A stretch of 64,000 nucleotides of DNA from contig OZ242040.1 in assembly GCA_965205095.1 (NCBI GenBank), positions 455,787 to 519,786 of the forward strand. Reading direction: 5' to 3'. Both the position numbers and the translations under genes were made by a program. The DNA comes from Candidatus Multivorans sp. (GTDB taxonomy: Bacteria > Acidobacteriota > Thermoanaerobaculia > Multivoradales > Multivoraceae). The notes beneath the pieces were generated by a model. The model did not search any database and was not told where the DNA came from. It saw nothing but the letters and a program-made list of their open reading frames with translations. Shown here piece after piece: positions 1-64,000 of this stretch. The stretch's first letter is position 1. The number at the start of each line of letters is the position of its first letter.

Positions 1-1
1 G

Positions 2-829
2 CGCCGATTGGGAGACAGTTTCACCTTCGGCATTCAGGGCGTCTACAAGGAAGCGAAGAACCTGATCGGCTGGGAGATTCTGGACGACGGCGTTTACGAG
101 AACGTGCCGTGGACGAACCCGCTCACAGGCGAAACCGAGCAGCTGTTCAGCATTCTCGAGCAGCCGACCACGCGCAAGGGCAACGGGCCGGGTCCCGGCT
201 CCAAGGCACCAGGGAGGAACTACCACCAGCAGTACGAGGGCGTCGTCTTTTCCCTCAACAGGCGCTACAGCGATGGCTGGAGCATGCAATCCTCCTACAC
301 TTGGTCCGATTCATCCGGCTTCATTCCGCGGCCCCTCCAGCAGTCGCAGGGCAATCCCTTCTACGCGGCGACCGACGGCCGCGACCCGAACAACTGGATC
401 AATGCGGATCAGGCGCTGCAGAACGACCGCGAGCACGTGTTCCAGTTCCAGGGCAGCTTCGAGTTGCCGTGGCAACTCGTAGGTACTGCGACGTACAGCT
501 ACATGACGGGCAAGCCGTACAACCGTCAACTACTCGTTGGCGGCCGGGGCACTCCCTCGGAGCTTGCCCAAGGTCAGCAGAGGGTGATCGCCGTTCCAGC
601 AAGCGACGACACACGGTTACCGGACCAGAACAACTTCGATCTTTCTTTCGGCCGCCGCTTCGACGTGGGCCGTGCACAGCTCAAGCTCGACATCCAGTTG
701 CTCAACGTCTTCAACGAAGACACGCACGACTGGTGGGAAGAACTGACGGTGGCTCCGGACGAGGAGTACGTGCCCGACGGCTACCTCTTCCCGCGGCGCG
801 TCATGATCCGCTTGGGGCTCGAGTTCTAG
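2..829 (+). CDS. TonB-dependent receptor, C-terminal beta-barrel fragment; the 5' end lies outside the window
   Basis: The ORF is open to the window edge. It is rich in amphipathic beta strands and Tyr/Gly, and its C-terminus ends in ...RRVMIRLGLEF, an aromatic residue typical of OMP barrels. Confidence 0.55.
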   Translation, partial: RRLGDSFTFGIQGVYKEAKNLIGWEILDDGVYENVPWTNPLTGETEQLFSILEQPTTRKGNGPGPGSKAPGRNYHQQYEGVVFSLNRRYSDGWSMQSSYTWSDSSGFIPRPLQQSQGNPFYAATDGRDPNNWINADQALQNDREHVFQFQGSFELPWQLVGTATYSYMTGKPYNRQLLVGGRGTPSELAQGQQRVIAVPASDDTRLPDQNNFDLSFGRRFDVGRAQLKLDIQLLNVFNEDTHDWWEELTVAPDEEYVPDGYLFPRRVMIRLGLEF

Positions 830-883
830 GGAGGTCCCGAGGCCAGGCTTGCGCCGCTTGACCGCGGCGAACCACGGGCGACG

Positions 884-1378
884 CTACCGCCCGTGGTAGA
901 GCGTCGCGTCCTCGGTGTGCAGGCCTCGCGGGTCGTCGCGATTCGATTTGTAGAGGCCGCCCTCCGCGTCCACCAGATCGTCCCTGAAGATCGCCTCGTC
1001 GACGGCGACGTCGGCCGGGCAGGAGATCTCGATCAGGTTGCCGGCCGGGTCGCGGATGAACATCTGCATCGCTCCGTCGGGCAGGCGCCGCACCTTGCCC
1101 CAGGGTGATGTGTCGATGGCCTCGAGTTCGCGCATCCGGAAGAAGACCGAGTCGAAGTCGTCGACCTGCAGGCAGAGGTGCCCGCGGAAGGACGCCTGGT
1201 CTTCCCATTCCGTGACGTGGAGCTGTTGCTCCTCGTTGATCTTGAAGAACTGGGCGGGAAAGTCGAGGTTGAACGTCGGCAGCGGCTCGAGCCCGAGTTC
1301 GTGCTCGTAGAAGGCGCAGGCCTTCTCCAGGTCGTCGACGACGACCGTCGCGTGTTGGATTTGCAGCACGTTCGCCAT
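884..1378 (-). CDS. VOC family (glyoxalase / bleomycin-resistance / dioxygenase fold) protein
   Basis: A 164-aa ORF whose composition and length (HATVVVDDLEKACAFYEHELGLE ...) fit the VOC superfamily. Confidence 0.65.
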   Translation of the reverse strand: MANVLQIQHATVVVDDLEKACAFYEHELGLEPLPTFNLDFPAQFFKINEEQQLHVTEWEDQASFRGHLCLQVDDFDSVFFRMRELEAIDTSPWGKVRRLPDGAMQMFIRDPAGNLIEISCPADVAVDEAIFRDDLVDAEGGLYKSNRDDPRGLHTEDATLYHGR

Positions 1379-1401
1379 GTCGTCCTCCCGCGATCCCGGG
1401 G

Positions 1402-2295
1402 TCAGCGGATCAGCGGCAGCAGTTCCTCGGCCGAGCGCCGCGTGAGCATCGTGTAGAACTCGTCGCTCAGCAGGTTGCTGCCGTGATCCTCGATGAACTT
1501 CTTCTGTTCCGGCGTGATGTCGGTCGGCTCCGTCTCCACGGCGTTCGGATGGCGGTTGGCCGGGGTACGGTCGATCGAGGCCACGAACTCGACGGTCAGT
1601 GCGCCGTCGTAGCCGACCTCGCGTAGTGTCTCGACGATCGCCGCCCAGTCCAGGGCCCCCATGCCGGCCGCCATCCGGTTGCTGTCGGCGACGTGGAAGT
1701 CGACGAGCCGGTTGCCGGCCTGGCGGATGGAACCGAGCAGATCGCGATCCTCCATGTTCATGTGGAAGGCGTCCAGACAGACGCCGCAGTCAGGCCCGGT
1801 CGCTTCCGCCAGCGCCAGCGCCTGGGCGCCGCGGTTGATGAAGTAGGTCTCGAAGCGGTTGATCGGCTCGATCGCCAGCAGGACTCCCGCGGCCTGAGAA
1901 TGCTCGTAGATCTCCTGCATGCTCTCGACCGCCCAACGCCACTCGTTCTCCGGCGTCGAATCGGGGTCGACCTTGCCGACGGTGCCCGGCACGACGGACA
2001 GCTCGTGGCCGTCGAGCTCCTTTACCATCGTGACGCAGTCCCTGACGTACTGGATCGAGCTGGCGCGCTCGGCCTCGTCCTTGGCGATCAGGCTGCGGCC
2101 GTCCATCATCAGGGTCACGGAGCCCCAGCAGCGGATGCCGTACTGCCGGAGCAGCTCGCGCACCTCCGCCGTGTCGTAGAGCTCCGGCTCGCCGCTGATC
2201 TCGAGCGACTCGTAGCCGAACTCCTTGAGGCGCGCGAGCGTCTTCTCCAGCGGCTCGGCGCGCATCCAGTTGTGCATCGACAGGTGCATGGGCAA
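1402..2295 (-). CDS. sugar phosphate isomerase/epimerase (xylose-isomerase-like TIM barrel)
   Basis: A 297-aa ORF. LEISGEP...LAIEPINRFE...VDFHVADSNR...LTVEF motifs match the AP-endonuclease-2 / xylose-isomerase-like TIM-barrel family. Confidence 0.7.
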   Translation of the reverse strand: MPMHLSMHNWMRAEPLEKTLARLKEFGYESLEISGEPELYDTAEVRELLRQYGIRCWGSVTLMMDGRSLIAKDEAERASSIQYVRDCVTMVKELDGHELSVVPGTVGKVDPDSTPENEWRWAVESMQEIYEHSQAAGVLLAIEPINRFETYFINRGAQALALAEATGPDCGVCLDAFHMNMEDRDLLGSIRQAGNRLVDFHVADSNRMAAGMGALDWAAIVETLREVGYDGALTVEFVASIDRTPANRHPNAVETEPTDITPEQKKFIEDHGSNLLSDEFYTMLTRRSAEELLPLIR

Positions 2296-2499
2296 AGCCT
2301 CCAGGTTGCCGCGGGAAGATAGCAGGGTCCGGGCAGAGCGGAGCGGCGTCGGATCGGTTGGATTCCGTGTCGTCAGCCACTTTTCGGTGTTGCCCAGGGA
2401 AGACCGTGGTCGCGACGGCCGCGACCAGAAACTGCTGTACCGCCTTCAACGGTTCGTCTCTGTGCAGGAGACGTCGACGCTGAGCCGACCGTCGGTACC

Positions 2500-2860
2500 G
2501 GTGTCGATTCTCGACACCGGGCATTCGCTGTGCCAGAGAGCGTCCGCAAACTCGTGGCGCTTCGGCAGCCATGTACTCGAGACGCGACAGGTGGCGGGTC
2601 GTCGAGAGGAGGCCCTCTGACTCCATCTGGTTCAGGCGAGCCACAACGGATGCCAGATCACCGACGTCATAGGACGGCACGTTCCATGACTGCCAGTGTG
2701 GAGTGCCGCTGCCGTCGATCTTCCCGAGCAGGCCCGTGGTCTGTGGGCCAAAGGTCACAACGCCACGGTCCCACGATCCGACCGCCACGATCCGATCGCC
2801 GACCTGGGGCTGGTAGGTGAAGTTCACGTCCCGGGAGCACCAGTAAGCGATGTGCGACCC
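2500..2860 (-). pseudogene. in-frame continuation of the lipoprotein after the TGA (repeat segment VGSWDRGVVTFGPQTTGLLGKIDG, similar to upstream VGYWDAGTVRVGQGALLATIGRD). The downstream end is undefined and runs antisense into the isomerase gene
   Basis: Same frame as 2861..3772. The repeat similarity is visible by eye. There is no independent start codon or signal peptide. Confidence 0.3.
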
Positions 2861-3772
2861 TCACGGATCACACACCGTGTTGAGAGTCCATTCGCCGTCT
2901 ACCACGGATGCTCCTGAGACCGAGCAACCACGACGCCGGATCCTCTCCATCTTTCGGCCCAAGTCGAATCGTTCGTCCGAGAGGAACTCGGTCTCTCGTG
3001 CGGACTCGGCGTAATCGAACATGCCTGTCTCGACGACATGTTCGAGCCTCTGCTCGACATCGGCAAGGGAGTCATACAGGTATGCGGGGCTATCTCCGAA
3101 CCACCATCTCAATGTTGACGAGTCTCTGCCGATTGTCGCGAGCAAGGCACCTTGACCCACCCTGACTGTCCCGGCATCCCAGTAGCCGACCAGCATGATC
3201 CTCTTCCCTGCGGTTGCGTGAAAGCCAGGGCTTCCGTCTCGCCCTACAGCCCCACAGAACACCGAGTCGTTCGCGACCATCCGGCCGACCGGGATCAGGG
3301 CGTAGTCGGGCATCAGCGACCGGTGGTGAAGGAGCTGAACATCTCTCAACTCCACGATCACAGAGGGTACGGTGTTCCAATCGAACCCGAACTCGACCGC
3401 GCCGATCGTTGCGGTGACGGCAACATGGGACAGCATGATGGTGGCGTCAAAGTCACCTCTGGATTCAAGAGGCATCCACGCTACGCCGTACCGATTCGGC
3501 GGACAGAATCTCTTGGGCGGCATCTGGCCGTACTCGAGACCATGCTCGGCCGCCGATCCGAACGTCCGGCGGAAGTGGTCGATCTGGTCCTCCAGGTACT
3601 CGATGGCGTCCCATCGGATGGTCGACGGAACCTCGTCGTTCACGATGTCTTCGGCGGGCAACCAGATGGGTTCCTCTTGGAGTTCGGTGGACGACCGGCC
3701 GGGTTCCTCTTGTTGACCACCAGTGCATCCCAGCAGAGCAGTCAAGAGCACGATCCTGATCGTGTAGATCAA
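2861..3772 (-). CDS. lipoprotein with internal repeats; ends at an in-frame TGA
   Basis: N-terminal lipobox signal (LLTALLGCTGG). The same reading frame continues past a single TGA (2861-2863) into a paralogous repeat segment. Confidence 0.5.
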   Translation of the reverse strand: MIYTIRIVLLTALLGCTGGQQEEPGRSSTELQEEPIWLPAEDIVNDEVPSTIRWDAIEYLEDQIDHFRRTFGSAAEHGLEYGQMPPKRFCPPNRYGVAWMPLESRGDFDATIMLSHVAVTATIGAVEFGFDWNTVPSVIVELRDVQLLHHRSLMPDYALIPVGRMVANDSVFCGAVGRDGSPGFHATAGKRIMLVGYWDAGTVRVGQGALLATIGRDSSTLRWWFGDSPAYLYDSLADVEQRLEHVVETGMFDYAESARETEFLSDERFDLGRKMERIRRRGCSVSGASVVDGEWTLNTVCDP

Positions 3773-4225
3773 CGCGTCTTCCTTCTTCGCTCTTTAGGCC
3801 GATCGTCACCGGCTCCACCCGCGCCGGCCGAGCGGTACGCCAAGGCCGCCGCTGGGTCGATCTGGTCAGTGCTTCCCGTCTTAAGGACCACGCCCTGATG
3901 GTCCTTCATCATCGCGAGGAGCGCCTGGGCGAACTGAGTGCATGGCGTAGAGCAACGCTGGCAGCCGTCAGGCCTATTCCGGGCCGCGTCTCCAGGTGCG
4001 GCCGCTGATTCGGCCTCCGAGGGGGTCACCTGTCCCTTGTTTTCAAGTCCTGACCTTCGGGTTCTGGGGATGTGGGAAGCCCCAGCCCTCCAGCCCCGAC
4101 TGGGCTGGAAGTCGGTGCCGAGTGGGCTGACGCTCAGGGCAAGGCACCGGTCCGCCTGTGGGTGCGCTTTCTGAAGAACCTCGCCAAGGACTCGCTGTTC
4201 TCTTGCGTCATACCGATGAGTTGGG

Positions 4226-4837
4226 ATGGCAGAAGCGGTTCAGCAGTTCGTCGAGGTCGTGTGGGACGGTTCCGGGCAGTGCTCTAGTGTGAGTGGCGTG
4301 CCTAGGGGTGATGGGGAACTTGTTCGGAAGGCCTCTGCTGGCGATCGGGAGGCGTTCAGGGAACTGCTGGAACTCCACTACGACCGGATCTTCCGGTTCT
4401 GCTTCCGTTTGACGGGAAGTCGGGAAGAGGCGGAGGACCTGACGCAGGACATCTGCCTCGCCCTGCCGGCGAAACTGAAGAGCTTCCGCGGCAGGGCTCG
4501 GTTCACGACCTGGCTCTATCGGGTTGCGATGAACGCGGCGCATGATCGCCGGCGCCGCGCCGGGAGCAGGACGAAGGCTGCCCAAGGCTGGGGGGATTGG
4601 GAGGTGAACCGCCGGGTGGTGGCAGCGGAGCGGGCGGCGGATCTCGACTGGCTGCGGCGGTCGATGGCGGCGCTGCCGGACGATCTGCGCGACACGGTGG
4701 CGTTGACGCTCGACGGCGAGATGACCCACGCGCAGGCTGGCGAGATGCTCGGAGTGTCCGAAGGCACGGTCAGTTGGCGGCTCTCGGAGGTTCGGAAACG
4801 CCTACGGGCGCTGTGGCAGGAGGAAGGACGACCATGA
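4226..4837 (+). CDS. ECF (sigma-70 family) RNA polymerase sigma factor
   Basis: Region 2 (AGDREAFRELLELHYDRIFRFCFRLTG..EAEDLTQD) and region 4 (TLDGEMTHAQAGEMLGVSEGTVSWRLSEVRKRL) motifs. The true start may be a GTG near 4294. Confidence 0.85.
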   Translation: MAEAVQQFVEVVWDGSGQCSSVSGVPRGDGELVRKASAGDREAFRELLELHYDRIFRFCFRLTGSREEAEDLTQDICLALPAKLKSFRGRARFTTWLYRVAMNAAHDRRRRAGSRTKAAQGWGDWEVNRRVVAAERAADLDWLRRSMAALPDDLRDTVALTLDGEMTHAQAGEMLGVSEGTVSWRLSEVRKRLRALWQEEGRP

Positions 4838-7377
4838 CCGATCCACTCGACGATCTGAAGCGCGTCTTTGACCGCGCGACGCCCGAGCCGGACGCCGAGA
4901 GGCGGAGGGCGAACCTGGCCCGCGCGCAGCAGCTCTTCGACCGGAACCAAGGTCTTGAGGCCGAGCGCCGTCGTACTGACGACCGCCCCAATACCTGGGC
5001 GGGCATTCAACACGGAGTACGACACATGCTCAACGTAGTGACGCCCCGACCTGTCCTGGCTGCCGCCGGCGTCCTGGCTGCCGTCGGCCTTTCCGCGCTC
5101 CTGGTGACGGTGCTTCGGGACGCGACGCCGCGACCGCCGGTGGTCGTCGCCGATGCCGGCGTCGCGCCGGAATCTGTGACCGCGCTTCAGGGCGCTGTCG
5201 AAGAAGATACGGAGGCGACCGACTTGGCCGGCGTGTCCCCAGGTGGAGGCGATCGTCTGGATCAGGCGGAAACCCCTGCCTTCACGGAGCGAGGAGAGAC
5301 GGATTCGGCTACGCCCCGGAGCGAAGTCCCGGTGGCGACGGATGCTGCGGCGTCAGCCCCGGAGCAGGTTGCGGCGGCGACGGTTGCCGGACGCGTGGTT
5401 GACGCCGGGGGCGAGGCTCTGCCGGGCGTCAGCCTTACGCTATCTAGCGACAGCGGCGATTGGTTCGCGCTGACGGACAACAGCGGCGACTATCGCTTCC
5501 CGGATGTCGCCCCAGGAGACTATTCGGTGAAGGCGGAGCTCCCGGGCCTGGGAGAAGCAGATGCCGTGGTTCGCGCTGCGGCGGGAGAGCGAAGATCGAT
5601 CGACTTCAGGTTGAGGGCAGCGGTCACGGGCGGGCCGGAGACCGTCACGGGGATGGCGCCTGTGACTGTCACGGGAGAGAAGCCGATAGTGGACAAGTTC
5701 AACGTTGCGGCCAGCGGCCTGGCAGCGGTCGCCGAAGCGGTGCCGCGCGCCAAACGGGTGCCGCCCGCTGAACCTGTGGTGGAGGCCGAAGCTGTGGTCG
5801 CCGAGTCCCTTGCGAGCGCGTTCGTGCCGCGGCGAGCCGCCCGGAGTGCCGCCGGCACCACCCGGACGTACCACGGCGTGATCAACGCCGCTGAACCGCC
5901 ACCACCGGAGGGTGTTGGTCCGGCGCCGGACGTGACGATCGCCCAGTCCGCCAACACTGAAGCCTTCGCCAACGAAGACGCCAGTCCGGTCAAGGTCACG
6001 AGCGAAGAGCCGGTTTCGACCTTCTCGATCGACATCGACACCGCCAGCTACTCGGTCGTCCGTTCCTCGCTGACGAACGGCTACCTGCCGGCGTCCGAAT
6101 CGGTGCGGATCGAGGAACTGATCAACTACTTCCCGTACGCCTATCCGCCGCCCGAGGGGTCCGGCGCGCCGTTCCGGCCGACGGTGACCGTCTCCGAGAC
6201 GCCGTGGAACGCGGACACGCTGCTGATGCAAATCGGCATCCAGGGCCGGCAGCCGGCGATGGAAGACCGGCCGCCGCTCAACCTCGTCTTCCTGGTCGAC
6301 ACGTCGGGTTCGATGGACCGGCCGAACAAGCTGCCGCTGCTCGTGCAGTCCTTCCGCCTGATGGTCGGCCAGCTCGATCCCGCCGACGAGGTCGCGATCG
6401 TCGCCTACGCGGGCAGCGCGGGCCGCGTGCTGGACCCGACCCCCGCCGCCGATCGCGGCGCGATTCTGGCGGCGCTCGACCGGCTCCACGCGGGGGGGTC
6501 AACGGCCGGGGCGGCAGGCATCCAGTTGGCCTACCGGGTTGCCCGGGACATGGCGGCGGAAGGCGAGGTCACGCGGGTCGTCCTGGCGACCGACGGCGAT
6601 TTCAACGTCGGCATCTCCGACCCCGAGCAGCTCGAGAGCTTCATCGCCCGCCAGCGCGACAGCGGCGTCTACCTTTCGGTGCTCGGCTTCGGCCGCGGGA
6701 ACCTGGACGACGCAACGATGCAGGCGCTGGCCCAGAACGGCAATGGCCAGGCGGCCTACATCGACACGCTCGCGGAGGCGCAGAAGGTCCTCGTCGACCA
6801 GCTTGTGGGCACCCTGTTCCCGATCGCGAACGACGTGAAGATCCAGGTCGAGTTCAACCCGGCCACGGTGGCCGAGTACCGCCTGATCGGCTACGAGACC
6901 CGGGCGCTGAGGCGCGAGGACTTCAACAATGACCGGGTCGACGCCGGCGAGATCGGCGCCGGACACGCGGTCACCGCGATCTACGAGGTGACGCCGGTGG
7001 GCTCGCCCGCCGTGTTGCACGACGCCCTGCGCTATGCCGGTCGCGCGGCCGAGCCGCCGGTGGCGGCCGAGATCCCCGCAGGGTCTCGGGAGCTCGCCTT
7101 CCTGCGGCTGCGCTACAAGGAGCCGGGCCGGGACACCAGCGAACTCGTCGAACTGCCGATCGCTCGCGACGTGGGCGAGGCCGGCGCCGATCAGCGGTTC
7201 GCCGCTGCGGTCGCCGGGTTCGGGCAGTTGCTGCGGGCCGGCGCCTACACCGGCGACTGGACCTGGGCCGACGCGATCGGGCTCGCCGAGGCGAACACCG
7301 GCAACGACCGGTTCGGTTACCGGCGCGAGGCGGTGACCCTGATGCGTCTCGCGGAGAGCCTGGCCGAAGCCGAGTAG
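4837..7377 (+). CDS. membrane-anchored anti-sigma-like protein with a CarboxypepD_reg-like domain and a C-terminal YfbK-type von Willebrand factor A (vWA) domain
   Basis: An ATGA overlap couples it to the sigma factor stop. There is one TM helix (VLAAAGVLAAVGLSALLVTVL), a YfbK-like N-terminal signature (FSIDIDTASYSVVRSSLTNGYLP..VRIEELINYF) and a vWA MIDAS motif (LVFLVDTSGSM). Confidence 0.75.
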   Translation, partial: TDPLDDLKRVFDRATPEPDAERRRANLARAQQLFDRNQGLEAERRRTDDRPNTWAGIQHGVRHMLNVVTPRPVLAAAGVLAAVGLSALLVTVLRDATPRPPVVVADAGVAPESVTALQGAVEEDTEATDLAGVSPGGGDRLDQAETPAFTERGETDSATPRSEVPVATDAAASAPEQVAAATVAGRVVDAGGEALPGVSLTLSSDSGDWFALTDNSGDYRFPDVAPGDYSVKAELPGLGEADAVVRAAAGERRSIDFRLRAAVTGGPETVTGMAPVTVTGEKPIVDKFNVAASGLAAVAEAVPRAKRVPPAEPVVEAEAVVAESLASAFVPRRAARSAAGTTRTYHGVINAAEPPPPEGVGPAPDVTIAQSANTEAFANEDASPVKVTSEEPVSTFSIDIDTASYSVVRSSLTNGYLPASESVRIEELINYFPYAYPPPEGSGAPFRPTVTVSETPWNADTLLMQIGIQGRQPAMEDRPPLNLVFLVDTSGSMDRPNKLPLLVQSFRLMVGQLDPADEVAIVAYAGSAGRVLDPTPAADRGAILAALDRLHAGGSTAGAAGIQLAYRVARDMAAEGEVTRVVLATDGDFNVGISDPEQLESFIARQRDSGVYLSVLGFGRGNLDDATMQALAQNGNGQAAYIDTLAEAQKVLVDQLVGTLFPIANDVKIQVEFNPATVAEYRLIGYETRALRREDFNNDRVDAGEIGAGHAVTAIYEVTPVGSPAVLHDALRYAGRAAEPPVAAEIPAGSRELAFLRLRYKEPGRDTSELVELPIARDVGEAGADQRFAAAVAGFGQLLRAGAYTGDWTWADAIGLAEANTGNDRFGYRREAVTLMRLAESLAEAE

Positions 7378-7421
7378 GTCACGGGCCGGACGGCAACTGA
7401 CGGACCGCCTGCTAGCGGTCC

Positions 7422-8246
7422 TTAGTTGGCGCCCAGGAAGCCCCGCAGGCAGCGGGTCACGGCGCCGGGCGCCTCGGCCATCAGCATGTGGCCAGCGTCG
7501 GCCACGGTCACGAAGCCGGCGCCGCCATCGCTGCCGCGGATCCGCTCGGCGAGCGCGCGGCCGGCCCTCGGCGGCGTCATCCGGTCCTTCGCGCCGGCGA
7601 CGACCAGCGTGGGGCAGGTGACGCCCGGGGCGCTCTCGCTGCCCTCCCATTCGTTGCAGGCGGCGAAGTCGCGGTGGAGCACTTCGGGCAGGCAGCGGTC
7701 GAGCAGCGCCATCGTCGACCCGAGCATCCAGAGTCCGGGAGACTCCGCGCCGCCGAAGTGGGCGCCGGTCCCGTGCCCGAAGGCGGCGATGAAGCGATGG
7801 GCGTTGAGCGGCCGTTTCAGGGTGTCCGCCAGCAACCCCGGGTTGACCCGCAGCGTTTCGCCGGCGCCGAGCAGAGCCAGCCGGCTCAACCGGCCGTTCA
7901 GCCGGGACGCCGCGTCGACCGCGATGCAGGCGCCCATCGAGTGACCGATGAGCGCGATGTCCTCGCTGCCCGCCCGTGCTGCCGCCGCTGCCGCGAAGTC
8001 GACGGTCCAGGCGGCGTAGTCCCCGATCGTCGTGATGGCGTCGAGGTCCTCTGACGCGCCGTGACCGGGCAGGTCGGGAGCGGCGACGTTCCAGCCGTGT
8101 TGAGCCAGCGACCGGGCCTGCAGCGCCCACACCGTGTGGTCGCTGCCGGCGCCGTGGAGCAGCACGGCCAGGGGCAGTCCTTCCTGCCAGGCGGAGCCGC
8201 CGGTACCGCAGTACGCCTTGCGGCCCTGGATCTCTAGTTCGGTCAT
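7422..8246 (-). CDS. alpha/beta hydrolase
   Basis: LHGAGSDHTVW oxyanion region, GHSMG nucleophile elbow and a C-terminal GH motif. Confidence 0.7.
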   Translation of the reverse strand: MTELEIQGRKAYCGTGGSAWQEGLPLAVLLHGAGSDHTVWALQARSLAQHGWNVAAPDLPGHGASEDLDAITTIGDYAAWTVDFAAAAAARAGSEDIALIGHSMGACIAVDAASRLNGRLSRLALLGAGETLRVNPGLLADTLKRPLNAHRFIAAFGHGTGAHFGGAESPGLWMLGSTMALLDRCLPEVLHRDFAACNEWEGSESAPGVTCPTLVVAGAKDRMTPPRAGRALAERIRGSDGGAGFVTVADAGHMLMAEAPGAVTRCLRGFLGAN

Positions 8247-8274
8247 TGGCGTACGCCCGGCCTGGGGGGACGGG

Positions 8275-9597
8275 TCAGGAGGCCACCGCCCGCGGCCGCT
8301 GAGCCCGCCTCTGCGAGCGCTTCAGCGCCCGGTCGAGATCGGCCACGAGGTCCTGGGGATCTTCGAGCCCGACCGACAGTCGCACCATCTCCTGGGTGAC
8401 GCCCGACTCGGCGAGTTCTTCGGCGGTCATCTGCTGGTGCGTCGTGCTCGCCGGGTGAATGACCAGGCTCTTCGCGTCGCCGACGTTGGCGAGGTGCGAC
8501 CAGAGCTCCAGGCTCTCGATGAAGGCGATCCCCGCCTCGAGTCCGCCGCGAATCCCGAAGGTCAGCAGGGCGCCGCTGCCGTTGGGCAGGAGCTTGCGGG
8601 CGAGGTCGTGCTGCGGGTGGCTGGGCAGGTCGGGGTAGCTCACCCACTCGACCGCCTCGTGCTGCTCGAGGAATCCGGCGACCGCCCGCGCGTTCTCCAC
8701 GTGGCGGGCGACCCGGAGCGGCAGGGTCTCCAGTCCCTGAATCAGGTAGAAGGCGGCCTGCGGGTTCAGGCAGGCGCCGAAGTCGCGCAGTCCTTCGAGT
8801 CTTGCCTTGAGAATGAAGGCCGGCGGGCCGTAGTGCTCGGCGAAGGCGATGCCGTGGTAGCCCGGGCAGGGCTCGGTCATGATCGGAAAGCGTCCGGAGG
8901 CGGCCCAGTCGAACTTGCCGCTGTCGACCAGGACGCCGCCCAGGGTGACGCCGTGGCCGCCGATGAACTTGGTCGCCGAGTGCATCACGATGTCCGCGCC
9001 GAGATCGATCGGCCGCGACAGGAACGGCGTGCCGAACGTGTTGTCGATCAGGAGCGGCACGCCGATCTCGTGGGCGAGCGTGGCGACGGCGGGGATATCC
9101 AGGACGTCGATCCGCGGGTTGCCGATCGTCTCGCCGAAGAACAGCTTCGTGTTCGGACGGGCGGCTCGCCGGAAGTTCGCGGGGTCGGTCGGTTCGACGA
9201 ACGTCGTCTCGATGCCGAACCGGCGCAGCGTATGGTTCAGCAGGTTGTGCGTACCGCCGTAGATGGCCGCCGAGGAGACGACGTGGTCGCCGGCGGAGAG
9301 GATCGTCGCCGCGGCCAGGTGGAACGCGGACTGCCCGGAAGCGGTGGCCACCGCGCCGACGCCGCCTTCGAGCGCGGCAATCCGCTCCTCGAACACCGCC
9401 ACCGTCGGGTTGGAGATACGCGAGTAGATGTGCCCCGCCTCCTCCAGGTTGAACAGTCCGGCCGCGTGGTCCGTGTCCCGGAACACGTAGGACGTCGAGT
9501 TGTAGACCGGCACGGCGCGCGCTCCCGTGGCCGGGTCGGGCCGCTGGCCGGCGTGAAGGGACAGGGTGTCGAACTTGTAGAACCAGTCGCTGCTCAT
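8275..9597 (-). CDS. metY: O-acetylhomoserine aminocarboxypropyltransferase / sulfhydrylase (PLP-dependent)
   Basis: Strong family signature throughout (Cys/Met metabolism PLP enzyme; HSATKFIGGHG with the PLP lysine). Confidence 0.85.
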   Translation of the reverse strand: MSSDWFYKFDTLSLHAGQRPDPATGARAVPVYNSTSYVFRDTDHAAGLFNLEEAGHIYSRISNPTVAVFEERIAALEGGVGAVATASGQSAFHLAAATILSAGDHVVSSAAIYGGTHNLLNHTLRRFGIETTFVEPTDPANFRRAARPNTKLFFGETIGNPRIDVLDIPAVATLAHEIGVPLLIDNTFGTPFLSRPIDLGADIVMHSATKFIGGHGVTLGGVLVDSGKFDWAASGRFPIMTEPCPGYHGIAFAEHYGPPAFILKARLEGLRDFGACLNPQAAFYLIQGLETLPLRVARHVENARAVAGFLEQHEAVEWVSYPDLPSHPQHDLARKLLPNGSGALLTFGIRGGLEAGIAFIESLELWSHLANVGDAKSLVIHPASTTHQQMTAEELAESGVTQEMVRLSVGLEDPQDLVADLDRALKRSQRRAQRPRAVAS

Positions 9598-9665
9598 CGC
9601 GTGAGTGTAGCTGTAGCGGCTACGCGGGCTGACCTGTGGCAGAGTGACGTGCCGAGGGAGTTGAA

Positions 9666-10580
9666 ATGGGAGTCGTCGAAAAGTGGCATGAATGCCTGGG
9701 CCGGGGGGAGATCCTGCTCCTCGACGGCGGCACTGGGACGGAACTGGAGCGGCGGGGGGTGCCGATGGACTCGGCGGCCTGGTGCGGGACGGCGGCGCTG
9801 GAGCACCAGGACGCGATCCGGGATCTGCACGAGGAGTACATCCGTTGCGGCGCGGACGCGATCATCACGAACACGTTCGCGACTCACCGTCCGCTGCTTG
9901 AGGCCGCGGGCCTGGGCGACAGGGTCGGCCTGATCGTGCGGCGCGCCGTGGAAGCTGCGCTGGAGGCGCGCGAGCGGGCCGGGTGTCCCGGCGTGCTCGT
10001 GGCCGGGTCCATGTCGACCATGGCGGCGAACAACATCCAGGGCGGCTACCCGCCGGCCGGCGAGCAGATCGCGGTCTACCGGGAGCAGTGCGGGCTTCTG
10101 GCCGAGGCGGGAGTCGACGTGATCGCGCTCGAGATGATGCAGTTCCACGAGCGTGCCCTGCTTGCCTTCAGGGCAGCGAAGGAGACGGGTTTGCCGGTTT
10201 GGCTCGGAGTCAGCGCCCGAAAGGACCCGGAAACCGGCGCGATCACGCCCTTCAACTGGCCCGACGAGTCCTTCGAGGAGTTGCTGGACACGCTGATCCC
10301 GCTCGGCCCCTCGATCGTCCACGTGATGCACAGCGAGATCGCGGCAGTCCCGGAAGCGGTAGCGATGGTCCAGGAACGCTGGGACGGACCCGTCGGCGTC
10401 TACCCGGAGTCGGGTTACTTCACGATGCCGAACTGGAACTTCGTCGACGTGATCGAGCCGGCCGATCTGCTGGAGGAGGCGCGCGGCTGGGTGGCCGCGG
10501 GTGTTCAGATCGTCGGAGGCTGCTGCGGTTTGGGGCCCGAGCACATCCGCGCGCTGGGTGCGCTGCGCGGCGCGGGCTGA
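9666..10580 (+). CDS. mmuM: homocysteine S-methyltransferase
   Basis: LLDGGTGTELERRG ... IVGGCCGLGPEHI (the zinc-binding Cys pair typical of the Pfam S-methyl_trans family). Confidence 0.8.
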   Translation: MGVVEKWHECLGRGEILLLDGGTGTELERRGVPMDSAAWCGTAALEHQDAIRDLHEEYIRCGADAIITNTFATHRPLLEAAGLGDRVGLIVRRAVEAALEARERAGCPGVLVAGSMSTMAANNIQGGYPPAGEQIAVYREQCGLLAEAGVDVIALEMMQFHERALLAFRAAKETGLPVWLGVSARKDPETGAITPFNWPDESFEELLDTLIPLGPSIVHVMHSEIAAVPEAVAMVQERWDGPVGVYPESGYFTMPNWNFVDVIEPADLLEEARGWVAAGVQIVGGCCGLGPEHIRALGALRGAG

Positions 10581-10593
10581 GAACGACGGAGCG

Positions 10594-11082
10594 ATGGCGG
10601 CGGATACAGCAGGCGAGCAGGACCGGGCGAAAGCGGCCTTTGAACCGCCGGTCCTGGTGCTGGCCTGCCTCGTGCTCGGCTTCGGACTGTCGTGGTTGCT
10701 GCCGCTGCGAATCTGGCCCGCCGGGACGAACCGGCCGGTCGTGGTTGCCGGAGTGGCGTTCGTCGTCGCGAGCTTTGCCCTCCTCGCGTGGGCGGCCCGG
10801 ACAATGGTTCGGGGCGGCTCCTCGCTGCCGGTGCATCGTCCGACCGAGCGTCTGGTCATTCGCGGGCCGTACCGTTGGTCCCGCAACCCGATCTACACCG
10901 CCATGGTGCTGGCCTTCCTGGGCCTGGGGCTCGCGAGGGCCAGTTGGTGGTTTATCGGGCTGGCCGTCGCCGCGGCGCTGCTGCTCCGGTGGGGCGTGAT
11001 CCTGCGCGAAGAGGCTTACCTGGTCGGCAAGTTCGGCGACGAGTACCGCGAGTATGCGAACCGCGTCCGGCGTTGGCTGTAA
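10594..11082 (+). CDS. isoprenylcysteine carboxyl methyltransferase (ICMT/PEMT) family membrane methyltransferase
   Basis: Multi-TM protein with LVIRGPYRWSRNPIY..LREEAYLVGKFGDEYREY, the ICMT family C-terminal signature. Confidence 0.7.
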   Translation: MAADTAGEQDRAKAAFEPPVLVLACLVLGFGLSWLLPLRIWPAGTNRPVVVAGVAFVVASFALLAWAARTMVRGGSSLPVHRPTERLVIRGPYRWSRNPIYTAMVLAFLGLGLARASWWFIGLAVAAALLLRWGVILREEAYLVGKFGDEYREYANRVRRWL

Positions 11083-13411
11083 GGAGCTGCTGCTGCCAGC
11101 CGCGCTGGCGCTGGGCGTCTTCGCCTGCGCCGCCGAGCCGGAGGACGCGCCGCCCGGCCTGGTCGAGGCGGATGTCGCACGCCTTCTCGCTGGCGCTTCG
11201 AACGAGCGACCTCCGGTCATCCTGATCACGATCGACACGTTGCGGGCCGACCGGCTGTCGAGCTACGGCTCGGACCGGGTCGCGACGCCGCACCTCGACC
11301 GTCTGGCGGAGGAGGGCATCCGCTTCGCCAACGCGTCGTCGACGGTGCCGTTCACGCTGCCGGCGCACAGCTCGATCATGACGGGGCTCTACCCGCCGTC
11401 TCACGGGGTGCGCGAGAACGTCGGCTACGTGCTGGCGCCCGAGCTGGCGACGATTGCCGAGCGGTTCCAGGACGCCGGCTACCGGACCGGCGGTTTCGTC
11501 AGCGCCTTCGTGCTCGATGCGCGCTGGGGAATCGACCGCGGCTTCGACACCTACGTCGACGACTTCGACCTGGACGCGATGGCGGGCGCCAACCTGGGCT
11601 CGGTCCAGCGGGCCGGCCCGGAGACGATCGCGCACGCGCTGGAATGGCTCGACGGCGTGGGCGGGGAGGAGCCCTTCTTCCTCTGGCTCCACCTGTTCGA
11701 TCCCCACGATCCGTACGACCCGCCGGAACCGTTCCGGTCGGAGTACCAGGGCCGGCCCTACGACGGCGAGGTCGCCTACACCGATTCCCTGATCGGCGAG
11801 TTCCGCGCCGCCCTCGAGGAACGCGGTCTCTTCGATGAATCCGTCCTCGTGCTGACGTCGGACCACGGCGAGGGACTGGGCGACCACGGCGAGAGCTACC
11901 ACGGCTTCTTCGTCTACGACTCCACCGTCCACGTGCCGCTCATCGTCCGGCTGCCCGGCGGCACGGAGCGCGGCCGGGTGGTCGGCGACGCGGTGAGCCA
12001 CGTCGACATCGCGCCGACTCTGATCGAGCTTCTGGACCTCGACGGGGCTGGAGAAGGCCAGGGCCGGAGTCTGCTCCCGGACATGCAGGGACTGCCGAAT
12101 CCTCTTGCCGCACGGAGCGTGTACGCCGAGTCCTTCTACGCGCTCGACCACTACGGCTGGGCGCCGCTTCGCTCGCTGCGCACGGCGGAGCACAAGTACA
12201 TCGAAGCGCCGGAACCCGAACTCTACGCCCTGCTCGAAGACCCGGGCGAGCTCGCGAACGTCCTGCTCGAAGAGCGCGACCTGTCGCGCCGGCTGCGGGC
12301 GGAGGCTCTCGAACTTTCGGCGGAGCTCGATCGGGCGGCCCCGAGTTCCAGCGCGGAACCGGATCTCGACGAGGACACGCTGGCGCAGTTGCGAGCGCTC
12401 GGTTACCTCGCCGGACGCGGTGCCGCCGGCCGGGGGGATTCCGAAAGCCCGCGCGCCGACCCGAAGGACAAGGCCCACCTGCATCGGGCCATCATGCGGG
12501 CGCAAAGCGCCTTCGGCGCCGGCGACGAGGACGCGGCCGCGGCCGAGCTGCGGGCGGCGCTGTCCGAGGACGATGGGCTGCTCGATGCACACCAGCTCCT
12601 GGGCACGATCACGCTTCTCGCGGGCGATCCGGAGCCGGCGATCGGCCACTTCCAGAGCGCGCTGGCCCTCGATTCCGAGCACCGGCAGTCCCTGCTTGGC
12701 CTCGCCAACGCCTACCGCGAACTGGGACGCATCGACGAGGCGGTGGTCGGCTACCGCCGGCTGCTCGAAGTCGCGGGTCAGGACGCGAAGGCGACGATGG
12801 CGCTGGCGCGGATCCACGTCGACCGCGGCGAGCTGAGCGAAGCGGAGCAGGTGCTGACGGCCGCCGCCGAAGGACGCGAACCGCCAGCAGTCGTTGCGAA
12901 CAAGCTGGGCGAGGTGATGGCGCTCCTGGGCCGTAGCGGCGACGCGGAGGCGAAGTTCCGGGAGGCCATCTCATCGAACCCGGAACTCGGCGAGGCCCAC
13001 TTCAACCTGGCCGTTCTGCTGGATGAGTCGGGGAGGATGGAGGACGCGGTCACCGCCTACCGGCAGGCGGAGGAACTGCGCCCGCGCGACCATCGGCCCC
13101 GCTTCAATCTCGGCCGCCTCTACGGCCGGCAGGGCCGCGCGGACCTCCAGATCGAGGCCTACCGCGGCGCGGTCGAGGCGGCGCCGGACTTCACCGTCGG
13201 CTACTTCCACCTGGCGAAGGCCTTGATGGACCACGGGCGGGACCTCAGGGAAGCGGAGACGTTCGCGCGCCGCGGTCTGGAGGGCGAGCCGACCGGTCGG
13301 GACGGCGCGCTCGGTTACTTCGTGCTCGCCGACATCCTGAACCGGCTGGGGAGACCGGCCGAGGAGCGGCAGGCGCTGGCCCGCGGACAGGAACTTCTCG
13401 ACCGCCGCTGA
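11054..13411 (+). CDS. sulfatase-family (alkaline-phosphatase superfamily) enzyme fused to C-terminal TPR repeats; lipoprotein
   Basis: Lipobox signal LALGVFACAAE. Sulfatase core motifs (ILITIDTLRADRL, TSDHGE) are followed by about 350 aa of TPR-like repeats. Confidence 0.75.
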   Translation: MRTASGVGCKELLLPAALALGVFACAAEPEDAPPGLVEADVARLLAGASNERPPVILITIDTLRADRLSSYGSDRVATPHLDRLAEEGIRFANASSTVPFTLPAHSSIMTGLYPPSHGVRENVGYVLAPELATIAERFQDAGYRTGGFVSAFVLDARWGIDRGFDTYVDDFDLDAMAGANLGSVQRAGPETIAHALEWLDGVGGEEPFFLWLHLFDPHDPYDPPEPFRSEYQGRPYDGEVAYTDSLIGEFRAALEERGLFDESVLVLTSDHGEGLGDHGESYHGFFVYDSTVHVPLIVRLPGGTERGRVVGDAVSHVDIAPTLIELLDLDGAGEGQGRSLLPDMQGLPNPLAARSVYAESFYALDHYGWAPLRSLRTAEHKYIEAPEPELYALLEDPGELANVLLEERDLSRRLRAEALELSAELDRAAPSSSAEPDLDEDTLAQLRALGYLAGRGAAGRGDSESPRADPKDKAHLHRAIMRAQSAFGAGDEDAAAAELRAALSEDDGLLDAHQLLGTITLLAGDPEPAIGHFQSALALDSEHRQSLLGLANAYRELGRIDEAVVGYRRLLEVAGQDAKATMALARIHVDRGELSEAEQVLTAAAEGREPPAVVANKLGEVMALLGRSGDAEAKFREAISSNPELGEAHFNLAVLLDESGRMEDAVTAYRQAEELRPRDHRPRFNLGRLYGRQGRADLQIEAYRGAVEAAPDFTVGYFHLAKALMDHGRDLREAETFARRGLEGEPTGRDGALGYFVLADILNRLGRPAEERQALARGQELLDRR

Positions 13412-13420
13412 GCCAGGCGC

Positions 13421-14290
13421 TCAGCGGCCTGGGCCGGCGGCGAGCGTTGAGGCCACGAGGACCGCCATCTGCTCCGGATCCTCCAGCGGGCCGAGGTGGC
13501 CGAGCCCCTCGACCTGGAGGAAGAGCACGTTCGGCAACTCGCTGACGATCGCCTCGGCCCAGTACGCGGGTCCCGGTATGAGCACGGATCCCCGCATCAG
13601 GGTCACCGGGCACTCCACCTGGCGGAGCCCGTCCCAGGCACGGTGGTGGGGCCCCATGAGGTAGAACTGCGCCTCGACGTCGGGGTGACACTTGATCTCG
13701 ACCGCGCCGTCCGCCGACGGTGCGAAGCCATGCCGGACGTACACGTCGAGCGCTTCCGGGTCGATCAGCGAGTAAGGCACCTTCTCCGCGTAGTTGGCGA
13801 CGGCGGCTTCGTACGACGGGAAGCGTCTGCGCCGACGCCGGGTCCGTTCGACCCAGACGCCGAGGCGGGCGTCGTCGTCCGTGACGCCCGGTGGATAGAT
13901 GACCGGTTCGTAGCAGACGAGGCCGGCGAACAGGCCCGGCCTCTTTGGCGCGATCATCAGCAGCGCGGCGGCGCCCATCGAGTGGCCGAAGCCGAACAGC
14001 GGTCGTTCTGCGCCGAGTTCCAGCGCGTCGATCACCGCGACCAGATCCTCCGCACAGCTCTCCCAACTGTAGTCGAGGCCGTCCGGCGCGGTCGCGTCGC
14101 CGTGCCCCCGCACGTCGACGCTGATCCGGCGAAAGCCGTCGAGGTGCTCGAGCATCGGGTCGTAGACCCGCCCGTGGAATCCGGTGGCGTGACCGGCGAT
14201 CAGGTCGGGGCCATCGCCGCCGAAGTCGTAGACGGCGAGTTCGACGCCGTCGGTGGACTGGACGCGGTGGACGGAAACCGGTTCGAGCAT
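13421..14290 (-). CDS. alpha/beta hydrolase
   Basis: HATGFHG ... GHSMGAAAL nucleophile elbow and a C-terminal GHLGP motif. Confidence 0.7.
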   Translation of the reverse strand: MLEPVSVHRVQSTDGVELAVYDFGGDGPDLIAGHATGFHGRVYDPMLEHLDGFRRISVDVRGHGDATAPDGLDYSWESCAEDLVAVIDALELGAERPLFGFGHSMGAAALLMIAPKRPGLFAGLVCYEPVIYPPGVTDDDARLGVWVERTRRRRRRFPSYEAAVANYAEKVPYSLIDPEALDVYVRHGFAPSADGAVEIKCHPDVEAQFYLMGPHHRAWDGLRQVECPVTLMRGSVLIPGPAYWAEAIVSELPNVLFLQVEGLGHLGPLEDPEQMAVLVASTLAAGPGR

Positions 14291-14328
14291 CGGCCGGGGA
14301 AACTAGCAGCATCCGGCTCAGGCCCTCG

Positions 14329-15486
14329 TTGCAGAATAGGGCGATGCCCAAGCATGTGACCCGGTTCAGCCGGGGAAGCCGCCGCTCGGCGGAGAGCATC
14401 CGGGTGTGGCGGCTGCAGATCGGCTTCCTGCTGCTCCTCTCGATCACGGCTGTGCAGGTCGTCTGGTGGCTGGTCGACCAGTCCAGGCTGGCGGACCGCA
14501 TCGCCTCCGACCGCGTCGCCGAGGTCGAACTGGACCGGGCGGCGGCGGATGCGTCGCTGCGCGCCGGTCAGTCGACCGGGGAACTGCGCGCCCTGTACCC
14601 GCACCTGGAGATCGAAGCCGGGGAGGTGAGGATACGGGCGGCGGCCCGCGCGGCGATCGAACGGGATCGACGCAGCCACCTGAACCAGTATCGCTGGGAG
14701 GGGGGGTTCTTTCTCGCGGTGATCGCGGGCGGGGTACTGCTTCTGTGGGGCGTGCTGCGCCGGGAGGCGGACCTCCTGTCCCGGCAGCAGAACTTCCTCG
14801 CCGCGGTGTCCCACGAGTTGCGGAGTCCGCTGGCGAGCCTGCGGCTGACGACGGAGACATTGCTGCTTCGTGACCTGGCGGCGGCGGATCGTCGCGAGCT
14901 GCTCGAGCGCAACCTGGAGGATCTGAGACGTCTGGAGCGGATGATCGGCAATCTCCTGGAGACGAACCGCCTGGAGCATGCGAAGGTCGAGCCGCGCCGC
15001 GAACCGGTCGACCTGGCGGAGGCGGTGTCCCTTGCCTTCGCCGAACTCGGACACCGGCACGACGGCGCCGAGGGCATCCAGATCGAGGTCAGGGTCGAGG
15101 ACGGCCTCGATCTGCAGGCGGATCCCGTGGGCCTGGGCACGGTGCTGCGGAACCTGATCGGCAACGCGATGGAGTCCGCCCAGGCAGCCGGCACGAGAGT
15201 GGAAGTCGTGGCCAGACGGTTGGACTCGAGCGTCGAGCTCGAAGTGCTCGACGACGGCGTCGGCTTCGACCCCGCGGACGGCCGTCGCCTGTTCGAGAAG
15301 TTCTACCGACCCGGCAGCGAGTTGCGGCGCGACAAGAAGGGCAGCGGTCTGGGGCTCTACCTGGTGCGGAGCTTCGTGACGCTCGAGGGAGGTGAAGTGG
15401 AGGCGACCAGCGAGGGCCCGGGCCGCGGTGCGGTGTTCCGGGTCACATGGCCGATCAGGCGGCAGGCCGCGGGGGCGGCGTCGTGA
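14329..15486 (+). CDS. sensor histidine kinase (two TM helices, HisKA + HATPase_c)
   Basis: H-box LAAVSHELRSPL, N-box LIGNAMESA and G-boxes DDGVGF / GSGLGL. Confidence 0.85.
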   Translation: MQNRAMPKHVTRFSRGSRRSAESIRVWRLQIGFLLLLSITAVQVVWWLVDQSRLADRIASDRVAEVELDRAAADASLRAGQSTGELRALYPHLEIEAGEVRIRAAARAAIERDRRSHLNQYRWEGGFFLAVIAGGVLLLWGVLRREADLLSRQQNFLAAVSHELRSPLASLRLTTETLLLRDLAAADRRELLERNLEDLRRLERMIGNLLETNRLEHAKVEPRREPVDLAEAVSLAFAELGHRHDGAEGIQIEVRVEDGLDLQADPVGLGTVLRNLIGNAMESAQAAGTRVEVVARRLDSSVELEVLDDGVGFDPADGRRLFEKFYRPGSELRRDKKGSGLGLYLVRSFVTLEGGEVEATSEGPGRGAVFRVTWPIRRQAAGAAS

Positions 15487-16199
15487 GACCCGTAGTCGAA
15501 GACCAAGTGCGGGTCCTGCTCATCGAGGACGAGGAGAACCTCGCCGCCGGCATCCGCTTCAACCTGGAGGCCGAGGGCCTCGATGTCGACTGGGTTCGCG
15601 ACGGCGGGCAGGCGCTGGAGCGGGTCCGGGACCCGCGCTACCAGCTCGTGATTCTCGACGTGATGTTGCCTGGCGTGGACGGATTCACGCTTTGCGAGGA
15701 GGCGCGTAGAGCTGGCGTCGATACGCCCGTCCTCTTCCTGACCGCCAAGGCGGAAGTGTCCGACCGGATTCGCGGGCTCGAGGCCGGAGGCGACGACTAT
15801 CTCGCGAAGCCGTTTCACCTGACGGAGCTCCTGCTGCGGGTGCAGGCGATCCTCCGGCGGCGGTCATGGCGTTCCGGCGACGCGCCTGACGCCGTGCGCT
15901 TCGGCGGCAACCACTTCGACTTCGCGGCCTTCGCCGGCGCCTCCTGGGACGGCCAGGCGCAGCAGTTGACCCAGAAGGAGGCGATGATCCTCAAGACCCT
16001 GGCGGAGCGGGAGGGCGAAGTCGTCTCGCGCGAGGACATCCTGGACCGCGTCTGGGGCTACGAGGCCTTCCCGTCGTCCCGGACGGTCGACAACTTCATC
16101 CTCCGGCTGCGCAAGCGCTTCGAACCCGACCCCGAGCGGCCGCGCCACTTCCACACCGTCCGCGGCGTCGGCTACCGGTTCACCGCGGACGCGGACTGA
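15483..16199 (+). CDS. OmpR-family response regulator
   Basis: A GTGA overlap couples it to the kinase. Receiver domain (VLLIEDEE..LDVMLPGVDG..LTAK) plus a winged-helix trans_reg_C domain (LTQKEAMILKTL..TVRGVGYRF). Confidence 0.85.
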   Translation: MRPVVEDQVRVLLIEDEENLAAGIRFNLEAEGLDVDWVRDGGQALERVRDPRYQLVILDVMLPGVDGFTLCEEARRAGVDTPVLFLTAKAEVSDRIRGLEAGGDDYLAKPFHLTELLLRVQAILRRRSWRSGDAPDAVRFGGNHFDFAAFAGASWDGQAQQLTQKEAMILKTLAEREGEVVSREDILDRVWGYEAFPSSRTVDNFILRLRKRFEPDPERPRHFHTVRGVGYRFTADAD

Positions 16200-16209
16200 G
16201 CCGCGGGCG

Positions 16210-16947
16210 CTACTCGACTTCGAGGAGCTCGAGTTCGAAGGTGAGGGCGGCGGCGGGCGGGATGGCTGGCGGCGAGCCGTCCGCGCCGTAGGCGAGTTCG
16301 GCGGGAATGAAGAGTTCCCACCTGGCGCCCGGCTTCATCAACTGCAACGCCTCCGACCAGCCGGCAATGAAGCCGCTGACGGGGTAGGTGGTCGGCTGGT
16401 CCCGGTCATAGGTGCTGTCGAACACCGTGCCGTCGATCAGGGTGCCGCGATAGTGGACGGTAACCGTCTGGTTCGCCGTGGGGCTGTCGCCGCTGCCCGC
16501 GCGGAGTTCCCGGTAGAGGAGACCGGAGTCCGTCTTGACGATGCCCTCTTCCCTGGCCTTCTCGGCAAGGAAGGCGGCGCTCTTGGCGGTGTTCTCCATC
16601 ATGGCCGCCTGTCGCGCCCGGTCGGCGTGCTCCTGCATCTTCTGGTTGAGCTCTCCCAGGACCTCGTCGATCTCGGCCTCCTCGAGGGCGGCTGTACCTT
16701 CCAGGGAGTCCAGGAATCCGCGTAGCAGCAGGTCCTTGTCGAGGTCCAGATCCCCGGCGCCCAGGTTGCTGCCGATGTTCAGACCGATCGCGTAAGAGGC
16801 CTTCTCATCCCACGTTTCGAGGGCTGCCGGCGGGTCGTCGGCCGCGGCAGTGGCAGTTTCCTGCGCGCAGGCGGGCGCGGCGAGGATGAGGGCGAGGAAC
16901 GGGGCAATCAACGGCCAGGGACGGCGTGGTGTCTTCATGCCGCGCAT
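16210..16947 (-). CDS. FKBP-type peptidyl-prolyl cis-trans isomerase (FkpA/Mip-like), periplasmic
   Basis: Signal peptide followed by the FKBP_N dimerisation helix and an FKBP_C domain (VTVHYRGTLIDGTVFDSTYDR...PVSGFIAGW). Confidence 0.8.
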   Translation of the reverse strand: MRGMKTPRRPWPLIAPFLALILAAPACAQETATAAADDPPAALETWDEKASYAIGLNIGSNLGAGDLDLDKDLLLRGFLDSLEGTAALEEAEIDEVLGELNQKMQEHADRARQAAMMENTAKSAAFLAEKAREEGIVKTDSGLLYRELRAGSGDSPTANQTVTVHYRGTLIDGTVFDSTYDRDQPTTYPVSGFIAGWSEALQLMKPGARWELFIPAELAYGADGSPPAIPPAAALTFELELLEVE

Positions 16948-16993
16948 CGTATCCGCAAGAGAGTCGGCGCGATCGCTTCGCTATCCTCGCCGC

Positions 16994-17788
16994 GTGCAGC
17001 CGCTGCAGTTGATCCTCGTGGCACTGGTGCAGGGGCTGACCGAGTACCTGCCGATCAGCTCGACGGCGCACCTCATCCTGCTGCCGCGGCTGTTCGGCTG
17101 GCCGGACCAGGGTCTGGCGGTGGACGTGGCGGCGAACACCGGCACACTGGTGGCCGTTGTCGCGTACTTCCGAAAGGACCTTGCCGTCTACGTGCGGGCG
17201 CTGTTCCAGGGCGGCGAGGCCGGCGACCCCGCTGCGAGGCGGATGATCCCGTTGCTGGCGCTGGCCTCGCTGCCGGTTCTCGTCGTCGGCATCGTGGCGG
17301 GCGACTGGATCGCCGGCGACGCCCGCAGTCCGGGCGTGATCGCCTGGGCGACGATCGGCTTCGGCCTGGTGCTCGGCGCCACGGATCGCTGGGGGGCGCA
17401 AGAGCGCCGGCTGGAGCAGGTGAACTGGCGGAATGCCCTGGTGTTCGGGCTGGCGCAGGCAGCGGCGCTCGTTCCGGGCGCTTCCCGGGCCGGCGTCGTC
17501 ATCAGCGCCGGCCGGTTGCTCGGTTTCGACCGCGAGTCGTCGGCCCGCTTCGCCTTCCTGCTGGCGCTGCCGGTGGGCGTCTTCGTCGCCGGCAAGGACA
17601 GTCTCGACCTGGTGAGCGGCACGTTGCCGCTGTCCCAACTGCCGTCGCTGCTCCTGGTCGCCGCGCTGTCGGCGGTGGTCGGCTACCTGGTCATCGGCGG
17701 CCTGCTCGGCTGGCTCAGACGGCGCAGCCTGCAGGTCTTCGTCGGCTACCGGCTGGCGCTGGGCTCCGTGCTGCTCGTGGTCTTCTAG
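16994..17788 (+). CDS. uppP: undecaprenyl-diphosphate phosphatase
   Basis: VQGLTEYLPISSTAHL and PGASRAG motifs with 8 TM helices. GTG start inferred. Confidence 0.85.
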   Translation: MQPLQLILVALVQGLTEYLPISSTAHLILLPRLFGWPDQGLAVDVAANTGTLVAVVAYFRKDLAVYVRALFQGGEAGDPAARRMIPLLALASLPVLVVGIVAGDWIAGDARSPGVIAWATIGFGLVLGATDRWGAQERRLEQVNWRNALVFGLAQAAALVPGASRAGVVISAGRLLGFDRESSARFAFLLALPVGVFVAGKDSLDLVSGTLPLSQLPSLLLVAALSAVVGYLVIGGLLGWLRRRSLQVFVGYRLALGSVLLVVF

Positions 17789-19544
17789 CCCGCATATTTC
17801 ACCGCGTGATCCAGTTCGGCCTTGCTGGGGTTGTTGCCGAGCAGTATCGGCGTCAAGCGGACCGGTCTGTCGGGTTTCACGGATCCGGCGGTTCCGATCG
17901 GCGGCTTTGGGGGTCGAAGATCGTCCAGGCCGTTGGTTTTCGACGGCAGGCAGAGGCGCCGAGGCGCACCTCGACGGCCGGTCTTTGCAGCAGGCGCGAG
18001 AGTTGGGGGGGAATCCCCCGAGGCTCAGGCAGCCGGTCGGTAGCGGGGTCGCTTGGCGAGGTTGTCAAGCGCGGCTTGGAAGTCGGTCTGCCAGGGGAAG
18101 GCGGAGGGCATTGCGAGGCGGATGCGTCGGTGGGTGATGCGTAGCTGGGCGGCGATCTTGAGCAGTTTGAGGCGGATGGTCCCGCACTGTGCGCGGGCGA
18201 ACTGGGTGCCGGCGAGGGCGATGCGCCGCAGAGCGGCCATGAGCACGTAGGCGAAGCTGGCCCAGTAGAGGCGCATCTGATTGCCGGCGATGGTCCTGGT
18301 CGAGGTGCGGTCGGCGAACAGGTCGAGCTGCTGCTCCTTGATGCGATTCTCCATGTCGCCGCGGGCGCAGTAGAGCTTCTCGTAGAGGTCCCGTTTGCCG
18401 GACCGGCTCGGCTTTAGGCTGGTGACCACGAAGCGCGGATTGCGTCCCCTGGGCAGCCACTCCGCCTTGCCCACCACGCGCCTCTTGCGAGACCAGGAGG
18501 ACAGCGTCCGGTGCCGGAACTCGCGGAACCGGCGCGAGGCCTCGCCTCTCTCCAGACAGCGCCGCCGGGACTTCCTGAGCGCCTTCTCGATGCGGCGCTC
18601 CAGGCGCTGATTGCGCGCCAGCCCGAACACGTAGTCCACGCCCTGTGCCTCGCACCACGCCATGATCTCCTCGCGGGCGAAGCCCGAGTCTCCCCGCAGG
18701 ATGATCCGGGTGTCCGACCAGACCGAGCGAATCTGCGGCACGATCCGACGAAGCTCCTCCACCGTGCCGGCGCTGGCGTCCCGATTCGACCTCCGCAGCC
18801 GGGCCAACAGCAGGTGCTCGCCGCAGAACATGTACAGCGGCAGGTAGCAGTACGAGCGATAGAAGCCGTGGAAGAACCGACCCTCCTGGGCGCCGTGCAG
18901 CGGATCGTCCGTCGCGTCGAGGTCCAGAACGATCTCCTCAGGCGCAGAATCGTGAGACTCCAGGAAGACGTCCACCAGCAGCCGGTCCAACGACTCATGA
19001 TCCGCCGCGATCCGCTTGTAGCGATCGCTCTGGGCCTGCTCCGGACGAGACAGCTCCAGCCGATTCAGACCGCTCGGAGAAGCCAGCGGATTGCCCCGGT
19101 CGCGCAGCCGACGACGATCTCCACCCGTGATGTCCGACTTGCCCACCAGAAGAGCCATCAGCCTGGAACGGCGAAGCTGATCGTGGTCATTCAGGTCCTC
19201 GTAGCCCAGCGCCACACCGTAGATCCGCTGAGACACCAGGTCCTGCACCGTGTGCTCCACCGCTGACGGATCGCGACAATCCCCAAAACAGCACGCCAAC
19301 CGCCTCATCAGCCCCAGACAAGCGTCCGTCTCCCGAAGCAGAAGACCGCCACCCTCCGAGGTCAGATCGCCGCCGTCGAAACCAGCCGTCACCCGACGAC
19401 GACCGTGGAAGCCAAACTCAAGCTGCGACGAAGTACACTCTGTCTTCACGGGTCTCTCTCCTGTGGATCTCCCAAATGCTTGTGAACACTTGGATTATCC
19501 GCCGGAAGAGACCCGATCTCAAAACCCTCGGTGAAATATCCGGG
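17789..19544. mobile_element. IS1380-family insertion sequence (about 1.76 kb) flanked by a 4-bp CTAG direct repeat
   Basis: Imperfect 16-bp terminal inverted repeats (CCCGCATATTTCACCG at 17789-17804 and CGGTGAAATATCCGGG at 19529-19544). CTAG sits on both flanks (17785-17788, 19545-19548). A single DDE transposase lies inside. Confidence 0.8.
18025..19449 (-). CDS. IS1380-family DDE transposase
   Basis: A 474-aa protein with an N-terminal LEFGFHGRR...SEGG motif and a DDE core, which is the characteristic IS1380 transposase architecture. Confidence 0.85.
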   Translation of the reverse strand: MKTECTSSQLEFGFHGRRRVTAGFDGGDLTSEGGGLLLRETDACLGLMRRLACCFGDCRDPSAVEHTVQDLVSQRIYGVALGYEDLNDHDQLRRSRLMALLVGKSDITGGDRRRLRDRGNPLASPSGLNRLELSRPEQAQSDRYKRIAADHESLDRLLVDVFLESHDSAPEEIVLDLDATDDPLHGAQEGRFFHGFYRSYCYLPLYMFCGEHLLLARLRRSNRDASAGTVEELRRIVPQIRSVWSDTRIILRGDSGFAREEIMAWCEAQGVDYVFGLARNQRLERRIEKALRKSRRRCLERGEASRRFREFRHRTLSSWSRKRRVVGKAEWLPRGRNPRFVVTSLKPSRSGKRDLYEKLYCARGDMENRIKEQQLDLFADRTSTRTIAGNQMRLYWASFAYVLMAALRRIALAGTQFARAQCGTIRLKLLKIAAQLRITHRRIRLAMPSAFPWQTDFQAALDNLAKRPRYRPAA

Positions 19545-19552
19545 CTAGCGCG

Positions 19553-19652
19553 GCAGAATCGTCGCCGCTTCGCGGCGCGTTCTCTCCACGGGTCAGAAGA
19601 CCCGCGGTCACCTGCCTGCGGCGGCGGCGGGTCGGAAGACCCGCGCACCCAG
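19553..19652. repeat. REP/BIME-like composite repeat (modules ATCGTCGCCGCTTCGCGGCGCG + 2x GGGTC(A/G)GAAGACCCGCG)
   Basis: Copies of the same modules occur at 29920-29990, 39300-39410, 40190-40330, 48600-48770, 49775-49860 and 50895-50985. Confidence 0.6.
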
Positions 19653-19663
19653 TTGGCCGGCAG

Positions 19664-21115
19664 CTACTGCGGACGCACGCGGTGGATCCGCATCAGGTTC
19701 GTCGGCGGCCGATCCTGGATCGGGTCGCCCATCAGCAGCACGATCATGTCGCCGGGCAGCGCCAGATTGCCGACCAGGAGTTGCCGGTCGACCATCGCGA
19801 CGACCTCGTCGTGGTGGTAGACCTCCTGGTCCATCTTCACGGAGTGAACGCCCCAGACGAGCTGGAGCTCGCGCATCGACCGTGATTCGCGCGTGAAGGC
19901 GAACACCGGCGTCGATGGCCGGCGGCAGGCAACCTGGCGAGCGGTGAAGCCGCCCTGGCTGAGGACGACGATGCCCTGAGCGGTCAGGTGCCGCGCCGAC
20001 AGGATCGCCGCGGCGGAGACCGTCTCGGGGATCTCCAGGGTGCCCGGCCGGTGCGGCGGCTCGATGTCGTACGGACCGACTTCCATCGTGTGGAAGCCGA
20101 CCGGCTGCGACGTGTGCTTCGAGAGGTTGTAGCGCTCCGACTCGGTGATGATCCGGTGCATCGTCTGGACCGCCTCGAGCGGGTAGCGCCCGGCGGCGCT
20201 CTCACCGGACAGCATCATCGCGTCGGCGCCGTCGAACACCGCGTTGGCCACGTCCGAGGACTCGGCGCGGGTTGGACGCGGATGTTCGATCATCGACTCC
20301 AGCATCTGGGTCGCGACGATCACCGGACGGGCGTGCCGCCAACCGGTCTCGATGATCCGCTTCTGCACGACGGGCACCTGGTGCAGTGGAATCTCCACTC
20401 CCAGGTCGCCGCGCGCCACCATCACCCCGTCGGACTCGAGCACGATCTCGTCGAGGTGGTCGAGCGCCCGCCGCCGTTCGAGCTTGGCGATGATCTGCAG
20501 CGGCCGGCCCGCCTCTCGCGACGCTTCCCGCACCTGGACGACGTCCGCCGGCGTACCGATGTAGCTCGCCGCGAGAAAGTCGGCGTCCTCCTCCACCGCC
20601 ATCCGAATGTCGTCGATGTCCTTCGCGGAAATCCGGAACGGCAGATGACTGTCCGGCAGGTTGACGCCCTTGCGGCTCGACACGGCGCCGCCGACGATGA
20701 CCTCCGCCTCGATCCTGTCCTCGTCCTTCGAGCGCACCTCCAGTTGCACGCGGCCGTCGTCGATCAGGATCTGCTCGCCCGGCCTGACGTGCCGGACCAT
20801 GTCCCGGTCGAGGGGCAGATCCGCCTCCGCGCTCGCGCCCAGGCCGACCACGTCGCCCTCCCTGAGCATCCGCGCCCCCTCGAAGTGATCGAGCCGGTGG
20901 CGGGGACCCATCAGGTCAACCATCACACCGACCGGCCGGCCGACCTCCTTGCTGACCTCCCGCACCAGACGAATCAGACGCCGGTGTTCTTCCCTGGTGC
21001 CGTGAGACTGGTTCAGCCGGACGACGTTGACGCCGGCGCGGATCAGCCGTGCGAGAATCTTCTCGCTCGAACTGGCCGGGCCGATCGTGGCAACGATCTT
21101 GGCTCGACGCTGCAC
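19664..21115 (-). CDS. pyk: pyruvate kinase
   Basis: Family signature along the full length (MQRRAKIVATIGPAS..., MVARGDLGVEIP). Confidence 0.9.
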   Translation of the reverse strand: MQRRAKIVATIGPASSSEKILARLIRAGVNVVRLNQSHGTREEHRRLIRLVREVSKEVGRPVGVMVDLMGPRHRLDHFEGARMLREGDVVGLGASAEADLPLDRDMVRHVRPGEQILIDDGRVQLEVRSKDEDRIEAEVIVGGAVSSRKGVNLPDSHLPFRISAKDIDDIRMAVEEDADFLAASYIGTPADVVQVREASREAGRPLQIIAKLERRRALDHLDEIVLESDGVMVARGDLGVEIPLHQVPVVQKRIIETGWRHARPVIVATQMLESMIEHPRPTRAESSDVANAVFDGADAMMLSGESAAGRYPLEAVQTMHRIITESERYNLSKHTSQPVGFHTMEVGPYDIEPPHRPGTLEIPETVSAAAILSARHLTAQGIVVLSQGGFTARQVACRRPSTPVFAFTRESRSMRELQLVWGVHSVKMDQEVYHHDEVVAMVDRQLLVGNLALPGDMIVLLMGDPIQDRPPTNLMRIHRVRPQ

Positions 21116-21140
21116 GATCCAGATCCCCTGTTCTGCCGGT

Positions 21141-22154
21141 TCAGGACTCGAACTGCGCCAGCCGCTCGATCAGATCCGCGACCCGGTTCGAGTAGCCCCA
21201 CTCGTTGTCATACCACGACACGACGCGGGCGTACACGCCGCCATCGGCCGGACTGACCCGGGTCAGCGGTGCGTCAAAGATCGACGAGTGGGGGTTGCCG
21301 AGAATGTCGGTCGAGACCAGGGGGGCGTCCGAGTACTGGAGGATGCCGGCCAGATTCGACTGCGCCGCCGCCTCTGCCGCAGCGTTGACGTCCCCGGCAG
21401 TCGGGGCGTCGCGCAGCCGGCAGGTCAGGTCGACGATCGAGCCGTCCGCCACCGGCACCCGCATCGCCATGCCGTCGAGCTTGCCGTTCAGGTGCGGAAG
21501 CACCTTGCCGACGGCGCGCGCGGCGCCGGTCGTCGTCGGGATGATGTTGGCGGTCGCCGAACGGCTGCGGCGCGGGTCGCTGTGCGGCGAGTCGACGAGG
21601 CGCTGGCCGTTGGTGTAAGCGTGGACGGTCGTGATGAAGCCCTCCTCGAAACCGAAGGCGTCGTCCAGCGTCTTGGCGAGGGGCGCCAGGCAGTTCGTCG
21701 TGCAGGAGGCGTTCGAGACGACCCGATGCTCCGGTCCGAGATCCCCGTCGTTGACGCCGAGCACGATCATGGCGTCGATCTCGTCCTTGGCGGGAACCGT
21801 GAGGACCACGCGCGGGGCGCCGGCGTCGAGATGTTGCGCCACCTGGGCGCGCGTCCGGAACACGCCGGTCGATTCGACCGCGACATCGACGCCGAGGTCA
21901 TTCCAGGGCAACCTGGACGGATCCCGCTCCGCCGAGAGCCGGATGTCCCGGCCGCCGACCCGAAGGCCGTTTCCGGCCACCTCGACCGGTTGATCGAAGA
22001 CGCCCTGCACCGTGTCGTAGCGCAGCAGATAGGCGAGGCGGTCCGCGTCGAACAGGTCGTTGATGCCAACGACCTCGACGTTCGGCCGGCCGGCGAGGAT
22101 GCGAAAGACGCTGCGGCCGATGCGACCGAAGCCATTGATGCCGACGCGGATCAC
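21141..22154 (-). CDS. gap: glyceraldehyde-3-phosphate dehydrogenase (type I)
   Basis: GINGFGRIGR NAD-binding motif, the ASCTTNCLAP active-site Cys and the TVHAYT His are all present. Confidence 0.9.
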   Translation of the reverse strand: MIRVGINGFGRIGRSVFRILAGRPNVEVVGINDLFDADRLAYLLRYDTVQGVFDQPVEVAGNGLRVGGRDIRLSAERDPSRLPWNDLGVDVAVESTGVFRTRAQVAQHLDAGAPRVVLTVPAKDEIDAMIVLGVNDGDLGPEHRVVSNASCTTNCLAPLAKTLDDAFGFEEGFITTVHAYTNGQRLVDSPHSDPRRSRSATANIIPTTTGAARAVGKVLPHLNGKLDGMAMRVPVADGSIVDLTCRLRDAPTAGDVNAAAEAAAQSNLAGILQYSDAPLVSTDILGNPHSSIFDAPLTRVSPADGGVYARVVSWYDNEWGYSNRVADLIERLAQFES

Positions 22155-23179
22155 GAGACACCCCCTTCGGCGCCGGCCGCTTCCTCAAGCGTGGCGACGA
22201 GTTCCACGAGCCGGTGCAGGTAGCCCCAGCCGTTGTCGAACCAGGCGATCGTCTTGGACACGCGATCACCCAGAGTCATCGTCGCCTGGGAGTCGAAGAT
22301 GCAGGTCGCCCTGCTGCCCACGGTGTCCGCGGAGACGATCGCCTCCCGCTCGAAGCGCAGCCGGCCGTTCCATTCGCCGCCGGCGGCAGCCGCCGCCTCA
22401 TCGTTGATCGCGTCGACCGTCACCGGATCGCGATGCCAGCAGACCAGGTCGACGACCGAACCGTTCGACACCGGCACGTCCATCGCCGAGGCCGAGAGCT
22501 TGCCGTTCAACTCGGGCAGCACGGTCGCGAGTTCCTCGGCCGCTCCCGTCGCGGCGGGAATGATGTTCTCGCCCGCGGCCCGGCCCTTGCGAAGTTCCGG
22601 CGCCGGCACGTCGGCCAGCCTCGAACCCGCCCCATAGGCGCGAACCGAACTGATAAACGCCTGTTCGACGCCGAAGGCCCCATCGAGGATGCGCAGCAAC
22701 GGCCCCGCGCAGTGCGCGGTGAACGAGCCGGCGGAGACGATGCGGTCCGACGGTTCGAGTTCATCCTCGTTCAGGCCGACGACGACCGTCCGGTCCAGTT
22801 CGCCGCCCGGCGGCGCGCAGAGCACGACGCGCTCCGCGCCTGCCTCGAGATGGCCGGCAAGTTCGTCCCGCGTCGGCTGGGTATCCCGGAAGTCGACGAC
22901 CGTGGTCACGCCATGGTCGGCCCAGGGCACTTCGCCCGCGGTTCCCGCCCCGAGGACGGGAGCGCTGGCGCCGTTGAGACTGAGGCGGTCCCCGTCGAGG
23001 CCGACCTCGCCGTCGAATCGCCATGGAAGGGTGGAGAACCGCAACAGGTAGCGCAGCATCTCCGGGTCGGCCGTATCGGCCACGGCCCCGATCTCGATCT
23101 CGGGACGATCGAGGGAAAGACGAAGCAGGCTGCGGCCAAGAAGGCCGAAACCCATGATGCCGATGCGGGTCGCGGTCAT
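22151..23179 (-). CDS. GAPDH-like paralog lacking the catalytic Cys and His (predicted non-catalytic)
   Basis: Co-linear with GAPDH (GIMGFGLLGR Rossmann motif retained). The active-site SCTTNC is replaced by SFTAHC, and VHAYT by VRAYG. An ATGA overlap couples it to gap. Confidence 0.7.
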   Translation of the reverse strand: MTATRIGIMGFGLLGRSLLRLSLDRPEIEIGAVADTADPEMLRYLLRFSTLPWRFDGEVGLDGDRLSLNGASAPVLGAGTAGEVPWADHGVTTVVDFRDTQPTRDELAGHLEAGAERVVLCAPPGGELDRTVVVGLNEDELEPSDRIVSAGSFTAHCAGPLLRILDGAFGVEQAFISSVRAYGAGSRLADVPAPELRKGRAAGENIIPAATGAAEELATVLPELNGKLSASAMDVPVSNGSVVDLVCWHRDPVTVDAINDEAAAAAGGEWNGRLRFEREAIVSADTVGSRATCIFDSQATMTLGDRVSKTIAWFDNGWGYLHRLVELVATLEEAAGAEGGVS

Positions 23180-23242
23180 CGAAGCCGGCCGTGCCGTTGC
23201 AATGCGGATAAGGCAGTCATCGGGGGCGGAGAATAGCCGACT

Positions 23243-24552
23243 TCAGAGCCGTGACGGAGGCCCGTACACCGACGCCAGGACCTCCATCGTGTGCCGCACC
23301 GGAACCGCGGCGCCCAGCCGCCGCAGGTGGCTCTCGATCTGGGTCAGGCAGCCGATGTTGCCGGTCGCGATCACGTCCGGTTCGCCTTCGAGCAGAACTT
23401 CGGCCTTCCTCTGTCCCAGGCGCGCCGCGAGTTCGGGCTCCTCCAGGTTGTAGATCCCCGCCGAACCGCAGCAGATCTGCCAGTCGCGCGGTTCCACCAG
23501 GGTCAGGTTCGGCACCCGGGCCAGCAATCGCCTGGGCGCCGCTCGCTCCGACTGGGCGTGAGCGAGGTGACAGGCGTCGTGGTAAGCGACCCGCAGCGGT
23601 TCCGGCAGCGGCGGCGGCGCCTCGCTCTCGAGCGTGGCCAGAAACGTGGAGACGTCCCGCACCTTCGCGGCAAGGGTCCGCGCCGCCTCTTCTTCGGGCC
23701 GCCCCGCGAACAGGAGGCCGTACTCCTTGAGGCCCGAGCCGCAGCCCGCCGCGTTGGTCAGTACCGCGTCGACGTCCGCCAGCAGACCCTCGGGACGGAA
23801 GATGCGCATCAGGGCGCCGGCCGATGCCCTGGCGCGCTCCGCATCGCCGGCATGGAAAGCCAGGGAGCCGCAGCACGCTTCCTCCCCGGGTACGACGACC
23901 TCGACGCCGCGACGGGTGAGCACCTCGATCGTCGCCTGGTGAATGCGCGGCGCCAGGACCTGCTGCGCGCAGCCGGCCAGGAGCGCAACCCGGGCGCGAC
24001 GCTCGCCCACCGCCGGGAACGTCCCGAGCTGCACCTCGGCCCGGTCCGCGGACCGCGGCAGCAGGTCGAGCGGAGCGGTGAGCCTGGCTGGCAACAGTGC
24101 GCGCAGCAACCCGCCGAGCGGCGTAGCCAGGCGGCCCAGGCGCAGCATCCAGCGCAACCGGGAGGGGCTCGCCAGACTGTCCAGCATCAGGCCACGCCAG
24201 AAGCGGTCGAATCCCGAACGGCGACGGCTGCCCTCGGCGAGTTCGCGGAAGGGCATCAGCAGTTCCCCGTACTCGACCCCCGACGGGCAGGCCGTCACGC
24301 ACGACATGCAGCCGAGGCAGGGATCGATGTGCCCCAGCGCCTCTTCCAGGTCGAGGTTGCCCTCGAGCACCTCCTTCATCAGCACGATGCGGCCGCGCGG
24401 GGAGTCCATCTCCTCGCCGAGTTCGACGTAGGTCGGGCACGCCGGAAGGCAGAAGCCGCAGTGAACGCAGGCCGAAACCGCTTCCGCCATCGGCGCGGCC
24501 GCGGCGCCGATCTCCGTTCGCAGCGCGTCCAACTCGATCGCGTGCTGCATTG
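23243..24552 (-). CDS. (Fe-S)-binding protein with two CCG domains, GlcF / glycolate-oxidase iron-sulfur subunit-like
   Basis: Two 4Fe-4S ferredoxin Cys clusters (CVHCGFCLPACP, CLGCMSCVTACP) and two CCG motifs (GCAQQ.., CCGSAG). The start is taken at the internal Met (MQHAIELD). The upstream extension of the long ORF is GC-frame read-through. Confidence 0.7.
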
Positions 24553-24605
24553 GCCGGAGCGTAGCGCAGCCCTGCGGGCAGCACGTCGACTGACACTGCC
24601 TTCCC

Positions 24606-24645
24606 CGGAAGCCGGCCGGAAGGCCGGCGCACCGACACCCGAAGG
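24606..24645. repeat. REP-like module GCCGGCCGGAAGGCCGGCGCACCGACA
   Basis: Near-identical copies at 32690-32720 and 39368-39398; variants at 48693-48715 and 49778-49800. Confidence 0.55.
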
Positions 24646-24666
24646 GCGTCGACTCTGCGGCTGCTC

Positions 24667-26238
24667 CTAGATGTGCTGGTACGCCTGAAGCGTCAGGAAT
24701 TCCTGGAACTCGGAGCCGAGCACCAGGTCGTCGAGCAGGGAAGCAGCGAGTCCGAAGCGGCTCGCTTCGCGGCCGCCGAGCTGGCTCAGCTCTTCGTCGC
24801 GCACCTGCTCGTAGAGCTCCGCCGTGACCTGTTCGCCGTTGTCCATCCGCGCGTTGCGATGGACCCACTGCCAGAGCTGGGCGCGGGCGATCTCGGCGGT
24901 CGCCGCGTCCTCCATCAGGTTGTTGATCGCGGCCGCTCCGTTGCCGTTGAGCCAGGAGTTCATGTACTGAAGCCCTACGGACACGTTGTTGCGCAGCCCC
25001 TGCTCGGTCAGCGAACCGCCGGGCACGTTCAGGTCGATCAGGCTGCCGGGCTCGATGGAGACGTCCTGGCGCAGCCTCTCCTTCTGGTTCGGACGGCCCT
25101 CCATCTTCGTGGAGAACACTTCCAGGGCGATCGGCACCAGATCCGGATGGGCGACCCAACTGCCGTCGAAGCCGTCGCCGGCCTCGCGCTCCTTGTCGGC
25201 CCGGACCGCCGCCAGCGCCGTCGCGTTGACTTCCGGATCGCGCCGGCTCGGGATGAAGGCCGCCATGCCGCCGATCGCGTGCGCGCCGCGACTGTGGCAG
25301 GTGCGGACCAGGAGCTCCGTGTAGGAGCGCATGAAGGGAACGGTCATCGTGATCTGGCCGCGGTCGGGCAGCACCAGGTCCTCGCGGAACGCGAACTTCT
25401 TGATCGCGCTGAAGATGTAGTCCCAGCGCCCGGCGTTGAGCCCCGCCGAGTGGTCGCGCAGTTCGTAGAGGATCTCCTCCATCTCGAAGGCGGCGAGGAT
25501 CGTCTCGATCAGCACCGTGGCGCGGACGCTGCCCTGCGGAACCCCTAGCGCATCCTGGGCGGCAACGAAGATGTCGTTCCAGAGCCGCGCCTCGTGGCGG
25601 TTCTCGAGCTTCGGCAGATAGAAGTACGGCCCGCTGCCGCGGCTGAGCGCCTCCTTCGCGTTGTGGAAGAAGTAGAGGCCAAAGTCGAAGATGCCGGCAG
25701 AGACGGGCTCGCCGTCGATCAGGGCATTCTTCTCGATCAGGTGCCAGCCGCGCGGACGCACCAGCAAGGTCGCGATCTCGTCCTTGAGGCGGTACTCCTT
25801 GCCGTTGCCGGGGTTCGTGAACTCCAACTTTCTGCGCACCGCGTCGTACAGGTTCTGCTGACCCTCGATCACGTTGCGCCAGCTCGGACTGAGCGCGTCC
25901 TCGATGTCCGCCATGAACACCTTCGCGCCGGAGTTCAGCGCGTTGATCATCATCTTGCGGTCGACGGGACCGGTGATCTCGGCCCAGCGGCAGTTCAGGT
26001 CCGCCGGCGTCGGCGCGACCTTCCAGTCGCCGTCCCGGACTTCCTGCGTCTCGGAGGGGAAGGTCGGATCCTCCCCGGCCTGGATCCGGGCGTGGCGATC
26101 GACCCGGTCCTGGAGCAACTGGACCCGGCGCTCATCGAACTGCCTGCAAAGGTCGCCGGCGAACTCGAGCGCCTCCGGCGTCAGGATGTGTTCCGCCGCC
26201 TCGAAGTCCCGCGGCCCGCTGATCTCGATTCCACTCAT
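24667..26238 (-). CDS. aceB: malate synthase A
   Basis: Full-length match to the malate synthase A family (...[10 protein letters not shown]..., catalytic Arg/Asp regions). Confidence 0.9.
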
Positions 26239-26533
26239 TCTGCCGTCTCCCGAACCGGTCGTTGACCGGAGTCTCGTCTCGTCGTCCGTTGTCGCCTGAC
26301 TCGCCGAACGGCAACCACCGCCCGTCGAAGCGGCGGCAGCTTACCGGATGCTCGAAACGCCCTGAAACCGCGAACGGCCCGGAGCCGTACAACGTTTCGG
26401 CACCGGCGGGGAACATGCGACAATGCCGCGGCGTTGCATGCTCCCGGCGTCACCAGCCGGTCGAAAGGCCTTTCCCACCCAGTTTCCGCGGCGCGGGCTC
26501 ACGGCGCCGTCCAGCGACCGGAGGTTCAGCTTC

Positions 26534-29500
26534 ATGATCGTCTCCCGTACCGCCTCAGGCGCAACCCTGCGCATCGCCGCCCTGATCGCCGTCCTCTCGG
26601 CAGCCCCCGCGACGGCCCAGACCGGCGAGCCAACGAAGCTGCTTCGCTTCCCGGACCTGTCCGGCGACCGGATCGCGTTCACCTATGCGGGCGACATCTG
26701 GCTCGCCTCGGCGGAAGGCGGCGCCGCGAGACGGCTGACTTCCCATCCCGGTCTGGAGCTGTTCGCGAAGTTCTCGCCGGACGGCTCGCAGATCGCCTTC
26801 ACCGGCCAGTACGACGGCGACGAGCAGGTCTACGTCGTGGACACCGCGGGCGGCGCGCCAAGGCAGTTGACCTTCTATCCGGCGGCCGGACCGCTCGCGC
26901 CGCGCTGGGGCTACGACTACCAGGTCTACGGCTGGTCGCCCGACGGCAAGTCCGTGCTGTTCCGGTCGCTTCGCGACGGCTGGGACCTGGGCGACACGAA
27001 GCTCTTCCTTGTCGACACGGCCGGCGGCCTGCCGCGAGCCCTGCCGATGCCCGAGTCCGGCGGCGGCGACCTCTCGCCGGACGGAAAGCGCGTCGTCTAC
27101 TCGCCGGTGACCCGGGACTTCCGGCACTGGAAGCGCTATGAAGGCGGCTGGGCGCAGGACCTCTGGATCCTCGACATCGAGAGCCTGGAGTCGATCCAGG
27201 TCACGGACCACAAGCGCTCCGACCGCGATCCGATGTGGATCGGCGACACGATCTACTTCTCGTCCGACCGCGACGGCACGCTGAACCTCTACGCCTACGA
27301 CACGGCCTCCGGCGACATCGAGCAGCTCACCGAAGAGGACCGCTGGGACGTGCGCTGGCCCAGCGCGGACAAGGCGAACGGGCGGATTGTCTACGAGAAG
27401 GCCGGTTCGCTCGAGGTCTTCGACGTCGCATCGGGCAGCGCCCGTCCGGTCCCGATCCACGTGCCGACGGACCAGCTTGCCCGCCGGCCCAGCCACGTGT
27501 CCGCGGCAAACGGGGTCTCGGGCTACTCGCTCAGCCCGAAGGCGAACCGGGCCGCCTTCTCCGCCCGCGGCGACATCTTCAGCGTGCCGGTCGAGCACGG
27601 GCCGACCCGCAACCTGACCCACAGCTCCGGCGCCAACGACCGCGATCCGGCCTGGTCGCCCGACGGCCGGCGAATCGCCTTCACCTCCGATCGCAGCGGC
27701 GAAACGGAGATCTGGGTGGTCGACCAGGACGGCAGCGGCGAACCGGTGCAACTCACCGAGGGCAGCGTCGGACGCCACTACAACAACCTGCTGTGGTCGC
27801 CCGGCAGCGACCGCATCGCCTTCATCGACCAGCAGGGGCGGCTCGGGATCGTCGACGCAGGCGACCGGAACGGCGACGGCGCGGCGACCGGGCCACGGGA
27901 GATCATCGAGGTCGCCGACGACTCCCGGCCCTTCGGCACCAGCTACGACTGGTCGCCGAAAGGGGACTACCTGGCGGTCGAACTCGGCGACCCGAACGAG
28001 TTCGGCTCGATCCACCTGTTCGAGGTCGAGAGCCGGACGCTCACCCGCGTGACGTCCGAGATGTGGAATGACTTCTTCCCCGTCTTCGGCGCGGGCGGCG
28101 ACTACCTCTACTTCCTCTCCGACCGTCAGTTCCAGCCGCAGATCGGCAGCTTCGAGTACAACTACGCCGCCGATCGCGAGACGTACATCTACGCGCTCGC
28201 CCTGCGCGAGGACACGGCGCATCCCTTCCCGCCGCGGAGTGACGAGGTCGAGATCGAGGAAGAAGAAGACGACGAGGAGGACGGCGACGGCGGCAAGGAG
28301 CACGAGAGCGACGACGACAGCGACGAGGAGGAGGACGGGAAGGACGGTGACCGGATCGACCTCGACGGCATCGCAGGGCGCGTGGCCCGCGTCCCGGTCG
28401 ACGCGGACAACTACTTCGGCCTCGGCGCCGCCGAAGGCAAGCTGCTCTACGTGCGCGGCGGCGCCGGCTACCTGGGCCGCTCCTCCGACGTCCAGACCGA
28501 GGTCTTCTCGTACGACCTCGACAAGCGCGAAAGCAAGAGCCTGGCCAAGGGCATCGGCGGCCTGGTCCTCTCCGGCGACCGCAGAAAACTGCTCGTCAGC
28601 GAACGCGGCAGCTTCCGGCTCCTCGACGTTGGCGGCGGCGAGGCGAAGACCATCTCCCTCGCCGGCCTGGCCGTCGACCGGGTGCCGGACGAGGAATGGG
28701 CCCAGATCTTCGACGAGGTGTGGCGCCGGTTCCGGGACTTCTTCTACGCCCCGAACATGCACGGCTACGACTGGGAGGCGCTGCGCGAGCAGTACCGGCC
28801 GCTGCTAGCTCACGTCGGCCACCGCAGCGACCTGAACTACCTGATGAGCGAGATGGTCGCCGAGCTGAACGTGTCCCACGCCTACGTCAGCGGCGGCGAC
28901 TACGAAGCGCCCGACCGGCCGCGCGCCGCCCTGCTCGGCGCCCGCTTCGAACTCGACGAGGATGCCGGTCGCTACCGGATCGCCCGCATCTTCGAAGGCC
29001 AGAACGAGGAGCCCCGCTACCGCTCGCCGCTCACCGAGATCGGCGTCGACGTCGACGCGGGCGACTACCTGTTCGCGATCCAGGGCCGCGAGCTGACGCC
29101 GGACACGAACCCGTTCCAGCTCCTCCGCGAGGCCGGACGGGGACCGCTGGAGCTGACCGTCGATTCGAGCGCCGACCGTGGCGAGGCGAAGAACGTCCTC
29201 GTCGATCCCATCGCGAGCGAGGACGCGCTGATCTACCTCGCCTGGACCGAGCGCGCCCGCGGCATCGTCGAGGAGCTCGGCGGCGGCCGGATCGGCTACC
29301 TCCACATCCCCGACATGTCGGCGAGCGGCATCCGGGAGTGGATCAAGTGGTACTACGGCCAGGTCCGCAAGGACGCCATGGTCGTCGACGTCCGCTCGAA
29401 CGGCGGCGGCAACGTGTCGCCGATGATCATCGAGCGGCTGCGGCGCGAGACGCTGATGCTCGACTTCGAGCGCAACCGCGACTCCGTCGACACCTCGCCC

Positions 29501-29893
29501 GGCGGCGTCTTCCACGGCCACCTCGTCTGCGTGATCGACGAGGACACCGCCTCGGACGGCGACCAGTTCGCGTACCAGTTCCGGCGCGCCGGGCTGGGAC
29601 CGATCGTCGGCAAGCGGAGCTGGGGCGGCGTCGTCGGCATCTACGGCCGGGCGCCGCTGATCGACGGCGGCTCCGTCAACGTGCCCGAGGCCGGCTCCGC
29701 CGACCCGGAGGGCAACTGGGTGATCGAGGGCTACGGCGTCGACCCGGACATCGAGGTCACGAACCTGCCCCGCGACATCCTCGAAGGACGGGACCCGCAA
29801 CTCGCGAAAGCCGTCGAGCTCCTGCTCGAGAAACTGGAGGAAGATCCGCGGACACTGCCCGGCCGCCCGGCCGACCCGATCAAGACGCCATAA
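26534..29893 (+). CDS. tricorn-protease-like S41 peptidase (WD40-like beta-propellers + PDZ + S41 catalytic domain)
   Basis: Signal peptide; repeated FSPDG/WSPDG beta-propeller blades; C-terminal S41 domain (GGGNVSP.., KRSWGGVVG). Contains a 35-aa acidic low-complexity insert (EIEEEEDDEEDGDGGKEHESDDDSDEEEDGKDGD). Confidence 0.8.
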   Translation: MIVSRTASGATLRIAALIAVLSAAPATAQTGEPTKLLRFPDLSGDRIAFTYAGDIWLASAEGGAARRLTSHPGLELFAKFSPDGSQIAFTGQYDGDEQVYVVDTAGGAPRQLTFYPAAGPLAPRWGYDYQVYGWSPDGKSVLFRSLRDGWDLGDTKLFLVDTAGGLPRALPMPESGGGDLSPDGKRVVYSPVTRDFRHWKRYEGGWAQDLWILDIESLESIQVTDHKRSDRDPMWIGDTIYFSSDRDGTLNLYAYDTASGDIEQLTEEDRWDVRWPSADKANGRIVYEKAGSLEVFDVASGSARPVPIHVPTDQLARRPSHVSAANGVSGYSLSPKANRAAFSARGDIFSVPVEHGPTRNLTHSSGANDRDPAWSPDGRRIAFTSDRSGETEIWVVDQDGSGEPVQLTEGSVGRHYNNLLWSPGSDRIAFIDQQGRLGIVDAGDRNGDGAATGPREIIEVADDSRPFGTSYDWSPKGDYLAVELGDPNEFGSIHLFEVESRTLTRVTSEMWNDFFPVFGAGGDYLYFLSDRQFQPQIGSFEYNYAADRETYIYALALREDTAHPFPPRSDEVEIEEEEDDEEDGDGGKEHESDDDSDEEEDGKDGDRIDLDGIAGRVARVPVDADNYFGLGAAEGKLLYVRGGAGYLGRSSDVQTEVFSYDLDKRESKSLAKGIGGLVLSGDRRKLLVSERGSFRLLDVGGGEAKTISLAGLAVDRVPDEEWAQIFDEVWRRFRDFFYAPNMHGYDWEALREQYRPLLAHVGHRSDLNYLMSEMVAELNVSHAYVSGGDYEAPDRPRAALLGARFELDEDAGRYRIARIFEGQNEEPRYRSPLTEIGVDVDAGDYLFAIQGRELTPDTNPFQLLREAGRGPLELTVDSSADRGEAKNVLVDPIASEDALIYLAWTERARGIVEELGGGRIGYLHIPDMSASGIREWIKWYYGQVRKDAMVVDVRSNGGGNVSPMIIERLRRETLMLDFERNRDSVDTSPGGVFHGHLVCVIDEDTASDGDQFAYQFRRAGLGPIVGKRSWGGVVGIYGRAPLIDGGSVNVPEAGSADPEGNWVIEGYGVDPDIEVTNLPRDILEGRDPQLAKAVELLLEKLEEDPRTLPGRPADPIKTP

Positions 29894-29919
29894 CATCCAC
29901 GAGAGGAACACCCCGAAGC

Positions 29920-29990
29920 CACTGGGTGCACCGGCGCCCCCGCCGGCTGTAGCCGCGGGTCTTCTGACCGGCGGAACAAGACTGACGCGA
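29920..29990. repeat. REP/BIME-like repeat copy (CACTGGGTGCACCGGCGCC...GCGGGTCTTCTGACC)
   Basis: Shares modules with the 19.6-kb, 48.7-kb and 49.8-kb copies. Confidence 0.5.
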
Positions 29991-30028
29991 AGCGGCGAGT
30001 CCGAGCCAATCCCATTCAGGAGAATCCC

Positions 30029-31414
30029 TTGTCGAAGAGCCTCGAGTACCTCCTCACCGCCACCTTGGCAGCGGCGCCTGTGGCTGCCGCCGACTCGAAC
30101 GAAGCCAACGACTGGCCCGGCTTCCGCGGCGCCGACGGCAGCGGCATTGCCCGTTCCGGTCCCGGCCCGGCGGCCGACCTCGACCTCGACCGCAACCTGC
30201 TCTGGAAGGCGAAGATCGAGGGCCGCGGCCACTCCTCGCCCGTGATTTCAAACGGCAAGGTGTTCCTGTCCACGGCGATCGTCGGCGACGTGATCCCCGG
30301 CGCCGGCCCGCCCGAGCACACCTTCGCGGGCCAACCCTTCACGCATCCCCTGTCCGTCGACGGCAACCGCCATCACACGATGAAGGTGATCGCCCTGGAC
30401 GCCGACCACGGCGACCTGCTCTGGTCCCACACGGCCTACGCGGGCCGCGTCTACGACGACCGCCACTCCGAATCGTCCTACGCCTCGCCCACGCCGGTCA
30501 CCGACGGCGAACGGGTCTACGCCTACTTCGGTTCCGAGGGCGTCTACGCCTACACCGTCGACGGGGAGCCGGTCTGGGAGCGCGACATCGGCGACATCAA
30601 GACGGTCGGCCTCGGCGTCGGCACGTCGCCGGTGCTCCACGACGGCCTGCTGATCATTCTGGCCGACGAGGACAGCGGCGACGACTCCTTCATCGTCGCG
30701 CTCGACGCGGCGACCGGCGAAGAGGTCTGGAAGCGCGACCGGCCGGTGCAGGCGAGCTGGGCGACGCCCGTCCTCGCCGAACACGATGGCCAGCAGCAAC
30801 TGCTCACAAGCGGCAACGAACTGGTCATCGCCTACGACCCGGCGGACGGCAGCGAGCTCTGGCGCGCGAAAGGCCTGGAGAACAACGCGATTCACATCCC
30901 GATGATCGTTGACGATCTGGCCGTCTTCACTTCCGGCTACCCGGCCAAGATCTCGTTCGCGATCCGGCTCGACAGCCGCGGCGACCTGACCGGCAGCGAC
31001 GACGCGCGGGTCTGGACCTACCGCAAGGGCACCGGCTACGTGCCCTCGAACCTGCTCTACGACGGCCTCCTCTACCTGACGAACGACGGCGGCGTGATCA
31101 CCTGTCTCGACGCGCGCACCGGCGAAGTCGTCTACGAGGGCGGCCGGCTGCCGATCCGCGGCCGCTACTCAGCCTCCATGGTCGGCGGCGGCGGCCGCAT
31201 CCTGATGGTCAACACCGACGGCGACGCGGCGCTCTTCCGCGCCGGAAGCGAGCACGAAGTGCTGGGCAGTTTCTCGGTCGGCGAGTCGGTCTGGGCGACT
31301 CCCGCCATCGCCGGGGACCGGCTCTACATCCGTGGACGGGAGCACCTGTTCGCGTTCGGACCGGCCGCTGGAGAGAGCGACACGGCAACGGAGAGCGGCA
31401 GCGGCGCACCATGA
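30029..31414 (+). CDS. PQQ-like beta-propeller repeat protein (BamB-like), secreted
   Basis: Signal peptide; WPGFRGADGSG start of a PQQ/BamB-type propeller; repeated 'G.VY....DG.L.A.D..TGE..W' blades. Confidence 0.7.
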   Translation: MSKSLEYLLTATLAAAPVAAADSNEANDWPGFRGADGSGIARSGPGPAADLDLDRNLLWKAKIEGRGHSSPVISNGKVFLSTAIVGDVIPGAGPPEHTFAGQPFTHPLSVDGNRHHTMKVIALDADHGDLLWSHTAYAGRVYDDRHSESSYASPTPVTDGERVYAYFGSEGVYAYTVDGEPVWERDIGDIKTVGLGVGTSPVLHDGLLIILADEDSGDDSFIVALDAATGEEVWKRDRPVQASWATPVLAEHDGQQQLLTSGNELVIAYDPADGSELWRAKGLENNAIHIPMIVDDLAVFTSGYPAKISFAIRLDSRGDLTGSDDARVWTYRKGTGYVPSNLLYDGLLYLTNDGGVITCLDARTGEVVYEGGRLPIRGRYSASMVGGGGRILMVNTDGDAALFRAGSEHEVLGSFSVGESVWATPAIAGDRLYIRGREHLFAFGPAAGESDTATESGSGAP

Positions 31415-31428
31415 TCTGACGGCGCGAT

Positions 31429-33618
31429 GTGAGCCCCGCACATCCCAGCACGGAGCCACGGTCGACGAGAAGCGCCGGGCGCGTCGCGGTCCTCCTGCCC
31501 TGCCTCAACGAGGAGGCGACGATCGGCAGCGTCGTGGGGCAGTTTCAGACGGCCCTGCCCGAGGCCTCCATCTACGTCTGCGACAACGGTTCGGAGGACG
31601 GCACCGCCGCAGCCGCCCGCAGGGCCGGCGCCGAGGTCATCCTCGAGGAACGGCGCGGCAAGGGCCTGGCCGTCCGCCGCCTGTTCCAGGAAGTCGACGC
31701 CGATGTCTACCTGATCGCCGACGGCGACGGCACCTACCACGCCGCCAGCGCCGAGCGTCTCGTTTCCACGCTGGCCGGCCGCTACCTGGACATGGTCGTG
31801 GCGGTTCGCCGGAGCACGGAGCCCGGCGCCTACACGCCGATCCGCCGCCTCGGCAACCGCCTCTTCAGCCTGCTCGCCCGGTGGCGCTGCCACCGAACCG
31901 TCCGGGACCTGCTCTCCGGTTACCGCGCCTTCTCCCGCCGGTACGTCGACGCCTTCCCGGCCCGCTCGGACGGCTTCGAGGTCGAGACGGAGATGACCCT
32001 GTTCGCCGCGTCGGCGGGAATGGCCTGGGACGAGATCGAATGCCCGTACTTCGCGCGCCCGCCAGGGTCGCGAAGCAAACTGCACGCCTTCCGGGATGGA
32101 TTCCGGATCCTCCGAACACTGCTCTGGTCGCCGGCCGCGGCCGCGGGTGAGCAGCGCCTCGGCGCGTTGCGAGCCGCCGTCCTGGTGGCCACCGTAACGG
32201 TCGTCGCCACGGCCTCCTTCCTCGGCCTCAACTGGCTCGCGGCCAACGCCGATCCGGAGCCCGTTGCCGACGCTCTCCGGGCCTCGTACGAGCACCCGGA
32301 ACGCACGCTCAGGGACTCCGCCGAGCGCTTCAACGACTGCCTGCTGAGCCTGATGGCGCTCGACCGCGGCGGCACGACCGTCGAACGCACCGTCTCGCCC
32401 CGGCGCGTGTACCGCTACACCCGGCCCCAGCGCCCCTGCGACGCCCTCGAGCAGCGCCTCAGCCAGGGCGCCGTCGACGACTCCGACTACCTGACCGTCT
32501 TCTACCACCAGTACTGGGCCGGCCAGCGGGTGATGCTGCAGTGGCTGCTGCCGCCGCTCGGCGTCGACGGCCTGAGGCGGACGTTGCGGTTGCTGACGTT
32601 CGGCCTGCTCGGGCTCGGGTTCTTCGGTGCGTTGGGACGCATCGTCCTTCTCTTCATCGGCCGCGAGCCCGAAAGCAAGGCGGGCGGAGGCCGGCCGGAA
32701 GGCCGGCGCACCGACAGGGCGGCGCCGCGCCAGAGCGCCGGCAACTCGAGGCGCTGGCGCGAACACTTCTTCCAGGCGATGGCCCTCGCCGCTCTCTTCC
32801 TCTGCCTGTTCCTGTTCCTCGACCTCGACCGTCGCGCGGAGAGCTTCACAACCGGCGCCTCCAACATCCTGACGCTCGCCCTGCTCGTCGCGGTGCCGGC
32901 GTTCGGGATCGCCAACTGGAAGCCGGGACGCCAGGTCCTCCTCTTCGCCGGTTTCGGGGCCGCGATCGCCTACCACGAACTCCTCTTCGGCAGCGCCCTG
33001 ATCGGCCTGGCCTGCGTGCTCCTCGCCCTCGCCACGTCGCCGCCCCCGACCCACGCCACGGTCGCGGTCGCCCGGAGCTGGTGGCCCGCTCTCTTCCTGC
33101 GCTGCGGCGGCGCCTACGTCGGTTGCCTCAGCGCCGTCTTCCTGCTCCGCGTCGTCATCGCCGAGTTCGTGTTCAGGGAACCCGTGCTGTTCAAGTTCTG
33201 GGACCAGCTCACGCACCGGCTCTACGGAGCGCCCCGTAGCTCGATCCACCCGGACATCGACCCCTTCTACGCCTCCCGGCCGACCATGGAGAGGTTCCTC
33301 GAACGGCTCGGGAACAACCTGGGCACGGTCGGCTTCGGCTCAACCGCGGTCGCCCTCATCCTGATCGCCGGCACCGCACTGACCCTGATCGCCGCGACCG
33401 TCTTCGTCCTGAAACAGCGACGTTCCCTGGAAGAGCCCTGGCGCTGGCTCGGCGTTCTCGCCGCCGGCTGGTCCGTTCCCGCGTGGTACGTCGTCCTCTC
33501 TGCCCACGCGATGGCGCACGTCCCGGTGGCGATCCGCCTGCTGGCGCTGCCCTACGCGGCGGTGGCGGTGCTCATCGTGGGCGTTGCGGTGTTCGGCCGG
33601 CGGACGGAGGTTGTGTGA
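31429..33618 (+). CDS. family-2 glycosyltransferase fused to a large polytopic membrane domain
   Basis: The N-terminal GT2 domain (VAVLLPCLNEE..VCDNGSEDGT..ADGDGT) is followed by more than 10 predicted TM helices. A hydrophilic loop at aa 419-435 is encoded by a REP-like module. Confidence 0.65.
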   Translation: MSPAHPSTEPRSTRSAGRVAVLLPCLNEEATIGSVVGQFQTALPEASIYVCDNGSEDGTAAAARRAGAEVILEERRGKGLAVRRLFQEVDADVYLIADGDGTYHAASAERLVSTLAGRYLDMVVAVRRSTEPGAYTPIRRLGNRLFSLLARWRCHRTVRDLLSGYRAFSRRYVDAFPARSDGFEVETEMTLFAASAGMAWDEIECPYFARPPGSRSKLHAFRDGFRILRTLLWSPAAAAGEQRLGALRAAVLVATVTVVATASFLGLNWLAANADPEPVADALRASYEHPERTLRDSAERFNDCLLSLMALDRGGTTVERTVSPRRVYRYTRPQRPCDALEQRLSQGAVDDSDYLTVFYHQYWAGQRVMLQWLLPPLGVDGLRRTLRLLTFGLLGLGFFGALGRIVLLFIGREPESKAGGGRPEGRRTDRAAPRQSAGNSRRWREHFFQAMALAALFLCLFLFLDLDRRAESFTTGASNILTLALLVAVPAFGIANWKPGRQVLLFAGFGAAIAYHELLFGSALIGLACVLLALATSPPPTHATVAVARSWWPALFLRCGGAYVGCLSAVFLLRVVIAEFVFREPVLFKFWDQLTHRLYGAPRSSIHPDIDPFYASRPTMERFLERLGNNLGTVGFGSTAVALILIAGTALTLIAATVFVLKQRRSLEEPWRWLGVLAAGWSVPAWYVVLSAHAMAHVPVAIRLLALPYAAVAVLIVGVAVFGRRTEVV

Positions 33619-33764
33619 AATCTCGGAGCCAGGACCTTGAAATCTCGGAGCTACTCATCATGAGATTGCGGACTGGAGATTCAGAAATCTCGGAGCTAGT
33701 GATCTTGAAATCTCGGAGTACATTACCCGGAAATTTCGGAGTACACTAACCGGAAATCTCGGAG
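33617..33764. repeat. array of 6 direct repeats GAAATCTCGGAG (last four at exact 23-bp spacing) filling the intergenic region upstream of the DUF4143 ATPase
   Basis: Copies start at 33617, 33649, 33684, 33707, 33730 (GAAATtTCGGAG) and 33753. Confidence 0.75.
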
Positions 33765-33795
33765 TGCAACTGAGACTTCGGTTAGAGTCATCGAG

Positions 33796-34950
33796 ATGAT
33801 CGACCGGACCGAGTACCTCAGGCGAATGGCGACCGCCACGAAGCGATCGCCGGTCACGTCTCTGCTTGGACCGCGCCAGTGCGGCAAGACCACCCTGGCC
33901 CACAAGTTCGCTGCGACCCGCGCGGCAACCCTGTTCGACCTGGGATCGGAGGCGGACGTCCGGCGGCTCAGCAACCCCGAGCTGGTCCTGGGCGAGCTCG
34001 AAGGACTCGTCGTCCTGGACGAGATCCAGATCATGCCCCGCCTCTTCCGCGTCCTCCGCGTCCTTGCCGACCGGCCGGACTCCCACACGCGTTTCCTGAT
34101 CCTCGGCAGTGCGTCCCCGGAGATCGTGGGCGGCGCCGCGGAGTCGCTGGCCGGCCGGGTCGAGTTCATCGACATGACCGGCTTCGACCTGGCCGAGACC
34201 GGCGCAGCCGATCTGCGGAAACTCTGGCGGCGCGGCGGCTTTCCCCGCTCCTACCTTGCCTCTTCCGAAGCCGACAGCTCGCGTTGGCGCAGCGGGTTCC
34301 TCCGGACCTTCCTGCAAAGGGATCTCCCACAACTCGGTATCGCGATTCCTCCCGCAGCAATGCGGCGCTTCTGGACCACCCTGGCGCACTACCACGGCCA
34401 GATCTGGAACGCGGCCAAACTCGGCCGATCGATCGGCGTCTCGGACAAGACGGCTCGCCACTACCTCGACCTGCTGACCGGCGCCTTCATGGTCCGCCAA
34501 CTCCAGCCCTGGTTCGAGAACACGGCCAAGCGCCAGGTCAAGGCGCCCAAGACCTACATCCGCGACACCGGCCTCCTGCATTCGCTACTCGGCATCGGCA
34601 AGGACCAAGAACTCCTGGGTCACGCCCGCGTCGGCGCGTCCTGGGAGGGCTTCGCCATCGAGCAGGTCTTGAGCGCCCTCGGCCAACCCGATGCCTGGTT
34701 CTGGGCCACCCACGGCGGCGGCGAACTCGACCTGATGGTCCTTGCGCGCGGCCTCCGCATCGGCTTTGAAATGAAATTCAGCGAGGCGCCCAAGGTCACC
34801 ACGTCGATACGCAACGCAGCCGAAACGCTGGCGCTCGACCACCTCTTCGTCGTCTGCCCCACGCGGCACACCTACCCGGTGACCGAGAAGATCACTGTGC
34901 TGTCGGCAGGCGACATTCCCGGCTTGCGCGACCGGGTCGAGGCTCTGTAA
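33796..34950 (+). CDS. AAA+ ATPase with C-terminal DUF4143 (COG1373-type)
   Basis: Walker A LLGPRQCGKTTLA, Walker B VVLDEIQ, and a conserved DUF4143 region (...KTYIRDTGLLHSLLGI...). Confidence 0.75.
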   Translation: MIDRTEYLRRMATATKRSPVTSLLGPRQCGKTTLAHKFAATRAATLFDLGSEADVRRLSNPELVLGELEGLVVLDEIQIMPRLFRVLRVLADRPDSHTRFLILGSASPEIVGGAAESLAGRVEFIDMTGFDLAETGAADLRKLWRRGGFPRSYLASSEADSSRWRSGFLRTFLQRDLPQLGIAIPPAAMRRFWTTLAHYHGQIWNAAKLGRSIGVSDKTARHYLDLLTGAFMVRQLQPWFENTAKRQVKAPKTYIRDTGLLHSLLGIGKDQELLGHARVGASWEGFAIEQVLSALGQPDAWFWATHGGGELDLMVLARGLRIGFEMKFSEAPKVTTSIRNAAETLALDHLFVVCPTRHTYPVTEKITVLSAGDIPGLRDRVEAL

Positions 34951-35035
34951 CAAGGCACCTGCTGCACACCGACTTCCCCAAAGAGCAACGCGGCCACCTT
35001 GCGGGCTAGAATCGCGCCGATCTGCAGATCAGCCG

Positions 35036-35126
35036 ATGACTCGACCAACCGAAGTCAAACCGCGCAACGGATTCAAGCTCTGGCTCCGCTTCTCTGACGG
35101 TGCCGAGGGTGTCGTTGACCTCTCTA
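35036..35126 (+). pseudogene. DUF2442 N-terminal fragment (about 30 aa, truncated)
   Basis: MTRPTEVKPRNGFKLWLRFSDGAEGVVDLS matches the conserved DUF2442 N-terminus. The family similarity ends where the convergent gene begins. Confidence 0.45.
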
Positions 35127-35519
35127 CCCCTCAGCGGGCGATTCGTCTTCGTAGAGCGCAGGATCCGGGTCGACCTCCACCATCTTGCCGTTCTCCACGA
35201 CGAGAACCGTCGTGCCGTGCCGGTGGGCGTCTCTGTGCGCGCGGCGGACAGCGCGCTCCATCGCGGCAGGAACCGCCTGCATGTCCGGATCGTCGAGCTT
35301 GGATACGGGAAGCTGCTCTTTCTCCGGCCTCACGGGTTTATGCCCTCCTCGACCAAGATCAGTCGACGACCTCGCCGGTCGACGACCTGCCAGGAGTCTA
35401 CGAGATCCCGGTAGACGTTCCGGAAGTTCGCGACGCTTCTGTCGAAGCGCCGTCGCGAAGGTGGTCTTCCCGGCTCCGTTCGGCCCGGCGATCATGATGA
35501 TCTTGCGCTGGGCTGGCAT
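35124..35519 (-). CDS. small P-loop NTPase (zeta-toxin / COG4185-like Walker A); possibly degraded
   Basis: N-terminal KIIMIAGPNGAGKTTFATAL Walker A. The middle of the ORF is low-complexity and Arg-rich, which suggests decay or frameshift. Confidence 0.4.
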   Translation of the reverse strand: MPAQRKIIMIAGPNGAGKTTFATALRQKRRELPERLPGSRRLLAGRRPARSSTDLGRGGHKPVRPEKEQLPVSKLDDPDMQAVPAAMERAVRRAHRDAHRHGTTVLVVENGKMVEVDPDPALYEDESPAEG

Positions 35520-35597
35520 GGCGGGAATCTACAGCGAGGCACGCTCTGGTCCCTGGCCGAGCTGGGCTTCTTCGCTCCTACGCTTGAAGATCCGGCG

Positions 35598-38312
35598 GTG
35601 ACCGCCGAGACTTCAAGCATGATGGCCCGCTCTGCCGCGACTGGTAACTTGGCTTCCATGCCACGAGACCGACGCGCGTTCGCTCTGCTGAGCGGTCTCG
35701 CGCTGCTTCTCCTTTCAGCCGGCGCCACGCTCGCCCAGACGCCCTCCCAACCCAACATCATCGTCATCCTCGCCGACGACCTCGGCGTCGAGACCCTGGG
35801 CGTCTACGGCGGCACGTCCTACGAAACGCCCGAGCTGGACCGGATCGCCGCGGAGGGGATCCGGTTCGAGAACGGGCACTCGCAGCCGTTGTGCACGCCG
35901 ACCCGGGTCAAGCTGATGACGGGGCTGCACAACTACCGGAACTACCGGGAGTTCATGGAACTCGACCCGGCGGACGTCACGTTCGCCCACGTGCTGGCGC
36001 AGGCGGGGTACCGGACGGTCATCTCGGGCAAGTGGCAGTTGACGAACAACCTCTACGTGGTTCACGAGGGCGCCTCGCCGCAGCAGGCGGGGTTTGACGA
36101 GCACCGGCTGTGGCAGGTCCGCCGGGAAGGGCGCGGCTCACGCTACTGGGGGCCGACCCTGGTGACGAACGACCGGAAGGAGACCTGGGGCGAGGACGCC
36201 TTCGGGCCGGATCTGACGAACGACTTCGTGCTCGACGCGATCGACGAGCACGCGGCGGCGGATCCCGCGAGCCGCGAGCCGCTCTTCATCTACTACCCGA
36301 TGGCGCTGCCTCACGACCCGTTCGTGACGACGCCGCACGACCCGAACGCCGAGTCGAACCAGGAGCGGTTCGCGGCGATGGTGGCCTACATGGACCACCT
36401 GGTGGGCCGGGTGCGAGCGAAGCTCGTCGAGCACGAGCTGGACCGAGACACGCTGCTCCTGTTCATCGGCGACAACGGCACCTCGACCCGGATCACGTCG
36501 GTCCGCGACGGCCGGGAGGTCCCGGGCGGCAAGGGGCGTTCGCTCCAGACCGGCAGCCACGTGCCCTACCTCGCCTGGTGGCCGGGCACGATTCCGGCCG
36601 GGCAGGTGAACGAGACCCTGGTCGACGTCGGCGACGTGTTTCCGACGCTGATCGAAGCGGCCGGCGCCGGCCTGCCGCCGGGCCTCGACCTGGACGGCGA
36701 GAGCCTGCTGCCGATGCTCAAGGGCGGACCCGCCCTCGACCGCGATGCCCTGTTCATCCACTACGAATCGCGCTGGTACGCGGGTCCTCCGGCGCGCTAT
36801 GCCTTCGACGAGCGCTTCAAGCGCTACGACAACGGCCGGCTGTTCGACCTTCTAGCCGACCCGAACGAGCAGTCGCCGCTCGACGCCGCGAGCCTCGCGC
36901 CGGAAGACGCCGCCCGCGTAGAGGCGATCGACACCCTGCTCGCCTCCAAGCCAGGAGCGATCCGCACCGCCGGCGCCTGGCGGCCGCCCACACCCGGCGT
37001 CAACCGCTGGACGCCGCCCGCCCACCGGCCGAACATCCTGCTCTTCATCGCCGACGACATGACGTACAGCGACGCCGGCGCCCTGGGCAATCCCCAGGTC
37101 CACACCCCGAACCTCGATCGCCTGGCCGAGCAGGGGACCACCTTCACGCACATGTACACGGCGACGGCCATGTGCTCGCCGACCCGGCACATGCTCTACA
37201 CCGGCCAGTACCCGGTGCGAAGCGGCGCCTACCCGAACCACGCCAAGGCCAACGAGGGCACGAAGAGCGTCGTCCACTACCTGCGCGGCCTCGGCTACCG
37301 GGTCGGCCTGGCCGGCAAGTCGCACGTGGCGCCGCAGGAGGTCTACCCCTTCGAGAAGGTGGCGGGCCGCGACCTGGACCCGGGCCGGATCGGCGAGTTC
37401 ATCGGCCGCGACGCGGAGCAGCCGTTCGCGCTGATCGTCGCCTCGACCGAGCCCCACCAGCCCTGGAGCAAGGGCGATCCGTCGCGCTACGACGCGGCGT
37501 CGCTCAAGTTGCCTCCCTACTTCGTCGACACGCCGGAAACCCGCGAGGCCCTGACCCGCTACTACGCCGAGATCACCTTCATGGACGGCCAGCTCGGCCA
37601 GGTCCTCGAACAGCTCCGGGAGCACGCCGCGCACGAGAACACCCTGACCATGTTCTACAGCGAGCAGGGGATCAGCGGCCCGCTCGCCAAGTGGACGCTC
37701 TACGAGGCGGGCATCCGCACCTCGCTCGTGGCCCGCTGGTCCCGCCGGATTCCGGCCGGCGAGACGTCAGCCGCGCTGCTCCAGATCAACGACCTGCTGC
37801 CGACCTGGATCGACGCCGCCGGCGGCGCCGTGCCGCCCGAGATCGAGGGCGAGAGCATGCTCGACCTGCTCCTCGAGCCGGGCCCAAAGCACCGCGACGT
37901 CGTCTACGGCATCCAGACCACGACCGGCATCATCGCCAACCTGGAGCCCTACCCCATCCGCTCGATCCGCGATGAGCGTTACAAGCTGATCTGGAACATC
38001 GCCCACGAGAACCGGTTCACGAACCTCGTGACAGAGGAGAACCGCGACGGCTTCTACTTCTCGTGGCGGGACGCGGGCGAAACGGATCCGGCGGCCCAGG
38101 CGCTCTACGAGCGCTACCAGCACCGGCCGGAGTTCGAGTTCTTCGATCTGGAGGCGGATCCGCACGAGATGACGAACCTGGCGGACACACCGCAGCACCA
38201 GGAGCGGATCGCCTCGCTGCACAAGCAGTTGCGCGCATGGATGGAAGATCAGGGCGATCTCGGGCTGGAAACCGAGATCGAAGCCCCGGAGCACCAGTCG
38301 CGGCCGCGCTAG
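35598..38312 (+). CDS. tandem double-sulfatase (two complete sulfatase domains in one polypeptide), secreted
   Basis: Signal peptide. Domain 1 has IIVILADDLG and CTPTR; domain 2 has ILLFIADDMTY and CSPTR. Both carry the C-x-P-x-R formylglycine motif. The start may be Met at 35658. Confidence 0.75.
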   Translation: MTAETSSMMARSAATGNLASMPRDRRAFALLSGLALLLLSAGATLAQTPSQPNIIVILADDLGVETLGVYGGTSYETPELDRIAAEGIRFENGHSQPLCTPTRVKLMTGLHNYRNYREFMELDPADVTFAHVLAQAGYRTVISGKWQLTNNLYVVHEGASPQQAGFDEHRLWQVRREGRGSRYWGPTLVTNDRKETWGEDAFGPDLTNDFVLDAIDEHAAADPASREPLFIYYPMALPHDPFVTTPHDPNAESNQERFAAMVAYMDHLVGRVRAKLVEHELDRDTLLLFIGDNGTSTRITSVRDGREVPGGKGRSLQTGSHVPYLAWWPGTIPAGQVNETLVDVGDVFPTLIEAAGAGLPPGLDLDGESLLPMLKGGPALDRDALFIHYESRWYAGPPARYAFDERFKRYDNGRLFDLLADPNEQSPLDAASLAPEDAARVEAIDTLLASKPGAIRTAGAWRPPTPGVNRWTPPAHRPNILLFIADDMTYSDAGALGNPQVHTPNLDRLAEQGTTFTHMYTATAMCSPTRHMLYTGQYPVRSGAYPNHAKANEGTKSVVHYLRGLGYRVGLAGKSHVAPQEVYPFEKVAGRDLDPGRIGEFIGRDAEQPFALIVASTEPHQPWSKGDPSRYDAASLKLPPYFVDTPETREALTRYYAEITFMDGQLGQVLEQLREHAAHENTLTMFYSEQGISGPLAKWTLYEAGIRTSLVARWSRRIPAGETSAALLQINDLLPTWIDAAGGAVPPEIEGESMLDLLLEPGPKHRDVVYGIQTTTGIIANLEPYPIRSIRDERYKLIWNIAHENRFTNLVTEENRDGFYFSWRDAGETDPAAQALYERYQHRPEFEFFDLEADPHEMTNLADTPQHQERIASLHKQLRAWMEDQGDLGLETEIEAPEHQSRPR

Positions 38313-39298
38313 CAGTCGCCCCCCGCAGGCGGCGGATAGTACGTCTCCCCAACCGTGCGGCCACCGTTGCCGTTCGGTCGCTCCAGTCGACCTGACAGTG
38401 CCTGCCGCGCCAGTTGGTTCGCAGCGATCAGCGAAACGACCGCCAGGCCGCCGATGTAGTCGGCCAGCGCCTTCAGGTCGCCGCCATCGGCCAGTTCCAG
38501 CGCGTTGATGTAAGCCGTCTTCTCCTGCGCCGTGATCACCGGCGGCGGCAACGAGCGCTTCAGGTACGCCCAGGCCATCAGGAGCCGGGACACCCTGCCG
38601 TTGCCGTCCTGAAACGGATGACAGCACACGAAGCGGTGGTGTAGCCAGGCGGCCTCCGCGTTGACGGGATAGCCGCCTGTGCCCACAAGCTCATGCTCGG
38701 CAAAGAAACGGTCCATCTCGGGTTGCACCTGCTCAGGCGGGCAGTACTCGTGAACCCGGCCGTCGGCGCGTCTTGGGTTGTTGGGCTGCATCTTCCACTG
38801 GCCCCTGGTCCTGAACGGAACCGCCACCCGGCGGCCCTCCAGGTCCACACCGGCAACCGTCTCCTGGTGGCGGGTCAACAGTTGATGCCAGCTCTTGACC
38901 ATGTGCTCCGAAAGCGCGCGTCCGCTCGCGACATCTTCGAACACCATGTCGTAGGCGGCTTCCTGGTCCTCGAGCAAGCCGCGGATCGTGTCGTCGCCAA
39001 GCGCCTCGACCGTGTGTGCGCCTGCCACGCCCGCAAAGCCCTCCGCCACCAACTGCTCGGTGACCCCGTGACGCATCGTGTAGAGACCCTCGATCTGCCC
39101 GGTCTCGACAGCGAATGCCCGAACGCGCTCCCGGAGCCAGGCCTGCATGAAGCGCTCCTTGGCGGCATCACGCTTGAGCTCAGCCAGGTGCCGTGCCCAG
39201 GCCGTCTCCTGTTCCACCTGTCCGGGCAACGCCCACGACTCGGCGCCTTCGGGAATTCCCTCAAGGGGCGTCCAGCGCCACGGCTCATCGGCGGTCAT
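38309..39298 (-). CDS. Fic/DOC family protein
   Basis: Canonical Fic motif HPFQDGNGRVSRLL. Confidence 0.85.
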   Translation of the reverse strand: MTADEPWRWTPLEGIPEGAESWALPGQVEQETAWARHLAELKRDAAKERFMQAWLRERVRAFAVETGQIEGLYTMRHGVTEQLVAEGFAGVAGAHTVEALGDDTIRGLLEDQEAAYDMVFEDVASGRALSEHMVKSWHQLLTRHQETVAGVDLEGRRVAVPFRTRGQWKMQPNNPRRADGRVHEYCPPEQVQPEMDRFFAEHELVGTGGYPVNAEAAWLHHRFVCCHPFQDGNGRVSRLLMAWAYLKRSLPPPVITAQEKTAYINALELADGGDLKALADYIGGLAVVSLIAANQLARQALSGRLERPNGNGGRTVGETYYPPPAGGDC

Positions 39299-39299
39299 C

Positions 39300-39410
39300 T
39301 GAACATTCTAGGGCTAGCGGGCGCCGTATCGTCGCCGCTTCGCGACGCGGCTATCTGGCCGCCAGCGCCGGCAGCCGGCCAGAAGGCCGGCGCACCGACA
39401 GTCGGACTGT
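39300..39410. repeat. REP/BIME-like composite repeat (CTAGCGGG..ATCGTCGCCGCTTCGCGACGCG..GCCGGCCAGAAGGCCGGCGCACCGACA)
   Basis: Modules shared with the 19.55-kb, 24.6-kb and 32.7-kb copies. Confidence 0.6.
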
Positions 39411-39428
39411 GAGGCTACGACAGAGCCG

Positions 39429-41432
39429 CTACGCCGCCGTCTCCTGCTGGGCGTACTGAAGCTGGTACAGGCGCCAGTAGACGCCGCGGAGCTCCAGGAG
39501 TTCGTCGTGGGTGCCGTGTTCGCAGATGGCGCCGTGGTGAAAGACGTAGATGCGGTCGACGTCCTTGATCGTCGACAGGCGGTGGGCGACGACGATCGAG
39601 GTCTTGCCTTCCACGAGGTGGCGCAGGGCGTCCTGGATCAGGGCCTCGGTTTCGGTGTCGACGCTGGAGGTCGCTTCGTCGAGGAGCAGGAGTTGCGGCT
39701 CGCGGGCCAGGGCGCGGGCGAAGGAGAGCAGTTGCCGCTGGCCGGTCGAGAAGTTCACGCCGCGTTCGCTGACCTTGTGCGCCCAGCCGTTCGGCAGCCG
39801 CTCGATCAGGTCGTCGACGTGGGTGGCGCGCGCCGCCTCGTCCACCACGTTGTCCGCGACGTCGCGGCCGAGGACGATGTTGTAGCGGAGGTCGCCGTCG
39901 AACAGGAAGACGTCCTGGAGCACGAAGGCCAGCCGGCGCCGCAGTTCGGGTTTCGGGATGTCGCGGATGTCCCTGCCGTCGACCCGGATCGATCCCTCCT
40001 GCAGCTCGTAGAGGCGGGCCAGCAGCTTGAGCGTCGTCGTCTTCCCGGAGCCCGTGTGGCCGACGATCGCGACCCGCTCGCCCGCGGCGACCCGGAAGGA
40101 GACATCGCGCAGCACGGTCTCCGCGCCGTAGGCGAAGGTGACGCCGTCGAATTCGACCTCGCAGCCGTCGGGCTCGGCGGCGGTCTTCGTCACGCCCGTT
40201 GTCGCCGCTTCGCGGCGCGCGTCTCCGCGGAAGCCGGCGGGGGCGCCGGCGCACCCGGTGTGCGCGGAGGCCGCGGCGTCGGCGTCCTGCGTGGCGCCGG
40301 CGCACCCAGTGTGCGCGGCGGCCGCGTCGGCGGCGTCCGCAGGCTCCTCGGCCCTGCCCTCCGGTTCCCGCGGCTCGTCCAGCAACTGGAACACGCGCTC
40401 GGCACTCGCCATGGACGACTGCATCACGGAGTACTTCGCCGACAGGTCCATCAGCGGCCGGAAGAACCGGCTCATGTAGTCGGAGAACACGTAGATCGTG
40501 CCCAGCGTGATGCCGCCCAAGCCCATCATCTGCGCTCCGTACCAGAAGATGAGCGCCCGGGTCAGGTTCGTCGCCAGATCGACGGTCGAGAACAGCAGCG
40601 CGTCGTAGCGGATCGAGCGCAGCCAGGAATCCCGGTGAGAGGCGTTCTCGCGACTGAAGTCCTCGAAGTTGCGCCGTTCGCGGGCGAACAACTGGACCAC
40701 CTTCATGCCGGAGATCGTCTCCTGCAGGTGGGCGTTGAGGCGTGCGATCTTGACCCGGACCTCCCGGTAGGCCTCCCGTACCTTGTAGCGGAAGATCGCC
40801 GCCGCGATGCCCAGTACCGGCACCAGGGCCAGCGCCGCCAGCGCAAGCCGCGGGTCGATCGCGAACAGCATGGTGAGGATGACGACCATGACGAACACAT
40901 CGGCCACCATCGCGATGACGCCCGCCGAGAACATCTCGGCCAGGTGCTCCAGGTCGTTCGTGAGCCGCGTCACGAGGCGGCCGACCGGGTAGCGGTCGAA
41001 GAAGCGCATCGGCAGCCGCTGGACGTGATCGAACAGCGTCCTGCGAACGTCCCGGACCGTGCGCTGGCCGAGCGAGATCATCGTGAAGGCCCGCAGCCAG
41101 TCCATGATCAACGTGACGATCGAGATGGCGAACACCAGCCCGAACATCCAGGCCAGGGGCCCGAGTCCCAGCCGCGGCGCGACGAAGGGCGCCATCCAAC
41201 CCACCTCCGTGGTCGCCTCTCCCTCGGTCAGGTAGTTCAGCGCGGCGCCGACGACGAGCGCCGGCATCAGCTCGAGGACGGCCCGCGGCGGAATCAGGGC
41301 GAAGTTGAGCCCGATCCAGCCGCGGTAGGGCCGCATGAACGGCCAGAGCCGCTTGATCAGCTCCGTGTCGTAGACCTTGCCGAGGTCCCGCTCACGACCA
41401 AGCTGGGCAGCCTCGCTCCGCTCCTCGCTCAC
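39429..41432 (-). CDS. ABC exporter half-transporter (TMD-NBD) with an about 70-aa low-complexity insertion in the TMD-NBD linker
   Basis: Six TM helices, then Walker A GHTGSGKTT, the signature LSTGQRQLL, and Walker B LLLLDEATS. The linker aa 355-425 (ADAADAAAAHTGCAGA..ASAHTGCAGAP) is encoded by REP-like DNA. Confidence 0.85.
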   Translation of the reverse strand: MSEERSEAAQLGRERDLGKVYDTELIKRLWPFMRPYRGWIGLNFALIPPRAVLELMPALVVGAALNYLTEGEATTEVGWMAPFVAPRLGLGPLAWMFGLVFAISIVTLIMDWLRAFTMISLGQRTVRDVRRTLFDHVQRLPMRFFDRYPVGRLVTRLTNDLEHLAEMFSAGVIAMVADVFVMVVILTMLFAIDPRLALAALALVPVLGIAAAIFRYKVREAYREVRVKIARLNAHLQETISGMKVVQLFARERRNFEDFSRENASHRDSWLRSIRYDALLFSTVDLATNLTRALIFWYGAQMMGLGGITLGTIYVFSDYMSRFFRPLMDLSAKYSVMQSSMASAERVFQLLDEPREPEGRAEEPADAADAAAAHTGCAGATQDADAAASAHTGCAGAPAGFRGDARREAATTGVTKTAAEPDGCEVEFDGVTFAYGAETVLRDVSFRVAAGERVAIVGHTGSGKTTTLKLLARLYELQEGSIRVDGRDIRDIPKPELRRRLAFVLQDVFLFDGDLRYNIVLGRDVADNVVDEAARATHVDDLIERLPNGWAHKVSERGVNFSTGQRQLLSFARALAREPQLLLLDEATSSVDTETEALIQDALRHLVEGKTSIVVAHRLSTIKDVDRIYVFHHGAICEHGTHDELLELRGVYWRLYQLQYAQQETAA

Positions 41433-43279
41433 GACGGCTCCCCCAGGGGCAAGCGCTGCTGTCCCGCGGCGGCCGGGGCCGGGACGCCAGCCGCCGGCTC
41501 CGGCACCGCCGCGCCGCCGTCGCCAATCTCGAGTTCCGACAACAGCTCCTGGCGATGGTGCAGACGGGCATAGAAGCCGCCCAGTTCGACGAGCTCGCGG
41601 TGGCTACCCCGCTCGCTGATCCGGCCGTTCTCGAGCACGACGATCTGGTCCGCGTGCCGCACGGCCGAGATCCGGTGCGCCACGATGAAGCACGTCCGGC
41701 CGCGGCGCCGGCCCTCGAGGTCGCCCAGGATCGCCTCTTCGGTGCCGTGGTCGACGCTCGAGAGGGAGTCGTCCAGGATGAGGATCGACGGGCGCAGGAT
41801 CATCGCCCGCGCCAGGGCGACGCGCTGGCGCTGGCCGCCCGACAGGGTGACCCCGCGTTCGCCGACCACGGTGTCGAAGCCGTCCTCGAACTCCTCGATC
41901 TCCCGTTCGACCTGGGCCCGGGCCGCCGCCCGCCTCACCTCCTCGAGGTGGACGTCCGGCACGCCGTAGCGGATGTTCTCGGCCACCGAAATGGAGAACA
42001 GGAAGCTGTCCTGCGGCACCATCGCGATGCTCGAACGCAGCAGGTGGACCGGCATCCGGTTGAGGTCCACGCCGTCGATCAGGATCGCGTCGTCGTCGAC
42101 CTCCAGGAGCCGCGGCACCAGGCTGACGAGGGTCGTCTTGCCGGAGCCGACCGGTCCCACGATGCCGACCGTGCTGCCGGCCTCCACGGTCAGGTCGACG
42201 CCCTTGAGCGCCGGCACGTAGCTGCCCGGATAGGTGAACGTGAGGTTGCGGAACTCGACGCGCCCCCTGATCTCCGAAACCGCGGCGACATCCTCGCGAT
42301 CGCGGATCGACGGCACGATGTCGAGGACGGAGCCCAGCCGCTCCAGCGCCGCGAGGCCGCGCTGGGTGATCGACACGACGAAGCCCAACATCATCGTCGG
42401 GAACGTCAGCATGCCGATGAGGCCCCAGAACAGCCACAGGTCCTCGGTGCCGAGCTGACCCGCCTGCACCCGCTGCCCACCCAGCCACAGGACCACGGCA
42501 GCCGACAGCGCCGGCACCAGGCCGACGCTGGCGAACATCGTCGTCTGCATGACCCCGACCTTCATCATCCGCCGGAAGAGCTCCTGGTTCTGCTCCTCGA
42601 AACGGTCCCGCTCCAGGTTGGACAGGTCGTAGGCCTTGACCACCAGCACGCCCGACGCGTTCTCCTGGACGACCGTGGAGACCTTGCCGAGCTGCTCCTG
42701 GCCGGCCAGGTTGGCCTGGAACATGTAGCGGCTGTAGTGGCGCGTGATCAGGACAAAGAGCGGGAAGGGCCCCAGCGCCCAGAGAGTCAGCGTGGCGTCC
42801 ACCGGCAGCAGGACGATCAGTGCGCCCGCGAACAGCACCGGCGTCTGCAGCAGATTCAGCAGACCCATTCCCAGGAACATCCGGATGCTGTTGATGTCGT
42901 TCACGGCCCGCGACATGAGGTCGCCGGTGCGGTGAGCCAGGTAGAAGGACTGCGGCAGGCTCTGGAGATGGACGAAGTAGTCGTTGCGGATGCGGTACTC
43001 GATCTGCCGGCCGATGTTGAACATGACGATGCGCGAGAAGAGCCGCGCCAGAGCCAGGCAGACCGAGGCGACGACCAGCCAGAGGATCGCCCGCCCGACC
43101 ACGTCCGGGGCGTTCTCGAAGGCGGCGACGATGTCCCGGATGGATAGCGGGATGAGCTGAAAGAAGGCCGCGTAGAGGAGCGTGAGTATCCCGCCCAGGA
43201 CGTAGGCGCCGGGGGCGAGGCGCATGTACGCGAAGAGGCGGGCAAGCGGCTTCTGGCTTCCTGCCGACCCACCGTCCAT
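41429..43279 (-). CDS. ABC exporter half-transporter (TMD-NBD), partner of the upstream gene
   Basis: Walker A GPVGSGKTT, signature LSGGQRQRV, Walker B LILDDSLS. An ATGA overlap couples it to the downstream partner. The start is uncertain (43279 or 43408). Confidence 0.8.
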   Translation of the reverse strand: MDGGSAGSQKPLARLFAYMRLAPGAYVLGGILTLLYAAFFQLIPLSIRDIVAAFENAPDVVGRAILWLVVASVCLALARLFSRIVMFNIGRQIEYRIRNDYFVHLQSLPQSFYLAHRTGDLMSRAVNDINSIRMFLGMGLLNLLQTPVLFAGALIVLLPVDATLTLWALGPFPLFVLITRHYSRYMFQANLAGQEQLGKVSTVVQENASGVLVVKAYDLSNLERDRFEEQNQELFRRMMKVGVMQTTMFASVGLVPALSAAVVLWLGGQRVQAGQLGTEDLWLFWGLIGMLTFPTMMLGFVVSITQRGLAALERLGSVLDIVPSIRDREDVAAVSEIRGRVEFRNLTFTYPGSYVPALKGVDLTVEAGSTVGIVGPVGSGKTTLVSLVPRLLEVDDDAILIDGVDLNRMPVHLLRSSIAMVPQDSFLFSISVAENIRYGVPDVHLEEVRRAAARAQVEREIEEFEDGFDTVVGERGVTLSGGQRQRVALARAMILRPSILILDDSLSSVDHGTEEAILGDLEGRRRGRTCFIVAHRISAVRHADQIVVLENGRISERGSHRELVELGGFYARLHHRQELLSELEIGDGGAAVPEPAAGVPAPAAAGQQRLPLGEPS

Positions 43280-43367
43280 GGCGGGGGACCATAACAACGC
43301 ACCTCCCCCGAGCGCCGCGCGGCTGGGGTAGGCTGCCGCAGCTTTCCCCAAGCTCCGTACGCCATTC

Positions 43368-43976
43368 ATGAAGCTCCACTGGTTCGTCTTCCTCACGCTG
43401 ATCGGCATGTGCCTGGCGGTCGGCGCGGCGTTCGTCGCGCCAACGGAGGTCGTCGTACAGGACGGCGCGACCGAGCAGGTCGTGAGCAGCAGCGGCTTTC
43501 AGCACGACCGCTTCTCCACGATGCGGCAGGGCGGCCCGGGTGCTGAACGTCACGCCACGACGCTCTGGATCGGCTGGGCCTTCGTCATCTTCCAGGTGCT
43601 CTTCTTCGGCGGCTGCCTGGCGATGGGCATGGAGCGCCGGGGCGCCGAAGGCCCGTCACTGGGGCCCGCCCGCGGTCCGCTCCTCTACGCCACGTTGATT
43701 CTGGCGGCGATCTTCACCGCGCTCGTCTTCTCGTACCAGCGCTACGCCACCTCGGACACGCACACCCTGTTCCTCGGCTTCCCCAGGCCGACGGCATGGG
43801 TCTTCTACGCGGTCTGGCCCTTCCCGGTGTATCTCATGTTCGTCTACATGCGGATCTTCGACCGCTGGTTCTTCACCGAGGAGGACGAGCGCAAGGTCGC
43901 GGAACTCGCCTCGGCCCAGAGACAGAAGGAACTTGAAGCCGGCGGCAGCGACGCGGCCCGGGCGGAGGGCGGCTGA
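43368..43976 (+). CDS. small polytopic membrane protein translationally coupled to the SSS symporter (possible symporter small subunit)
   Basis: About 4 TM helices. The stop overlaps the symporter start (ATGA). Confidence 0.5.
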   Translation: MKLHWFVFLTLIGMCLAVGAAFVAPTEVVVQDGATEQVVSSSGFQHDRFSTMRQGGPGAERHATTLWIGWAFVIFQVLFFGGCLAMGMERRGAEGPSLGPARGPLLYATLILAAIFTALVFSYQRYATSDTHTLFLGFPRPTAWVFYAVWPFPVYLMFVYMRIFDRWFFTEEDERKVAELASAQRQKELEAGGSDAARAEGG

Positions 43977-45463
43977 TGGAGGAGAGTCGGAACGCGGTCG
44001 TCCTGACCTGCCTGCTCATCTACTTCGCGCTGTGTATCGGCGTCGGCGTCTGGGCGCTCAGGCGCACGAAGTCGTCCCAGGACTTCTTCATGGCCGGCCG
44101 CGAACTCGGCATCATCGTCACCGCGTTCGCCCTCTTCTCGAGCACGCTCTCCGGGTTCGGCTTCGTCGGCGGCCCCGGACTCGTCTACAGCCAGGGCATG
44201 ACGTCCGTGTGGATGATCGTCTGCGGCACGGTGGCAAGCTGCTTCACGTTCTTCCTGGTCGCAAAGCGGCTGCGCATCTTCTCGGAGGTCTACCAGACGG
44301 TCTCGCTGCCCGACACGGTGGCGCTCCGCTACCAGAGCGAGGTCACCCGCTTCCTCACAGCGGTGGCGATCATCCTCGGCGTCGTCGGCTACCTGGCGGC
44401 GCAGATCATGGCGATGGCGGTCGTGCTGCAGGAGATCCTGAACAGCGTCGACGGCATGCCCCATGTGAGCCTGGGCGCCTCGATGGCGATCTCCGTCGCC
44501 GTCCTCGTCTTCTACTGCGTGACCGGCGGCATCATCGCCGGCGTCTACACCGACGTCGTCCAGGGCGCCGTGATGGCGGTGGCCGGTGTGCTGGTCGTGA
44601 TCGCGGCCGTCAACGCGGTCGACGGCGGCCTCGCCGGCGGTGCGATGACCCTGGTGAACGACGATCCGGAGGCGATCGGCCCCTGGGGCACCCTGGGCAT
44701 CATGGGGGCGCTGTCGTACTACTTCCTGTTCGTGGCCGGCGCCTGCGGACAGCCGCACATCGTCACGAAGTTGATGATGAACAAGAAGATCCGCCAGTTC
44801 AAGCAGATCTTCCTCGTCAGCGCGATCGCCGGCGTTCTCGCGGCGCTGCTGTGGATCGCGATCGGTTTCGCGATGCGGGCTCTGGTCGTGGCAGGCGACC
44901 ACCCCGAACTCGGCCAGCCTGACGACGCGGCCTACGCCTTCCTGCAGGCGTACGCGCATCCGATCCTGGCCGGCATCGTCTTCGCCGCCCTCTTCGCGGC
45001 GATCATGTCGACCGCCGACGGTTTCCTGAACATCGGCGCGGCGGCGATCATCCATGACATTCCCAAGGCGATCACCGGCAAGCCGCTCAAGAAGGAGCTG
45101 TTCTGGGCGCGCACGGCGACGCTCGCCCTGGCCGTCGGCGCGGCGCTCTTCGTGAGTCTCTCCAAGGAGGACCTGGTCGCCCTGCTCGGCACCTTCGGCT
45201 GGGGGACGTTCGCGGCGGCGCTCGTGCCCACCGTAGCGATCGGCTTCAATTGGAAACGGGCGACCGCGCTCGCTGCGAACGTCGCGATCATCTCCAGCCT
45301 GGCGGTCAACTTCTTCATCGAGATCAGGGAGATCCAGGTACCCCACGGCATCCACGGCGGCGCCATCTCGCTGCTCCTGTCGCTGACGCTCTTCTTCGGC
45401 ATCTCCCTGCTGTCGAAACCGAAACCGCTGCCAGACGAGATCGACGCAATCATCGACCTGTAG
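43976..45463 (+). CDS. sodium:solute symporter (SSS family)
   Basis: 13-TM architecture and an N-terminal SSF signature (..DFFMAGRELG..FSSTLSGFGFVGGPGLVY..). Confidence 0.8.
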   Translation: MEESRNAVVLTCLLIYFALCIGVGVWALRRTKSSQDFFMAGRELGIIVTAFALFSSTLSGFGFVGGPGLVYSQGMTSVWMIVCGTVASCFTFFLVAKRLRIFSEVYQTVSLPDTVALRYQSEVTRFLTAVAIILGVVGYLAAQIMAMAVVLQEILNSVDGMPHVSLGASMAISVAVLVFYCVTGGIIAGVYTDVVQGAVMAVAGVLVVIAAVNAVDGGLAGGAMTLVNDDPEAIGPWGTLGIMGALSYYFLFVAGACGQPHIVTKLMMNKKIRQFKQIFLVSAIAGVLAALLWIAIGFAMRALVVAGDHPELGQPDDAAYAFLQAYAHPILAGIVFAALFAAIMSTADGFLNIGAAAIIHDIPKAITGKPLKKELFWARTATLALAVGAALFVSLSKEDLVALLGTFGWGTFAAALVPTVAIGFNWKRATALAANVAIISSLAVNFFIEIREIQVPHGIHGGAISLLLSLTLFFGISLLSKPKPLPDEIDAIIDL

Positions 45464-46407
45464 TGACCGTCTCCCCCGACTTCCAGCGTTCGCCGGCAAA
45501 GCCCGACGGGGGCTTCCCCGACGTCGACGCGGTCATCGCGGCGCTCCGCGCCGAGGACTACATCGCGGAGCGCGACCTCGCGACGGCGATCTACCTGTCG
45601 CTGCGCATGGGCAAGCCGATCTTCCTGGAAGGCGAGCCCGGCGTCGGCAAGACGGAGGTCGCCAAGGCCCTCTCACGCTGCCTGGGCTCCGAGCTGATCC
45701 GGCTCCAGTGCTACGAGGGGCTGGACGTCTCGACCGCCGTCTACGAGTGGAACTACCGCCGGCAACTGCTCCACCTGCGCGGGCTCGAGGCGACGGGCGG
45801 CGGCGACGCCCGCACCGCGGTCGACGACGTGTTCTCCGCCGACTTCCTGCTCGAGCGGCCCCTGCTGCGAGCGGTCCGCCAGAGCCGCAGGGGCGAGGCC
45901 CCGCCCGTGCTGCTGATCGACGAACTGGACCGGGCCGACGAGGAGTTCGAGGCCTACCTGCTCGAGATCCTGGCCGACTTCCAGATCACGATCCCGGAGA
46001 TCGGCACCGTCGCCGCCGAGACGCCGCCGGTCGCCGTCGTGACGTCCAACCGCACCCGCGAAGTCCACGACGCGCTGAAGCGCCGCTGCCTCTACCACTG
46101 GATCGACTTCCCGGACTACGAGAAGGAAGTCCAGATCGTCCTCCGCCGCGTCCCCGAGGCGCCCGAGCACTTCGCCGCCGAGATCGTCCGCCTGGTCCAG
46201 GCGCTCCGCGAGGAGGACCTGTTCAAGCAGCCCGGCGTCGCCGAGACCCTCGACTGGACGAACGCCCTGATCGCCCTCGACCAGGAAACGCTCTCCGACG
46301 CCATCCTGCGCGACACGCTGGGCGTGCTACTCAAGTACCAGGACGACCTCGACAAGATCGACGACGAGGCGGTGCGCCGGCTGTTGCGGAAGAGCCAGTC
46401 AGAGTAG
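45464..46407 (+). CDS. MoxR-family AAA+ ATPase (CoxD-like)
   Basis: Walker A LEGEPGVGKT, Walker B LLIDELDRA and the C-terminal MoxR lid domain. Confidence 0.8.
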
Positions 46408-46430
46408 CGGACACGCCAGAGAGCAAGGAC

Positions 46431-47333
46431 TCAAGGAGTGAGCGTCCGGGCTACTCGGATACCGTTGTTGCGGAAACGGTTGCCGGCGCTGTACCTGTAG
46501 CGGTTCGCGGAGCGGAGGAACCTCGGATAGCCGTACCAGGAACTGCCGCGCAAGACGCGGCGGGAACAATCGCCCGACTGCCAGGCGCTCCCGTCCGAGG
46601 GCGCACCCCCGTAGCTACCATTCCAGCAGTCCTGCACCCACTCGAACACGTTCCCGTGCATGTCGTGAAGACCCAGCCCGTTCGCGCCAAACGAACCCAC
46701 TGGAGCCGTCCCTTCCCAATCCCACCGGCTCCCGCAACCACTGCAGTTCGCACGGCCCGAACCGATCTCGTTCCCCCAACTGTAAGCCGTCGACGTACCA
46801 GCGCGAGCCGCATACTCCCACTCCGATTCGCTCAGCAAACGGTACTCCGCTCCCGTCTCGGTAGACAACCAACTCACGTACTCCTGAGCGTCATCCCAGG
46901 ACACGTTCACCACCGGACGATTGCCGCGACCCCAGCCCTCATCGTCTGGACGATGACTGCAACCGCCGGCCGAAACGCAAGCCTCCCACTGCGCGAACGT
47001 CACCTCGTGCTTCGACACCGCGAAAGCCTGCGGGATCGTCACCTCGTGCACCGGCAGCTCGGCGTCCCCGCAGCGCACACCCGACACGCAACCCATGCGA
47101 AAACTGCCCGCCGGAATCACCACCATCTCCGGACCGTTCCCACCCGAACGCAGCGCGTCATGGAACGTCTCGCCCGATGTGTGCCGACCGCTGTCGGGGG
47201 AAGCCGCCGCGGCCCCGGTTTCCGCCACATCGATCTGCGTGTCCGGGGGCAACTGCGCGGCGGCGGGAGTCGACGCACACAACACAGCGAATGCCAGGGC
47301 GGCAGTCGGAAGTCGCAGGGGCCTCTCGGTCAT
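46431..47333 (-). CDS. formylglycine-generating enzyme (FGE/SUMF1 family), secreted
   Basis: Signal peptide; RGGSW-type motifs (RVLRGSSWYG), HDMHGNVFEWV, and conserved Cys pairs. Confidence 0.8.
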   Translation of the reverse strand: MTERPLRLPTAALAFAVLCASTPAAAQLPPDTQIDVAETGAAAASPDSGRHTSGETFHDALRSGGNGPEMVVIPAGSFRMGCVSGVRCGDAELPVHEVTIPQAFAVSKHEVTFAQWEACVSAGGCSHRPDDEGWGRGNRPVVNVSWDDAQEYVSWLSTETGAEYRLLSESEWEYAARAGTSTAYSWGNEIGSGRANCSGCGSRWDWEGTAPVGSFGANGLGLHDMHGNVFEWVQDCWNGSYGGAPSDGSAWQSGDCSRRVLRGSSWYGYPRFLRSANRYRYSAGNRFRNNGIRVARTLTP

Positions 47334-47409
47334 CTCGCTCTCCTTGGGATGGCGGGTGGCGCGACTCTACTAGCCACCCCCTCGGCGCTTGGACTGACCC
47401 TCGGCGACG

Positions 47410-48594
47410 ATGACTGAGGCGGCCGCGGCTGTGACGCGCGGCCACCTGCTGCGCAACATCGTCCTCTTCGGCCGGCTGCTGCGGGTCGGCAGCCTGGACG
47501 TCACGCCGACCCAGCTCCGCGACTGGGTGGCTGCCCTGGAGCTGGTCGACCTCGCCCGCAAGCGGGACGTGAAGGCGGCGGCCCAGGCCGTCCTCGTCAG
47601 CCGGCGCCGCGACCTGCCCTGGTTCAACAAGGCGTTCGAGCTGTTCTGGCAGGCCCGCGACCCGCGGGAGCTCGAACAACTCGAACTCGGACTGATGATC
47701 CAGCGCCGGACGGAGCGGACAAAGCGAGCGGCGATCCAGAAGCTGGCGCTGAACGACAGCGACGCGGGCGATGAACGCGAGGGCGACCAGGACCGCACGG
47801 CCCGCGCTCAGCTCTACAGCGCACGCGAAGCGTTGCGCCAGAAGGACTTCGCCGAACTCGAAGGCGACGAACTGGACGACATCAAGCGCCTGATGGCCAC
47901 GATGCGTTGGGAGCTCGAGACCCGCCGTACCCGGCGGCTCCGGCCGGATCGCCACGGCCACCGCCTCGACCTGCGCCGGACGCTGCGCCGCAGCCTGACC
48001 CAGGGCGGTGAGATGGTCGACCTGGTCCACCGGGGCCGCAAGCACCGGCGCCGTCCGCTGGTCCTGCTCTGCGACATCTCGGGCTCGATGGAGCCCTACT
48101 CGCGGCTGCTGCTCCACTTCATTTACGCCGTCTCACACCCACGGTCCGCCGACCCGGGCGTGTCGCGAGTCGAGGCGTTCGCGTTCGGCACCCGGCTGAC
48201 TCGTCTGACCCAGGAGCTGGCCGAACGCGACGTCGACCGGGCGCTACAGGCAGCCGCCCATCGCATCGAGGACTGGGGCGGCGGCACCCGCACCGGCGAC
48301 GCCCTGCGCGAGTTCAACTTCACCTGGAGCCGGCGCCTGCTCGGCCAGGGCGCCGCCGTCCTCATCATCAGCGACGGCTGGGACCGCGGCGACATCGGCC
48401 TGCTCGGCCACGAGATGGAGCGCCTCCACCGGAGTTGTCATCGCCTGATCTGGCTCAACCCGCTGCTGGGTTCGCCGGACTACCAGCCGCTGACCCGCGG
48501 CATCGTGGCCGCGCTCCCGCACGTCGACGACTTCCTGCCGGTCCACAACCTGGCGAGCCTGGAGCAGTTGGGGGATCTGCTGGCTGCGATGTAG
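47410..48594 (+). CDS. vWA domain protein of the CoxE / MoxR-partner type
   Basis: MIDAS motif LLCDISGSM and ..IISDGWDRGD..; the family is typically paired with a MoxR ATPase. Confidence 0.75.
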   Translation: MTEAAAAVTRGHLLRNIVLFGRLLRVGSLDVTPTQLRDWVAALELVDLARKRDVKAAAQAVLVSRRRDLPWFNKAFELFWQARDPRELEQLELGLMIQRRTERTKRAAIQKLALNDSDAGDEREGDQDRTARAQLYSAREALRQKDFAELEGDELDDIKRLMATMRWELETRRTRRLRPDRHGHRLDLRRTLRRSLTQGGEMVDLVHRGRKHRRRPLVLLCDISGSMEPYSRLLLHFIYAVSHPRSADPGVSRVEAFAFGTRLTRLTQELAERDVDRALQAAAHRIEDWGGGTRTGDALREFNFTWSRRLLGQGAAVLIISDGWDRGDIGLLGHEMERLHRSCHRLIWLNPLLGSPDYQPLTRGIVAALPHVDDFLPVHNLASLEQLGDLLAAM

Positions 48595-48599
48595 CGCGG

Positions 48600-48770
48600 C
48601 CCTCGGTGTCGCAGGTCCGCTGGGTGCGCGGGTCTTCTGACCCGCCCTCGGGCGGAGCCGCAGGGCGGCTCAGCCCGGACAATAGAGCCGCCGGCCGGAG
48701 GCCGGCGACGATGCTGGACGCCGCCTTCGGCGGCAGCGGGTCAGAAGACCCGCGCACCCAGCGGGTCCAG
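48600..48770. repeat. REP/BIME-like composite: inverted pair of the GGGTCAGAAGACCCGCGCACCCAG module around a GCCGGCCGGAGGCCGGCG core
   Basis: 48623-48650 (reverse orientation) and 48738-48766. The 45-bp stretch at 48714-48760 is nearly identical to 49800-49848. Confidence 0.65.
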
Positions 48771-48774
48771 CGGA

Positions 48775-49905
48775 CTAGCGGTGGAGGTTCTGCTCCAGGA
48801 AGCGCAGCATCATCCGCTCGATGAACCCGGCGTCGTCGATCTCCAGCGCTACCGTCGAAGTCGGCTCGGCCCCGGGTTCGAACAGGGTCATGCTGCGCTC
48901 GTCGACTGTGACGCGGCCGTGTTCGAGACCGAACAGGTCGGGCCACAGCAGGTAGCCGACAGCGACAGCGTCGAACAGCCGCGGCGTGGTCTGGTTCCGC
49001 TCCTCGTTCCGCCACAGCGAGTAGAGCGCCGTCACCGCGTCGGTCAGCGGCGTGCCGCGCATGTGCAGGTGGAGTCGCCGATCGGCGTCGAGACGGACGT
49101 GGTCCGTCACGTCGAGCGGGATGTAGACGACGTCCGTGCCGCCGGCCTGTACGCCGGCGTCGAAGATGCGCGACGAGGCGGCGTCGGCGAGGACGTTCCA
49201 CTCCCGCTGCGCGTCACCGCCGTCGTAGCCGGAGCGGATCGAGCCGTACATCGAGACGACCCGTTTCGCGTTCTTCAGCACGCCCGGATCGAGTTCCAGC
49301 GCGTCGCCGATGTTCGTCACCGGGCCGACGGTGAGCAAGGTGATCTCGCCCGGAGCGGCGGCCAGCGTCTCCACGATGAACTCGGCCGCCGACTGCGCCC
49401 GCGGTTGCACCTCGTCGAAACCGCGCGCCCAGTGGAACTGCCGGTTGTACGGCGCCTCGGCGAACTGTTCGTGGGGCGTCCCGTCGCGCAGCGTGACCAG
49501 GGGAGTCTCCCGGCCGACGTACACGGGGATGTGGTCGAGCCCCGTCTCCCAGAGCATCCGGAGCGCCAGGGGCGCGCGGTCCGGCGTGCGCGCATGACCG
49601 ACGGTGATGCCGACAAGCTCGATCTCGGGGCTCGCGAGAAGCAAAGCCAGAGCGTAGGCGTCGTCGATGTCCGAGCCGATGTCGCAGTCGAAGAGGACCT
49701 TCTGGGGCCCGGCTGGGGTGGGTTGCGCAGCAGCGGGCACACCGGAAACGAGGAGGGCGAGGAGGAGAAGAGCCGGAGCCGGCCAGAGGCCGGCGCGTTC
49801 TTGACGCCGCCTTCGGCGGCAGCGGGTCAGAAGACCCGCGCACCCAGTGGGCAACGCCGCAACAAGTTGCCTCCCGAGACCGTCCGTTTCCTTCGTCATC
49901 ACCAT
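48775..49905 (-). CDS. inosine-uridine preferring nucleoside hydrolase, secreted/periplasmic
   Basis: N-terminal DxDxxxDD motif (FDCDIGSDIDDAYALALLL) and the IU_nuc_hydro fold. The start is uncertain because the leader region contains a REP-like module. Confidence 0.7.
   Translation of the reverse strand: MVMTKETDGLGRQLVAALPTGCAGLLTRCRRRRRQERAGLWPAPALLLLALLVSGVPAAAQPTPAGPQKVLFDCDIGSDIDDAYALALLLASPEIELVGITVGHARTPDRAPLALRMLWETGLDHIPVYVGRETPLVTLRDGTPHEQFAEAPYNRQFHWARGFDEVQPRAQSAAEFIVETLAAAPGEITLLTVGPVTNIGDALELDPGVLKNAKRVVSMYGSIRSGYDGGDAQREWNVLADAASSRIFDAGVQAGGTDVVYIPLDVTDHVRLDADRRLHLHMRGTPLTDAVTALYSLWRNEERNQTTPRLFDAVAVGYLLWPDLFGLEHGRVTVDERSMTLFEPGAEPTSTVALEIDDAGFIERMMLRFLEQNLHR
49775..49860. 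repeat. REP/BIME-like copy (GCCGGCCAGAGGCCGGCG...GACGCCGCCTTCGGCGGCAGCGGGTCAGAAGACCCGCGCACCCAGTGG)
   Basis: Near-identical to 48714-48760. Lies within the predicted 5' leader / signal region of the nucleoside hydrolase ORF. Confidence 0.6.
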
Positions 49906-49960
49906 GCTCCTCTCCTCGCTTCCATGCCTTTCGACGCCGAGAGCGTAGTATTCCGCGTTC

Positions 49961-50884
49961 ATGCCCGACTCGCGACTCCGACGGTTCGTTCGCGACCCCC
50001 TGTTCGTGTTCCTGGTGATCGGGGTCGGGGTGTTCGCCCTCGACCGCATGGCCGGCGGGGTCTTCGACGCGGAAGGCCGTACGATCGTCGTCAACCGGGC
50101 GCAGGTGATCCGGCTGGCCGATCTCTGGAGCGCGCAGATCGGCCGGCTGCCGACCGTGGCGGAACTCGACTCCCTGGTTGACGACCACGTCCGGGAGGAG
50201 ATCCTGGTGCGAGAGGCGGCGCGCATGGGTCTCGACCAGGACGACACGATCGTCCGCCGGCGCCTGGCCCAGAAGATGTCCTTCCTGATCGAGGACACGG
50301 CGGTCGCGGACGCGGTGCCGGACGCCGAGCTCGAGCAGTACTTCGAGGAGAACGCGGAGCGATACGGGGAACCGCGACGCTTCACGCTCCGCCACGTCTA
50401 CGTCAGCCCCGATCGCCGCGGCAGCGACGAGGAAGCGGCCAGGGCGGCTTCCGACATTCTCGAGCAGCTCCGGGCCGAGGGTAACGACGCCGCGCCCGAG
50501 AACACGCTCTGGCGGCGACTCGGCGACCCCTTCATGCTGCGCCGCGAGTACGGCCGCCGAACCGCCGAGGACCTGGCCGAACTGTTCGGCGGCGCCTTCG
50601 TCGACGGACTGGAGACACTGCCGATCGGCGAGTGGGCGGGACCGGTCGAGTCCGCCTACGGCTACCACGTCGTTCGGCTCTCCGTCCGCACGGAAGCGCA
50701 GCCGGCGGTGCTCGAGGACGTGCGCCGGCGAGTGCTGGACGACGCCCAGCGCGACGCCCGCGACGCCGCGAACCGGGCCGCGCACGAGCAACTGCGCGAG
50801 CGCTACCGGATCGTGGTCGAGGAGATCGACTTTCTCTCCGAGCTGGAAGGCGGCGGCGCGGGCGAGGCCGGAGACGAGCCCTGA
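49961..50884 (+). CDS. membrane-anchored parvulin-like (PpiC/SurA-type) peptidyl-prolyl isomerase-like protein
   Basis: N-terminal TM helix. The central region resembles a PpiC/SurA chaperone (..LRHVYVSPD.., ..SAYGYHVVRLS..). Confidence 0.55.
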   Translation: MPDSRLRRFVRDPLFVFLVIGVGVFALDRMAGGVFDAEGRTIVVNRAQVIRLADLWSAQIGRLPTVAELDSLVDDHVREEILVREAARMGLDQDDTIVRRRLAQKMSFLIEDTAVADAVPDAELEQYFEENAERYGEPRRFTLRHVYVSPDRRGSDEEAARAASDILEQLRAEGNDAAPENTLWRRLGDPFMLRREYGRRTAEDLAELFGGAFVDGLETLPIGEWAGPVESAYGYHVVRLSVRTEAQPAVLEDVRRRVLDDAQRDARDAANRAAHEQLRERYRIVVEEIDFLSELEGGGAGEAGDEP

Positions 50885-50894
50885 AACGACCGCC

Positions 50895-50985
50895 GAAGCG
50901 GACGCCGGCCCTGCGGCGGGCGCGATCTGACGGCCGCCTGCGGCGGCAGCCGGCGGGGGCGCCGGCGCACCCAGTGGTCAGCCTC
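50895..50985. repeat. REP-like copy (CGGCGGCAGCCGGCGGGGGCGCCGGCGCACCCAGTGG)
   Basis: Module similarity to 40240-40330 and 48738-48766. Confidence 0.45.
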
Positions 50986-51987
50986 TCGCTCCTCGGGGCG
51001 CTCCTGGCCGGACTGCTCGGGTTGGCGATCCCCGCGGAGGCCCACGAGGTCCGTCCCGGCTACCTCGAACTGAACGAGGTGGAGCCCGGAACTTTCGAGG
51101 TCTTCTGGAAGCAGCCCCGCCGCGGCGCGCTCCTGCTCCTGCTCGACCCGGTACTGCCCGAACATTGCACCGAGACCGCCCGGCACCCGCCGGAGCACCT
51201 GGCCGGCGCCCTGGTCGAACGCTGGACCGTGGAGTGCGAGGCGGCGGACGGCGACCCGGACCGCATGTTCCACGGCGAGACCTTCGGCATCGACGGTCTG
51301 GAACGCACCCTGACGGACGTCCTGCTCCGGATCAGCTTCGCCAACGGCGACAGCCTCACCCAGTTGCTCCGGCCGGAAGAGCCCTCGGTCACCGTGGACC
51401 GGGAGGCCGCCGGCAACGCCTGGCCCTACTTCCGGCTCGGCGTCGAGCACCTGGTGTTCGGCTTCGACCACATCCTGTTCGTCATCGGCCTGCTCTTCTA
51501 CGTCCGCGATCCCTGGCGCCTGGTCGGCGTGATCACGTCGTTCACCCTCGCCCACAGCATCACGCTGGCTCTGTCGTCCCTGGACGTCGTCAGGATCTCC
51601 CCCGCGCCGGTCGAGGCGGTGATCGCCCTGTCCATCCTGTTCCTGGCGGTCGAGCTGCTGCGTCCCGAGGATCAGCGATCGCCGATCACGACGAAGAGCC
51701 CGTGGCTCATCGCCTTCGCCTTCGGCCTGCTGCACGGCTTCGGCTTCGCCGGGGCCCTGGCCGAGATCGGCCTGCCGCAACGGGCGATCGCCATGGCGCT
51801 CTTCCTGTTCAACGTCGGCGTCGAGGTCGGCCAGCTCCTCGTCGTTGCGGTGGTGCTTGCCCTGCTGGCCCTGGTCAAGCGAGTCGGCATCGTCGTCCCG
51901 GAACTCATCGTGCGGGCGCCGATCTACGCCACCGGGATCATCTCGGCGTTCTGGTTCGTGGAGCGGATGGGTCGGATCGTCGTCTGA
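50974..51987 (+). CDS. HupE/UreJ family protein (Ni/Co transporter family) with an N-terminal periplasmic extension
   Basis: GTG start and signal peptide. The C-terminal six-TM HupE core contains conserved His motifs (FGFDHILF, LLHGFGFAGAL). Confidence 0.65.
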   Translation: MVSLSLLGALLAGLLGLAIPAEAHEVRPGYLELNEVEPGTFEVFWKQPRRGALLLLLDPVLPEHCTETARHPPEHLAGALVERWTVECEAADGDPDRMFHGETFGIDGLERTLTDVLLRISFANGDSLTQLLRPEEPSVTVDREAAGNAWPYFRLGVEHLVFGFDHILFVIGLLFYVRDPWRLVGVITSFTLAHSITLALSSLDVVRISPAPVEAVIALSILFLAVELLRPEDQRSPITTKSPWLIAFAFGLLHGFGFAGALAEIGLPQRAIAMALFLFNVGVEVGQLLVVAVVLALLALVKRVGIVVPELIVRAPIYATGIISAFWFVERMGRIVV

Positions 51988-52117
51988 TCGAGAAGTCGAC
52001 GCGCCTTCCAGACCCGGCCGGAGCACCCGGCCATGGGAGCCAACAGCGCGGACCTGCAGTGAGATCAGAATCGGAAACCAACGCGAGAACCCGCGTCAGG
52101 AGAGTCAGGAGAGCCCC

Positions 52118-55100
52118 TTGAGGAACGGCCTTGAAGCTGGGAGTCCCGCTGTTTTTCTTGGGCACCAAGACTGGGCGGGCCCAGAGAGCCCACTGGCCGA
52201 CTTCATTCGGCGCGAGACGAAGCGCACGGTCGACTCCTACCGTAGCCAACCGAACCTCGTCAGGGAACACGCGAACCAGGAGCACGACACCGCCCACGGC
52301 GGCTACGCGGACCGACAGATCATCGAGCTCGTGCAGAACAGCGCGGACGCCTTGCTTCGAGCCGAGACCGGCTCCCGCAGGATCAGCATCAGATTGTCTG
52401 GAGGCTGGCTCTACTGCGCGGACGACGGCCTTCCGGTTGATGAGAACGGAGTCACGGCCCTCATGTTCGCCCACTTGTCGAGCAAGAGGGACACCGCAAC
52501 CATTGGCAGGTTCGGCCTCGGGTTCAAGTCGGTGCTCGGCGTCACCGATGCCCCCGAGTTCTACAGCCGTTCCGTTTCGTTCCGGTTTGGCCGGGAACAC
52601 GCGAGGCGAGTGATCGACGCGGCAACCGGGCGCGAGTTCACCGACTATCCGGTTCTGCGGCTTCCCGAACCACTCGACCCGTGTCGGGCCGAAGAGGATG
52701 ACACGCTCGGGGAACTGATGAGCTGGGCGACGAACATCGTTCGCCTGCCGCTCCTTGAGCGAGGAAAGGGGGCTCTCAGACAACAGATCAAGGACTTTCC
52801 GGCAGAGTTCCTGCTTCTCGTCCATCATGTCAGGGAGTTGCACCTCGAAGATTGCCAGTCCGTACGGCGTCTCACGCTTCGTCAACAGGCGGACGAGGTG
52901 TTCGCACTGCTCCAGGCGGACGTCTCGCAGGGAACGGAGGACACCAGCAGTTGGCGCATCTTCCGGACCATGCACACGCTGTCCCAGAGTGCCCGCGACG
53001 ACCGTCGTTCGCTCGACGACAGCAACGAGGTTCCGATCACGTGGGCCGCGCCGCTCGACGGGGGCCGAAACGTAGGACATTTCTGGGCCTACTTTCCTAC
53101 GCGGACGGCGAGTCTCGTCGGCGGCATTCTGAACGCACCCTGGAAGACGAACGAGGACCGCCAGAACCTGCTGCCAGGCCCCTACAACGACGAGATCATC
53201 CGGGCCGGGGCGAAGATGGTCGCTGCCAAGATCGCCGCGCTCCGGACCGAGGACGATCCGGCCCGCCACCTCGACCTGCTGCCGCGCCGACACGAAGCCG
53301 GCGACACGGACCAGGCAGGACTCCTGCGACGCGAACTGTTCGGCCACCTTTCGCGGCGCCCGATCCTGCCCGACCAGAACGGTTACGTGCAGAGACCTGA
53401 CGGGCTGCGCTATCCCCCGAGCGAACTCGCTTCCGGCAACCGGATCCATGACGCCCCGTTCGAACGGTGGGCAGCATACGAGGACCGGCCGACGGATTGG
53501 CTTCACCACGCTGCACTGACCCGCGAGCGGCTCTCCCGAATCGACCGCCTGTATCCGGGCAACCACTGGGAGCCTCGCGCCCCTCGCACCTCTCTGCGGG
53601 AGTGGCTGGAGGCCCTGGTCGAAGGCAGTTCGGGTGAGCAGGCAATCGCCGCGTCGATGGCCGCGATTCGCGCCGCGGAAGCCATTCCCCAGTCGGCACG
53701 CCAAGGGAAGGACCTGGGCAACATCGTCCTGACTGCCGACAACGCATGGAAGGCGGTCGATCCCGACTCGGTCTTCCTGCCTCCCAGAACGGCTTCGGTA
53801 GACGGAGAAGAAGCGTCGACGGTTCACCGGCAACTCGCCGAGGACCCAACCACCAGAACGGCGCTCCGGGCGCTGGGTTTGCGAACGCCAAGCCCCCAGA
53901 GCACGTTCAGGCGGGCGGCCCGCGGGCTAACGGGCAGCCAAGCAAAACCTGCCGACCGGCAACTGAGGGAGTTCTGGAACGCGGCCCGCGAACTGCCGGC
54001 AAAGGAGGCGCTCGCCATTCTCAGAGAGTTCGTTCCGAAGCGGTTCGCCCTGCACCAGGAGGCTTGGCTCCGCCGCCGGTTGCGTGTGCGATCTCGGGCG
54101 AGAATCTGGTGCCCCCTGGACACCGTCCTGCTGCCAGGACCGATCGTATCGGCCAGAGACAATCGAGATCGCTGCGCAACCATAGAGCTCGACTTCCACG
54201 CCCCAGAAAAGGAGTTGCTCCGCGATCTGGGTGCCACGGACCGGCCAGTTGCCGACCATGACCTTCGTTTCGCCACGGGCTACGACGATCACCACGGGCA
54301 ATGCGTGACGGAGTACAAAAAGAGGCCCGACCTACCCCACAGCCCTCGACGCGGATACCTTCAGTTCGGCTCATGGCCAAGAGCGACCGGTCAGCGAGAC
54401 TTCAAGCCGTCCACCGAAGGGGCCGGGCCCCTCGACGTTCTTGCCCGTCTCTCACCCGAGGCAGCCGCCCGCTACACGGACGAGATGCTCAAGCTCGAAG
54501 CGACGTTCAGGCGCTGGACGATGGGACACGACGGCAACAACGGTCGGAACTACCCAAGTGCGAAGTTCTGGTCGTTGACGGTTCCCGTACTGCGAAAGCA
54601 CGGCCGCATCAGGACCTCCGCCGGCGTTGTGCCGTTCAGAGACGCTCTCGGGCCGAACCCGAGGAACGCCGAGGCACAGCAAGCCCTCTGGCAACACGCG
54701 AACGTCGACCGGATTCGAGACACGTTCGACCTTCACGACCCGAGACCGGAGTTCATCGGAGAAGCGGAGCCCGTCCCCCTGACCGACGTCTGGCCGGGTC
54801 TCGCCGTGGTACTGCCGACGAACAGGTCGGATTGCCTGCTGGTTCGCTGCGAGCGAATCTTGGTTGCGGGTCTAGGCGTCGACTGCAGGGCCAGCCACTT
54901 GAGCGTCTACCTCGCCGACTCCGTCGCACACGAGGAAGAGCAGCTTCGGCTGGTCTCCAGGGAATTGGAGCTACATCTCACCGAAGACACATTCCAGCAA
55001 ATCCTCAGCCGGACGACACCCAAGGAAGTCCAGGCCCGCCACGACGCGATCCGCCAGATGTCGTCCGACGCCGACCGGTTGCTGGCAGCCGTCGGCGAGA

Positions 55101-56646
55101 AGGCCCTTCGCAACCGGCTCCCCAAGATGCTGCTCGCCATGCTTGAAGTCGATGGTGGGAATCTGAGCGGCAAGAGGCTTGCGGAGGCGGCCATCGCGAC
55201 TTGGCACACGGACGCACTGCGGCGGCACCGTGAAGCGCTCCACGACCTCGATCCCCCGAAACAGTGGGCCGGATCAAGACGGGCGGTCGCGTTCGTCCAA
55301 GCCCTCGGCTTCACAGAAGACTGGGCCGGCAAGCGAACCCGCAAGCGTGATCCGTGGCTGGAAGTTCGGGGTCCAGAGAGGCTCCCGCCATTACACGACT
55401 ATCAGGAACGGGTAGCCGAGAATCTCCGGACACTGCTGGGAGGCGAAGCGGCCGCTGGAGGCGAACGCCGGGCGATGATCAGCTTGCCGACCGGTTCCGG
55501 GAAGACAAGGGTCGCGGTGCAGGCGATCGTCGAAGCGATACGGGAGGACGACTTCCCCGGTGGAGTGCTCTGGGTCGCTGACCGCGACGAGCTCTGCGAG
55601 CAAGCGGTCGAGGCGTGGCGGCAAGTGTGGTCGAGCATCGGCGACTCCGGCGAGCGCCTGCGGATCTCCCGAGCGTGGGCTGGGCAGGAAAGTCCACGTC
55701 CGTTGACGACGCGGCACGTCGTTGTCGCCTCGATCCAAACACTCCAGGCGCGGCTCGGACACACGGACTACGCGTTTCTGGCGGATCTTCAGCTCGTCGT
55801 CTTCGACGAAGCGCATCGGTCCATCGCACCTACCTACACATCCGTGATGGAGGAAGTCGGCCTGACCCGCTACCAGAAGCCTGACGAGCCGTTCCTAGTC
55901 GGCCTCACCGCCACGCCCTACCGCGGGAGAGACGAAGAGGAGACGGCAAGGCTGGTCAATCGCTACGGGAAGCGACGACTTGACGACGGGGCGTTTCCCG
56001 ATGACGAGCCAATCGCCGTCGTTCAGCACCTGCAGAAGATGAGAATCCTCTCTCAGGTGGACCACGCGACGATCCCGGGCGACACCTTCCGCTTGCGCGA
56101 CGACGACCTTCGGCTCATCCGCCAAGAGGGGCAGAAGGACGGGCGATGGAACCTACCCTGGCTCCCGCAACTGGTAGAAGACCGTATCGCCAGCAGCACC
56201 ACCCGCACGAAGCGGATCCTCGACGCGTTCGAGAACCACATCGAACCCGGCTGGCCAGTCCTTGTCTTCGCCACGTCGGTGGAACACGCGCAGACGCTCG
56301 CCGCGCTCCTAGAGGACCGAAGATCCCGTCGCGCGCCATCAGCGGAGACACCAGGACTGCCACCCGTCACCATGTCGTCGACGAGTTCCGGACGGGGCGC
56401 GTCCAGGCGCTCGTGAACTACGGCGTGTTCCGCGAGGGCTTCGATGCCCCGAAGACCCGCGCGATCCTCGTCGCCCGCCCGGTCTACAGCCCGAATCTCT
56501 ACTTCCAGATGATCGGCCGCGGCTTGCGAGGACCGCGGAACGGCGGTACCGACCGCTGCCTGATCCTGAACGTGGAGGACAACATCGAGAACTTCGGGCC
56601 GAAGCTCGCCTTCTCCGACCTGGACTGGCTCTGGGAACCGCGCTGA
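52118..56646 (+). CDS. giant (about 1500 aa) fusion of an N-terminal GHKL / sacsin-HSP90-like ATPase, an uncharacterised central region and a C-terminal SF2 DEAH-box helicase; a 1-nt frameshift near 56317 splits it across two frames (pseudogene or sequencing error)
   Basis: TTG start after a double AGGAG. Bergerat-fold motifs ELVQNSADA (N box), CADDGLPV (G1) and IGRFGLGFKSV (G2). Helicase motifs I LPTGSGKT, II VVFDEAHR, III GLTATP; motifs V/VI (QMIGRGLRG) lie in the +1 frame, 56318..56646. Confidence 0.65.
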
Positions 56647-56701
56647 GACGTCGGGCCTCGCCGGAAACAGAGGAGACACGTCCGGTGGGGTCAACGTGCA
56701 T

Positions 56702-56784
56702 AACCTTCCGATTGGCCGGCCTACAACCTTTCAATCAGGCGACCCCTAACCTTGCAATCAGACGGCGCCCAACGTTACGATCAG
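56702..56784. repeat. array of 4 direct repeats AACCTTnCnATCAG at exact 23-bp spacing, ending 4 bp before the start codon of the second DUF4143 ATPase
   Basis: Copies at 56702 (AACCTTCCGATTGG), 56725 (AACCTTTCAATCAG), 56748 (AACCTTGCAATCAG) and 56771 (AACGTTACGATCAG). Confidence 0.75.
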
Positions 56785-56788
56785 CCGC

Positions 56789-58126
56789 ATGTCGGCACCG
56801 ATCTTCTACCCGCGCAGTGCCGAGGAGCGCCTGGCCGAAGCGCTGGAAGACTCGCCGGTCGTGCTCATCCACGGGCCGCGGCAGTGCGGCAAGACGACCC
56901 TCGCCCAATACGCCTGCGCTTCGCACGACCCGACCCGGGGCGGGGACCCCGCAGCCTGGAGCGGCTCCCGGCCGACGCGGGGGCCGAGGCACCGGGACTA
57001 CGCCTACATCAGCTTCGACAACGCGGTCGTCCGAGACGGCGCCCGAGCCGATCCCATCGGCTTCGTCGCCGACCTGCCCGAGCGCGTCATTCTCGATGAG
57101 GTCCAGCACGTTCCAAGCCTGTTCGAAGCACTCAAGATGGAGGTCGACCGGCGCCGGGTGCCCGGCCGTTTCGTCCTCACCGGTTCCACCAACGTGCTGC
57201 TCCTCCCGGCGCTGTCCGAGTCCTTGGCGGGTCGCCTGCAGATCGTGCCGCTGCATCCGCTGGCGCAGTACGAACTGGCCGACCCGGCAGTGCGCGGTGA
57301 CTCTTACTCCAGCACCGGATTCCTGAGCACCCTGTTCGGCCACGGATTCGAGGTCCGTCGAACCGAGCGGCTCGGAAGACAGCTCCTCGACCGGATCGTC
57401 GCCGGCGGATTTCCCGCGGCGCTGCTCCGTCCAACCGCCCGACGGCAGGCCGACTGGTATCGCGACTATGTCGAGACGCAGATCCAGCGCGACGTTCGCG
57501 ATATGACGCGCATCAGATCGCTCGACGCTCTGCCCGCACTCCTTGGTGCGACGGCATCGCAGACGGCCAGACTGTTCAACCTCAGCGACCTTGCAGCGCC
57601 CTTCAGCCTGAGTCGACCGACGATCGGCGACTACATCACGCTTCTCGAGAGGCTCTTTCTGCTGGAACGACTCCCGCCCTGGCACAGCAACCGGCTGAGC
57701 CGGCTGATCAAGACCCCCAAGCTGCACGTCGGCGACACGGGCCTTGCCTCGGCGCTGCTGGGCATTGATGCCGAATCGCTCAACGCCGACCGCTCCCTGC
57801 TGGGACGGTTTCTGGAGACGTTCGCCTTCCAAGAACTCCGACGCCACGCAAGTTGGCACGACCCGTCCATGAGGTTCTTTCACTTTCGCGACAAGGAAGG
57901 CGCCGAAGTGGACATCGTGATCGAGCGCGGCTCACGGTCAATTGCCGGAGTGGAGGTCAAGGCCGCGGCCACAGTCACACGGGCTGACTTCCGGGGTCTG
58001 CGAAAACTCGCCAGAGCCGTCGGCAAGCGCTTCGTCCGCGGAGTCGTGCTCTACGACGGCGAGGCCAGTACGGGTTTCGGGGATGGCATGTACGCAGTGC
58101 CGGTTCGCAGGCTGTGGGAAATGTAG
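56789..58126 (+). CDS. AAA+ ATPase with C-terminal DUF4143 (COG1373-type), paralog of 33796..34950
   Basis: Walker A LIHGPRQCGKTTLA, Walker B VILDEVQ and the same C-terminal block (KTPKLHVGDTGLASALLGI). It carries an extra about 25-aa Gly/Pro/Arg-rich insert after the Walker A. Confidence 0.75.
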   Translation: MSAPIFYPRSAEERLAEALEDSPVVLIHGPRQCGKTTLAQYACASHDPTRGGDPAAWSGSRPTRGPRHRDYAYISFDNAVVRDGARADPIGFVADLPERVILDEVQHVPSLFEALKMEVDRRRVPGRFVLTGSTNVLLLPALSESLAGRLQIVPLHPLAQYELADPAVRGDSYSSTGFLSTLFGHGFEVRRTERLGRQLLDRIVAGGFPAALLRPTARRQADWYRDYVETQIQRDVRDMTRIRSLDALPALLGATASQTARLFNLSDLAAPFSLSRPTIGDYITLLERLFLLERLPPWHSNRLSRLIKTPKLHVGDTGLASALLGIDAESLNADRSLLGRFLETFAFQELRRHASWHDPSMRFFHFRDKEGAEVDIVIERGSRSIAGVEVKAAATVTRADFRGLRKLARAVGKRFVRGVVLYDGEASTGFGDGMYAVPVRRLWEM

Positions 58127-58190
58127 TGACGACGCGCGGGCGCTAAGATGACGCTTCCGTCAACACCGCAGCGACAGTGAAGGGAGCCCC

Positions 58191-59756
58191 ATGGCGAAGG
58201 CAGGCGACGACGACCGGAAGGGCGGCAACAGCAAGCCGAAGGGACTTCTCAACCGCTTCCTGACCGCCATCGAGGTCGTCGGCAACAAGCTGCCGGACCC
58301 GGCGATCCTCTTCCTGCTGCTGCTGTTCGTGACCTGGATCGCCTCGGCGATCATGGCGCCGATTCAGTTCGCGGACGTCAACCCCGTCACCGGCGAACCC
58401 GTCCGCATCCAGAACCAGCTCACCGGCGAGGCGCTGGCGACGTTCATGGCGCGCCTCGTGACGACGTTCACCGGATTCGCGCCGCTGGGCGTCGTGCTCG
58501 TCGCGCTGCTGGGCGTCGGCGTGGCCGAGAAGACCGGCTTCATCAACACCGGCCTGCGGCTGATTCTCGGCTTCACGCCGAGGAGCCTGCTGACCCCGAT
58601 GCTGATCCTGGCCGCGATCGTCAGCCACACCGCGGCGGACGCGGGTTACGTTCTCGTCATCCCGCTTGGGGGCGTCATCTTCTACGCCGCGGGCAGGCAT
58701 CCCCTGGCGGGCATCGCGGCCGCGTTCGCCGGCGTTTCGGGCGGCTTCTCGGCGAACTTCATCCCCTCGGGGATCGACCCCCTGCTCCAGGGCTTCACGC
58801 AGTCCGCGGCCCAGATCCTGGACCCGGAGGTCCTCGTCAATCCGCTCTGCAACCTGGCGTTCACCGCGACCTCCTCCGTCCTCGTGATCGCCGTCGGCTG
58901 GTACCTGACCGACCGGGTGATCGAGCCGCGGCTCAAAGGGACCGAAATCGACGGCGATCCGGACGAGATGCCGAAGATGGAGGAGCCGAGCCGGAGGGAC
59001 CGCCTCGGTTTTCTCGCCGGCATGGCGTCGCTGGTGATAGGGCTCGTCGTGCTCCTGGTCTGGGCCTGGCCGGACACGTCGCCGCTGCGAAGCCCCGCCG
59101 GCGAACTGACCGCGTTCTCGGCGCCGCTGATGCAGATGCTGGTGCCGCTGATCTTCGTCTTCTTCCTGATCCCCGGCGTCGTCCACGGCTACGTCGCCGG
59201 CACGGTGAAGACCCACCGCGACATCGTCGACGGCATGAGCGACGCGATGCGGACGATGGCCTACTACCTGGTCATGGCGTTCTTCGCCGCCCAGTTCATC
59301 GCCGCCTTCAGCAGCTCGAACGTCGGCCTGCTCATCGCGCTCAAGGGCGCGAACTTCCTGCGCGATCTGGGATTGCCGGCGCAGGCGACCGTGGTCGGCA
59401 TCATCCTCCTGTCCGCGGTGGTCAACCTCTTCGTCGGCTCGGCCTCGGCCAAGTGGGCCGTGCTTTCCGTGATCTTCGTGCCGATGCTGATGAGCCTGGG
59501 CATCTCGCCCGAGCTGACGCAGGCCGCCTACCGGGTAGGCGACAGCGTGACGAACATCGTCACGCCGCTCATGCCCTACTTCCCGCTGGTCGTCGTGTTC
59601 TGCCAGCGCTACACGAAGAACGCCGGCATCGGCACCGTCCTGTCGCTGATGATCCCGTACGCCGTCACCCTGCTCATCACCTGGACGATCTTCCTGGTCG
59701 GCTACTGGCTGCTCGGCATTCCGCTCGGCCTCCAGGCGGGCTACACCTATCCCTGA
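58191..59756 (+). CDS. AbgT family transporter (p-aminobenzoyl-glutamate / MtrF type)
   Basis: Full-length match to AbgT family architecture (..LNRFLTAIEVVGNKLPDP.., multiple TM helices). Confidence 0.85.
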   Translation: MAKAGDDDRKGGNSKPKGLLNRFLTAIEVVGNKLPDPAILFLLLLFVTWIASAIMAPIQFADVNPVTGEPVRIQNQLTGEALATFMARLVTTFTGFAPLGVVLVALLGVGVAEKTGFINTGLRLILGFTPRSLLTPMLILAAIVSHTAADAGYVLVIPLGGVIFYAAGRHPLAGIAAAFAGVSGGFSANFIPSGIDPLLQGFTQSAAQILDPEVLVNPLCNLAFTATSSVLVIAVGWYLTDRVIEPRLKGTEIDGDPDEMPKMEEPSRRDRLGFLAGMASLVIGLVVLLVWAWPDTSPLRSPAGELTAFSAPLMQMLVPLIFVFFLIPGVVHGYVAGTVKTHRDIVDGMSDAMRTMAYYLVMAFFAAQFIAAFSSSNVGLLIALKGANFLRDLGLPAQATVVGIILLSAVVNLFVGSASAKWAVLSVIFVPMLMSLGISPELTQAAYRVGDSVTNIVTPLMPYFPLVVVFCQRYTKNAGIGTVLSLMIPYAVTLLITWTIFLVGYWLLGIPLGLQAGYTYP

Positions 59757-59775
59757 TCGATCCCTCGCACATCCC

Positions 59776-60276
59776 GTGACGAAGCACCCATCGACCCGCG
59801 CCCTCCCGATGGCCTGCGTTCTGCTGGCCGCCGTGTTCGCACCGGCCGCCGAGGCTCAGCCGACCCGGCCGATCTACCCGGTCTACGAGGGCTACGTGCC
59901 GAACGACGACGGCACCGCGGTCCTCGTCTTCGGCTACTTCAACCACAACTCGGTCGCGGTCGAGATCCCGGCGGGAGAGAAGAACGGCTTCGATCCCGGC
60001 CCGCTGGACCGGGGCCAGCCGACGGTCTTCGAACCGGGCCGCCAGCGCAACGTCTGCCTGGTCGTGCTCCCGGCCGACCACGAGGGCAACCTGAGCTGGT
60101 CCGTGACCGTGGCCGGCAACACCGGGAAGACGACGGAACGCGGCGGGATCGATACGCTCTACCTGATCGAGAACATCTCCATGGCCTACCACCTGGCAAG
60201 GCGCGTCGACACCGCCACCGCCGACCACGGCGTCTGCGTCGAGCCGGAGCCGGCCACGACCGGGAGCGAACGATGA
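59776..60276 (+). CDS. secreted hypothetical protein
   Basis: Signal peptide (ALPMACVLLAAVFAPAAEAQ). Translationally coupled (ATGA) to the downstream gene. No family recognised. Confidence 0.45.
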   Translation: MTKHPSTRALPMACVLLAAVFAPAAEAQPTRPIYPVYEGYVPNDDGTAVLVFGYFNHNSVAVEIPAGEKNGFDPGPLDRGQPTVFEPGRQRNVCLVVLPADHEGNLSWSVTVAGNTGKTTERGGIDTLYLIENISMAYHLARRVDTATADHGVCVEPEPATTGSER

Positions 60277-61640
60277 AGAACGCACTCCCCCTGTTGACTC
60301 CCGCAGCGATTCTGGCCCTCGCGTTCCTTGCCGCTCCGGCTGCCCCGCCGGCCGCGGCGGCCGACGCGGACACGCCGACGTTCAGCCGCGACATCGCGCC
60401 GATCTTCCAGCGCTCCTGCCAGCGCTGCCACCGGCCCGAGACCGCCGCGCCGATGTCTCTGATCACCTACGAGCAGATCCGGCCCTGGGCACGGTCCATC
60501 CAGCGCCGCGTCGAGTCCCGGCAGATGCCGCCCTGGCACATCGACCGGACGATCGGCGTCTACGAACCGGACCCGAGCCTGAGCGACGAGGAGATCGCCC
60601 TGGTCACGGCCTGGGTCGACGGCGGCGCCCCGCGCGGCAACCCCGCCGACCTGCCGCCGTCGATCGGGTGGCCCGACGGTGACGCCTGGGAGTACGGCGA
60701 ACCCGACCTCGTCGTCGAGATGCAGGAGGACATGGTGGTGCCGGCCGAGGGCCCCGACCTGTTCGTCAACTTCATCGCGGACACCGGCCTCACCGAGGAC
60801 CGCTACATCCGCTGGATCGAGGTCAAGCCGAGCAAGGCGGGCAGGCCGACGGTCCACCACACGATGGTCTACGCCATCCAGGACGACGCGGAGTACGTCG
60901 GGGAGGACTTCTTCGAGCGCGACGACGACCCGAACCGTCGCGACGCCGACGGCAACCCGGTCGGCTCACTGCTCATCGAGTACGCGGTCGGCAACACGGG
61001 CGACGTCTACGCCGAGAACACCGGCAAGCTGCTGATGGCCGGCGCCAGAATCCGTTTCAGCGGCCACTACCACTCACTCGGCGAGGAGATCCGCGATCGC
61101 CAGCGGGTCGGCTTCGGCTTCTACCCCAGGGGCGTCGTGCCGAAGCACCGGATCGTTTCCACCCGGCTCTTCGCCGGTTTGCCCGGCAACCGCGGCTGGC
61201 GCAACAACGAACTCTCCATCCCGCCCGGCGCCGACAACGTCCGCCACGACGGCTACCGCGTGCTCGACCGGCCGATTCAGTTGATCAGCTTCCAGGCCCA
61301 CATGCACTACCGCGGCAAGGGAATGGAACTCGAGGCGATCCACCCCGACGGCCGCCGTGAACTGCTGACCCGGATTCAGGACTACGACTTCAACTGGCAG
61401 ATCGCCTATCCCTACAAGCACCCGCCGGTCTTCCCCGCCGGCACCGTCCTGCACGTGACCTCCTACCACGACAACTCGGAGAACAACCCCTACAACCCCG
61501 ACCCCACCGCCTGGGTCGGCTGGGGCAACCGAACCGTCGACGACATGGCGATCGGCTGGACGAACTTCGTCTTCCTCACCGAGGAGGACTACGAACAGCA
61601 CACATCGGCGGCCGCAACGGGGACCGGGGCCGGCGAGTAG
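60273..61640 (+). CDS. secreted protein with an N-terminal PSCyt1-type haem-binding (CxxCH) domain and a C-terminal domain carrying Cu-monooxygenase-like HH / HxH / HxH..M motifs
   Basis: IAPIFQRSCQRCHRPE...RQMPPW..LVTAWVDGGA matches the planctomycete cytochrome-c (PSCyt1) pattern. It is followed by PTVHHTMVY, SGHYHSLGEE and QAHMHYRGKGME. Confidence 0.55.
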   Translation: MKNALPLLTPAAILALAFLAAPAAPPAAAADADTPTFSRDIAPIFQRSCQRCHRPETAAPMSLITYEQIRPWARSIQRRVESRQMPPWHIDRTIGVYEPDPSLSDEEIALVTAWVDGGAPRGNPADLPPSIGWPDGDAWEYGEPDLVVEMQEDMVVPAEGPDLFVNFIADTGLTEDRYIRWIEVKPSKAGRPTVHHTMVYAIQDDAEYVGEDFFERDDDPNRRDADGNPVGSLLIEYAVGNTGDVYAENTGKLLMAGARIRFSGHYHSLGEEIRDRQRVGFGFYPRGVVPKHRIVSTRLFAGLPGNRGWRNNELSIPPGADNVRHDGYRVLDRPIQLISFQAHMHYRGKGMELEAIHPDGRRELLTRIQDYDFNWQIAYPYKHPPVFPAGTVLHVTSYHDNSENNPYNPDPTAWVGWGNRTVDDMAIGWTNFVFLTEEDYEQHTSAAATGTGAGE

Positions 61641-61676
61641 CGGCGGCGACTGGCGGCGGATACACCCGCCCGTCTT

Positions 61677-61836
61677 GGGGCAGGAGGGGTCAGCTCCCAG
61701 ATGACGTGAGCGCTTGAGAGGAGATGGGAGGGGATGGCGCTCACTCCGCTTCACTCGCTCCGGTTGGTCGGTGGTCAGTGTGATGTCGTCGGGCGTCGCT
61801 CGTTCAGAGGCACCTGGGAGCTGACCCCTTCCTGCC
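61677..61836. repeat. about 160-bp MITE-like / structured element bounded by 24-25-bp inverted repeats (GGGGCAGGAGGGGTCAGCTCCCAG ... CTGGGAGCTGACCCCTTCCTGCCCC), with a nested 8-bp-stem hairpin
   Basis: The repeats match 24/25 with a single-nucleotide indel. An internal GTGAGCGC..GCGCTCAC hairpin is present. The element is followed by the motif CCCCGACTGGGCTGG, which is also found at 4096. Confidence 0.45.
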
Positions 61837-61870
61837 CCGACTGGGCTGGCGGTCGTTGCCGAGAGGCCGG

Positions 61871-63537
61871 CTAGCTAGTTCTCGTCCAGAAACGCTGAAG
61901 TGCTTGATTTTGCTGGGCTAAACGGGCTCGGTGTAGCTTCGATTTCACAGATCGGAGTGAGGGGGCAAGCATGCGCGCGAGACGGACGGCACAGGTTGGT
62001 CTGTTGGATTGTCCGGTCGTGGATCATCCTGCGGCGGCGATTCTGGAGCAGGTTTCGGCGTGGCTGGACGAGCACCGCGAGGTTCTGGGGTGGGTGTCTG
62101 CGGACATCGACCGCGGTGTTTCGTCGTCGGTAGGTCGCCAAGGCCTGACCTGCGAGACGATCCTGCGCTGCGCGGTGCTCAAGCACTTGTGGCAGCAGGG
62201 TTACAGGGAGTTGGCGTTCACGCTTCGGGACTCTCTGACGGCACAGCGCTTCGCCCGTCTTGGCGGCGGCCGGGCGCCTGGAAAGTCGGCGTTGCAGGCC
62301 CTGATCAGTGGGATTCGGCCGGCGACCTGGGAGCGAATCAACCGTCATCTGTTGCGGTTCGCGCACACCGAGGGGATCGAGACGGGCGCGGCGGTGCGGA
62401 TCGACAGCACGGTGACGGAGACTCACATTCTGTCGCCGGAGGACAGTCGTCTGCTGCTGGACGGGGTTCGTGTGCTGACGCGGTTGCTCAAGGAAGCGCG
62501 CAAGCACTTGGGGACGGCGGTGGTGTTTCACGACCACCGCCGTGCCTGCAAGCGGCGGGCGCTGGAGGTCCGTTCGCGGCGCGGGGCCAAGCGTCGGGCA
62601 CAGACGTATCGCCGATTGTTGAGGCTGGTCGCCCGGACGACCGGTTACGTGAAGGCGGCCAAACCGCAGGTAGGAGCCACTCAGGAGCCCTGGGCGCGAT
62701 CCTGGGAGAGTCGTGCGGAGCACTGCATGGAGCTGCTCGAGCGCGTGGTGGATCAGACCAGGCGCCGAGTGTTGCACGGCGAAACCGTGCCGGCGCCGGA
62801 GAAGGTGGCAAGCCTGTTCGAGCCCCACACGGACATCATTCGCAAGGGCGGCCGCAGGACGCACTACGGACACAAGATCAATCTGGCCACGGGCAAGAGC
62901 GGACTGGTGCTCGACGTGGTGGTCGAGAGCGGTAATCCGGCCGACAGCGAGCGCTGCCTGCCTATGCTCAAGCGCCACGTCGCGCACTACGGCTCGGCGC
63001 CGGAGCGCGCCGCTCTCGACGGCGGCTACGGCTCGAAGAGCAACCTCGAAGACGCGAAGGCCCTGGGCGTCGTCGATGTCGTCTTTCACAAGAAGGGCGG
63101 CCTCAAGGCGGACCAGATGGCCCGGTCCTCCTGGATCTACGGGCAGTTGAAACGCTTCCGAGCGGGGATCGAAGCCGGTATCTCCTACCTGAAACGCTGC
63201 TTCGGACTCGCACGCTGCAACTGGAAAGGCCTGACCCACTTCCGCGCCTACGTCCACTCGGCGGTGCTTGCTCACAACCTGATCCGGCTCGCCCGCCTGC
63301 AGCCCGGATCGACCTGACCAACCGCCGCTTCCGTCGCCCGACACCCGGTCACAAACCAACCGGAAGCTCCCCCGTGGGCGACATCTCGCGGAGGTGGCCA
63401 AACCCCGCCGACCGCCGGCGATTCACTCCCCGGCACCGCCGCTACCGCCCGAAACAGCCTCTGAAGACTCTCAACCAGCCTGCGATCTCGCCTTCCTGAA
63501 GCGCAGAAAACCGCGTTTCTGGACGAGAACTAGCTAG
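61871..63537. mobile_element. IS5-family-like insertion sequence (about 1.66 kb), with 24-bp perfect terminal inverted repeats that include or abut CTAG
   Basis: CTAGCTAGTTCTCGTCCAGAAACG at 61871-61894 and its exact reverse complement at 63514-63537. Under the alternative reading (4-bp CTAG duplication, 20-bp repeats) the element is 61875-63533. A single transposase ORF lies inside. Confidence 0.75.
61971..63317 (+). CDS. DDE transposase with an InsH-like N-terminal domain (IS5 family, or alternatively IS4 family)
   Basis: A 448-aa protein. The N-terminal region resembles the DUF772/InsH N-domain (LRCAVLKHLWQQGYRELAFTLRDSL). The C-terminal DDE region (..HKINLATG.., ..DGGYGSKSN..) is consistent. 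Confidence 0.75.
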   Translation: MRARRTAQVGLLDCPVVDHPAAAILEQVSAWLDEHREVLGWVSADIDRGVSSSVGRQGLTCETILRCAVLKHLWQQGYRELAFTLRDSLTAQRFARLGGGRAPGKSALQALISGIRPATWERINRHLLRFAHTEGIETGAAVRIDSTVTETHILSPEDSRLLLDGVRVLTRLLKEARKHLGTAVVFHDHRRACKRRALEVRSRRGAKRRAQTYRRLLRLVARTTGYVKAAKPQVGATQEPWARSWESRAEHCMELLERVVDQTRRRVLHGETVPAPEKVASLFEPHTDIIRKGGRRTHYGHKINLATGKSGLVLDVVVESGNPADSERCLPMLKRHVAHYGSAPERAALDGGYGSKSNLEDAKALGVVDVVFHKKGGLKADQMARSSWIYGQLKRFRAGIEAGISYLKRCFGLARCNWKGLTHFRAYVHSAVLAHNLIRLARLQPGST

Positions 63538-64000
63538 TCCAGATCCGATGCGGACATCAGACCGGTGCGCACGCCGCCGTCGCGCCAGGCGAAGATTAGG
63601 CGGTCGCCGACACGGGCGAGCTTGGGCACGCCGACGGCGCTTCGGCCGGCCGGCGCTGGTGCAACGGTGAGGGCTGTGCCGGTACTTCCGTCCCGGTTCA
63701 CTCGGCGGATCCGCAACTCAAGTCCGCCGAGTTCCGAGCGTTCGACCCAGCTCACCGCGGCCGTGCCGTCACTGAGGACCGCGACGCCGGCCCAGCCGCG
63801 GGGGGAACCGTCGTCGATGCGGATGGGGTCGCCGAAGCGGTTCGCCTCCGGGTTCCAGAACGCCGCCAGTACCCTGGATTCACCGCCGGCCGCGGTGAAC
63901 CAGGCGACCACCGGACCTCCGCCGCCGGATGCCAGGGCGGGGCCGTTCGTCGGACAGCCGCGGATGTGCCAACCATCGCGGTGCACCAGATCCGAACTCG
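63534..64000 (-). CDS. partial beta-propeller-like hypothetical protein (5' end outside the window); the 3' end terminates in a stop codon contributed by the IS terminus
   Basis: The ORF is open to the window edge. Its stop codon TAG is the CTAG at 63534-63537 of the IS inverted repeat. Confidence 0.4.
   Translation of the reverse strand, partial: SSDLVHRDGWHIRGCPTNGPALASGGGGPVVAWFTAAGGESRVLAAFWNPEANRFGDPIRIDDGSPRGWAGVAVLSDGTAAVSWVERSELGGLELRIRRVNRDGSTGTALTVAPAPAGRSAVGVPKLARVGDRLIFAWRDGGVRTGLMSASDLD

Follow-up and report, generated by a model that had tools for sequence, protein, structure and literature searches.

A family of REP-type repeats with REPIN-like doublets and associated RAYT genes in Thermoanaerobaculia and Candidatus Multivorans

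GC-rich repeats recur throughout a 64-kb stretch of a Candidatus Multivorans sp. genome (the window, meaning the whole 64,000 nucleotides that were analysed). We interpret them, with a probability of about 0.85, as REP-type repeats which also form REPIN-like doublets and BIME-like arrays, which belong to a family of the Thermoanaerobaculia / Ca. Multivorans, and which are moved by cognate RAYTs. In the proposed mechanism, the RAYTs would be domesticated HUH/Y1 enzymes encoded once per subfamily elsewhere in the genome, and each would bind its own REP hairpin and foot as single-stranded DNA, cleave it and rejoin it. This action would copy or excise units at extragenic sites without target duplication. 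The host would tolerate the inserted hairpins or use them as structures in 3'-UTRs or between cistrons, and now and then they would lie in frame in protein linkers. We infer RAYT catalysis on these repeats, and the site of cleavage; the host may benefit from the repeats.

The core of the repeat, the REP itself, is a hairpin with a 7-bp GC-rich stem and a 4-nt purine loop (AGAA, GGAA, GGGA or GGGG), to which an invariant GCACC(C/G)A tail is directly joined on the 3' side. On the opposite strand the same element begins with a 5'-T(G/C)GGTGC foot and continues into the hairpin, GTGC directly abutting the stem. Written foot-first as a single strand, the A-type REP is 5'-TGTCGGTGC-GCCGGCC-TTCT-GGCCGGC. 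At least three stem subfamilies lie side by side in the window: type A (GCCGGCC/GGCCGGC, tail GCACCGACAG), type B (GCGGGTC/GACCCGC, tail GCACCCAGCGG) and type D (GCCGGCG/CGCCGGC, tail GCACCCAGTGTG). Subfamilies A and D carry CGCCGGA(A/T) immediately 5' of the hairpin, which places CGGA one base from the stem, and subfamily B has CGGCGGCA at this position. The REP is usually preceded by two further hairpins, hp1 and hp2, and the three together make up a long unit of about 80 nt. Hairpin hp1 reads GCCGGCC-TKCG-GGCCGGC or GTCGCCGC-TTCG-GCGGCG, and hp2 reads GCCGCC-TKC-GGCGGC.

A short palindrome that forms a stem-loop in many copies, as expected of a REP (the size sought being 20-40 bp), is thus present. 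Canonical REPs are defined by a GT[AG]G foot (PMC6006769, PMC3733652); such a 5' foot, 0-2 nt from the stem, was not found here, and the GGTGC/GTGC found in its place is close to GTGG/GTAG without being the same. For the analysis of covariation, candidates were collected by a rule blind to the stem sequence (N7-RRRR-N7-GCACC[CG]A), and the stem proved to be fully paired in 259 of the 286 candidates. Four stem positions vary between two base pairs, with mixed pairs almost absent at each: position 3 (CG 137, GC 130), position 5 (GC 248, AT 27), position 6 (CG 177, TA 93) and position 7 (CG 182, GC 88). These compensated changes indicate that the hairpin itself is kept, beyond the sequence alone.

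The sequence-only reading of the window had described three recurring modules, A, B and C, in at least ten places, and all ten sites exist. With up to three mismatches allowed in the pattern searches, only 0.00-0.06 matches per module were expected from dinucleotide-preserving shuffles. Module A was matched without mismatch at 24611, 32690 and 39374, module B at 19627 (+), 48620 (-), 48736 (+) and 49822 (+), and module C at 19558, 39328 and 40198. A repeat finder together with a hairpin scan identified 29919-29998 (-), 40224-40313 and 50910-50979 as copies with the third stem, GCCGGCG/CGCCGGC. Searched with a profile HMM that had been trained on 80 long units of other genomes, the window gave the same sites and nothing else convincing. 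All three modules are therefore real, but they are not independent of one another: they are hairpins of the one unit of about 80 nt, module C being hp1 and modules A and B being stem variants of the same hairpin. The near-identity reported between 48714-48760 and 49800-49848 was reproduced, the identity extending over 44 nt where 45 bp had been given. In total the window holds 10 units, or 0.16 per kb, with a 7:1 excess on the plus strand.

Genes in the window were called from third-position GC and Pfam, and by these calls six to seven of the nine window sites are intergenic, which agrees with the earlier statement that most copies lie between genes. The copy at 19.6 kb has convergent bacA-like and pyruvate kinase genes on either side. 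It consists, all on the plus strand, of the hp1 hairpin of the composite unit (ATCGTCGCCGC-TTC-GCGGCGCG, 19558..19579), a degenerate B-type REP hairpin that lacks the GCACC tail (CGGGTC-AGAA-GACCCG, 19589..19606), and an hp2-like segment with the B-type REP GCGGGTC-GGAA-GACCCGC and its GCACCCAGTTGG tail (19613..19655), with an insertion sequence at the left edge. A long unit ending in the A-type REP GCCGGCC-GGAA-GGCCGGC-GCACCGACA (24571..24637, +) lies between the genes for malate synthase and a glcF-like protein, both on the minus strand, the start of the glcF-like gene being placed at 24550. On the minus strand at 29919..29998, between a tricorn protease gene and a PQQ/BamB-like gene, a composite is formed by module C, a degenerate B hairpin and the D-type REP GCCGGCG-GGGG-CGCCGGT-GCACCCAGTGG. 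Module C followed by an A-type REP (39328..39402, +) is likewise intergenic, situated between the start of a Fic gene and the stop of an ABC transporter gene. The inverted doublet at 48616..48765, made of two B-type REPs with their tails outward, lies between convergent genes. A long unit with a D-type REP (50910..50979, +) is found between the stop of a PPIase gene and a hupE-like gene, whose putative GTG start (50974) falls within the REP tail.

Three copies had been assigned to coding sequence, and for two of them, at 32.7 and 40.2 kb, the assignment is firm. The first is a solitary A-type REP (32684..32716, +) lying in frame inside the ORF of a GT2 glycosyltransferase; the REP, at 32690, encodes GGRPEGRRTDR, with one hydrophobic segment on either side. 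The second (40198..40338, +) contains module C together with a D-type REP whose 3' arm and tail are duplicated in tandem (period 51 bp, 1.9 copies). It lies in frame and antisense in the linker between the TMD and NBD of an ABC transporter encoded at 39429-41432(-), where the gap between the two Pfam domains is 114 aa, as against 64 aa in the neighbouring paralogue. An orthologue of this transporter at a related locus (L107, 93% identical) has the same linker insert, the window carrying an extra 51-bp in-frame tandem copy, and in a more distant orthologue (L070, 87%) the linker is diverged. The third copy, a complete long unit with hp1, hp2, B-type REP and tail (49776..49851, +) in a divergent region, is only probably coding: it would lie within the 5' end of a nucleoside hydrolase CDS, on its antisense strand, since a clear hydrophobic core of a signal peptide follows directly downstream and no in-frame start other than the ATGs at 49899/49905 has a Shine-Dalgarno sequence.

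The insertion sequence beside the first copy belongs to the IS1380 family (17789..19544, -) and is context, outside the repeat family. It encodes a DDE_Tnp_1_4 transposase (18025-19449), has 16-bp inverted repeats at 17789-17804 and 19529-19544 and is flanked by a CTAG duplication. The contact with the repeat at 19.55 kb, which had been remarked upon in the sequence-only reading, is real but secondary: the element was inserted at the stop codon of the bacA-like gene, adjoining the repeat, and the repeat is not a part of it.

The doublet at 48616-48765 has perfect 29-bp arms (48617-48645 and 48736-48764) and an interior of three local hairpins. Structure prediction, which had been proposed as a check, showed that as a single strand it folds into one long hairpin which retains the three local ones, with energies of -78.8 (DNA) and -129.9 kcal/mol (RNA) and a z of about -12 (-11.9 as DNA). 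Two inverted REPs separated by a short spacer and folding as one hairpin, the hallmark of a REPIN, are thus found. Besides this doublet, 16 inverted pairs were found in other genomes; the 17 pairs are 69-146 bp apart, 15 of them at 110-146 bp. When six doublets from six genomes were aligned, they were 82% identical and gave a consensus long hairpin with 12 compensated pairs, and where the stem type changed it changed in both arms together. Larger assemblies also occur. Five doublets form a tandem array with a 286-bp period at one locus (L120), and at four others (L119, L121, L122 and L128) arrays adjoin a RAYT gene. The features that define BIMEs, namely REP arrays with alternating orientation and linker motifs, are therefore present, the conserved hp1 and hp2 serving as the linkers. 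The REP/BIME-like character proposed from the window was borne out by these GC-rich short palindromes with their conserved flanking tag, mostly extragenic and occurring as singles, inverted doublets and arrays.

The distribution of the motif was scanned in the GTDB representatives, one genome per species, using a degenerate pattern that covers the three stems. Matches were obtained in at least 117 blocks of 8 kb, belonging to about 30 genomes, and with five exceptions these blocks come from MAGs that carry the label Thermoanaerobaculia, Ca. Multivorans, or Acidobacteria/'Holophagales' from sponges. A pattern of 40 bits is expected to match a few times by chance, which is in line with the five exceptions. 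Since the repeats are found across the whole bacterial lineage, a repeat confined to this region of the contig and a collapsed repeat of the assembly, the two findings named in advance as able to overturn the sequence-only reading, are both excluded, and its REP/REPIN-type interpretation is supported. The window itself is 93% identical over 5 kb to contig OZ244786.1 of another Ca. Multivorans sp. assembly, and 86-90% identical to OY762911.1, which places it in this lineage. A preference for extragenic positions was seen in the larger set, where sequence that is not coding-like makes up 23% of the total and contains 70% of the 279 units. High copy number and a predominantly extragenic location, both expected of REPs, are thus observed (at least 117 blocks; the above density in the window). 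The orientation of units showed no relation to the GC skew of the blocks (singletons 80 vs 72, p = 0.57), which gives no support for targeting of the lagging strand.

The association with RAYT genes was found in related genomes. Candidates were picked by an HUH...Y regular expression over all ORFs of the fetched loci, and an ORF of about 225 aa was identified in this way in Ca. Multivorans sp. at L038, the locus with the most repeat matches. The protein scores 83.8 bits against the NCBIfam model REP_Tyr_transpos (cutoff 80) and 2e-8 against Pfam Y1_Tnp, its sole PDB match is E. coli TnpA-REP (4ER8, 5e-7), and it has HVHVL as its HUH motif and YIWLNP as its Y motif. A-type doublets lie on both sides of the gene (L038:2102-2238 and 2953-3111), and their interior aligns with that of the window doublet. 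A database search returned 4000 homologues at E <= 1e-10, several of them named RayT by the source. For eight homologues the genomic context was retrieved through exact identity of the protein, a choice in which the DNA motif played no part. Hairpin-GCACC units flank seven of the eight, or eight of nine distinct RAYTs when that of L038 is counted, usually on both sides and often as arrays; no flanking units were found at the remaining homologue, P0012 (L130). Each unit-flanked locus carries a single stem type: GCCGGCC at the L038 RAYT, GCGGGTC / GCGGGCC at P0010 and P0025, GCGGACC at P0020 and P0026, GCCGGCG at P0006, and GCCGACG at P0015 and P0017. Within 500 bp of RAYT genes there are 3.95 units per kb, compared with 0.16 per kb in the window, a 25-fold difference.

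A RAYT gene flanked by the same REPs is thus present in related genomes. The cognate RAYT for which a search had been recommended could in this way be found in relatives but not within the 64-kb window, where the HUH/Y regular expression, tblastn and Pfam on candidate ORFs yielded none. A weak tblastn match at 57067-57198 was discarded, being antisense to a DUF4143 ATPase gene. The link between RAYTs and the window repeats would therefore run through homology to relatives, the closest being L107, 93% identical in DNA, and a RAYT is presumably encoded in the window's own genome. The RAYT genes, which are 60-80% identical to one another, occupy three conserved neighbourhoods that were seen in different assemblies, as would be expected for vertically inherited RAYTs (Bertels 2017, PMC5581495). 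RAYTs have been described as single-copy and vertically inherited, each with its own REP family (PMC5581495, PMC3116915).

Gain or loss of units was assessed by all-against-all comparison of the loci, which yielded eight filled/empty orthologous pairs, in which one genome has the unit and in the other the flanks are joined. Inserts of single units measure 69-101 bp and those of multiples about 207-276 bp, and flank identity is 83-97%. In the pair L079/L085, for example, an 88-bp unit of three hairpins separates two convergent stop codons which in the relative lie next to each other. No consistent target-site duplication was found across the eight pairs, only 3-nt or imperfect single cases, among them an imperfect 9-bp flanking repeat with 2 mismatches (L014/L110), which is not a product expected of the HUH mechanism. 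The pattern of gain and loss fits movement of the HUH type, and on the sequences compared it may be read either as insertion or as precise deletion. A doublet in L070 lies opposite window position 45463/45464, but as the spacer of L070 contains sequence beyond the element, exact boundaries cannot be read there. An extra 650 bp in L107 opposite window positions 38312-38330 was considered as a further repeat and turned out to be a small gene.

Three other explanations were weighed against RAYT-mediated REP repeats. The hairpins could be non-mobile regulatory or structural RNA of the host, acting as terminators, 3'-end stabilisers or hairpins that occlude ribosome-binding sites and selected site by site, with the proximity to RAYT genes incidental. 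This is consistent with the loops, which on the hairpin-then-GCACC strand are UNCG-like (TTCG, TGCG) and GNRA-like (GGAA, GGGA), with a T-rich tail on one interior hairpin, with the putative hupE start codon inside a REP tail, and with the closeness of units to gene ends, where a bias towards antisense orientation downstream of single gene 3' ends (60 antisense vs 33 sense, p = 0.007) is a hint only, as the loci are not independent. Site-by-site selection accounts poorly for the near-identity of tail and stem at unrelated loci and in both orientations, for the copies in frame inside genes, for presence/absence differences at orthologous sites, or for the 25-fold enrichment around RAYT genes with one stem type per RAYT. 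The REP hairpin itself is without a T-run, and matches to intrinsic terminators were no commoner than in shuffled sequence (4 vs 4.2 expected). Rfam gave no match at gathering thresholds anywhere in the window; a relaxed search brought up RF01721 well below its threshold, with 26.8 bits where the gathering score is 50 (E = 0.04 over 2.6 kb), and this match was put down to the chance similarity of GC-rich multi-hairpins. We consider host RNA improbable as the origin of the hairpins, for which it would fit as a secondary role. Readings of the units as CRISPR, attC or tRNA-derived sequences were also rejected, on anatomy alone, there being no spacers, no integrase and no tRNA-like fold.

It was also considered that the units might be MITEs mobilised in trans through terminal inverted repeats by a DDE transposase, for instance that of the neighbouring IS1380-type element. 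The perfect 29-bp terminal inverted repeats of the doublet, the copy abutting the IS and the imperfect 9-bp repeat at one filled site could be taken in this sense, but the ends of the IS (CCCGCATATTTCACCG) bear no relation to those of the repeat, and a CTAG duplication of its own flanks the IS. Most copies, moreover, are single units without an inverted partner. No duplication flanks the doublet, and none recurs consistently at the filled sites; neither terminal inverted repeats matching the IS nor the target-site duplication of a MITE was found. The only gene consistently flanked by units is the Y1/HUH RAYT, and mobilisation by a DDE transposase is accordingly judged very unlikely. Just as unlikely in our view is that the cognate enzyme is an atypical HUH protein of Acidobacteria, either a class 3 TnpAY1 with a CnGA foot or a 'TIRYT', and not a class-2 RAYT. 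Class 3 proteins and hairpins have been reported in Acidobacteria, with about 600 copies in Solibacter usitatus (PMC6006769), and the CGGA one base 5' of the stem in subfamilies A and D resembles such a foot. Subfamily B lacks this CGGA, and the invariant element, GCACC, is on the other side of the hairpin. The unit-flanked L038 protein exceeds the NCBIfam RAYT cutoff, has E. coli TnpA-REP as its best PDB match, and carries a Y-x3-NP motif as opposed to the Y-x4-Q described for class 3.

REP-type repeats with cognate RAYTs, as preferred here, share much with the REP/BIME repeats of E. coli and their TnpA-REP (RayT/YafM), the REPtron (PMC3479197, PMC6006769). In both, the repeats are short, imperfect palindromes rich in GC that carry a conserved tag beside the stem, mostly extragenic and arranged as singles, inverted pairs and arrays, and both have an HUH/Y1 gene, single-copy in E. 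coli, flanked by the repeats; the best structure match of the L038 protein is to this enzyme (4ER8). They differ in the tag, which is GGTGC here and GTAG in E. coli, and in the stem, which in E. coli is longer and bulged and here has 7 perfect bp and a loop of four purines. Unlike the E. coli repeats, the REP here usually travels with two further hairpins in a unit of about 80 nt, the enzyme is longer by about 90 aa at its N-terminus (225 aa vs 165 aa), and the host belongs to an uncultured Acidobacteriota lineage. The inverted doublets that form one long hairpin recall the REPINs of Pseudomonas fluorescens SBW25 (Bertels & Rainey 2011, PMC3116915; PMC3337134), and as in that strain, which has three RAYTs, several REP families would each be matched to their own RAYT paralogue; the RAYTs lie in conserved neighbourhoods. 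By analogy with SBW25, three RAYTs presumably coexist in one genome here. In contrast to SBW25, the spacer is about 90 bp long with three conserved local hairpins, and many copies are single three-hairpin units and not doublets.

Tagged stem-loops that are abundant, lie downstream of genes and occur in some cases in frame inside genes are also known from the GTAG- and CGTC-tagged REP superfamilies, such as the SMAG repeats of Stenotrophomonas, the GTAG class being associated with RAYT genes (Di Nocera 2013, PMC3733652). The tag here fits neither superfamily, and for Acidobacteria the same study reported only TIR-flanked 'TIRYT' genes and no REP families of this type. The class 3 TnpAY1 hairpins of Solibacter usitatus (Quentin 2018, PMC6006769) are similar in having an acidobacterial host and high-copy atypical hairpins that flank an HUH gene, but the enzyme here scores as a RAYT with a class 2-like Y-x3-NP, and the tag is GCACC/GGTGC and not CnGA. 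In the searchable literature only atypical HUH systems are reported for Acidobacteria (PMC3733652, PMC6006769), and we found there no earlier description of a REP/RAYT family in Thermoanaerobaculia or Ca. Multivorans. A resemblance of form only exists with the BOX elements of pneumococci and the Correia elements of Neisseria, which are likewise composed of several hairpin modules and transcribed together with adjacent genes; insertion of Correia elements duplicates a TA, and neither kind is known to be associated with a RAYT.

REP/RAYT systems are well known in Proteobacteria; the family described here comes from an uncultured Acidobacteriota lineage and has a non-canonical foot, a three-hairpin unit and several stem types side by side. 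This is an ordinary kind of element, and current understanding is not overturned. For annotation, the units matter as they create long spurious ORFs, blur gene starts and extend real proteins in frame, and they are likely break points in MAG assemblies. More tentatively, this lineage may combine a compact RAYT-REP specificity code with repeated exaptation of REPs into genes, a joint reading which we hold to be possible, though doubtful. The code would consist in at least three RAYT paralogues whose REPs are distinguished only by 2-4 compensated pairs of the stem and by the tail (GACA vs CAG), all with the GGTGC foot. As to the genes, REPs appear in frame or at gene features in the ABC transporter linker, a GT2 loop, the n-region of a signal peptide, a start codon and the RAYT gene itself. 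Near-identical RAYT paralogues, each with a minimally different hairpin, amount to a natural experiment on how an HUH enzyme reads stem sequence and foot. The main attraction of the family lies in these closely related paralogues with their minimally different hairpins, and in the repeated cases where a gene has captured a unit in frame.

Units of the REP family are arranged in tandem at several loci of related genomes. At L120 five doublets, each of two inverted units, follow one another every 286 bp (1704-2733) and adjoin the gene of the REP-associated tyrosine transposase (RAYT). At locus L119 four units lie on one strand with a period of 121 bp (3736-4121), and direct REP triplets with a period of 33-36 bp are present at L038 (7449-7537) and L077 (7401-7497). 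The copy number of the units is unequal between assemblies encoding an identical RAYT protein, both for L119 versus L120 and for L121 versus L122, differences which may stem from assembly collapse.

The window itself carries a tandem array with a period of 23 bp and about 6-7 copies (33616-33765; consensus TGAAATCTCGGAGCTAGTGATCT). This array, possibly of the operator or iteron type, is located directly 5' of a DUF4143/AAA_14 ATPase gene (33796-34950). A second ATPase of this type comes after a 1523-aa ORF in the region 51845-58126; the ORF has ResIII/DEAD helicase domains and also a weak sacsin-like match. Since third-position GC in this region is below that of the adjacent genes, it may represent an island that is mobile or serves defence. 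At 28244-28347 a low-complexity acidic (Asp/Glu-rich) repeat forms part of the gene for the tricorn-type protease (26423-29893). An intact insertion sequence of the IS1380 family occupies 17789-19544 (minus strand) and encodes a DDE_Tnp_1_4 transposase (18025-19449, minus strand); its ends are inverted repeats of 16 bp, and CTAG is duplicated at its flanks. Its insertion point coincides exactly with the stop codon of a bacA/uppP-like gene (16850-17788).

REP units were also found within genes. The RAYT gene (3001-3738) of L129, another locus from a relative, carries a REP unit in frame at 3222-3244, to which the RAYT protein P0017 owes an additional stretch of about 16 residues; REP insertions inside tnpA-REP genes of subclass 2.4 are on record (PMC6006769). 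In the window, a REP unit within 49776-49905 probably codes for the n-region, rich in arginine (TRCRRRRRQERAG), of the signal peptide of the nucleoside hydrolase, and the same REP reading frame gives the HTGCAG stretch in the linker of the ABC transporter (39429-41432, minus strand; REP copy at 40198-40338). The sole plausible start of the hupE/ureJ-like gene, a GTG at 50974 followed by a signal peptide, is situated within the REP tail GCACCCAGTGG, so that the REP hairpin occupies the place expected for the ribosome-binding site.

What the first reader, a model, noticed from the sequence alone, without database searches (positions are those of the whole stretch)
33617..33764. Second, sequence-unrelated phased repeat array upstream of the other DUF4143 ATPase paralog
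Six copies of GAAATCTCGGAG fill the 180-bp gap between the GT2 stop codon, which the first copy overlaps, and the ATPase start. The last four copies sit at exactly 23-bp spacing, the same phase as the 56.7-kb array. The consensus is completely different.

Two paralogous ATPases, each with its own private array at identical periodicity, suggests paralog-specific recognition such as autoregulation or iteron-like sites. Degenerate inverted copies (GAGATT) lie between the direct copies.
Basis: seen in the sequence. Interest (0 to 1): 0.65.

Follow-up and report, generated by a model that had tools for sequence, protein, structure and literature searches.

The report
Phased operator array of a defence-candidate ATPase
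The repeats are real and are multiplied copies of a protein-binding half-site built into the promoter of a very common but uncharacterised candidate defence gene (PDC-S01, an ATPase-nuclease), most likely bound by the gene's own product to control its own expression.

Summary
GAAATCTCGGAG occurs five times exactly and once with one mismatch at 33617-33764. A decayed in-phase copy at 33662 makes seven units spaced 22/23/22/23/23/23 bp. No other array in the window passes a stringent phased-repeat scan.

The gene downstream (33796-34950) is an AAA_14+DUF4143 protein, which PADLOC files as candidate defence gene PDC-S01.

Comparative data change the reading. In about 55 homologous loci from at least 14 phyla, the same half-site forms a 37-bp palindrome around a consensus -35. 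A -10 box follows, 6-8 nt before the ATG, which implies a leaderless mRNA. The two arms co-vary strongly.

Only the Acidobacteriota clade, which includes this window, multiplied the half-site into a direct array. The 12-bp cores are 91-97% identical and the spacers about 30%.

The second paralog's family has 2-7 direct units at exactly 23 bp in 57 of 58 promoters. Successive units carry the -35 and the -10, so 23 bp is the promoter's own register.

Only the promoter element and the ORF travel together; no neighbouring gene is conserved. Arm bases track residues of a putative winged helix in the ATPase.

Best reading: an iteron-like autoregulatory operator. Binding itself is inferred, not shown.

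The parts
31429..33618 (+). Upstream GT2 glycosyltransferase ORF. Its TGA (33616-33618) overlaps unit 1.
   Evidence: Glycos_transf_2, E 3.9e-12. The same GT2-array-ATPase synteny is present in L001-L003.
33617..33628 (+). Unit 1, GAAATCTCGGAG (exact). Absent from the 98%-identical relative L001.
33639..33650 (+). Unit 2, GAAATCTCGGAG (exact).
33662..33673 (+). Unit 3, a decayed direct copy in phase, GAGATTGCGGAC (8 of 12 matches).
   Evidence: Read. It lies 23 bp after unit 2 and 22 bp before unit 4. L002 has decayed direct copies at the equivalent positions.
33684..33695 (+). Unit 4, GAAATCTCGGAG (exact).
33707..33718 (+). Unit 5, GAAATCTCGGAG (exact).
33730..33741 (+). Unit 6, GAAATTTCGGAG (one mismatch).
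33753..33764 (+). Unit 7, GAAATCTCGGAG (exact). It corresponds to the left arm of the ancestral palindrome and spans -43 to -32 relative to the ATG.
   Evidence: by alignment with L007-L024.
33770..33783 (.). Proximal degenerate element that abuts the -10. Read as an inverted half-site, CTGAGACTTC (33770-33779) matches the reverse complement of GAAATCTCGG at 8 of 10 positions. Read as a direct copy, GAGACTTCGGTT (33772-33783) matches at 7 of 12. It corresponds to the right arm of the family palindrome.
   Evidence: Read and compared with the homologues.
33783..33788 (+). Putative -10 hexamer TAGAGT, 7 nt before the ATG. No recognisable -35 hexamer lies at a 16-18 nt spacer.
   Evidence: The homologous position carries TATAAT, TAAAGT or TATACT in relatives.
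33796..34950 (+). ATPase 1 (384 aa): AAA_14 + DUF4143, PADLOC candidate PDC-S01. The inferred transcription start is at or next to the A of the ATG (leaderless).
   Evidence: D312, E325 and K327 are invariant or nearly invariant, which gives the PD-(D/E)XK motif.
34393..34545 (+). Codons for residues about 200-250, the putative winged helix-turn-helix (WNAAKLGRSIGVSDKTARHYLDLL...KRQVKAPK). Residues 207, 217, 218 and 248 co-vary with the operator arms.
   Evidence: The structure model is of low confidence in this stretch.
56706..56787 (+). Array of paralog 2: four 13-nt cores (TTNCRNTYNGNCG) starting at 56706, 56729, 56752 and 56775, exactly 23 bp apart. The third unit carries TTGCAA (56752-56757, -35). 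The fourth carries TACGAT (56776-56781, -10), 7 nt before the ATG.
56789..58126 (+). ATPase 2 (445 aa): AAA_14 + DUF4143, PDC-S01. It is about 27% identical to ATPase 1.

Best explanation
The array is a set of phased, sequence-specific protein-binding sites that form part of the promoter of the PDC-S01 ATPase-nuclease gene. Each 12-13 bp core is one half-site of an operator that, in most relatives, is a 37-bp palindrome around the -35 hexamer of a leaderless promoter.

In the Thermoanaerobaculia/Holophagae lineage the half-site was multiplied into direct copies two helical turns apart (22-23 bp), so all sites face one side of the DNA.

The most likely binder is the gene's own product, through a winged helix-turn-helix between its ORC-like AAA+ domain and its PD-(D/E)XK nuclease domain. 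On this view the protein oligomerises cooperatively along the sites and sets its own expression. That would make the gene an autoregulated, host-independent cassette.

The direction of control is less certain. In relatives with consensus promoters, repression is likely. In this window the -35 is lost, the strong sites lie at -43 and upstream, and a weak site abuts the -10. An activate-then-repress circuit of the C-protein type is therefore equally possible here.

Shown: the sites, their phase, selection on the cores, their position over the core promoter, linkage to the ORF alone, and paralog-specific motifs.
Inferred: who binds, and the sign of regulation.
For: 1. Selection on cores. Cores are 91-97% identical and spacers 26-33%, both within and between species. 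The array persists in L001-L006 at 74-98% protein identity.

2. Family-wide operator. 46 of 80 loci have at least 11 of 13 arm matches, against a 99th percentile of 10 in shuffles. In the alignment of 55 palindromes, 88.6% of cells are complementary, against 28-52% when the partner column is slid. 14 of 15 pairs show changes on both sides, and 0 of 500 shuffles reach the observed score. The centres of the two arms are 22 columns apart in that alignment, which matches the direct-repeat period.

3. Position. The palindrome brackets TTGACA and fills the spacer up to TATAAT. The gap from the -10 to the start codon is 6-8 nt in 34 of 55 family-1 promoters and 51 of 62 family-2 promoters. A Shine-Dalgarno-like 4-mer occurs in 1 of 62 family-2 promoters.

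4. Second family. 57 of 58 distinct promoters have 2-7 direct units, and 138 of 146 spacings are exactly 23 bp. Successive units carry the -35 and the -10.

5. Only the element and the ORF travel together. Pairs that are 85-93% identical in DNA share homology only from about -50 (the left edge of the palindrome) to the stop codon. No flanking gene family occurs in more than 4 of 80 loci.

6. Paralog-specific motifs within one genome.

7. Covariation of protein and DNA. Four of the five protein columns that co-vary most with arm columns lie in residues 204-250 (hypergeometric p about 8e-4, region chosen post hoc). These are positions 207, 217, 218 and 248. K218 goes with CGGA arms in two separate clades, N218 with CTCA, A218 with GGTA, and Y248 with G[T/C]ATTT outer arms. 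The window protein (SDKT, V248) predicts the GAAA..TCGGA core that is observed.

8. Fold. The best PDB matches are ORC4, the AAA+/winged-helix ATPase 2qen, ORC/Cdc6 and Hda. Residues about 200-228 give weak hits to the HTH of AtxA, a FadR-family protein and TtgV.

9. The same design is found in cultured bacteria on plasmids: Roseobacter, Paracoccus, Thioflavicoccus, Pseudomonas mendocina and Thermus.
Against: - No binding data exist.
- Both AlphaFold models have pLDDT below 50 across residues 188-257, so the winged helix rests on sequence pattern, secondary structure and weak PDB hits (E 0.1-1.5).
- The covariation test is confounded by phylogeny, and its region was defined after seeing the data. 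The rank test over all columns is not significant (p 0.37).
- The window's own promoter fails a sigma-70 consensus scan. Its -35-like GTGCAA lies only 13 nt from the -10, so the promoter geometry here is inferred by homology.
- The transcription start is inferred, not mapped.
- L002 has an orphan four-unit array with no ATPase gene behind it.
- Remote homologues (Agrobacterium vitis, Simkania, Subdoligranulum) have Shine-Dalgarno sites and other layouts.
Confidence: 0.6

Rival explanations
1. The sites are real operators, but another trans-acting factor binds them: a host regulator, or a protein encoded elsewhere in a defence island. The ATPase would not be the binder.
For: The winged helix in the ATPase is not structurally confirmed. 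An orphan array exists without an ATPase gene in L002.
Against: No neighbouring gene is conserved across 80 loci. The motif travels with the ORF through at least 14 phyla and onto plasmids. Two different motifs serve the two paralogs in one genome. Arm bases track residues within the ATPase.
Confidence: 0.15
2. The palindrome or array is a recombination or mobility site: the end of a minimal mobile cassette that the ATPase-nuclease or a host recombinase recognises. Regulation would be secondary.
For: Homology between near-identical cassettes in unrelated contexts starts exactly at the left edge of the palindrome and stops at the stop codon. The protein combines an AAA+ ATPase with a PD-(D/E)XK nuclease, as TnsC and TnsA do between them (my own knowledge). 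The number of units differs between 98%-identical strains.
Against: No copies, direct or inverted, lie at the 3' end of the gene. No transposase or integrase is conserved nearby. No target-site duplication was seen. The element sits exactly in promoter register (-35 in its centre, -10 at its edge), which recombination does not explain. GT2-array-ATPase synteny is stable across Thermoanaerobaculia at 75-98% identity.
Confidence: 0.08
3. The array is a replication-origin element: plasmid-type iterons, or archaeal ORB-like boxes next to an ORC-like initiator gene.
For: The design is direct repeats at 22-23 bp plus an inverted-repeat operator at the gene's promoter, as in pPS10 RepA (PMC2367726). 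The AAA+ fold is ORC-like. Roseobacter plasmids carry the gene directly after repABC.
Against: The setting is chromosomal (L001 lies on a 393-kb contig). No DnaA box lies nearby and there is no GC-skew switch. GC only falls to 46-53% and there is no AT-rich unwinding element. The window holds two such genes, and the family is reported in tens of thousands of copies. The sites coincide with promoter hexamers. The plasmids that carry the gene already have RepC.
Confidence: 0.03
4. The repeats are non-functional slippage products, or they act only through DNA shape (phased A-tract curvature).
For: Unit number changes between close strains. Each unit contains GAAAT on a period of two helical turns.
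Against: Cores stay 91-97% identical while spacers have randomised to about 30%, so the units are old and the cores are selected. The conserved core extends well beyond the A-tract (CTCGGAG). The same half-site is conserved as a co-varying palindrome across phyla.
Confidence: 0.03
5. The array is a structured RNA element: a 3' UTR of the GT2 gene, a leader of the ATPase gene, or a CRISPR-like array.
For: The region could be transcribed by read-through from GT2.
Against: Rfam gives no match. The RNA fold z-score is -0.91. The -10 lies 7 nt from the ATG, so the array sits upstream of the inferred start. Repeats of 12 nt with 10-11 nt spacers are not of CRISPR dimensions, and no cas genes are present.
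Confidence: 0.02

Closest known systems
Iteron/operator system of plasmid Rep initiators (for example pPS10 RepA)
   Same: Direct repeats of about 22 bp are bound cooperatively. An inverted repeat made of the same half-site lies over the protein's own promoter for autorepression. Recognition is by winged-helix domains (PMC2367726). Here the same half-site appears as a palindrome over the -35 in most relatives and as 22-23 bp direct repeats in this clade and in family 2.
   Different: There is no origin context. The protein is an AAA+-nuclease fusion, not a WH1-WH2 Rep. The direct repeats themselves overlap the promoter instead of lying in a separate oriV. Binding is untested.
Controller (C) proteins and C-boxes of type II restriction-modification systems
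   Same: The setting is a mobile nuclease-encoding unit. Palindromic operators lie just upstream of the regulator's own leaderless gene and give autogenous activation and then repression, which suits entry into a new host (PMC2175313, PMC2632904). The window shows the same logic: strong distal sites and a weak proximal site at the -10.
   Different: C proteins are small Xre-type HTH dimers, separate from the nuclease. Here the presumed DNA-binding domain is fused to the ATPase and nuclease. The half-sites are 22 bp apart and number up to seven.
DnaA and ORC/Cdc6 initiators acting on arrays of boxes, including dnaA autoregulation
   Same: An AAA+ domain of the initiator/clamp-loader type is followed by a DNA-binding domain. 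The best fold matches are ORC4, ORC/Cdc6, Hda and 2qen. Multiple phased sites suit ATP-dependent oligomerisation (my own knowledge).
   Different: Foldseek TM-scores are low (0.23-0.31) because the model is poor. There is no replication role. A PD-(D/E)XK nuclease domain is attached.
PDC-S01 / COG1373 (AAA_14 + DUF4143) candidate defence genes
   Same: Both window genes match the PDC-S01 models (E 8e-77 and 2e-151) and have the Pfam architecture.
   Different: The papers I could search treat the family only in surveys. They call it the fourth most common defence candidate in prokaryotes and note that it is untested (PMC12988326). I found no description of its promoter, operator or leaderless design.

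Membership tests
PDC-S01 / COG1373 ATPase-nuclease (the gene) | AAA_14 P-loop domain followed by DUF4143 | tested here: met
   PF13173 at 9e-20 and 2e-22, PF13635 at 5e-40 and 6.5e-45. PDC-S01 models at 8e-77 and 2e-151.
PDC-S01 / COG1373 ATPase-nuclease (the gene) | PD-(D/E)XK catalytic motif in the C-terminal domain | tested here: met
   D312 and K327 are invariant and E325 is at least 90% conserved across 96 sequences of both families. DUF4143 is classed as PD-(D/E)XK in PMC3424549.
PDC-S01 / COG1373 ATPase-nuclease (the gene) | Anti-phage activity | not testable with these tools
   It is a candidate only, and validation is pending (PMC12988326).
Plasmid iterons (Rep-type origin repeats) | At least 3 direct repeats of about 17-22 bp at about 22-bp helical phase | tested here: met
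   Seven units at 22-23 bp. Family 2 has 23 bp in 138 of 146 spacings.
Plasmid iterons (Rep-type origin repeats) | An inverted repeat of the same half-site over the promoter of the binding protein's gene | tested here: met
   A palindrome brackets the -35 in about 55 relatives. A degenerate inverted element lies at 33770-33779 in the window.
Plasmid iterons (Rep-type origin repeats) | Location in a replication origin with an AT-rich unwinding element and DnaA boxes, on a replicon that depends on it | tested here: not met
   No DnaA box within 9 kb. No skew switch. Minimum GC is 46%. The context is chromosomal.
Plasmid iterons (Rep-type origin repeats) | Binding protein of the Rep WH1-WH2 family | tested here: not met
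   The protein is AAA_14 + DUF4143.
R-M controller C-box operators | Palindromic operators immediately upstream of the regulator's own leaderless gene | tested here: met
   This rests on geometry only; the transcription start is not mapped.
R-M controller C-box operators | The regulator is a small Xre-type HTH protein co-transcribed with a restriction endonuclease and paired with a methyltransferase | tested here: not met
   It is a single 384-aa fusion protein. No conserved neighbour or methyltransferase is present.
Transposon ends with multiple transposase-binding sites (Tn7- or Mu-like) | Matching sites in inverted orientation at the other end of the element | tested here: not met
   No copies lie downstream of the gene in the window or in L001-L006. 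Homology ends at the stop codon.
Transposon ends with multiple transposase-binding sites (Tn7- or Mu-like) | Linked transposase gene | tested here: not met
   No flanking family is conserved.
CRISPR array | Repeats of at least 23 nt separated by unique spacers of similar length, with cas genes | tested here: not met
   The core is 12-13 nt with 10-11 nt spacers. No CRISPR or other Rfam match was found in 33000-34500.
Sigma-70 leaderless promoter | A -10 hexamer ending 6-8 nt before the start codon, with no Shine-Dalgarno site | tested here: met
   Window: TAGAGT + 7 nt and TACGAT + 7 nt. Families: 34 of 55 and 51 of 62.
Sigma-70 leaderless promoter | Mapped transcription start at the start codon | not testable with these tools
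   This needs 5'-RACE or dRNA-seq.

The most novel reading that the evidence does not exclude
PDC-S01 genes, among the commonest candidate defence genes in prokaryotes, may be self-contained 'plug-and-play' cassettes of about 1.2 kb. Each would consist of a consensus leaderless promoter wrapped in its own operator, plus one ORF.

On this reading the ORC-like AAA+/winged-helix/nuclease product polymerises on iteron-like sites two helical turns apart. A readable recognition code (helix residues 217/218 and wing residue 248 against inner and outer arm bases) would keep paralogs insulated from one another.

Titration of the protein onto invading DNA would then de-repress the gene. That would link sensing to expression. 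It would fit the 6.6-fold induction of the Thermus thermophilus AAA_14/DUF4143 gene TT_P0211 when plasmid DNA is present (PMC4406477).
Probability: 0.3. Interest if true: 0.8.

Novelty: new variant of a known kind. Interest (0 to 1): 0.62.

Why it matters
PDC-S01 (COG1373) is reported as the fourth most common defence candidate across prokaryotes, with about 39,000 detected copies, and it has no known mechanism or regulation (PMC12988326).

The repeat array in this window led to a family-wide cis-element: an operator in strict promoter register on a leaderless gene. It is conserved across at least 14 phyla and on plasmids of cultured bacteria.

This gives four things that can be tested directly:
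- A specific DNA ligand for an orphan protein family.
- A proposed recognition code.
- An explanation of how a potentially toxic nuclease gene could be expressed safely after horizontal transfer into almost any host.
- A natural series (one palindrome, then 3-7 direct repeats) for studying how AAA+ oligomers read phased sites.

It also gives a practical annotation rule. The true start codon of these genes lies 6-8 nt after the -10 that follows the repeat. On that rule, the annotated TTG start of the Thermus JL-18 gene is probably wrong.

Tried and rejected
- Rfam search of 33000-34500 at E up to 1: only two chance-level hits.
- RNA folding of the array: z-score -0.91, so no structure signal.
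- Sigma-70 and terminator consensus scan of 33300-34100: nothing. The promoter in this clade is degenerate and was placed by homology.
- PDB sequence searches with the protein and with profiles: only P-loop matches.
- NCBIfam: no family.
- Two AlphaFold runs, with 45 and 96 sequences: both left residues 188-257 below pLDDT 50.
- Pfam at relaxed E-value on the middle segment: only DUF4143 plus a 0.09 hit to HTH_Tnp_4.
- Transposon-end idea: rejected, because no 3' copies exist.
- Origin idea: rejected, with no DnaA boxes, no skew change and no AT-rich element.
- Viral contigs: only 3 relatives, so this is not a typical phage gene.
- Search for a conserved partner or regulator gene in the flanks: none.
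- Mutual-information test over the whole wHTH region by rank test: not significant (p 0.37). Only the top-ranked columns are enriched.
- Literature searches for DUF4143, COG1373, PDC-S01 and the 'guilt-by-embedding' preprint: no description of the promoter or operator.
Full report
OBSERVATION

GAAATCTCGGAG lies on the + strand at 33617, 33639, 33684, 33707 and 33753 (exact) and at 33730 (one mismatch). Tandem Repeats Finder reports a 23-bp period.

The first copy overlaps the TGA of a GT2 glycosyltransferase ORF (31429-33618). The last copy ends 31 nt before the ATG (33796) of a 384-aa AAA_14+DUF4143 protein.

The 45-bp gap between copies 2 and 3 contains GAGATTGCGGAC at 33662. This matches the core at 8 of 12 positions and is in phase. 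The array is therefore seven units spaced 22/23/22/23/23/23 bp.

GC falls from about 70% to 46-53% over the array.

A stringent scan for phased repeats finds only this locus in the 64-kb window and none in 20 random windows.

The 56.7-kb array is also real. It has four units exactly 23 bp apart (56706, 56729, 56752, 56775) upstream of the only other DUF4143 gene in the window.

WHAT THE GENE IS

Both genes match PADLOC's candidate single-gene defence system PDC-S01 (E 8e-77 and 2e-151). DUF4143 is classed as a PD-(D/E)XK nuclease (PMC3424549). D312, E325 and K327 are conserved across both families.

PDC-S01 is described as the fourth most common defence candidate in prokaryotes and has not been validated experimentally (PMC12988326).

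No close solved structure exists. The confident parts of an AlphaFold model match ORC4, the AAA+/winged-helix ATPase 2qen, ORC/Cdc6, clamp loaders and Hda best.

COMPARATIVE ANATOMY, FAMILY 1

Eighty genomic loci encode relatives of ATPase 1 (52-98% identity, at least 14 phyla). The closest is a Thermoanaerobaculia MAG at 98%.

The six Acidobacteriota loci (L001-L006) keep a direct array of the same core at 22-23 bp. Pooled over 21 units from four species, the 12-bp core is 91% identical and the 10-bp spacer 30%, which is about random. The units are therefore old and the cores are under selection.

L001 is 98% identical in protein but has five units instead of seven, so copy number drifts in whole units.

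Outside this clade the same half-site appears once in each orientation:
[CCTTGAAAATTCGGA][TTGACA][TCCGAATTTTCAAGG][TATAAT][6-7 nt][ATG].

This palindrome is statistically strong:
- 46 of 80 loci have at least 11 of 13 arm matches, against a 99th percentile of 10 in shuffles.
- In an ungapped alignment of 55 palindromes, 88.6% of cells are complementary, against 28-52% when the partner column is slid.
- 14 of 15 pairs carry changes on both sides.
- No shuffle out of 500 reaches the observed covariation.

The arm centres are 22 bp apart, the same as the direct-repeat period.

In the window, unit 7 (33753) is the left arm, CTGAGACTTC (33770) is a degenerate right arm, and TAGAGT (33783) is the -10.

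COMPARATIVE ANATOMY, FAMILY 2

Eighty metagenomic loci encode relatives of ATPase 2 (59-65% identity). Of 58 distinct promoters, 57 have 2-7 direct units, and 138 of 146 spacings are exactly 23 bp.

The unit is CTT[T/G/A]CAAT[Y][R]GCCGA. In most promoters the penultimate unit reads TTGCAA (-35) and the last reads TACAAT (-10), followed by 7-8 nt and the ATG. The 23-bp period is thus both two helical turns and the -35 to -10 register (6+17). This explains why the two unrelated arrays share a phase.

LEADERLESS DESIGN

The gap from the -10 to the start codon is 6-8 nt in 34 of 55 family-1 promoters and 51 of 62 family-2 promoters. In both window genes it is 7 nt. A Shine-Dalgarno-like 4-mer occurs in 1 of 62 family-2 promoters. 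The transcription start is inferred from this geometry and has not been mapped.

WHAT TRAVELS TOGETHER

Pairs of loci that are 85-93% identical in DNA but lie in unrelated contexts share homology only from about -50 to -55 (the left edge of the palindrome) to the stop codon. No flanking protein family is found in more than 4 of 80 loci.

The conserved unit is therefore the promoter-operator plus one ORF. No separate regulator gene is linked to it.

The same layout, with different arm sequences and shifted so that the arms themselves carry the -35 and -10, occurs on plasmids of cultured bacteria: Roseobacter litoralis, Paracoccus, Thioflavicoccus, Pseudomonas mendocina and Thermus. More remote homologues (Agrobacterium vitis, Simkania, Subdoligranulum) have Shine-Dalgarno sites and other layouts.

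WHO BINDS

Residues about 186-250 have the sequence and secondary-structure pattern of a winged helix-turn-helix (...WNAAKLGRSIGVSDKTARHYLDLL...KRQVKAPK). They give weak hits (E 0.1-1.5) to the HTH of AtxA, a FadR-family protein and TtgV. Both AlphaFold models are unreliable in this stretch.

APC-corrected mutual information between protein columns and operator arm columns ranks residues 217, 248, 207, 330 and 218 highest. Four of these five lie in residues 204-250. The hypergeometric p is about 8e-4, with the region defined post hoc. The loop columns show no such enrichment.

By inspection:
- K218 goes with CGGA inner arms in two separate clades.
- N218 goes with CTCA.
- A218 goes with GGTA.
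- Wing residue Y248 goes with G[T/C]ATTT outer arms.
- The window protein (S-D-K-T, V248) predicts the observed GAAA..TCGGA core.

This evidence is suggestive and is confounded by phylogeny. Combined with the lack of any linked regulator and the paralog-specific motifs within one genome, it makes self-recognition the best-supported inference.

MECHANISM

I propose that the product binds its own promoter through the winged helix and oligomerises through the AAA+ domain on sites two turns apart.

Where the promoter is consensus and the operator covers the -35 and the spacer, the expected effect is autorepression.

In this window the -35 is lost: GTGCAA lies 13 nt from the -10, and the consensus scan finds no promoter. 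Perfect sites lie at -43 and upstream, and a degenerate site abuts the -10. An activate-then-repress circuit like that of the C proteins is equally plausible here (PMC2175313).

Shown: site anatomy, selection, promoter register and linkage. Inferred: the binder, the sign of regulation and the leaderless start.

COMPARISON WITH KNOWN SYSTEMS

The closest functional analogue is the Rep/iteron logic of plasmids such as pPS10. There, dimers sit on an inverted-repeat operator at the rep promoter and monomers sit on 22-bp direct iterons (PMC2367726).

Membership of that class fails. There is no origin context and no Rep-family protein.

C-box circuits share the leaderless autogenous logic but not the type of protein. 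Transposon ends, CRISPR arrays and RNA elements were tested and rejected.

I found no description of this promoter or operator in the searchable literature.

VERDICT

This is a real, selected, phased operator array. It is a lineage-specific expansion of a family-wide, previously undescribed promoter-operator design in PDC-S01 genes. I class it as a new variant of a known kind (autoregulatory, iteron-like operators). Interest is moderate to high, because it gives a common orphan defence candidate a specific DNA ligand and a testable circuit.

Noticed in passing
L002:7494-7572: There is a second, orphan array of four GAAATC[C/T]CGGAn units at 22-23 bp. It follows a duplicated GT2 paralog (ORF 5183-7495) and has no ATPase gene behind it. 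It looks like a segmental duplication of the GT2 3' end plus the array, with the ATPase lost or replaced.
   Followed up: partly
window:33617-33764 compared with L001:3867-3970: The 98%-identical relative has five units instead of seven. It lacks one 22-bp and one 23-bp unit, so units are gained or lost whole and the phase is kept.
   Followed up: yes
window:34950-35600 compared with L001:5155-5600: Homology between the window and its closest relative ends about 170 bp after the ATPase stop codon. The window then carries short gene fragments: a weak DUF2442 N-terminal match at 35036-35497 and what look like minus-strand fragments, one P-loop-like by eye. L001 instead has an 1133-aa ORF. This is a variable, decayed region directly downstream.
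   Followed up: no
window:51845-56646: Upstream of paralog 2 lies a 1523-aa ORF with ResIII/DEAD helicase motifs and a weak Sacsin-domain match. The helicase C-terminal domain continues in a different, overlapping frame (56146-56646). This suggests a frameshift, a pseudogene or an assembly error. It may be a defence-island context for ATPase 2.
   Followed up: no
L164:2552-5042 (Roseobacter litoralis pRLO149_83) and other Roseobacter-group plasmids: On many Rhodobacterales plasmids the homologue lies within a few kb of the start or end of the circular record. On pRLO149_83 it lies directly downstream of repABC. The meaning of this link to the replication module is unknown.
   Followed up: partly
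L166:383 (Thermus thermophilus JL-18 pTTJL1801): The annotated TTG start is probably wrong. An ATG ('ATGATA...') lies immediately after a promoter palindrome about 30 nt upstream and fits the family's leaderless layout.
   Followed up: partly
Thermus thermophilus HB27 TT_P0211 (literature): An AAA_14/DUF4143/'HTH motifs' gene was up 6.6-fold when plasmid DNA was present (PMC4406477). This would fit de-repression on encountering foreign DNA. I did not check that this gene has the operator.
   Followed up: no
L014 and L016, directly downstream of the ATPase stop codon: Two Smithella-type loci share a downstream ORF that begins MMRKVENQNKEFKQAWNDNCLKTI. It is not conserved in the other loci.
   Followed up: no
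L168:250-330 (Agrobacterium vitis plasmid): A remote homologue (31% identity) has AATCCCAGACA and AATCCCAAACA 22 bp apart, upstream of a TTGACT -35, together with a Shine-Dalgarno site. This may be a third motif class at the same spacing.
   Followed up: no

Follow-up and report, generated by a model that had tools for sequence, protein, structure and literature searches.

In the 64-kb stretch of DNA analysed here (64,000 nt; the window), a gene encoding an ABC exporter half-transporter carries an in-frame insert that is, with high probability, a member of a REP/REPIN-type repeat family of one uncultured Thermoanaerobaculia (Acidobacteriota) clade, 'Candidatus Multivorans', mobilised by a RAYT transposase and carried as a tolerated passenger. 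The host gene (39429..41432, minus strand) is the second of a heterodimer-type pair, the stop of its partner subunit (41429..43408, minus strand) overlapping its start. Its open reading frame (GC3 0.93), Pfam domains and orthologues mark it as a 667-aa TMD-NBD protein, whose exact sequence matched no entry on record in an exact-sequence look-up. Pfam places ABC_membrane at residues 92-327 and ABC_tran at 441-589, so that the TMD-NBD gap spans 114 aa, versus a normal 64 aa in the partner. The insertion site is the loop joining the last TMD-connecting helix to the first NBD beta-strand: in the AlphaFold prediction a coil at residues 359-421, with pLDDT of 25-33 across the insert, sits between a helix (310-352) and a strand (426-435), and the loop is thus predicted to be disordered and structurally permissive. 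As the original prediction had it, the reading frame stays open through the insert, and the NBD (ABC_tran) is found downstream.

When filled, empty and partial alleles were aligned at the DNA level, the insert came to 150 nt, or 50 codons, relative to the empty allele (40189..40338, minus strand; approximately residues 366-415). The location first proposed, 40190-40330, was right, if not in its exact span, while the proposed excess of ~70 aa comes down to ~50 aa. The encoded peptide, which includes ..ADAAAAHTGCAGATQDADAAASAHTGCAGAPAGFRGDARREAATTGVTK.., is rich in Ala, Gly, Pro and Thr. Its boundaries are ambiguous by a few nucleotides because CGCCGCCG flanks both sides. This flanking sequence could be a target duplication, microhomology or chance; it is too simple and GC-rich to be interpreted as a target-site duplication, and we rejected that reading. 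IS200/IS605-type enzymes make no target duplication.

The insert is built from one member of a dispersed hairpin family, a portion of that member being duplicated in tandem over 51 nt. Its core REP unit (~64 nt; 40200..40263, plus strand) is 84-93% identical over 59-64 nt to ~14 non-orthologous copies, with the similarity ending at 40200 and 40263, and the ~62 nt shared between the gene copy and unrelated loci include a non-palindromic spacer. In the element's plus orientation the unit reads TGTCGCCGC-TTC-GCGGCG..spacer..GCCGGCG-GGGG-CGCCGGC-GCACCCGGTGTGC; the host mRNA reads its reverse complement. Within it, direct reading of the sequence and predicted folds define module A, the hairpin CGCCGC-TTC-GCGGCG (40203..40217; relatives at 19558 and 39328), and repeat search, scan and profile define module B, the hairpin GCCGGCG-GGGG-CGCCGGC with the conserved tail GCACCCGG (40233..40258; stem type also found at 50948 and 29920). 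The recognisable core makes up ~64 nt of the 99-nt one-module insert, leaving ~35 nt beyond it. The duplication of 51 nt (17 codons) was detected by TRF as 1.9 copies at 40242..40338, its second half-unit lying at 40293-40318.

Both modules quoted in the original prediction are indeed in the gene: GGCGCCGGCGCACCCRGTGTGCGCGG occurs exactly twice (40242-40267 and 40293-40318; 0 expected from shuffles), and GTTGTCGCCGCTTCGCGGCGCG lies at 40198-40219, with intergenic relatives bearing 2-3 mismatches at 19558 and 39328 (0.01 expected). The two copies of the former motif are real but represent the 51-nt tandem duplication rather than two separate insertions. Repeat search ties 40224-40260 to copies at 24602, 32681, 39365, 48727, 49813 and 50940, and to an inverted one at 29920. 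In line with the claim that intergenic repeats contain the same modules, a profile built solely from 187 copies outside the window recovers the gene copy (E=1.2e-4) together with its duplicated half (E=2.4e-3), and in L002 the complete arrangement of module B, spacer and module A recurs in an intergenic copy. We also asked whether the gene copy is exceptionally structured as RNA and discarded the idea, its folds being undistinctive versus shuffled sequence (RNA z = -0.70, DNA z = -2.1).

Ten family members were found in the window, eight intergenic and two in frame in genes, giving 10 full modules per 64 kb; a loose hairpin-plus-motif scan is expected to return ~2 chance matches per window in this genome of 68% GC. 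The intergenic member nearest the insert (modules A and B; 39328..39405, plus strand; motif and repeat searches) lies 24 nt past the stop codon of the ABC gene, at a site that varies among strains, the copy being absent in L006. Motif, repeat and profile searches identified another, which follows the stop codon of pyruvate kinase at a distance of 5 nt and adjoins an IS transposase gene (A, partial B and full B; 19558..19658, plus strand). Repeat search, scan and profile recovered a single module B ~30 nt beyond the stop of the minus-strand gene 24667..26238 (24598..24637, plus strand), a three-hairpin member between divergent genes (49783..49853, plus strand) and, 26 nt past the stop of gene 49961..50884, a member (50910..50980, plus strand) whose module B (GCCGGCGGGGGCGCCGGCGCACCCAGTGG) is the best in-window match to the gene copy. 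The same distance, 26 nt, separates the stop of plus-strand gene 26423..29893 from a member composed of A, partial B and B (29919..29998, minus strand). Between convergent genes lies a REPIN-like inverted doublet (48611..48767), its arms (48617-48645/48736-48764) 100% complementary and 90 nt apart, with an RNA fold of -136.9 kcal/mol (z = -8.95). The second in-frame insertion, of 45 nt or 15 aa (..GGGRPEGRRTDRAAP..; 32679..32723, plus strand), is in a loop of a GT2-membrane protein (31429..33618, plus strand) whose mRNA reads the element in the element's own orientation; it is present in the window and in L004 and absent in L007, and its module B matches with E=7e-7. Attachment sites of the attC type, canonical intrinsic terminators and known RNAs were considered for these hairpins and dropped: integron-type motifs and T-runs after the hairpins were not seen, and Rfam gave no family at gathering score over the whole window.

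Cataloguing the family over a genome scan of at least 117 stretches, several of them from the same chromosomes, established that it is real and mainly intergenic, and among the scan matches listed it occurs almost solely in this clade. Module B has a consistent design, namely a 7-bp stem, a 4-nt loop and then GCGCACC(C/G)A; at the three pairs left free by the search pattern, 193 of 196 copies are Watson-Crick, and five distinct complementary stems occur. Nearly two thirds of the copies (125/196) follow a stop codon by no more than 150 nt (median 27 nt), 99 of these 125 in one orientation, which is also that of the copy in the ABC gene. Candidates for in-frame copies inside genes number ten of the 196, or ~5% of strict matches, the sample being biased. 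Minus/plus pairs ~110-150 nt apart also occur in L013, L034, L039, L058 and L077, in many intergenic copies GCGCGGCAGAA and TTCTGCCGCGC form an inverted pair on the outside, and family copies show presence/absence polymorphism at orthologous sites, an indirect sign of mobilisation. The family therefore has most of the marks of REPs and REPINs: a short shared palindrome, many dispersed copies, extragenic placement near 3' ends, inverted doublets and a flanked RAYT. It departs from them in having no conserved GTAG/CGTC tetranucleotide at the palindrome end. No GTAG was found next to the hairpins, where GCGCACC(C/G)A is the conserved tag instead; NGTC precedes module A, with CGTC in some copies only. 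Not all published REP classes have GTAG.

RAYTs are Y1/HUH enzymes that act on single-stranded hairpin DNA. Although the 64-kb window itself holds no RAYT gene, a candidate cognate enzyme is encoded in a close relative (L045, 2205..2882, minus strand). A tblastn search with a RAYT sequence of E. coli supplied the lead, and identity was then assigned from curated profiles: the protein scores 83.8 bits against NCBIfam NF047646 (cutoff 80, equivalog-level) and matches Pfam Y1_Tnp (2e-8) and TnpA-REP in PDB 4ER8 (5e-7). The gene has atypically low GC3, is bracketed by module B copies in opposite orientations, and lies in assembly CBDCRA01, which also holds P0005, an insert-bearing ABC orthologue. 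Homologues of 60-93% identity occur across the clade, and these together with the one flanked RAYT make up the putative link between enzyme and repeat. Scanning metagenomes with this RAYT returned only relatives at or below 57% identity, none with this REP, which suggests that the REP family is specific to the clade. Since the family has a RAYT of its own as candidate transposase, the description 'REP-like' was apt.

Comparison of orthologues revealed an allelic series at the insertion site. Among orthologues 82-99% identical, the segment-free form has 617 aa, forms with one, two and three modules have 650, 667 and 680 aa, and a deletion remnant has 620 aa. The empty site is represented by P0010/L001, of the same allele class as the window gene; the L007 allele equals that of L001 plus 99 nt, the window allele has a further 51 nt, and that of L003 a further 102 nt. 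In L004, half of module A was kept after a deletion between GCCGC microhomologies. Among near-identical orthologues, changes in insert length are always multiples of three. The insert is absent from orthologues at 58-71% identity (608-620 aa) and from most at 82-88% identity (619-622 aa), from which the insert-free form is probably the ancestral state. The expected lineage specificity was thus found, together with polymorphism, and assembly chimerism is excluded by replication, the same insert being present in at least seven independent assemblies, several on Mb-scale contigs, where it has co-diverged with the gene. In a more distant orthologue, P0073/L125, the same ABC loop received an independent second insertion: an element from a different subfamily, oppositely oriented, which shares 88-94% identity over 50 nt with at least 10 other loci. 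Long linkers in P0066 and P0027 were considered as further REP derivatives and set aside, their inserts having no similarity to any other compared sequence.

The distribution of the insert departs from synonymous distances (L128 has it at a pS of 0.25, whereas L001 and L006 lack it at 0.14-0.15), and repeated loss or recombination must therefore be invoked. A 'recent clean excision' in P0010, suggested by its 99% protein identity, is doubtful, since synonymous distances give a star-like group in which P0010 is not the closest to the window. The insert has a pN/pS of 0.40, a value resting on ~14 substitutions, versus 0.10 for the rest of the gene (pS 0.11 versus 0.16), and so looks tolerated, not domesticated; being below 1, the ratio may reflect weak selection on the peptide or on DNA or RNA hairpins.

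In-frame copies are also found in the GT2-membrane protein, a Zn-ADH, a GT2, an S9 peptidase and other proteins of the clade. Pfam coordinates put other cases than the ABC exporter between domains; in the Zn-ADH and the GT2, Pfam domains flank the insert. All three frames of the reverse complement and at least one of the forward strand are used. In the ABC exporter, the GT2-membrane protein and a GFO/IDH/MocA-AKR linker, the repeat is present in frame and absent from orthologues, and in the last of these it numbers from 0 to 5 tandem REP units. A REP connects the GFO/IDH/MocA and aldo-keto reductase domains in L045 and L065. That the REP created this fusion was discarded: proteins combining the two domains are common beyond the clade, as in Mesorhizobium, Azospirillum and Beutenbergia, and the REP therefore entered an existing linker.

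We propose that the element was mobilised by the clade's RAYT and that selection would have spared only those copies that left the frame intact, introduced no stop codon and fell within a permissive loop. Slippage between short GC-rich repeats, or RAYT activity, may have generated the 51-nt and 24-nt duplications, and might also account for the empty allele and for the deletion between microhomologies in L004. The encoded peptide would be mere extra slack in a naturally variable loop, and is most likely a tolerated passenger, not an adapted domain.

Could there have been no insertion at all? GC-rich palindromes arise readily in a 68% GC genome, and the loose scan does expect its two or so chance matches per window; low-complexity convergence, intergenic fragments copied from the gene or an assembly chimera are nevertheless scarcely credible given 84-93% identity over ~62 nt, non-palindromic spacer included, with ~14 unrelated loci, 0 matches in shuffles, more than 190 copies across many genomes, the existence of empty and ancestral alleles, and a co-diverged insert in at least seven independent assemblies. 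An RNA-level role, in which mRNA hairpins at the TMD/NBD boundary pause translation or stabilise the message and are retained for that, appears very improbable. Local hairpins are predicted in the host mRNA, and most family members sit just past stop codons in a single orientation, shared by the gene copy, as would fit an RNA function of the copies between genes; however, the insert's RNA fold is no better than shuffled (z = -0.70), the P0073 element has the opposite orientation, and near relatives have empty alleles.

The original prediction spoke of a repeat domesticated or at least tolerated as a linker. Tolerance is borne out by the pLDDT of 25-33, the relaxed pN/pS and the presence/absence and copy-number polymorphism; domestication was not shown. 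That the REP-derived peptide is selected for TMD-NBD coupling, as a docking or regulatory segment or for linker length, strikes us as quite unlikely. The insert's persistence across lineages up to a pS of 0.25, its pN/pS below 1 and the two independent insertions in one loop would fit such a role, but near relatives lack the insert or keep a remnant alone, its copy number varies between 1 and 3, the remainder of the gene is under fourfold stronger constraint, and the region is predicted to be disordered. A specific peptide function is also hard to square with the tolerance of the repeat, in all three reading frames, by unrelated proteins.

The tolerated REP described here resembles several known systems. 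BIMEs, defined by the Y and Z REP types of E. coli, spacer motifs and binding of IHF or gyrase, are likewise intergenic mosaics of several hairpin modules in alternating orientations; the likeness is limited to this layout, there being no sequence similarity to E. coli REPs. With the REP/REPIN-RAYT systems of E. coli (TnpA-REP, PDB 4ER8; PMC3479197) and Pseudomonas fluorescens (PMC3116915), the family shares high-copy short hairpins, mostly extragenic near gene 3' ends, inverted doublets and a bracketed Y1/HUH RAYT. It differs in having GCGCACC(C/G)A instead of GTAG, composite units of two or three different hairpins, an uncultured Thermoanaerobaculia host and, in a biased sample, ~5% of strict matches in frame. 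Di Nocera et al. (2013; PMC3733652) described intragenic GTAG/CGTC REPs, for example in O. terrae, Thauera and Thioalkalivibrio, present in frame as single units, dimers or clusters of ~20-80 aa and proposed to be neutral in flexible linkers or loops. In-frame insertion into known proteins and the flexible linker or loop setting are common to both; those inserts are enriched in DNA replication and repair genes, whereas ours are in an ABC exporter, glycosyltransferases, oxidoreductases and a peptidase, and filled, empty and amplified alleles in close strains, with two independent insertions in one loop, are documented here. Rickettsia palindromic elements (RPEs), selfish palindromes found between genes and in frame in unrelated genes at fold-compatible sites (PMC10969869), have been linked to CGTC REPs (PMC3733652) and are similarly both intergenic and in frame. 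RPE-1, however, is ~100-150 bp, AT-rich, from obligate intracellular alphaproteobacteria and without a known dedicated transposase, as against units of ~25-70 nt and ~80% GC with a RAYT. Intragenic MITEs, such as the Coxiella QMITE (PMC5896051) and the ERIC, Correia and Anabaena elements (PMC10969869), are also small non-autonomous repeats that give in-frame protein additions, but derive from DDE-type IS and have terminal inverted repeats and target-site duplications, in contrast to a Y1 RAYT and no clear duplication here.

An in-frame REP in a gene is a phenomenon already known from other bacteria, and the current picture of REPs and of ABC transporters is unchanged. What is new is a REP family, not described before, in an uncultured lineage of Thermoanaerobaculia, together with the RAYT that is its candidate cognate enzyme. 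For the annotation of MAGs, REP-derived peptides inflate protein lengths and could pass for novel domains or mis-assemblies. We think it unlikely, if somewhat less so than domestication of this one linker, that the clade's REP/RAYT system is a regular source of expandable, intrinsically disordered linkers, its units landing in loops between domains and then being amplified or contracted in frame; if it were, selection could see strain-level variation in protein length via linker length or via translation-pacing mRNA hairpins at the borders of domains. At the single insertion site described here, natural variation runs through empty, filled, amplified and partly deleted states to an independent second hit; so complete a series is unusual, and it is useful for mapping the permissive loops of ABC exporters and other enzymes and for understanding how selection filters selfish hairpin DNA inside genes.

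The window (68% GC) encodes the host gene, an ABC exporter half-transporter, at 39429..41432 on the reverse strand (667 aa, GC3 0.93), in which Pfam places the transmembrane domain (TMD) at residues 92-327 and the ABC ATPase domain (NBD) at 441-589. Since the gene immediately upstream (41429..43408) also encodes a TMD-NBD half-transporter, the two products look like a heterodimeric pair, with a gap between the Pfam matches of 114 aa in the host protein versus 64 aa in its partner. In L003, a stretch fetched from another genome, the partner subunit (8088-10004) has a divergent C-terminal tail, a longer Ala/Gly-rich extension replacing ..AGVPAPAAAGQQRLPLGEPS. The original prediction was that a REP/BIME-like element lies in frame in the host linker, an observation that our analysis confirmed. 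Both DNA modules quoted for the linker were found, and their occurrence is non-random: the 26-mer is present at 40242 and 40293 and nowhere else (expected, 0), and sequences related to the 22-mer lie at 19558 and 39328. Tandem repeat analysis (TRF) showed that both 26-mers are parts of one 51-nt duplication (40242-40338, 1.9 copies, 91% match).

A protein search retrieved orthologues from Acidobacteriota MAGs with 58-97% identity and lengths of 608 to 683 aa, nearly all of this variation falling within the TMD-NBD loop. We took the syntenic DNA of eleven orthologues and aligned filled, empty and partial alleles as DNA. Within the same allele class, stretch L001 (protein P0010, 617 aa) presents the empty site (..EGRSEAPAD-AAA-EPDGCEVEF..), while L007 (650 aa), the window and L003 (680 aa) carry an additional 99, 150 and 201 nt in the loop, corresponding to one, two and three copies of a 17-codon module, respectively. 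L005 has a distinct 24-nt internal duplication, and in L004 (620 aa) a deletion between GCCGC microhomologies has left no more than the distal half of the first hairpin. All length differences among the aligned alleles are multiples of three. The loop is short, Ala/Pro-rich and without similarity to the repeats in the orthologues at 58-71% identity (608-620 aa) and in most of those at 82-88% (619-622 aa), and thus the insert-free loop is the ancestral state; the insert is polymorphic among close orthologues and missing from more distant ones. At least seven assemblies, produced independently by different projects, share the insert, in several cases on Mb-scale contigs, which excludes a chimera specific to one assembly.

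The linker DNA had been described as built from modules of intergenic repeats, and the comparison with other loci bears this out. In L002, the ABC stop codon is closely followed by an intergenic element that matches the gene copy in layout across ~64 nt, non-palindromic spacer included (CACACTGGGTGCGCCGGCG..CGCCGGCTTCTGAGGAGACGCG..GCC.CGAAGCGGCGACA). Using the single-copy insert as a query, we recovered ~14 more non-orthologous loci with 84-93% identity over 59-64 nt, the similarity beginning and ending at common positions (CA.ACTGGG ... GCGGCGAC). Many intergenic copies extend into an outer inverted pair, GCGCGGCAGAA / TTCTGCCGCGC(TAG), which includes a TAG and which the gene copy lacks.

Ten full family units were found in the window (at ~19.64, 24.62, 29.93, 32.70, 39.39, 40.25, 48.63, 48.75, 49.84 and 50.96 kb), the lists agreeing across a repeat search, a hairpin and motif scan, and a search with a profile made from outside-window copies only. 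Each has a 7-bp stem closed by a 4-nt loop, with GCGCACC(C/G)A next to it, and the units combine with two other hairpins (CGCCGC-TTC-GCGGCG and GCCGCC-TTCG-GCGGC) to give composites of ~60-100 nt. Eight of the ten are intergenic, most units lying 5-30 nt 3' of a stop codon, and the three stem variants (GCCGGCC/GGCCGGC, GCGGGTC/GACCCGC and GCCGGCG/CGCCGGC) are each perfectly self-complementary. Two units at 48.6-48.8 kb, where the neighbouring genes converge, form an inverted doublet whose 29-nt arms are 100% complementary and which folds at -136.9 kcal/mol (z = -8.95). Rfam gave no match anywhere in the window.

Several other features were noted in this region. A DDE_Tnp_1_4 IS transposase gene (18025-19449, reverse strand) adjoins a composite REP cluster (19558-19658), an arrangement that recalls reports of REPs as IS insertion targets; in L002, a transposase gene of matching Pfam families lies at another position. 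A stretch of ~1.5 kb (23180-24666) has long ORFs on both strands, with no GC3-supported gene and no Pfam match, and a REP copy (24598-24637) at its right edge. Downstream of the ABC pair, a Fic-domain gene has a -10-like hexamer (TAGAAT, TAGACT or TACAAT) ending 6-7 nt ahead of the ATG in every strain compared (39270-39300, reverse strand, with equivalents in L002, L004 and L006), which suggests a leaderless transcript; the interval between the ABC stop codon and this promoter varies in REP content in every strain, L006 having none. Locally AT-richer intergenic DNA directly 5' of an AAA_14/DUF4143 ATPase gene (33796..34950) contains the 12-mer GAAAT(C/T)TCGGAG in six direct copies, mostly ~23 nt apart (33610-33770), which look like iterated binding sites and have no relation to the REP family. 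Finally, a 1523-aa ORF with ResIII/DEAD helicase domains (51845-56416, forward strand), which failed the GC3 filter, lies in a lower-GC stretch (0.63-0.68) and may be part of a defence or mobile island; L003 and L006 carry very large genes (>2,000 aa) of the DEAD/Helicase_C/MZB/Peptidase_S24 families at other positions.

To follow the family across genomes, we scanned one genome per species with a degenerate pattern spanning three stem types, which matched at least 117 stretches. Among the matches listed, all but three stretches come from Acidobacteriota MAGs assigned to Thermoanaerobaculia, 'Holophagales' or Candidatus Multivorans, the last of which NCBI taxonomy places within Thermoanaerobaculia. 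The 196 strict matches listed comprise five distinct complementary stems, and 193 of them are Watson-Crick at all three stem pairs left free by the pattern. For 125 of those listed, a GC3-supported ORF ends within 150 nt upstream (median 27 nt), and 99 of the 125 are oriented such that the mRNA reads ..TGGGTGCGC-hairpin. Stem covariation, stop-codon proximity and shared orientation are classical REP properties (PMC3733652, PMC12306157).

A lead from tblastn, then compared with curated profiles, pointed to a candidate cognate REP-associated tyrosine transposase (RAYT), a 225-aa ORF on stretch L045 (2205..2882, reverse strand) that encodes both an HUH (PNHVHVLVE) and a tyrosine (YIWLNPV) motif. 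It scores 83.8 bits against the NCBIfam equivalog model for these transposases (NF047646; cutoff, 80), 2e-8 against Pfam Y1_Tnp and 5e-7 against E. coli TnpA-REP (PDB 4ER8). Family members lie on both sides in opposite orientations (flanks 1950-3200), short tandem GCACCGACA tails also bracket the gene, and its GC3 is below that of its neighbours. L045 belongs to assembly CBDCRA01, whose contig_5 (2,600,803 bp) encodes the insert-bearing orthologue P0005; homologues at 60-93% identity occur across the clade, one of them sharing a 4,052,302-bp contig with an ABC orthologue. The repeats are missing from RAYT relatives found in other environments, whose identity is at most 57%. Given the stem and positional properties and the flanked RAYT, we filed the family as REP/REPIN, in keeping with the predicted REP-like character; unlike many REP classes, it lacks the typical GTAG tag.

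We then considered whether the insert is tolerated or domesticated, both of which had been proposed. AlphaFold2 (with 55 orthologues) gave residues 359-421 a pLDDT of 25-33 and no secondary structure, exactly between a helix (310-352) and the first NBD strand (426-435). Across six insert-bearing genes, pN/pS was 0.40 over 29 shared insert codons versus 0.10 in the rest of the gene, on only ~14 substitutions, and synonymous divergence was similar (0.11 versus 0.16), indicating that the insert co-diverged with its host gene under relaxed constraint. Its distribution does not agree with synonymous distances, being present in L128 (pS 0.25 from the window) and absent in L001 and L006 (pS 0.14-0.15), which implies either that the insert was lost repeatedly or that recombination exchanged linker alleles. 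Neither the structural prediction, pN/pS nor the distribution indicates an adapted function. Weak selection may still act on the insert; the predicted disorder of the loop, relaxed pN/pS and empty alleles support toleration in a flexible linker rather than domestication. The insert probably arrived by RAYT-mediated mobilisation and is probably neutral to its host gene.

The loop is a permissive site that has been used repeatedly. Orthologue P0073 (L125, 84% identity) carries a different insert, 50 nt of which match at least ten other loci at 88-94% identity. These loci belong to another subfamily of the same family (CCGGCGC-TTCG-GCGCCGG + GCCGGCG-GGGA-CGCCGGC-GCACCC), and the P0073 insert, which the mRNA reads in the opposite orientation to the window copy, is an independent insertion. 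The loop inserts of P0066 and P0027 showed no similarity to the family. Within the window, a second in-frame insertion (32679-32723; 45 nt, 15 aa, GGGRPEGRRTDRAAP) places a module B in a loop of a GT2-membrane protein (gene 31429..33618, forward strand); L004 shares it with the window, and L007 lacks it. Altogether, 10 of the 196 strict matches listed have in-frame coding signal on both flanks. One lies between ADH_N and ADH_zinc_N (Pfam) of a Zn-dependent alcohol dehydrogenase, and Pfam recognised a GT2 glycosyltransferase, an S9 peptidase, a carbamoyltransferase, an Eco57I-type enzyme and a VWA protein around other copies. An S9 (prolyl oligopeptidase family) gene (L013, 1792-4221, reverse strand) appears to encode as many as three REP-like peptide segments in separate places (..GAPAVARAFWPA.., ..YRWVRGSSDPLRAEPRSGG.., ..APDAGQKTRAP..), only one of which was confirmed as a strict match.

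GFO/IDH/MocA-aldo/keto reductase (AKR) proteins (L045, 3140-5332; L065, 5787-8000) also have a REP-bearing linker, which is empty in P0244 (707 aa) and holds one PLGARVFRPAAAEGG unit in P0241, three in P0275 and five tandem HWVRGSSDP units in P0278 (803 aa), so that close relatives range from 707 to 803 aa. A REP-made fusion of the two genes was rejected, as this two-domain architecture is old and widespread. By direct reading, HWVRGSSDP, (V/L)GARVFRP and HTGCAGAP are the three frames of one reverse-complemented hairpin. The common AGAA loop would produce a TGA stop in the (V/L)GARVFRP frame, and the one copy in this frame whose DNA was read (L045) has GGAA instead, which fits a simple filter passing only copies that lack stops and have a length divisible by three.

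REPINs and RAYTs have been described previously (PMC3116915, PMC3337134), and intragenic REPs with GTAG or CGTC tags are on record from several species (Di Nocera et al., 2013; PMC3733652). They occur singly, as dimers or in clusters, encoding 20-82 aa, and that study argued for their possible neutrality from their position in flexible linkers or loops. The ABC insert is of the same nature as these intragenic REPs and as the Rickettsia RPEs, the classic in-frame palindromic elements (PMC10969869). What is new here is the repeat family, its host clade, the candidate RAYT and an unusually complete allelic series at one site. In-frame REP insertion is itself general in this clade.
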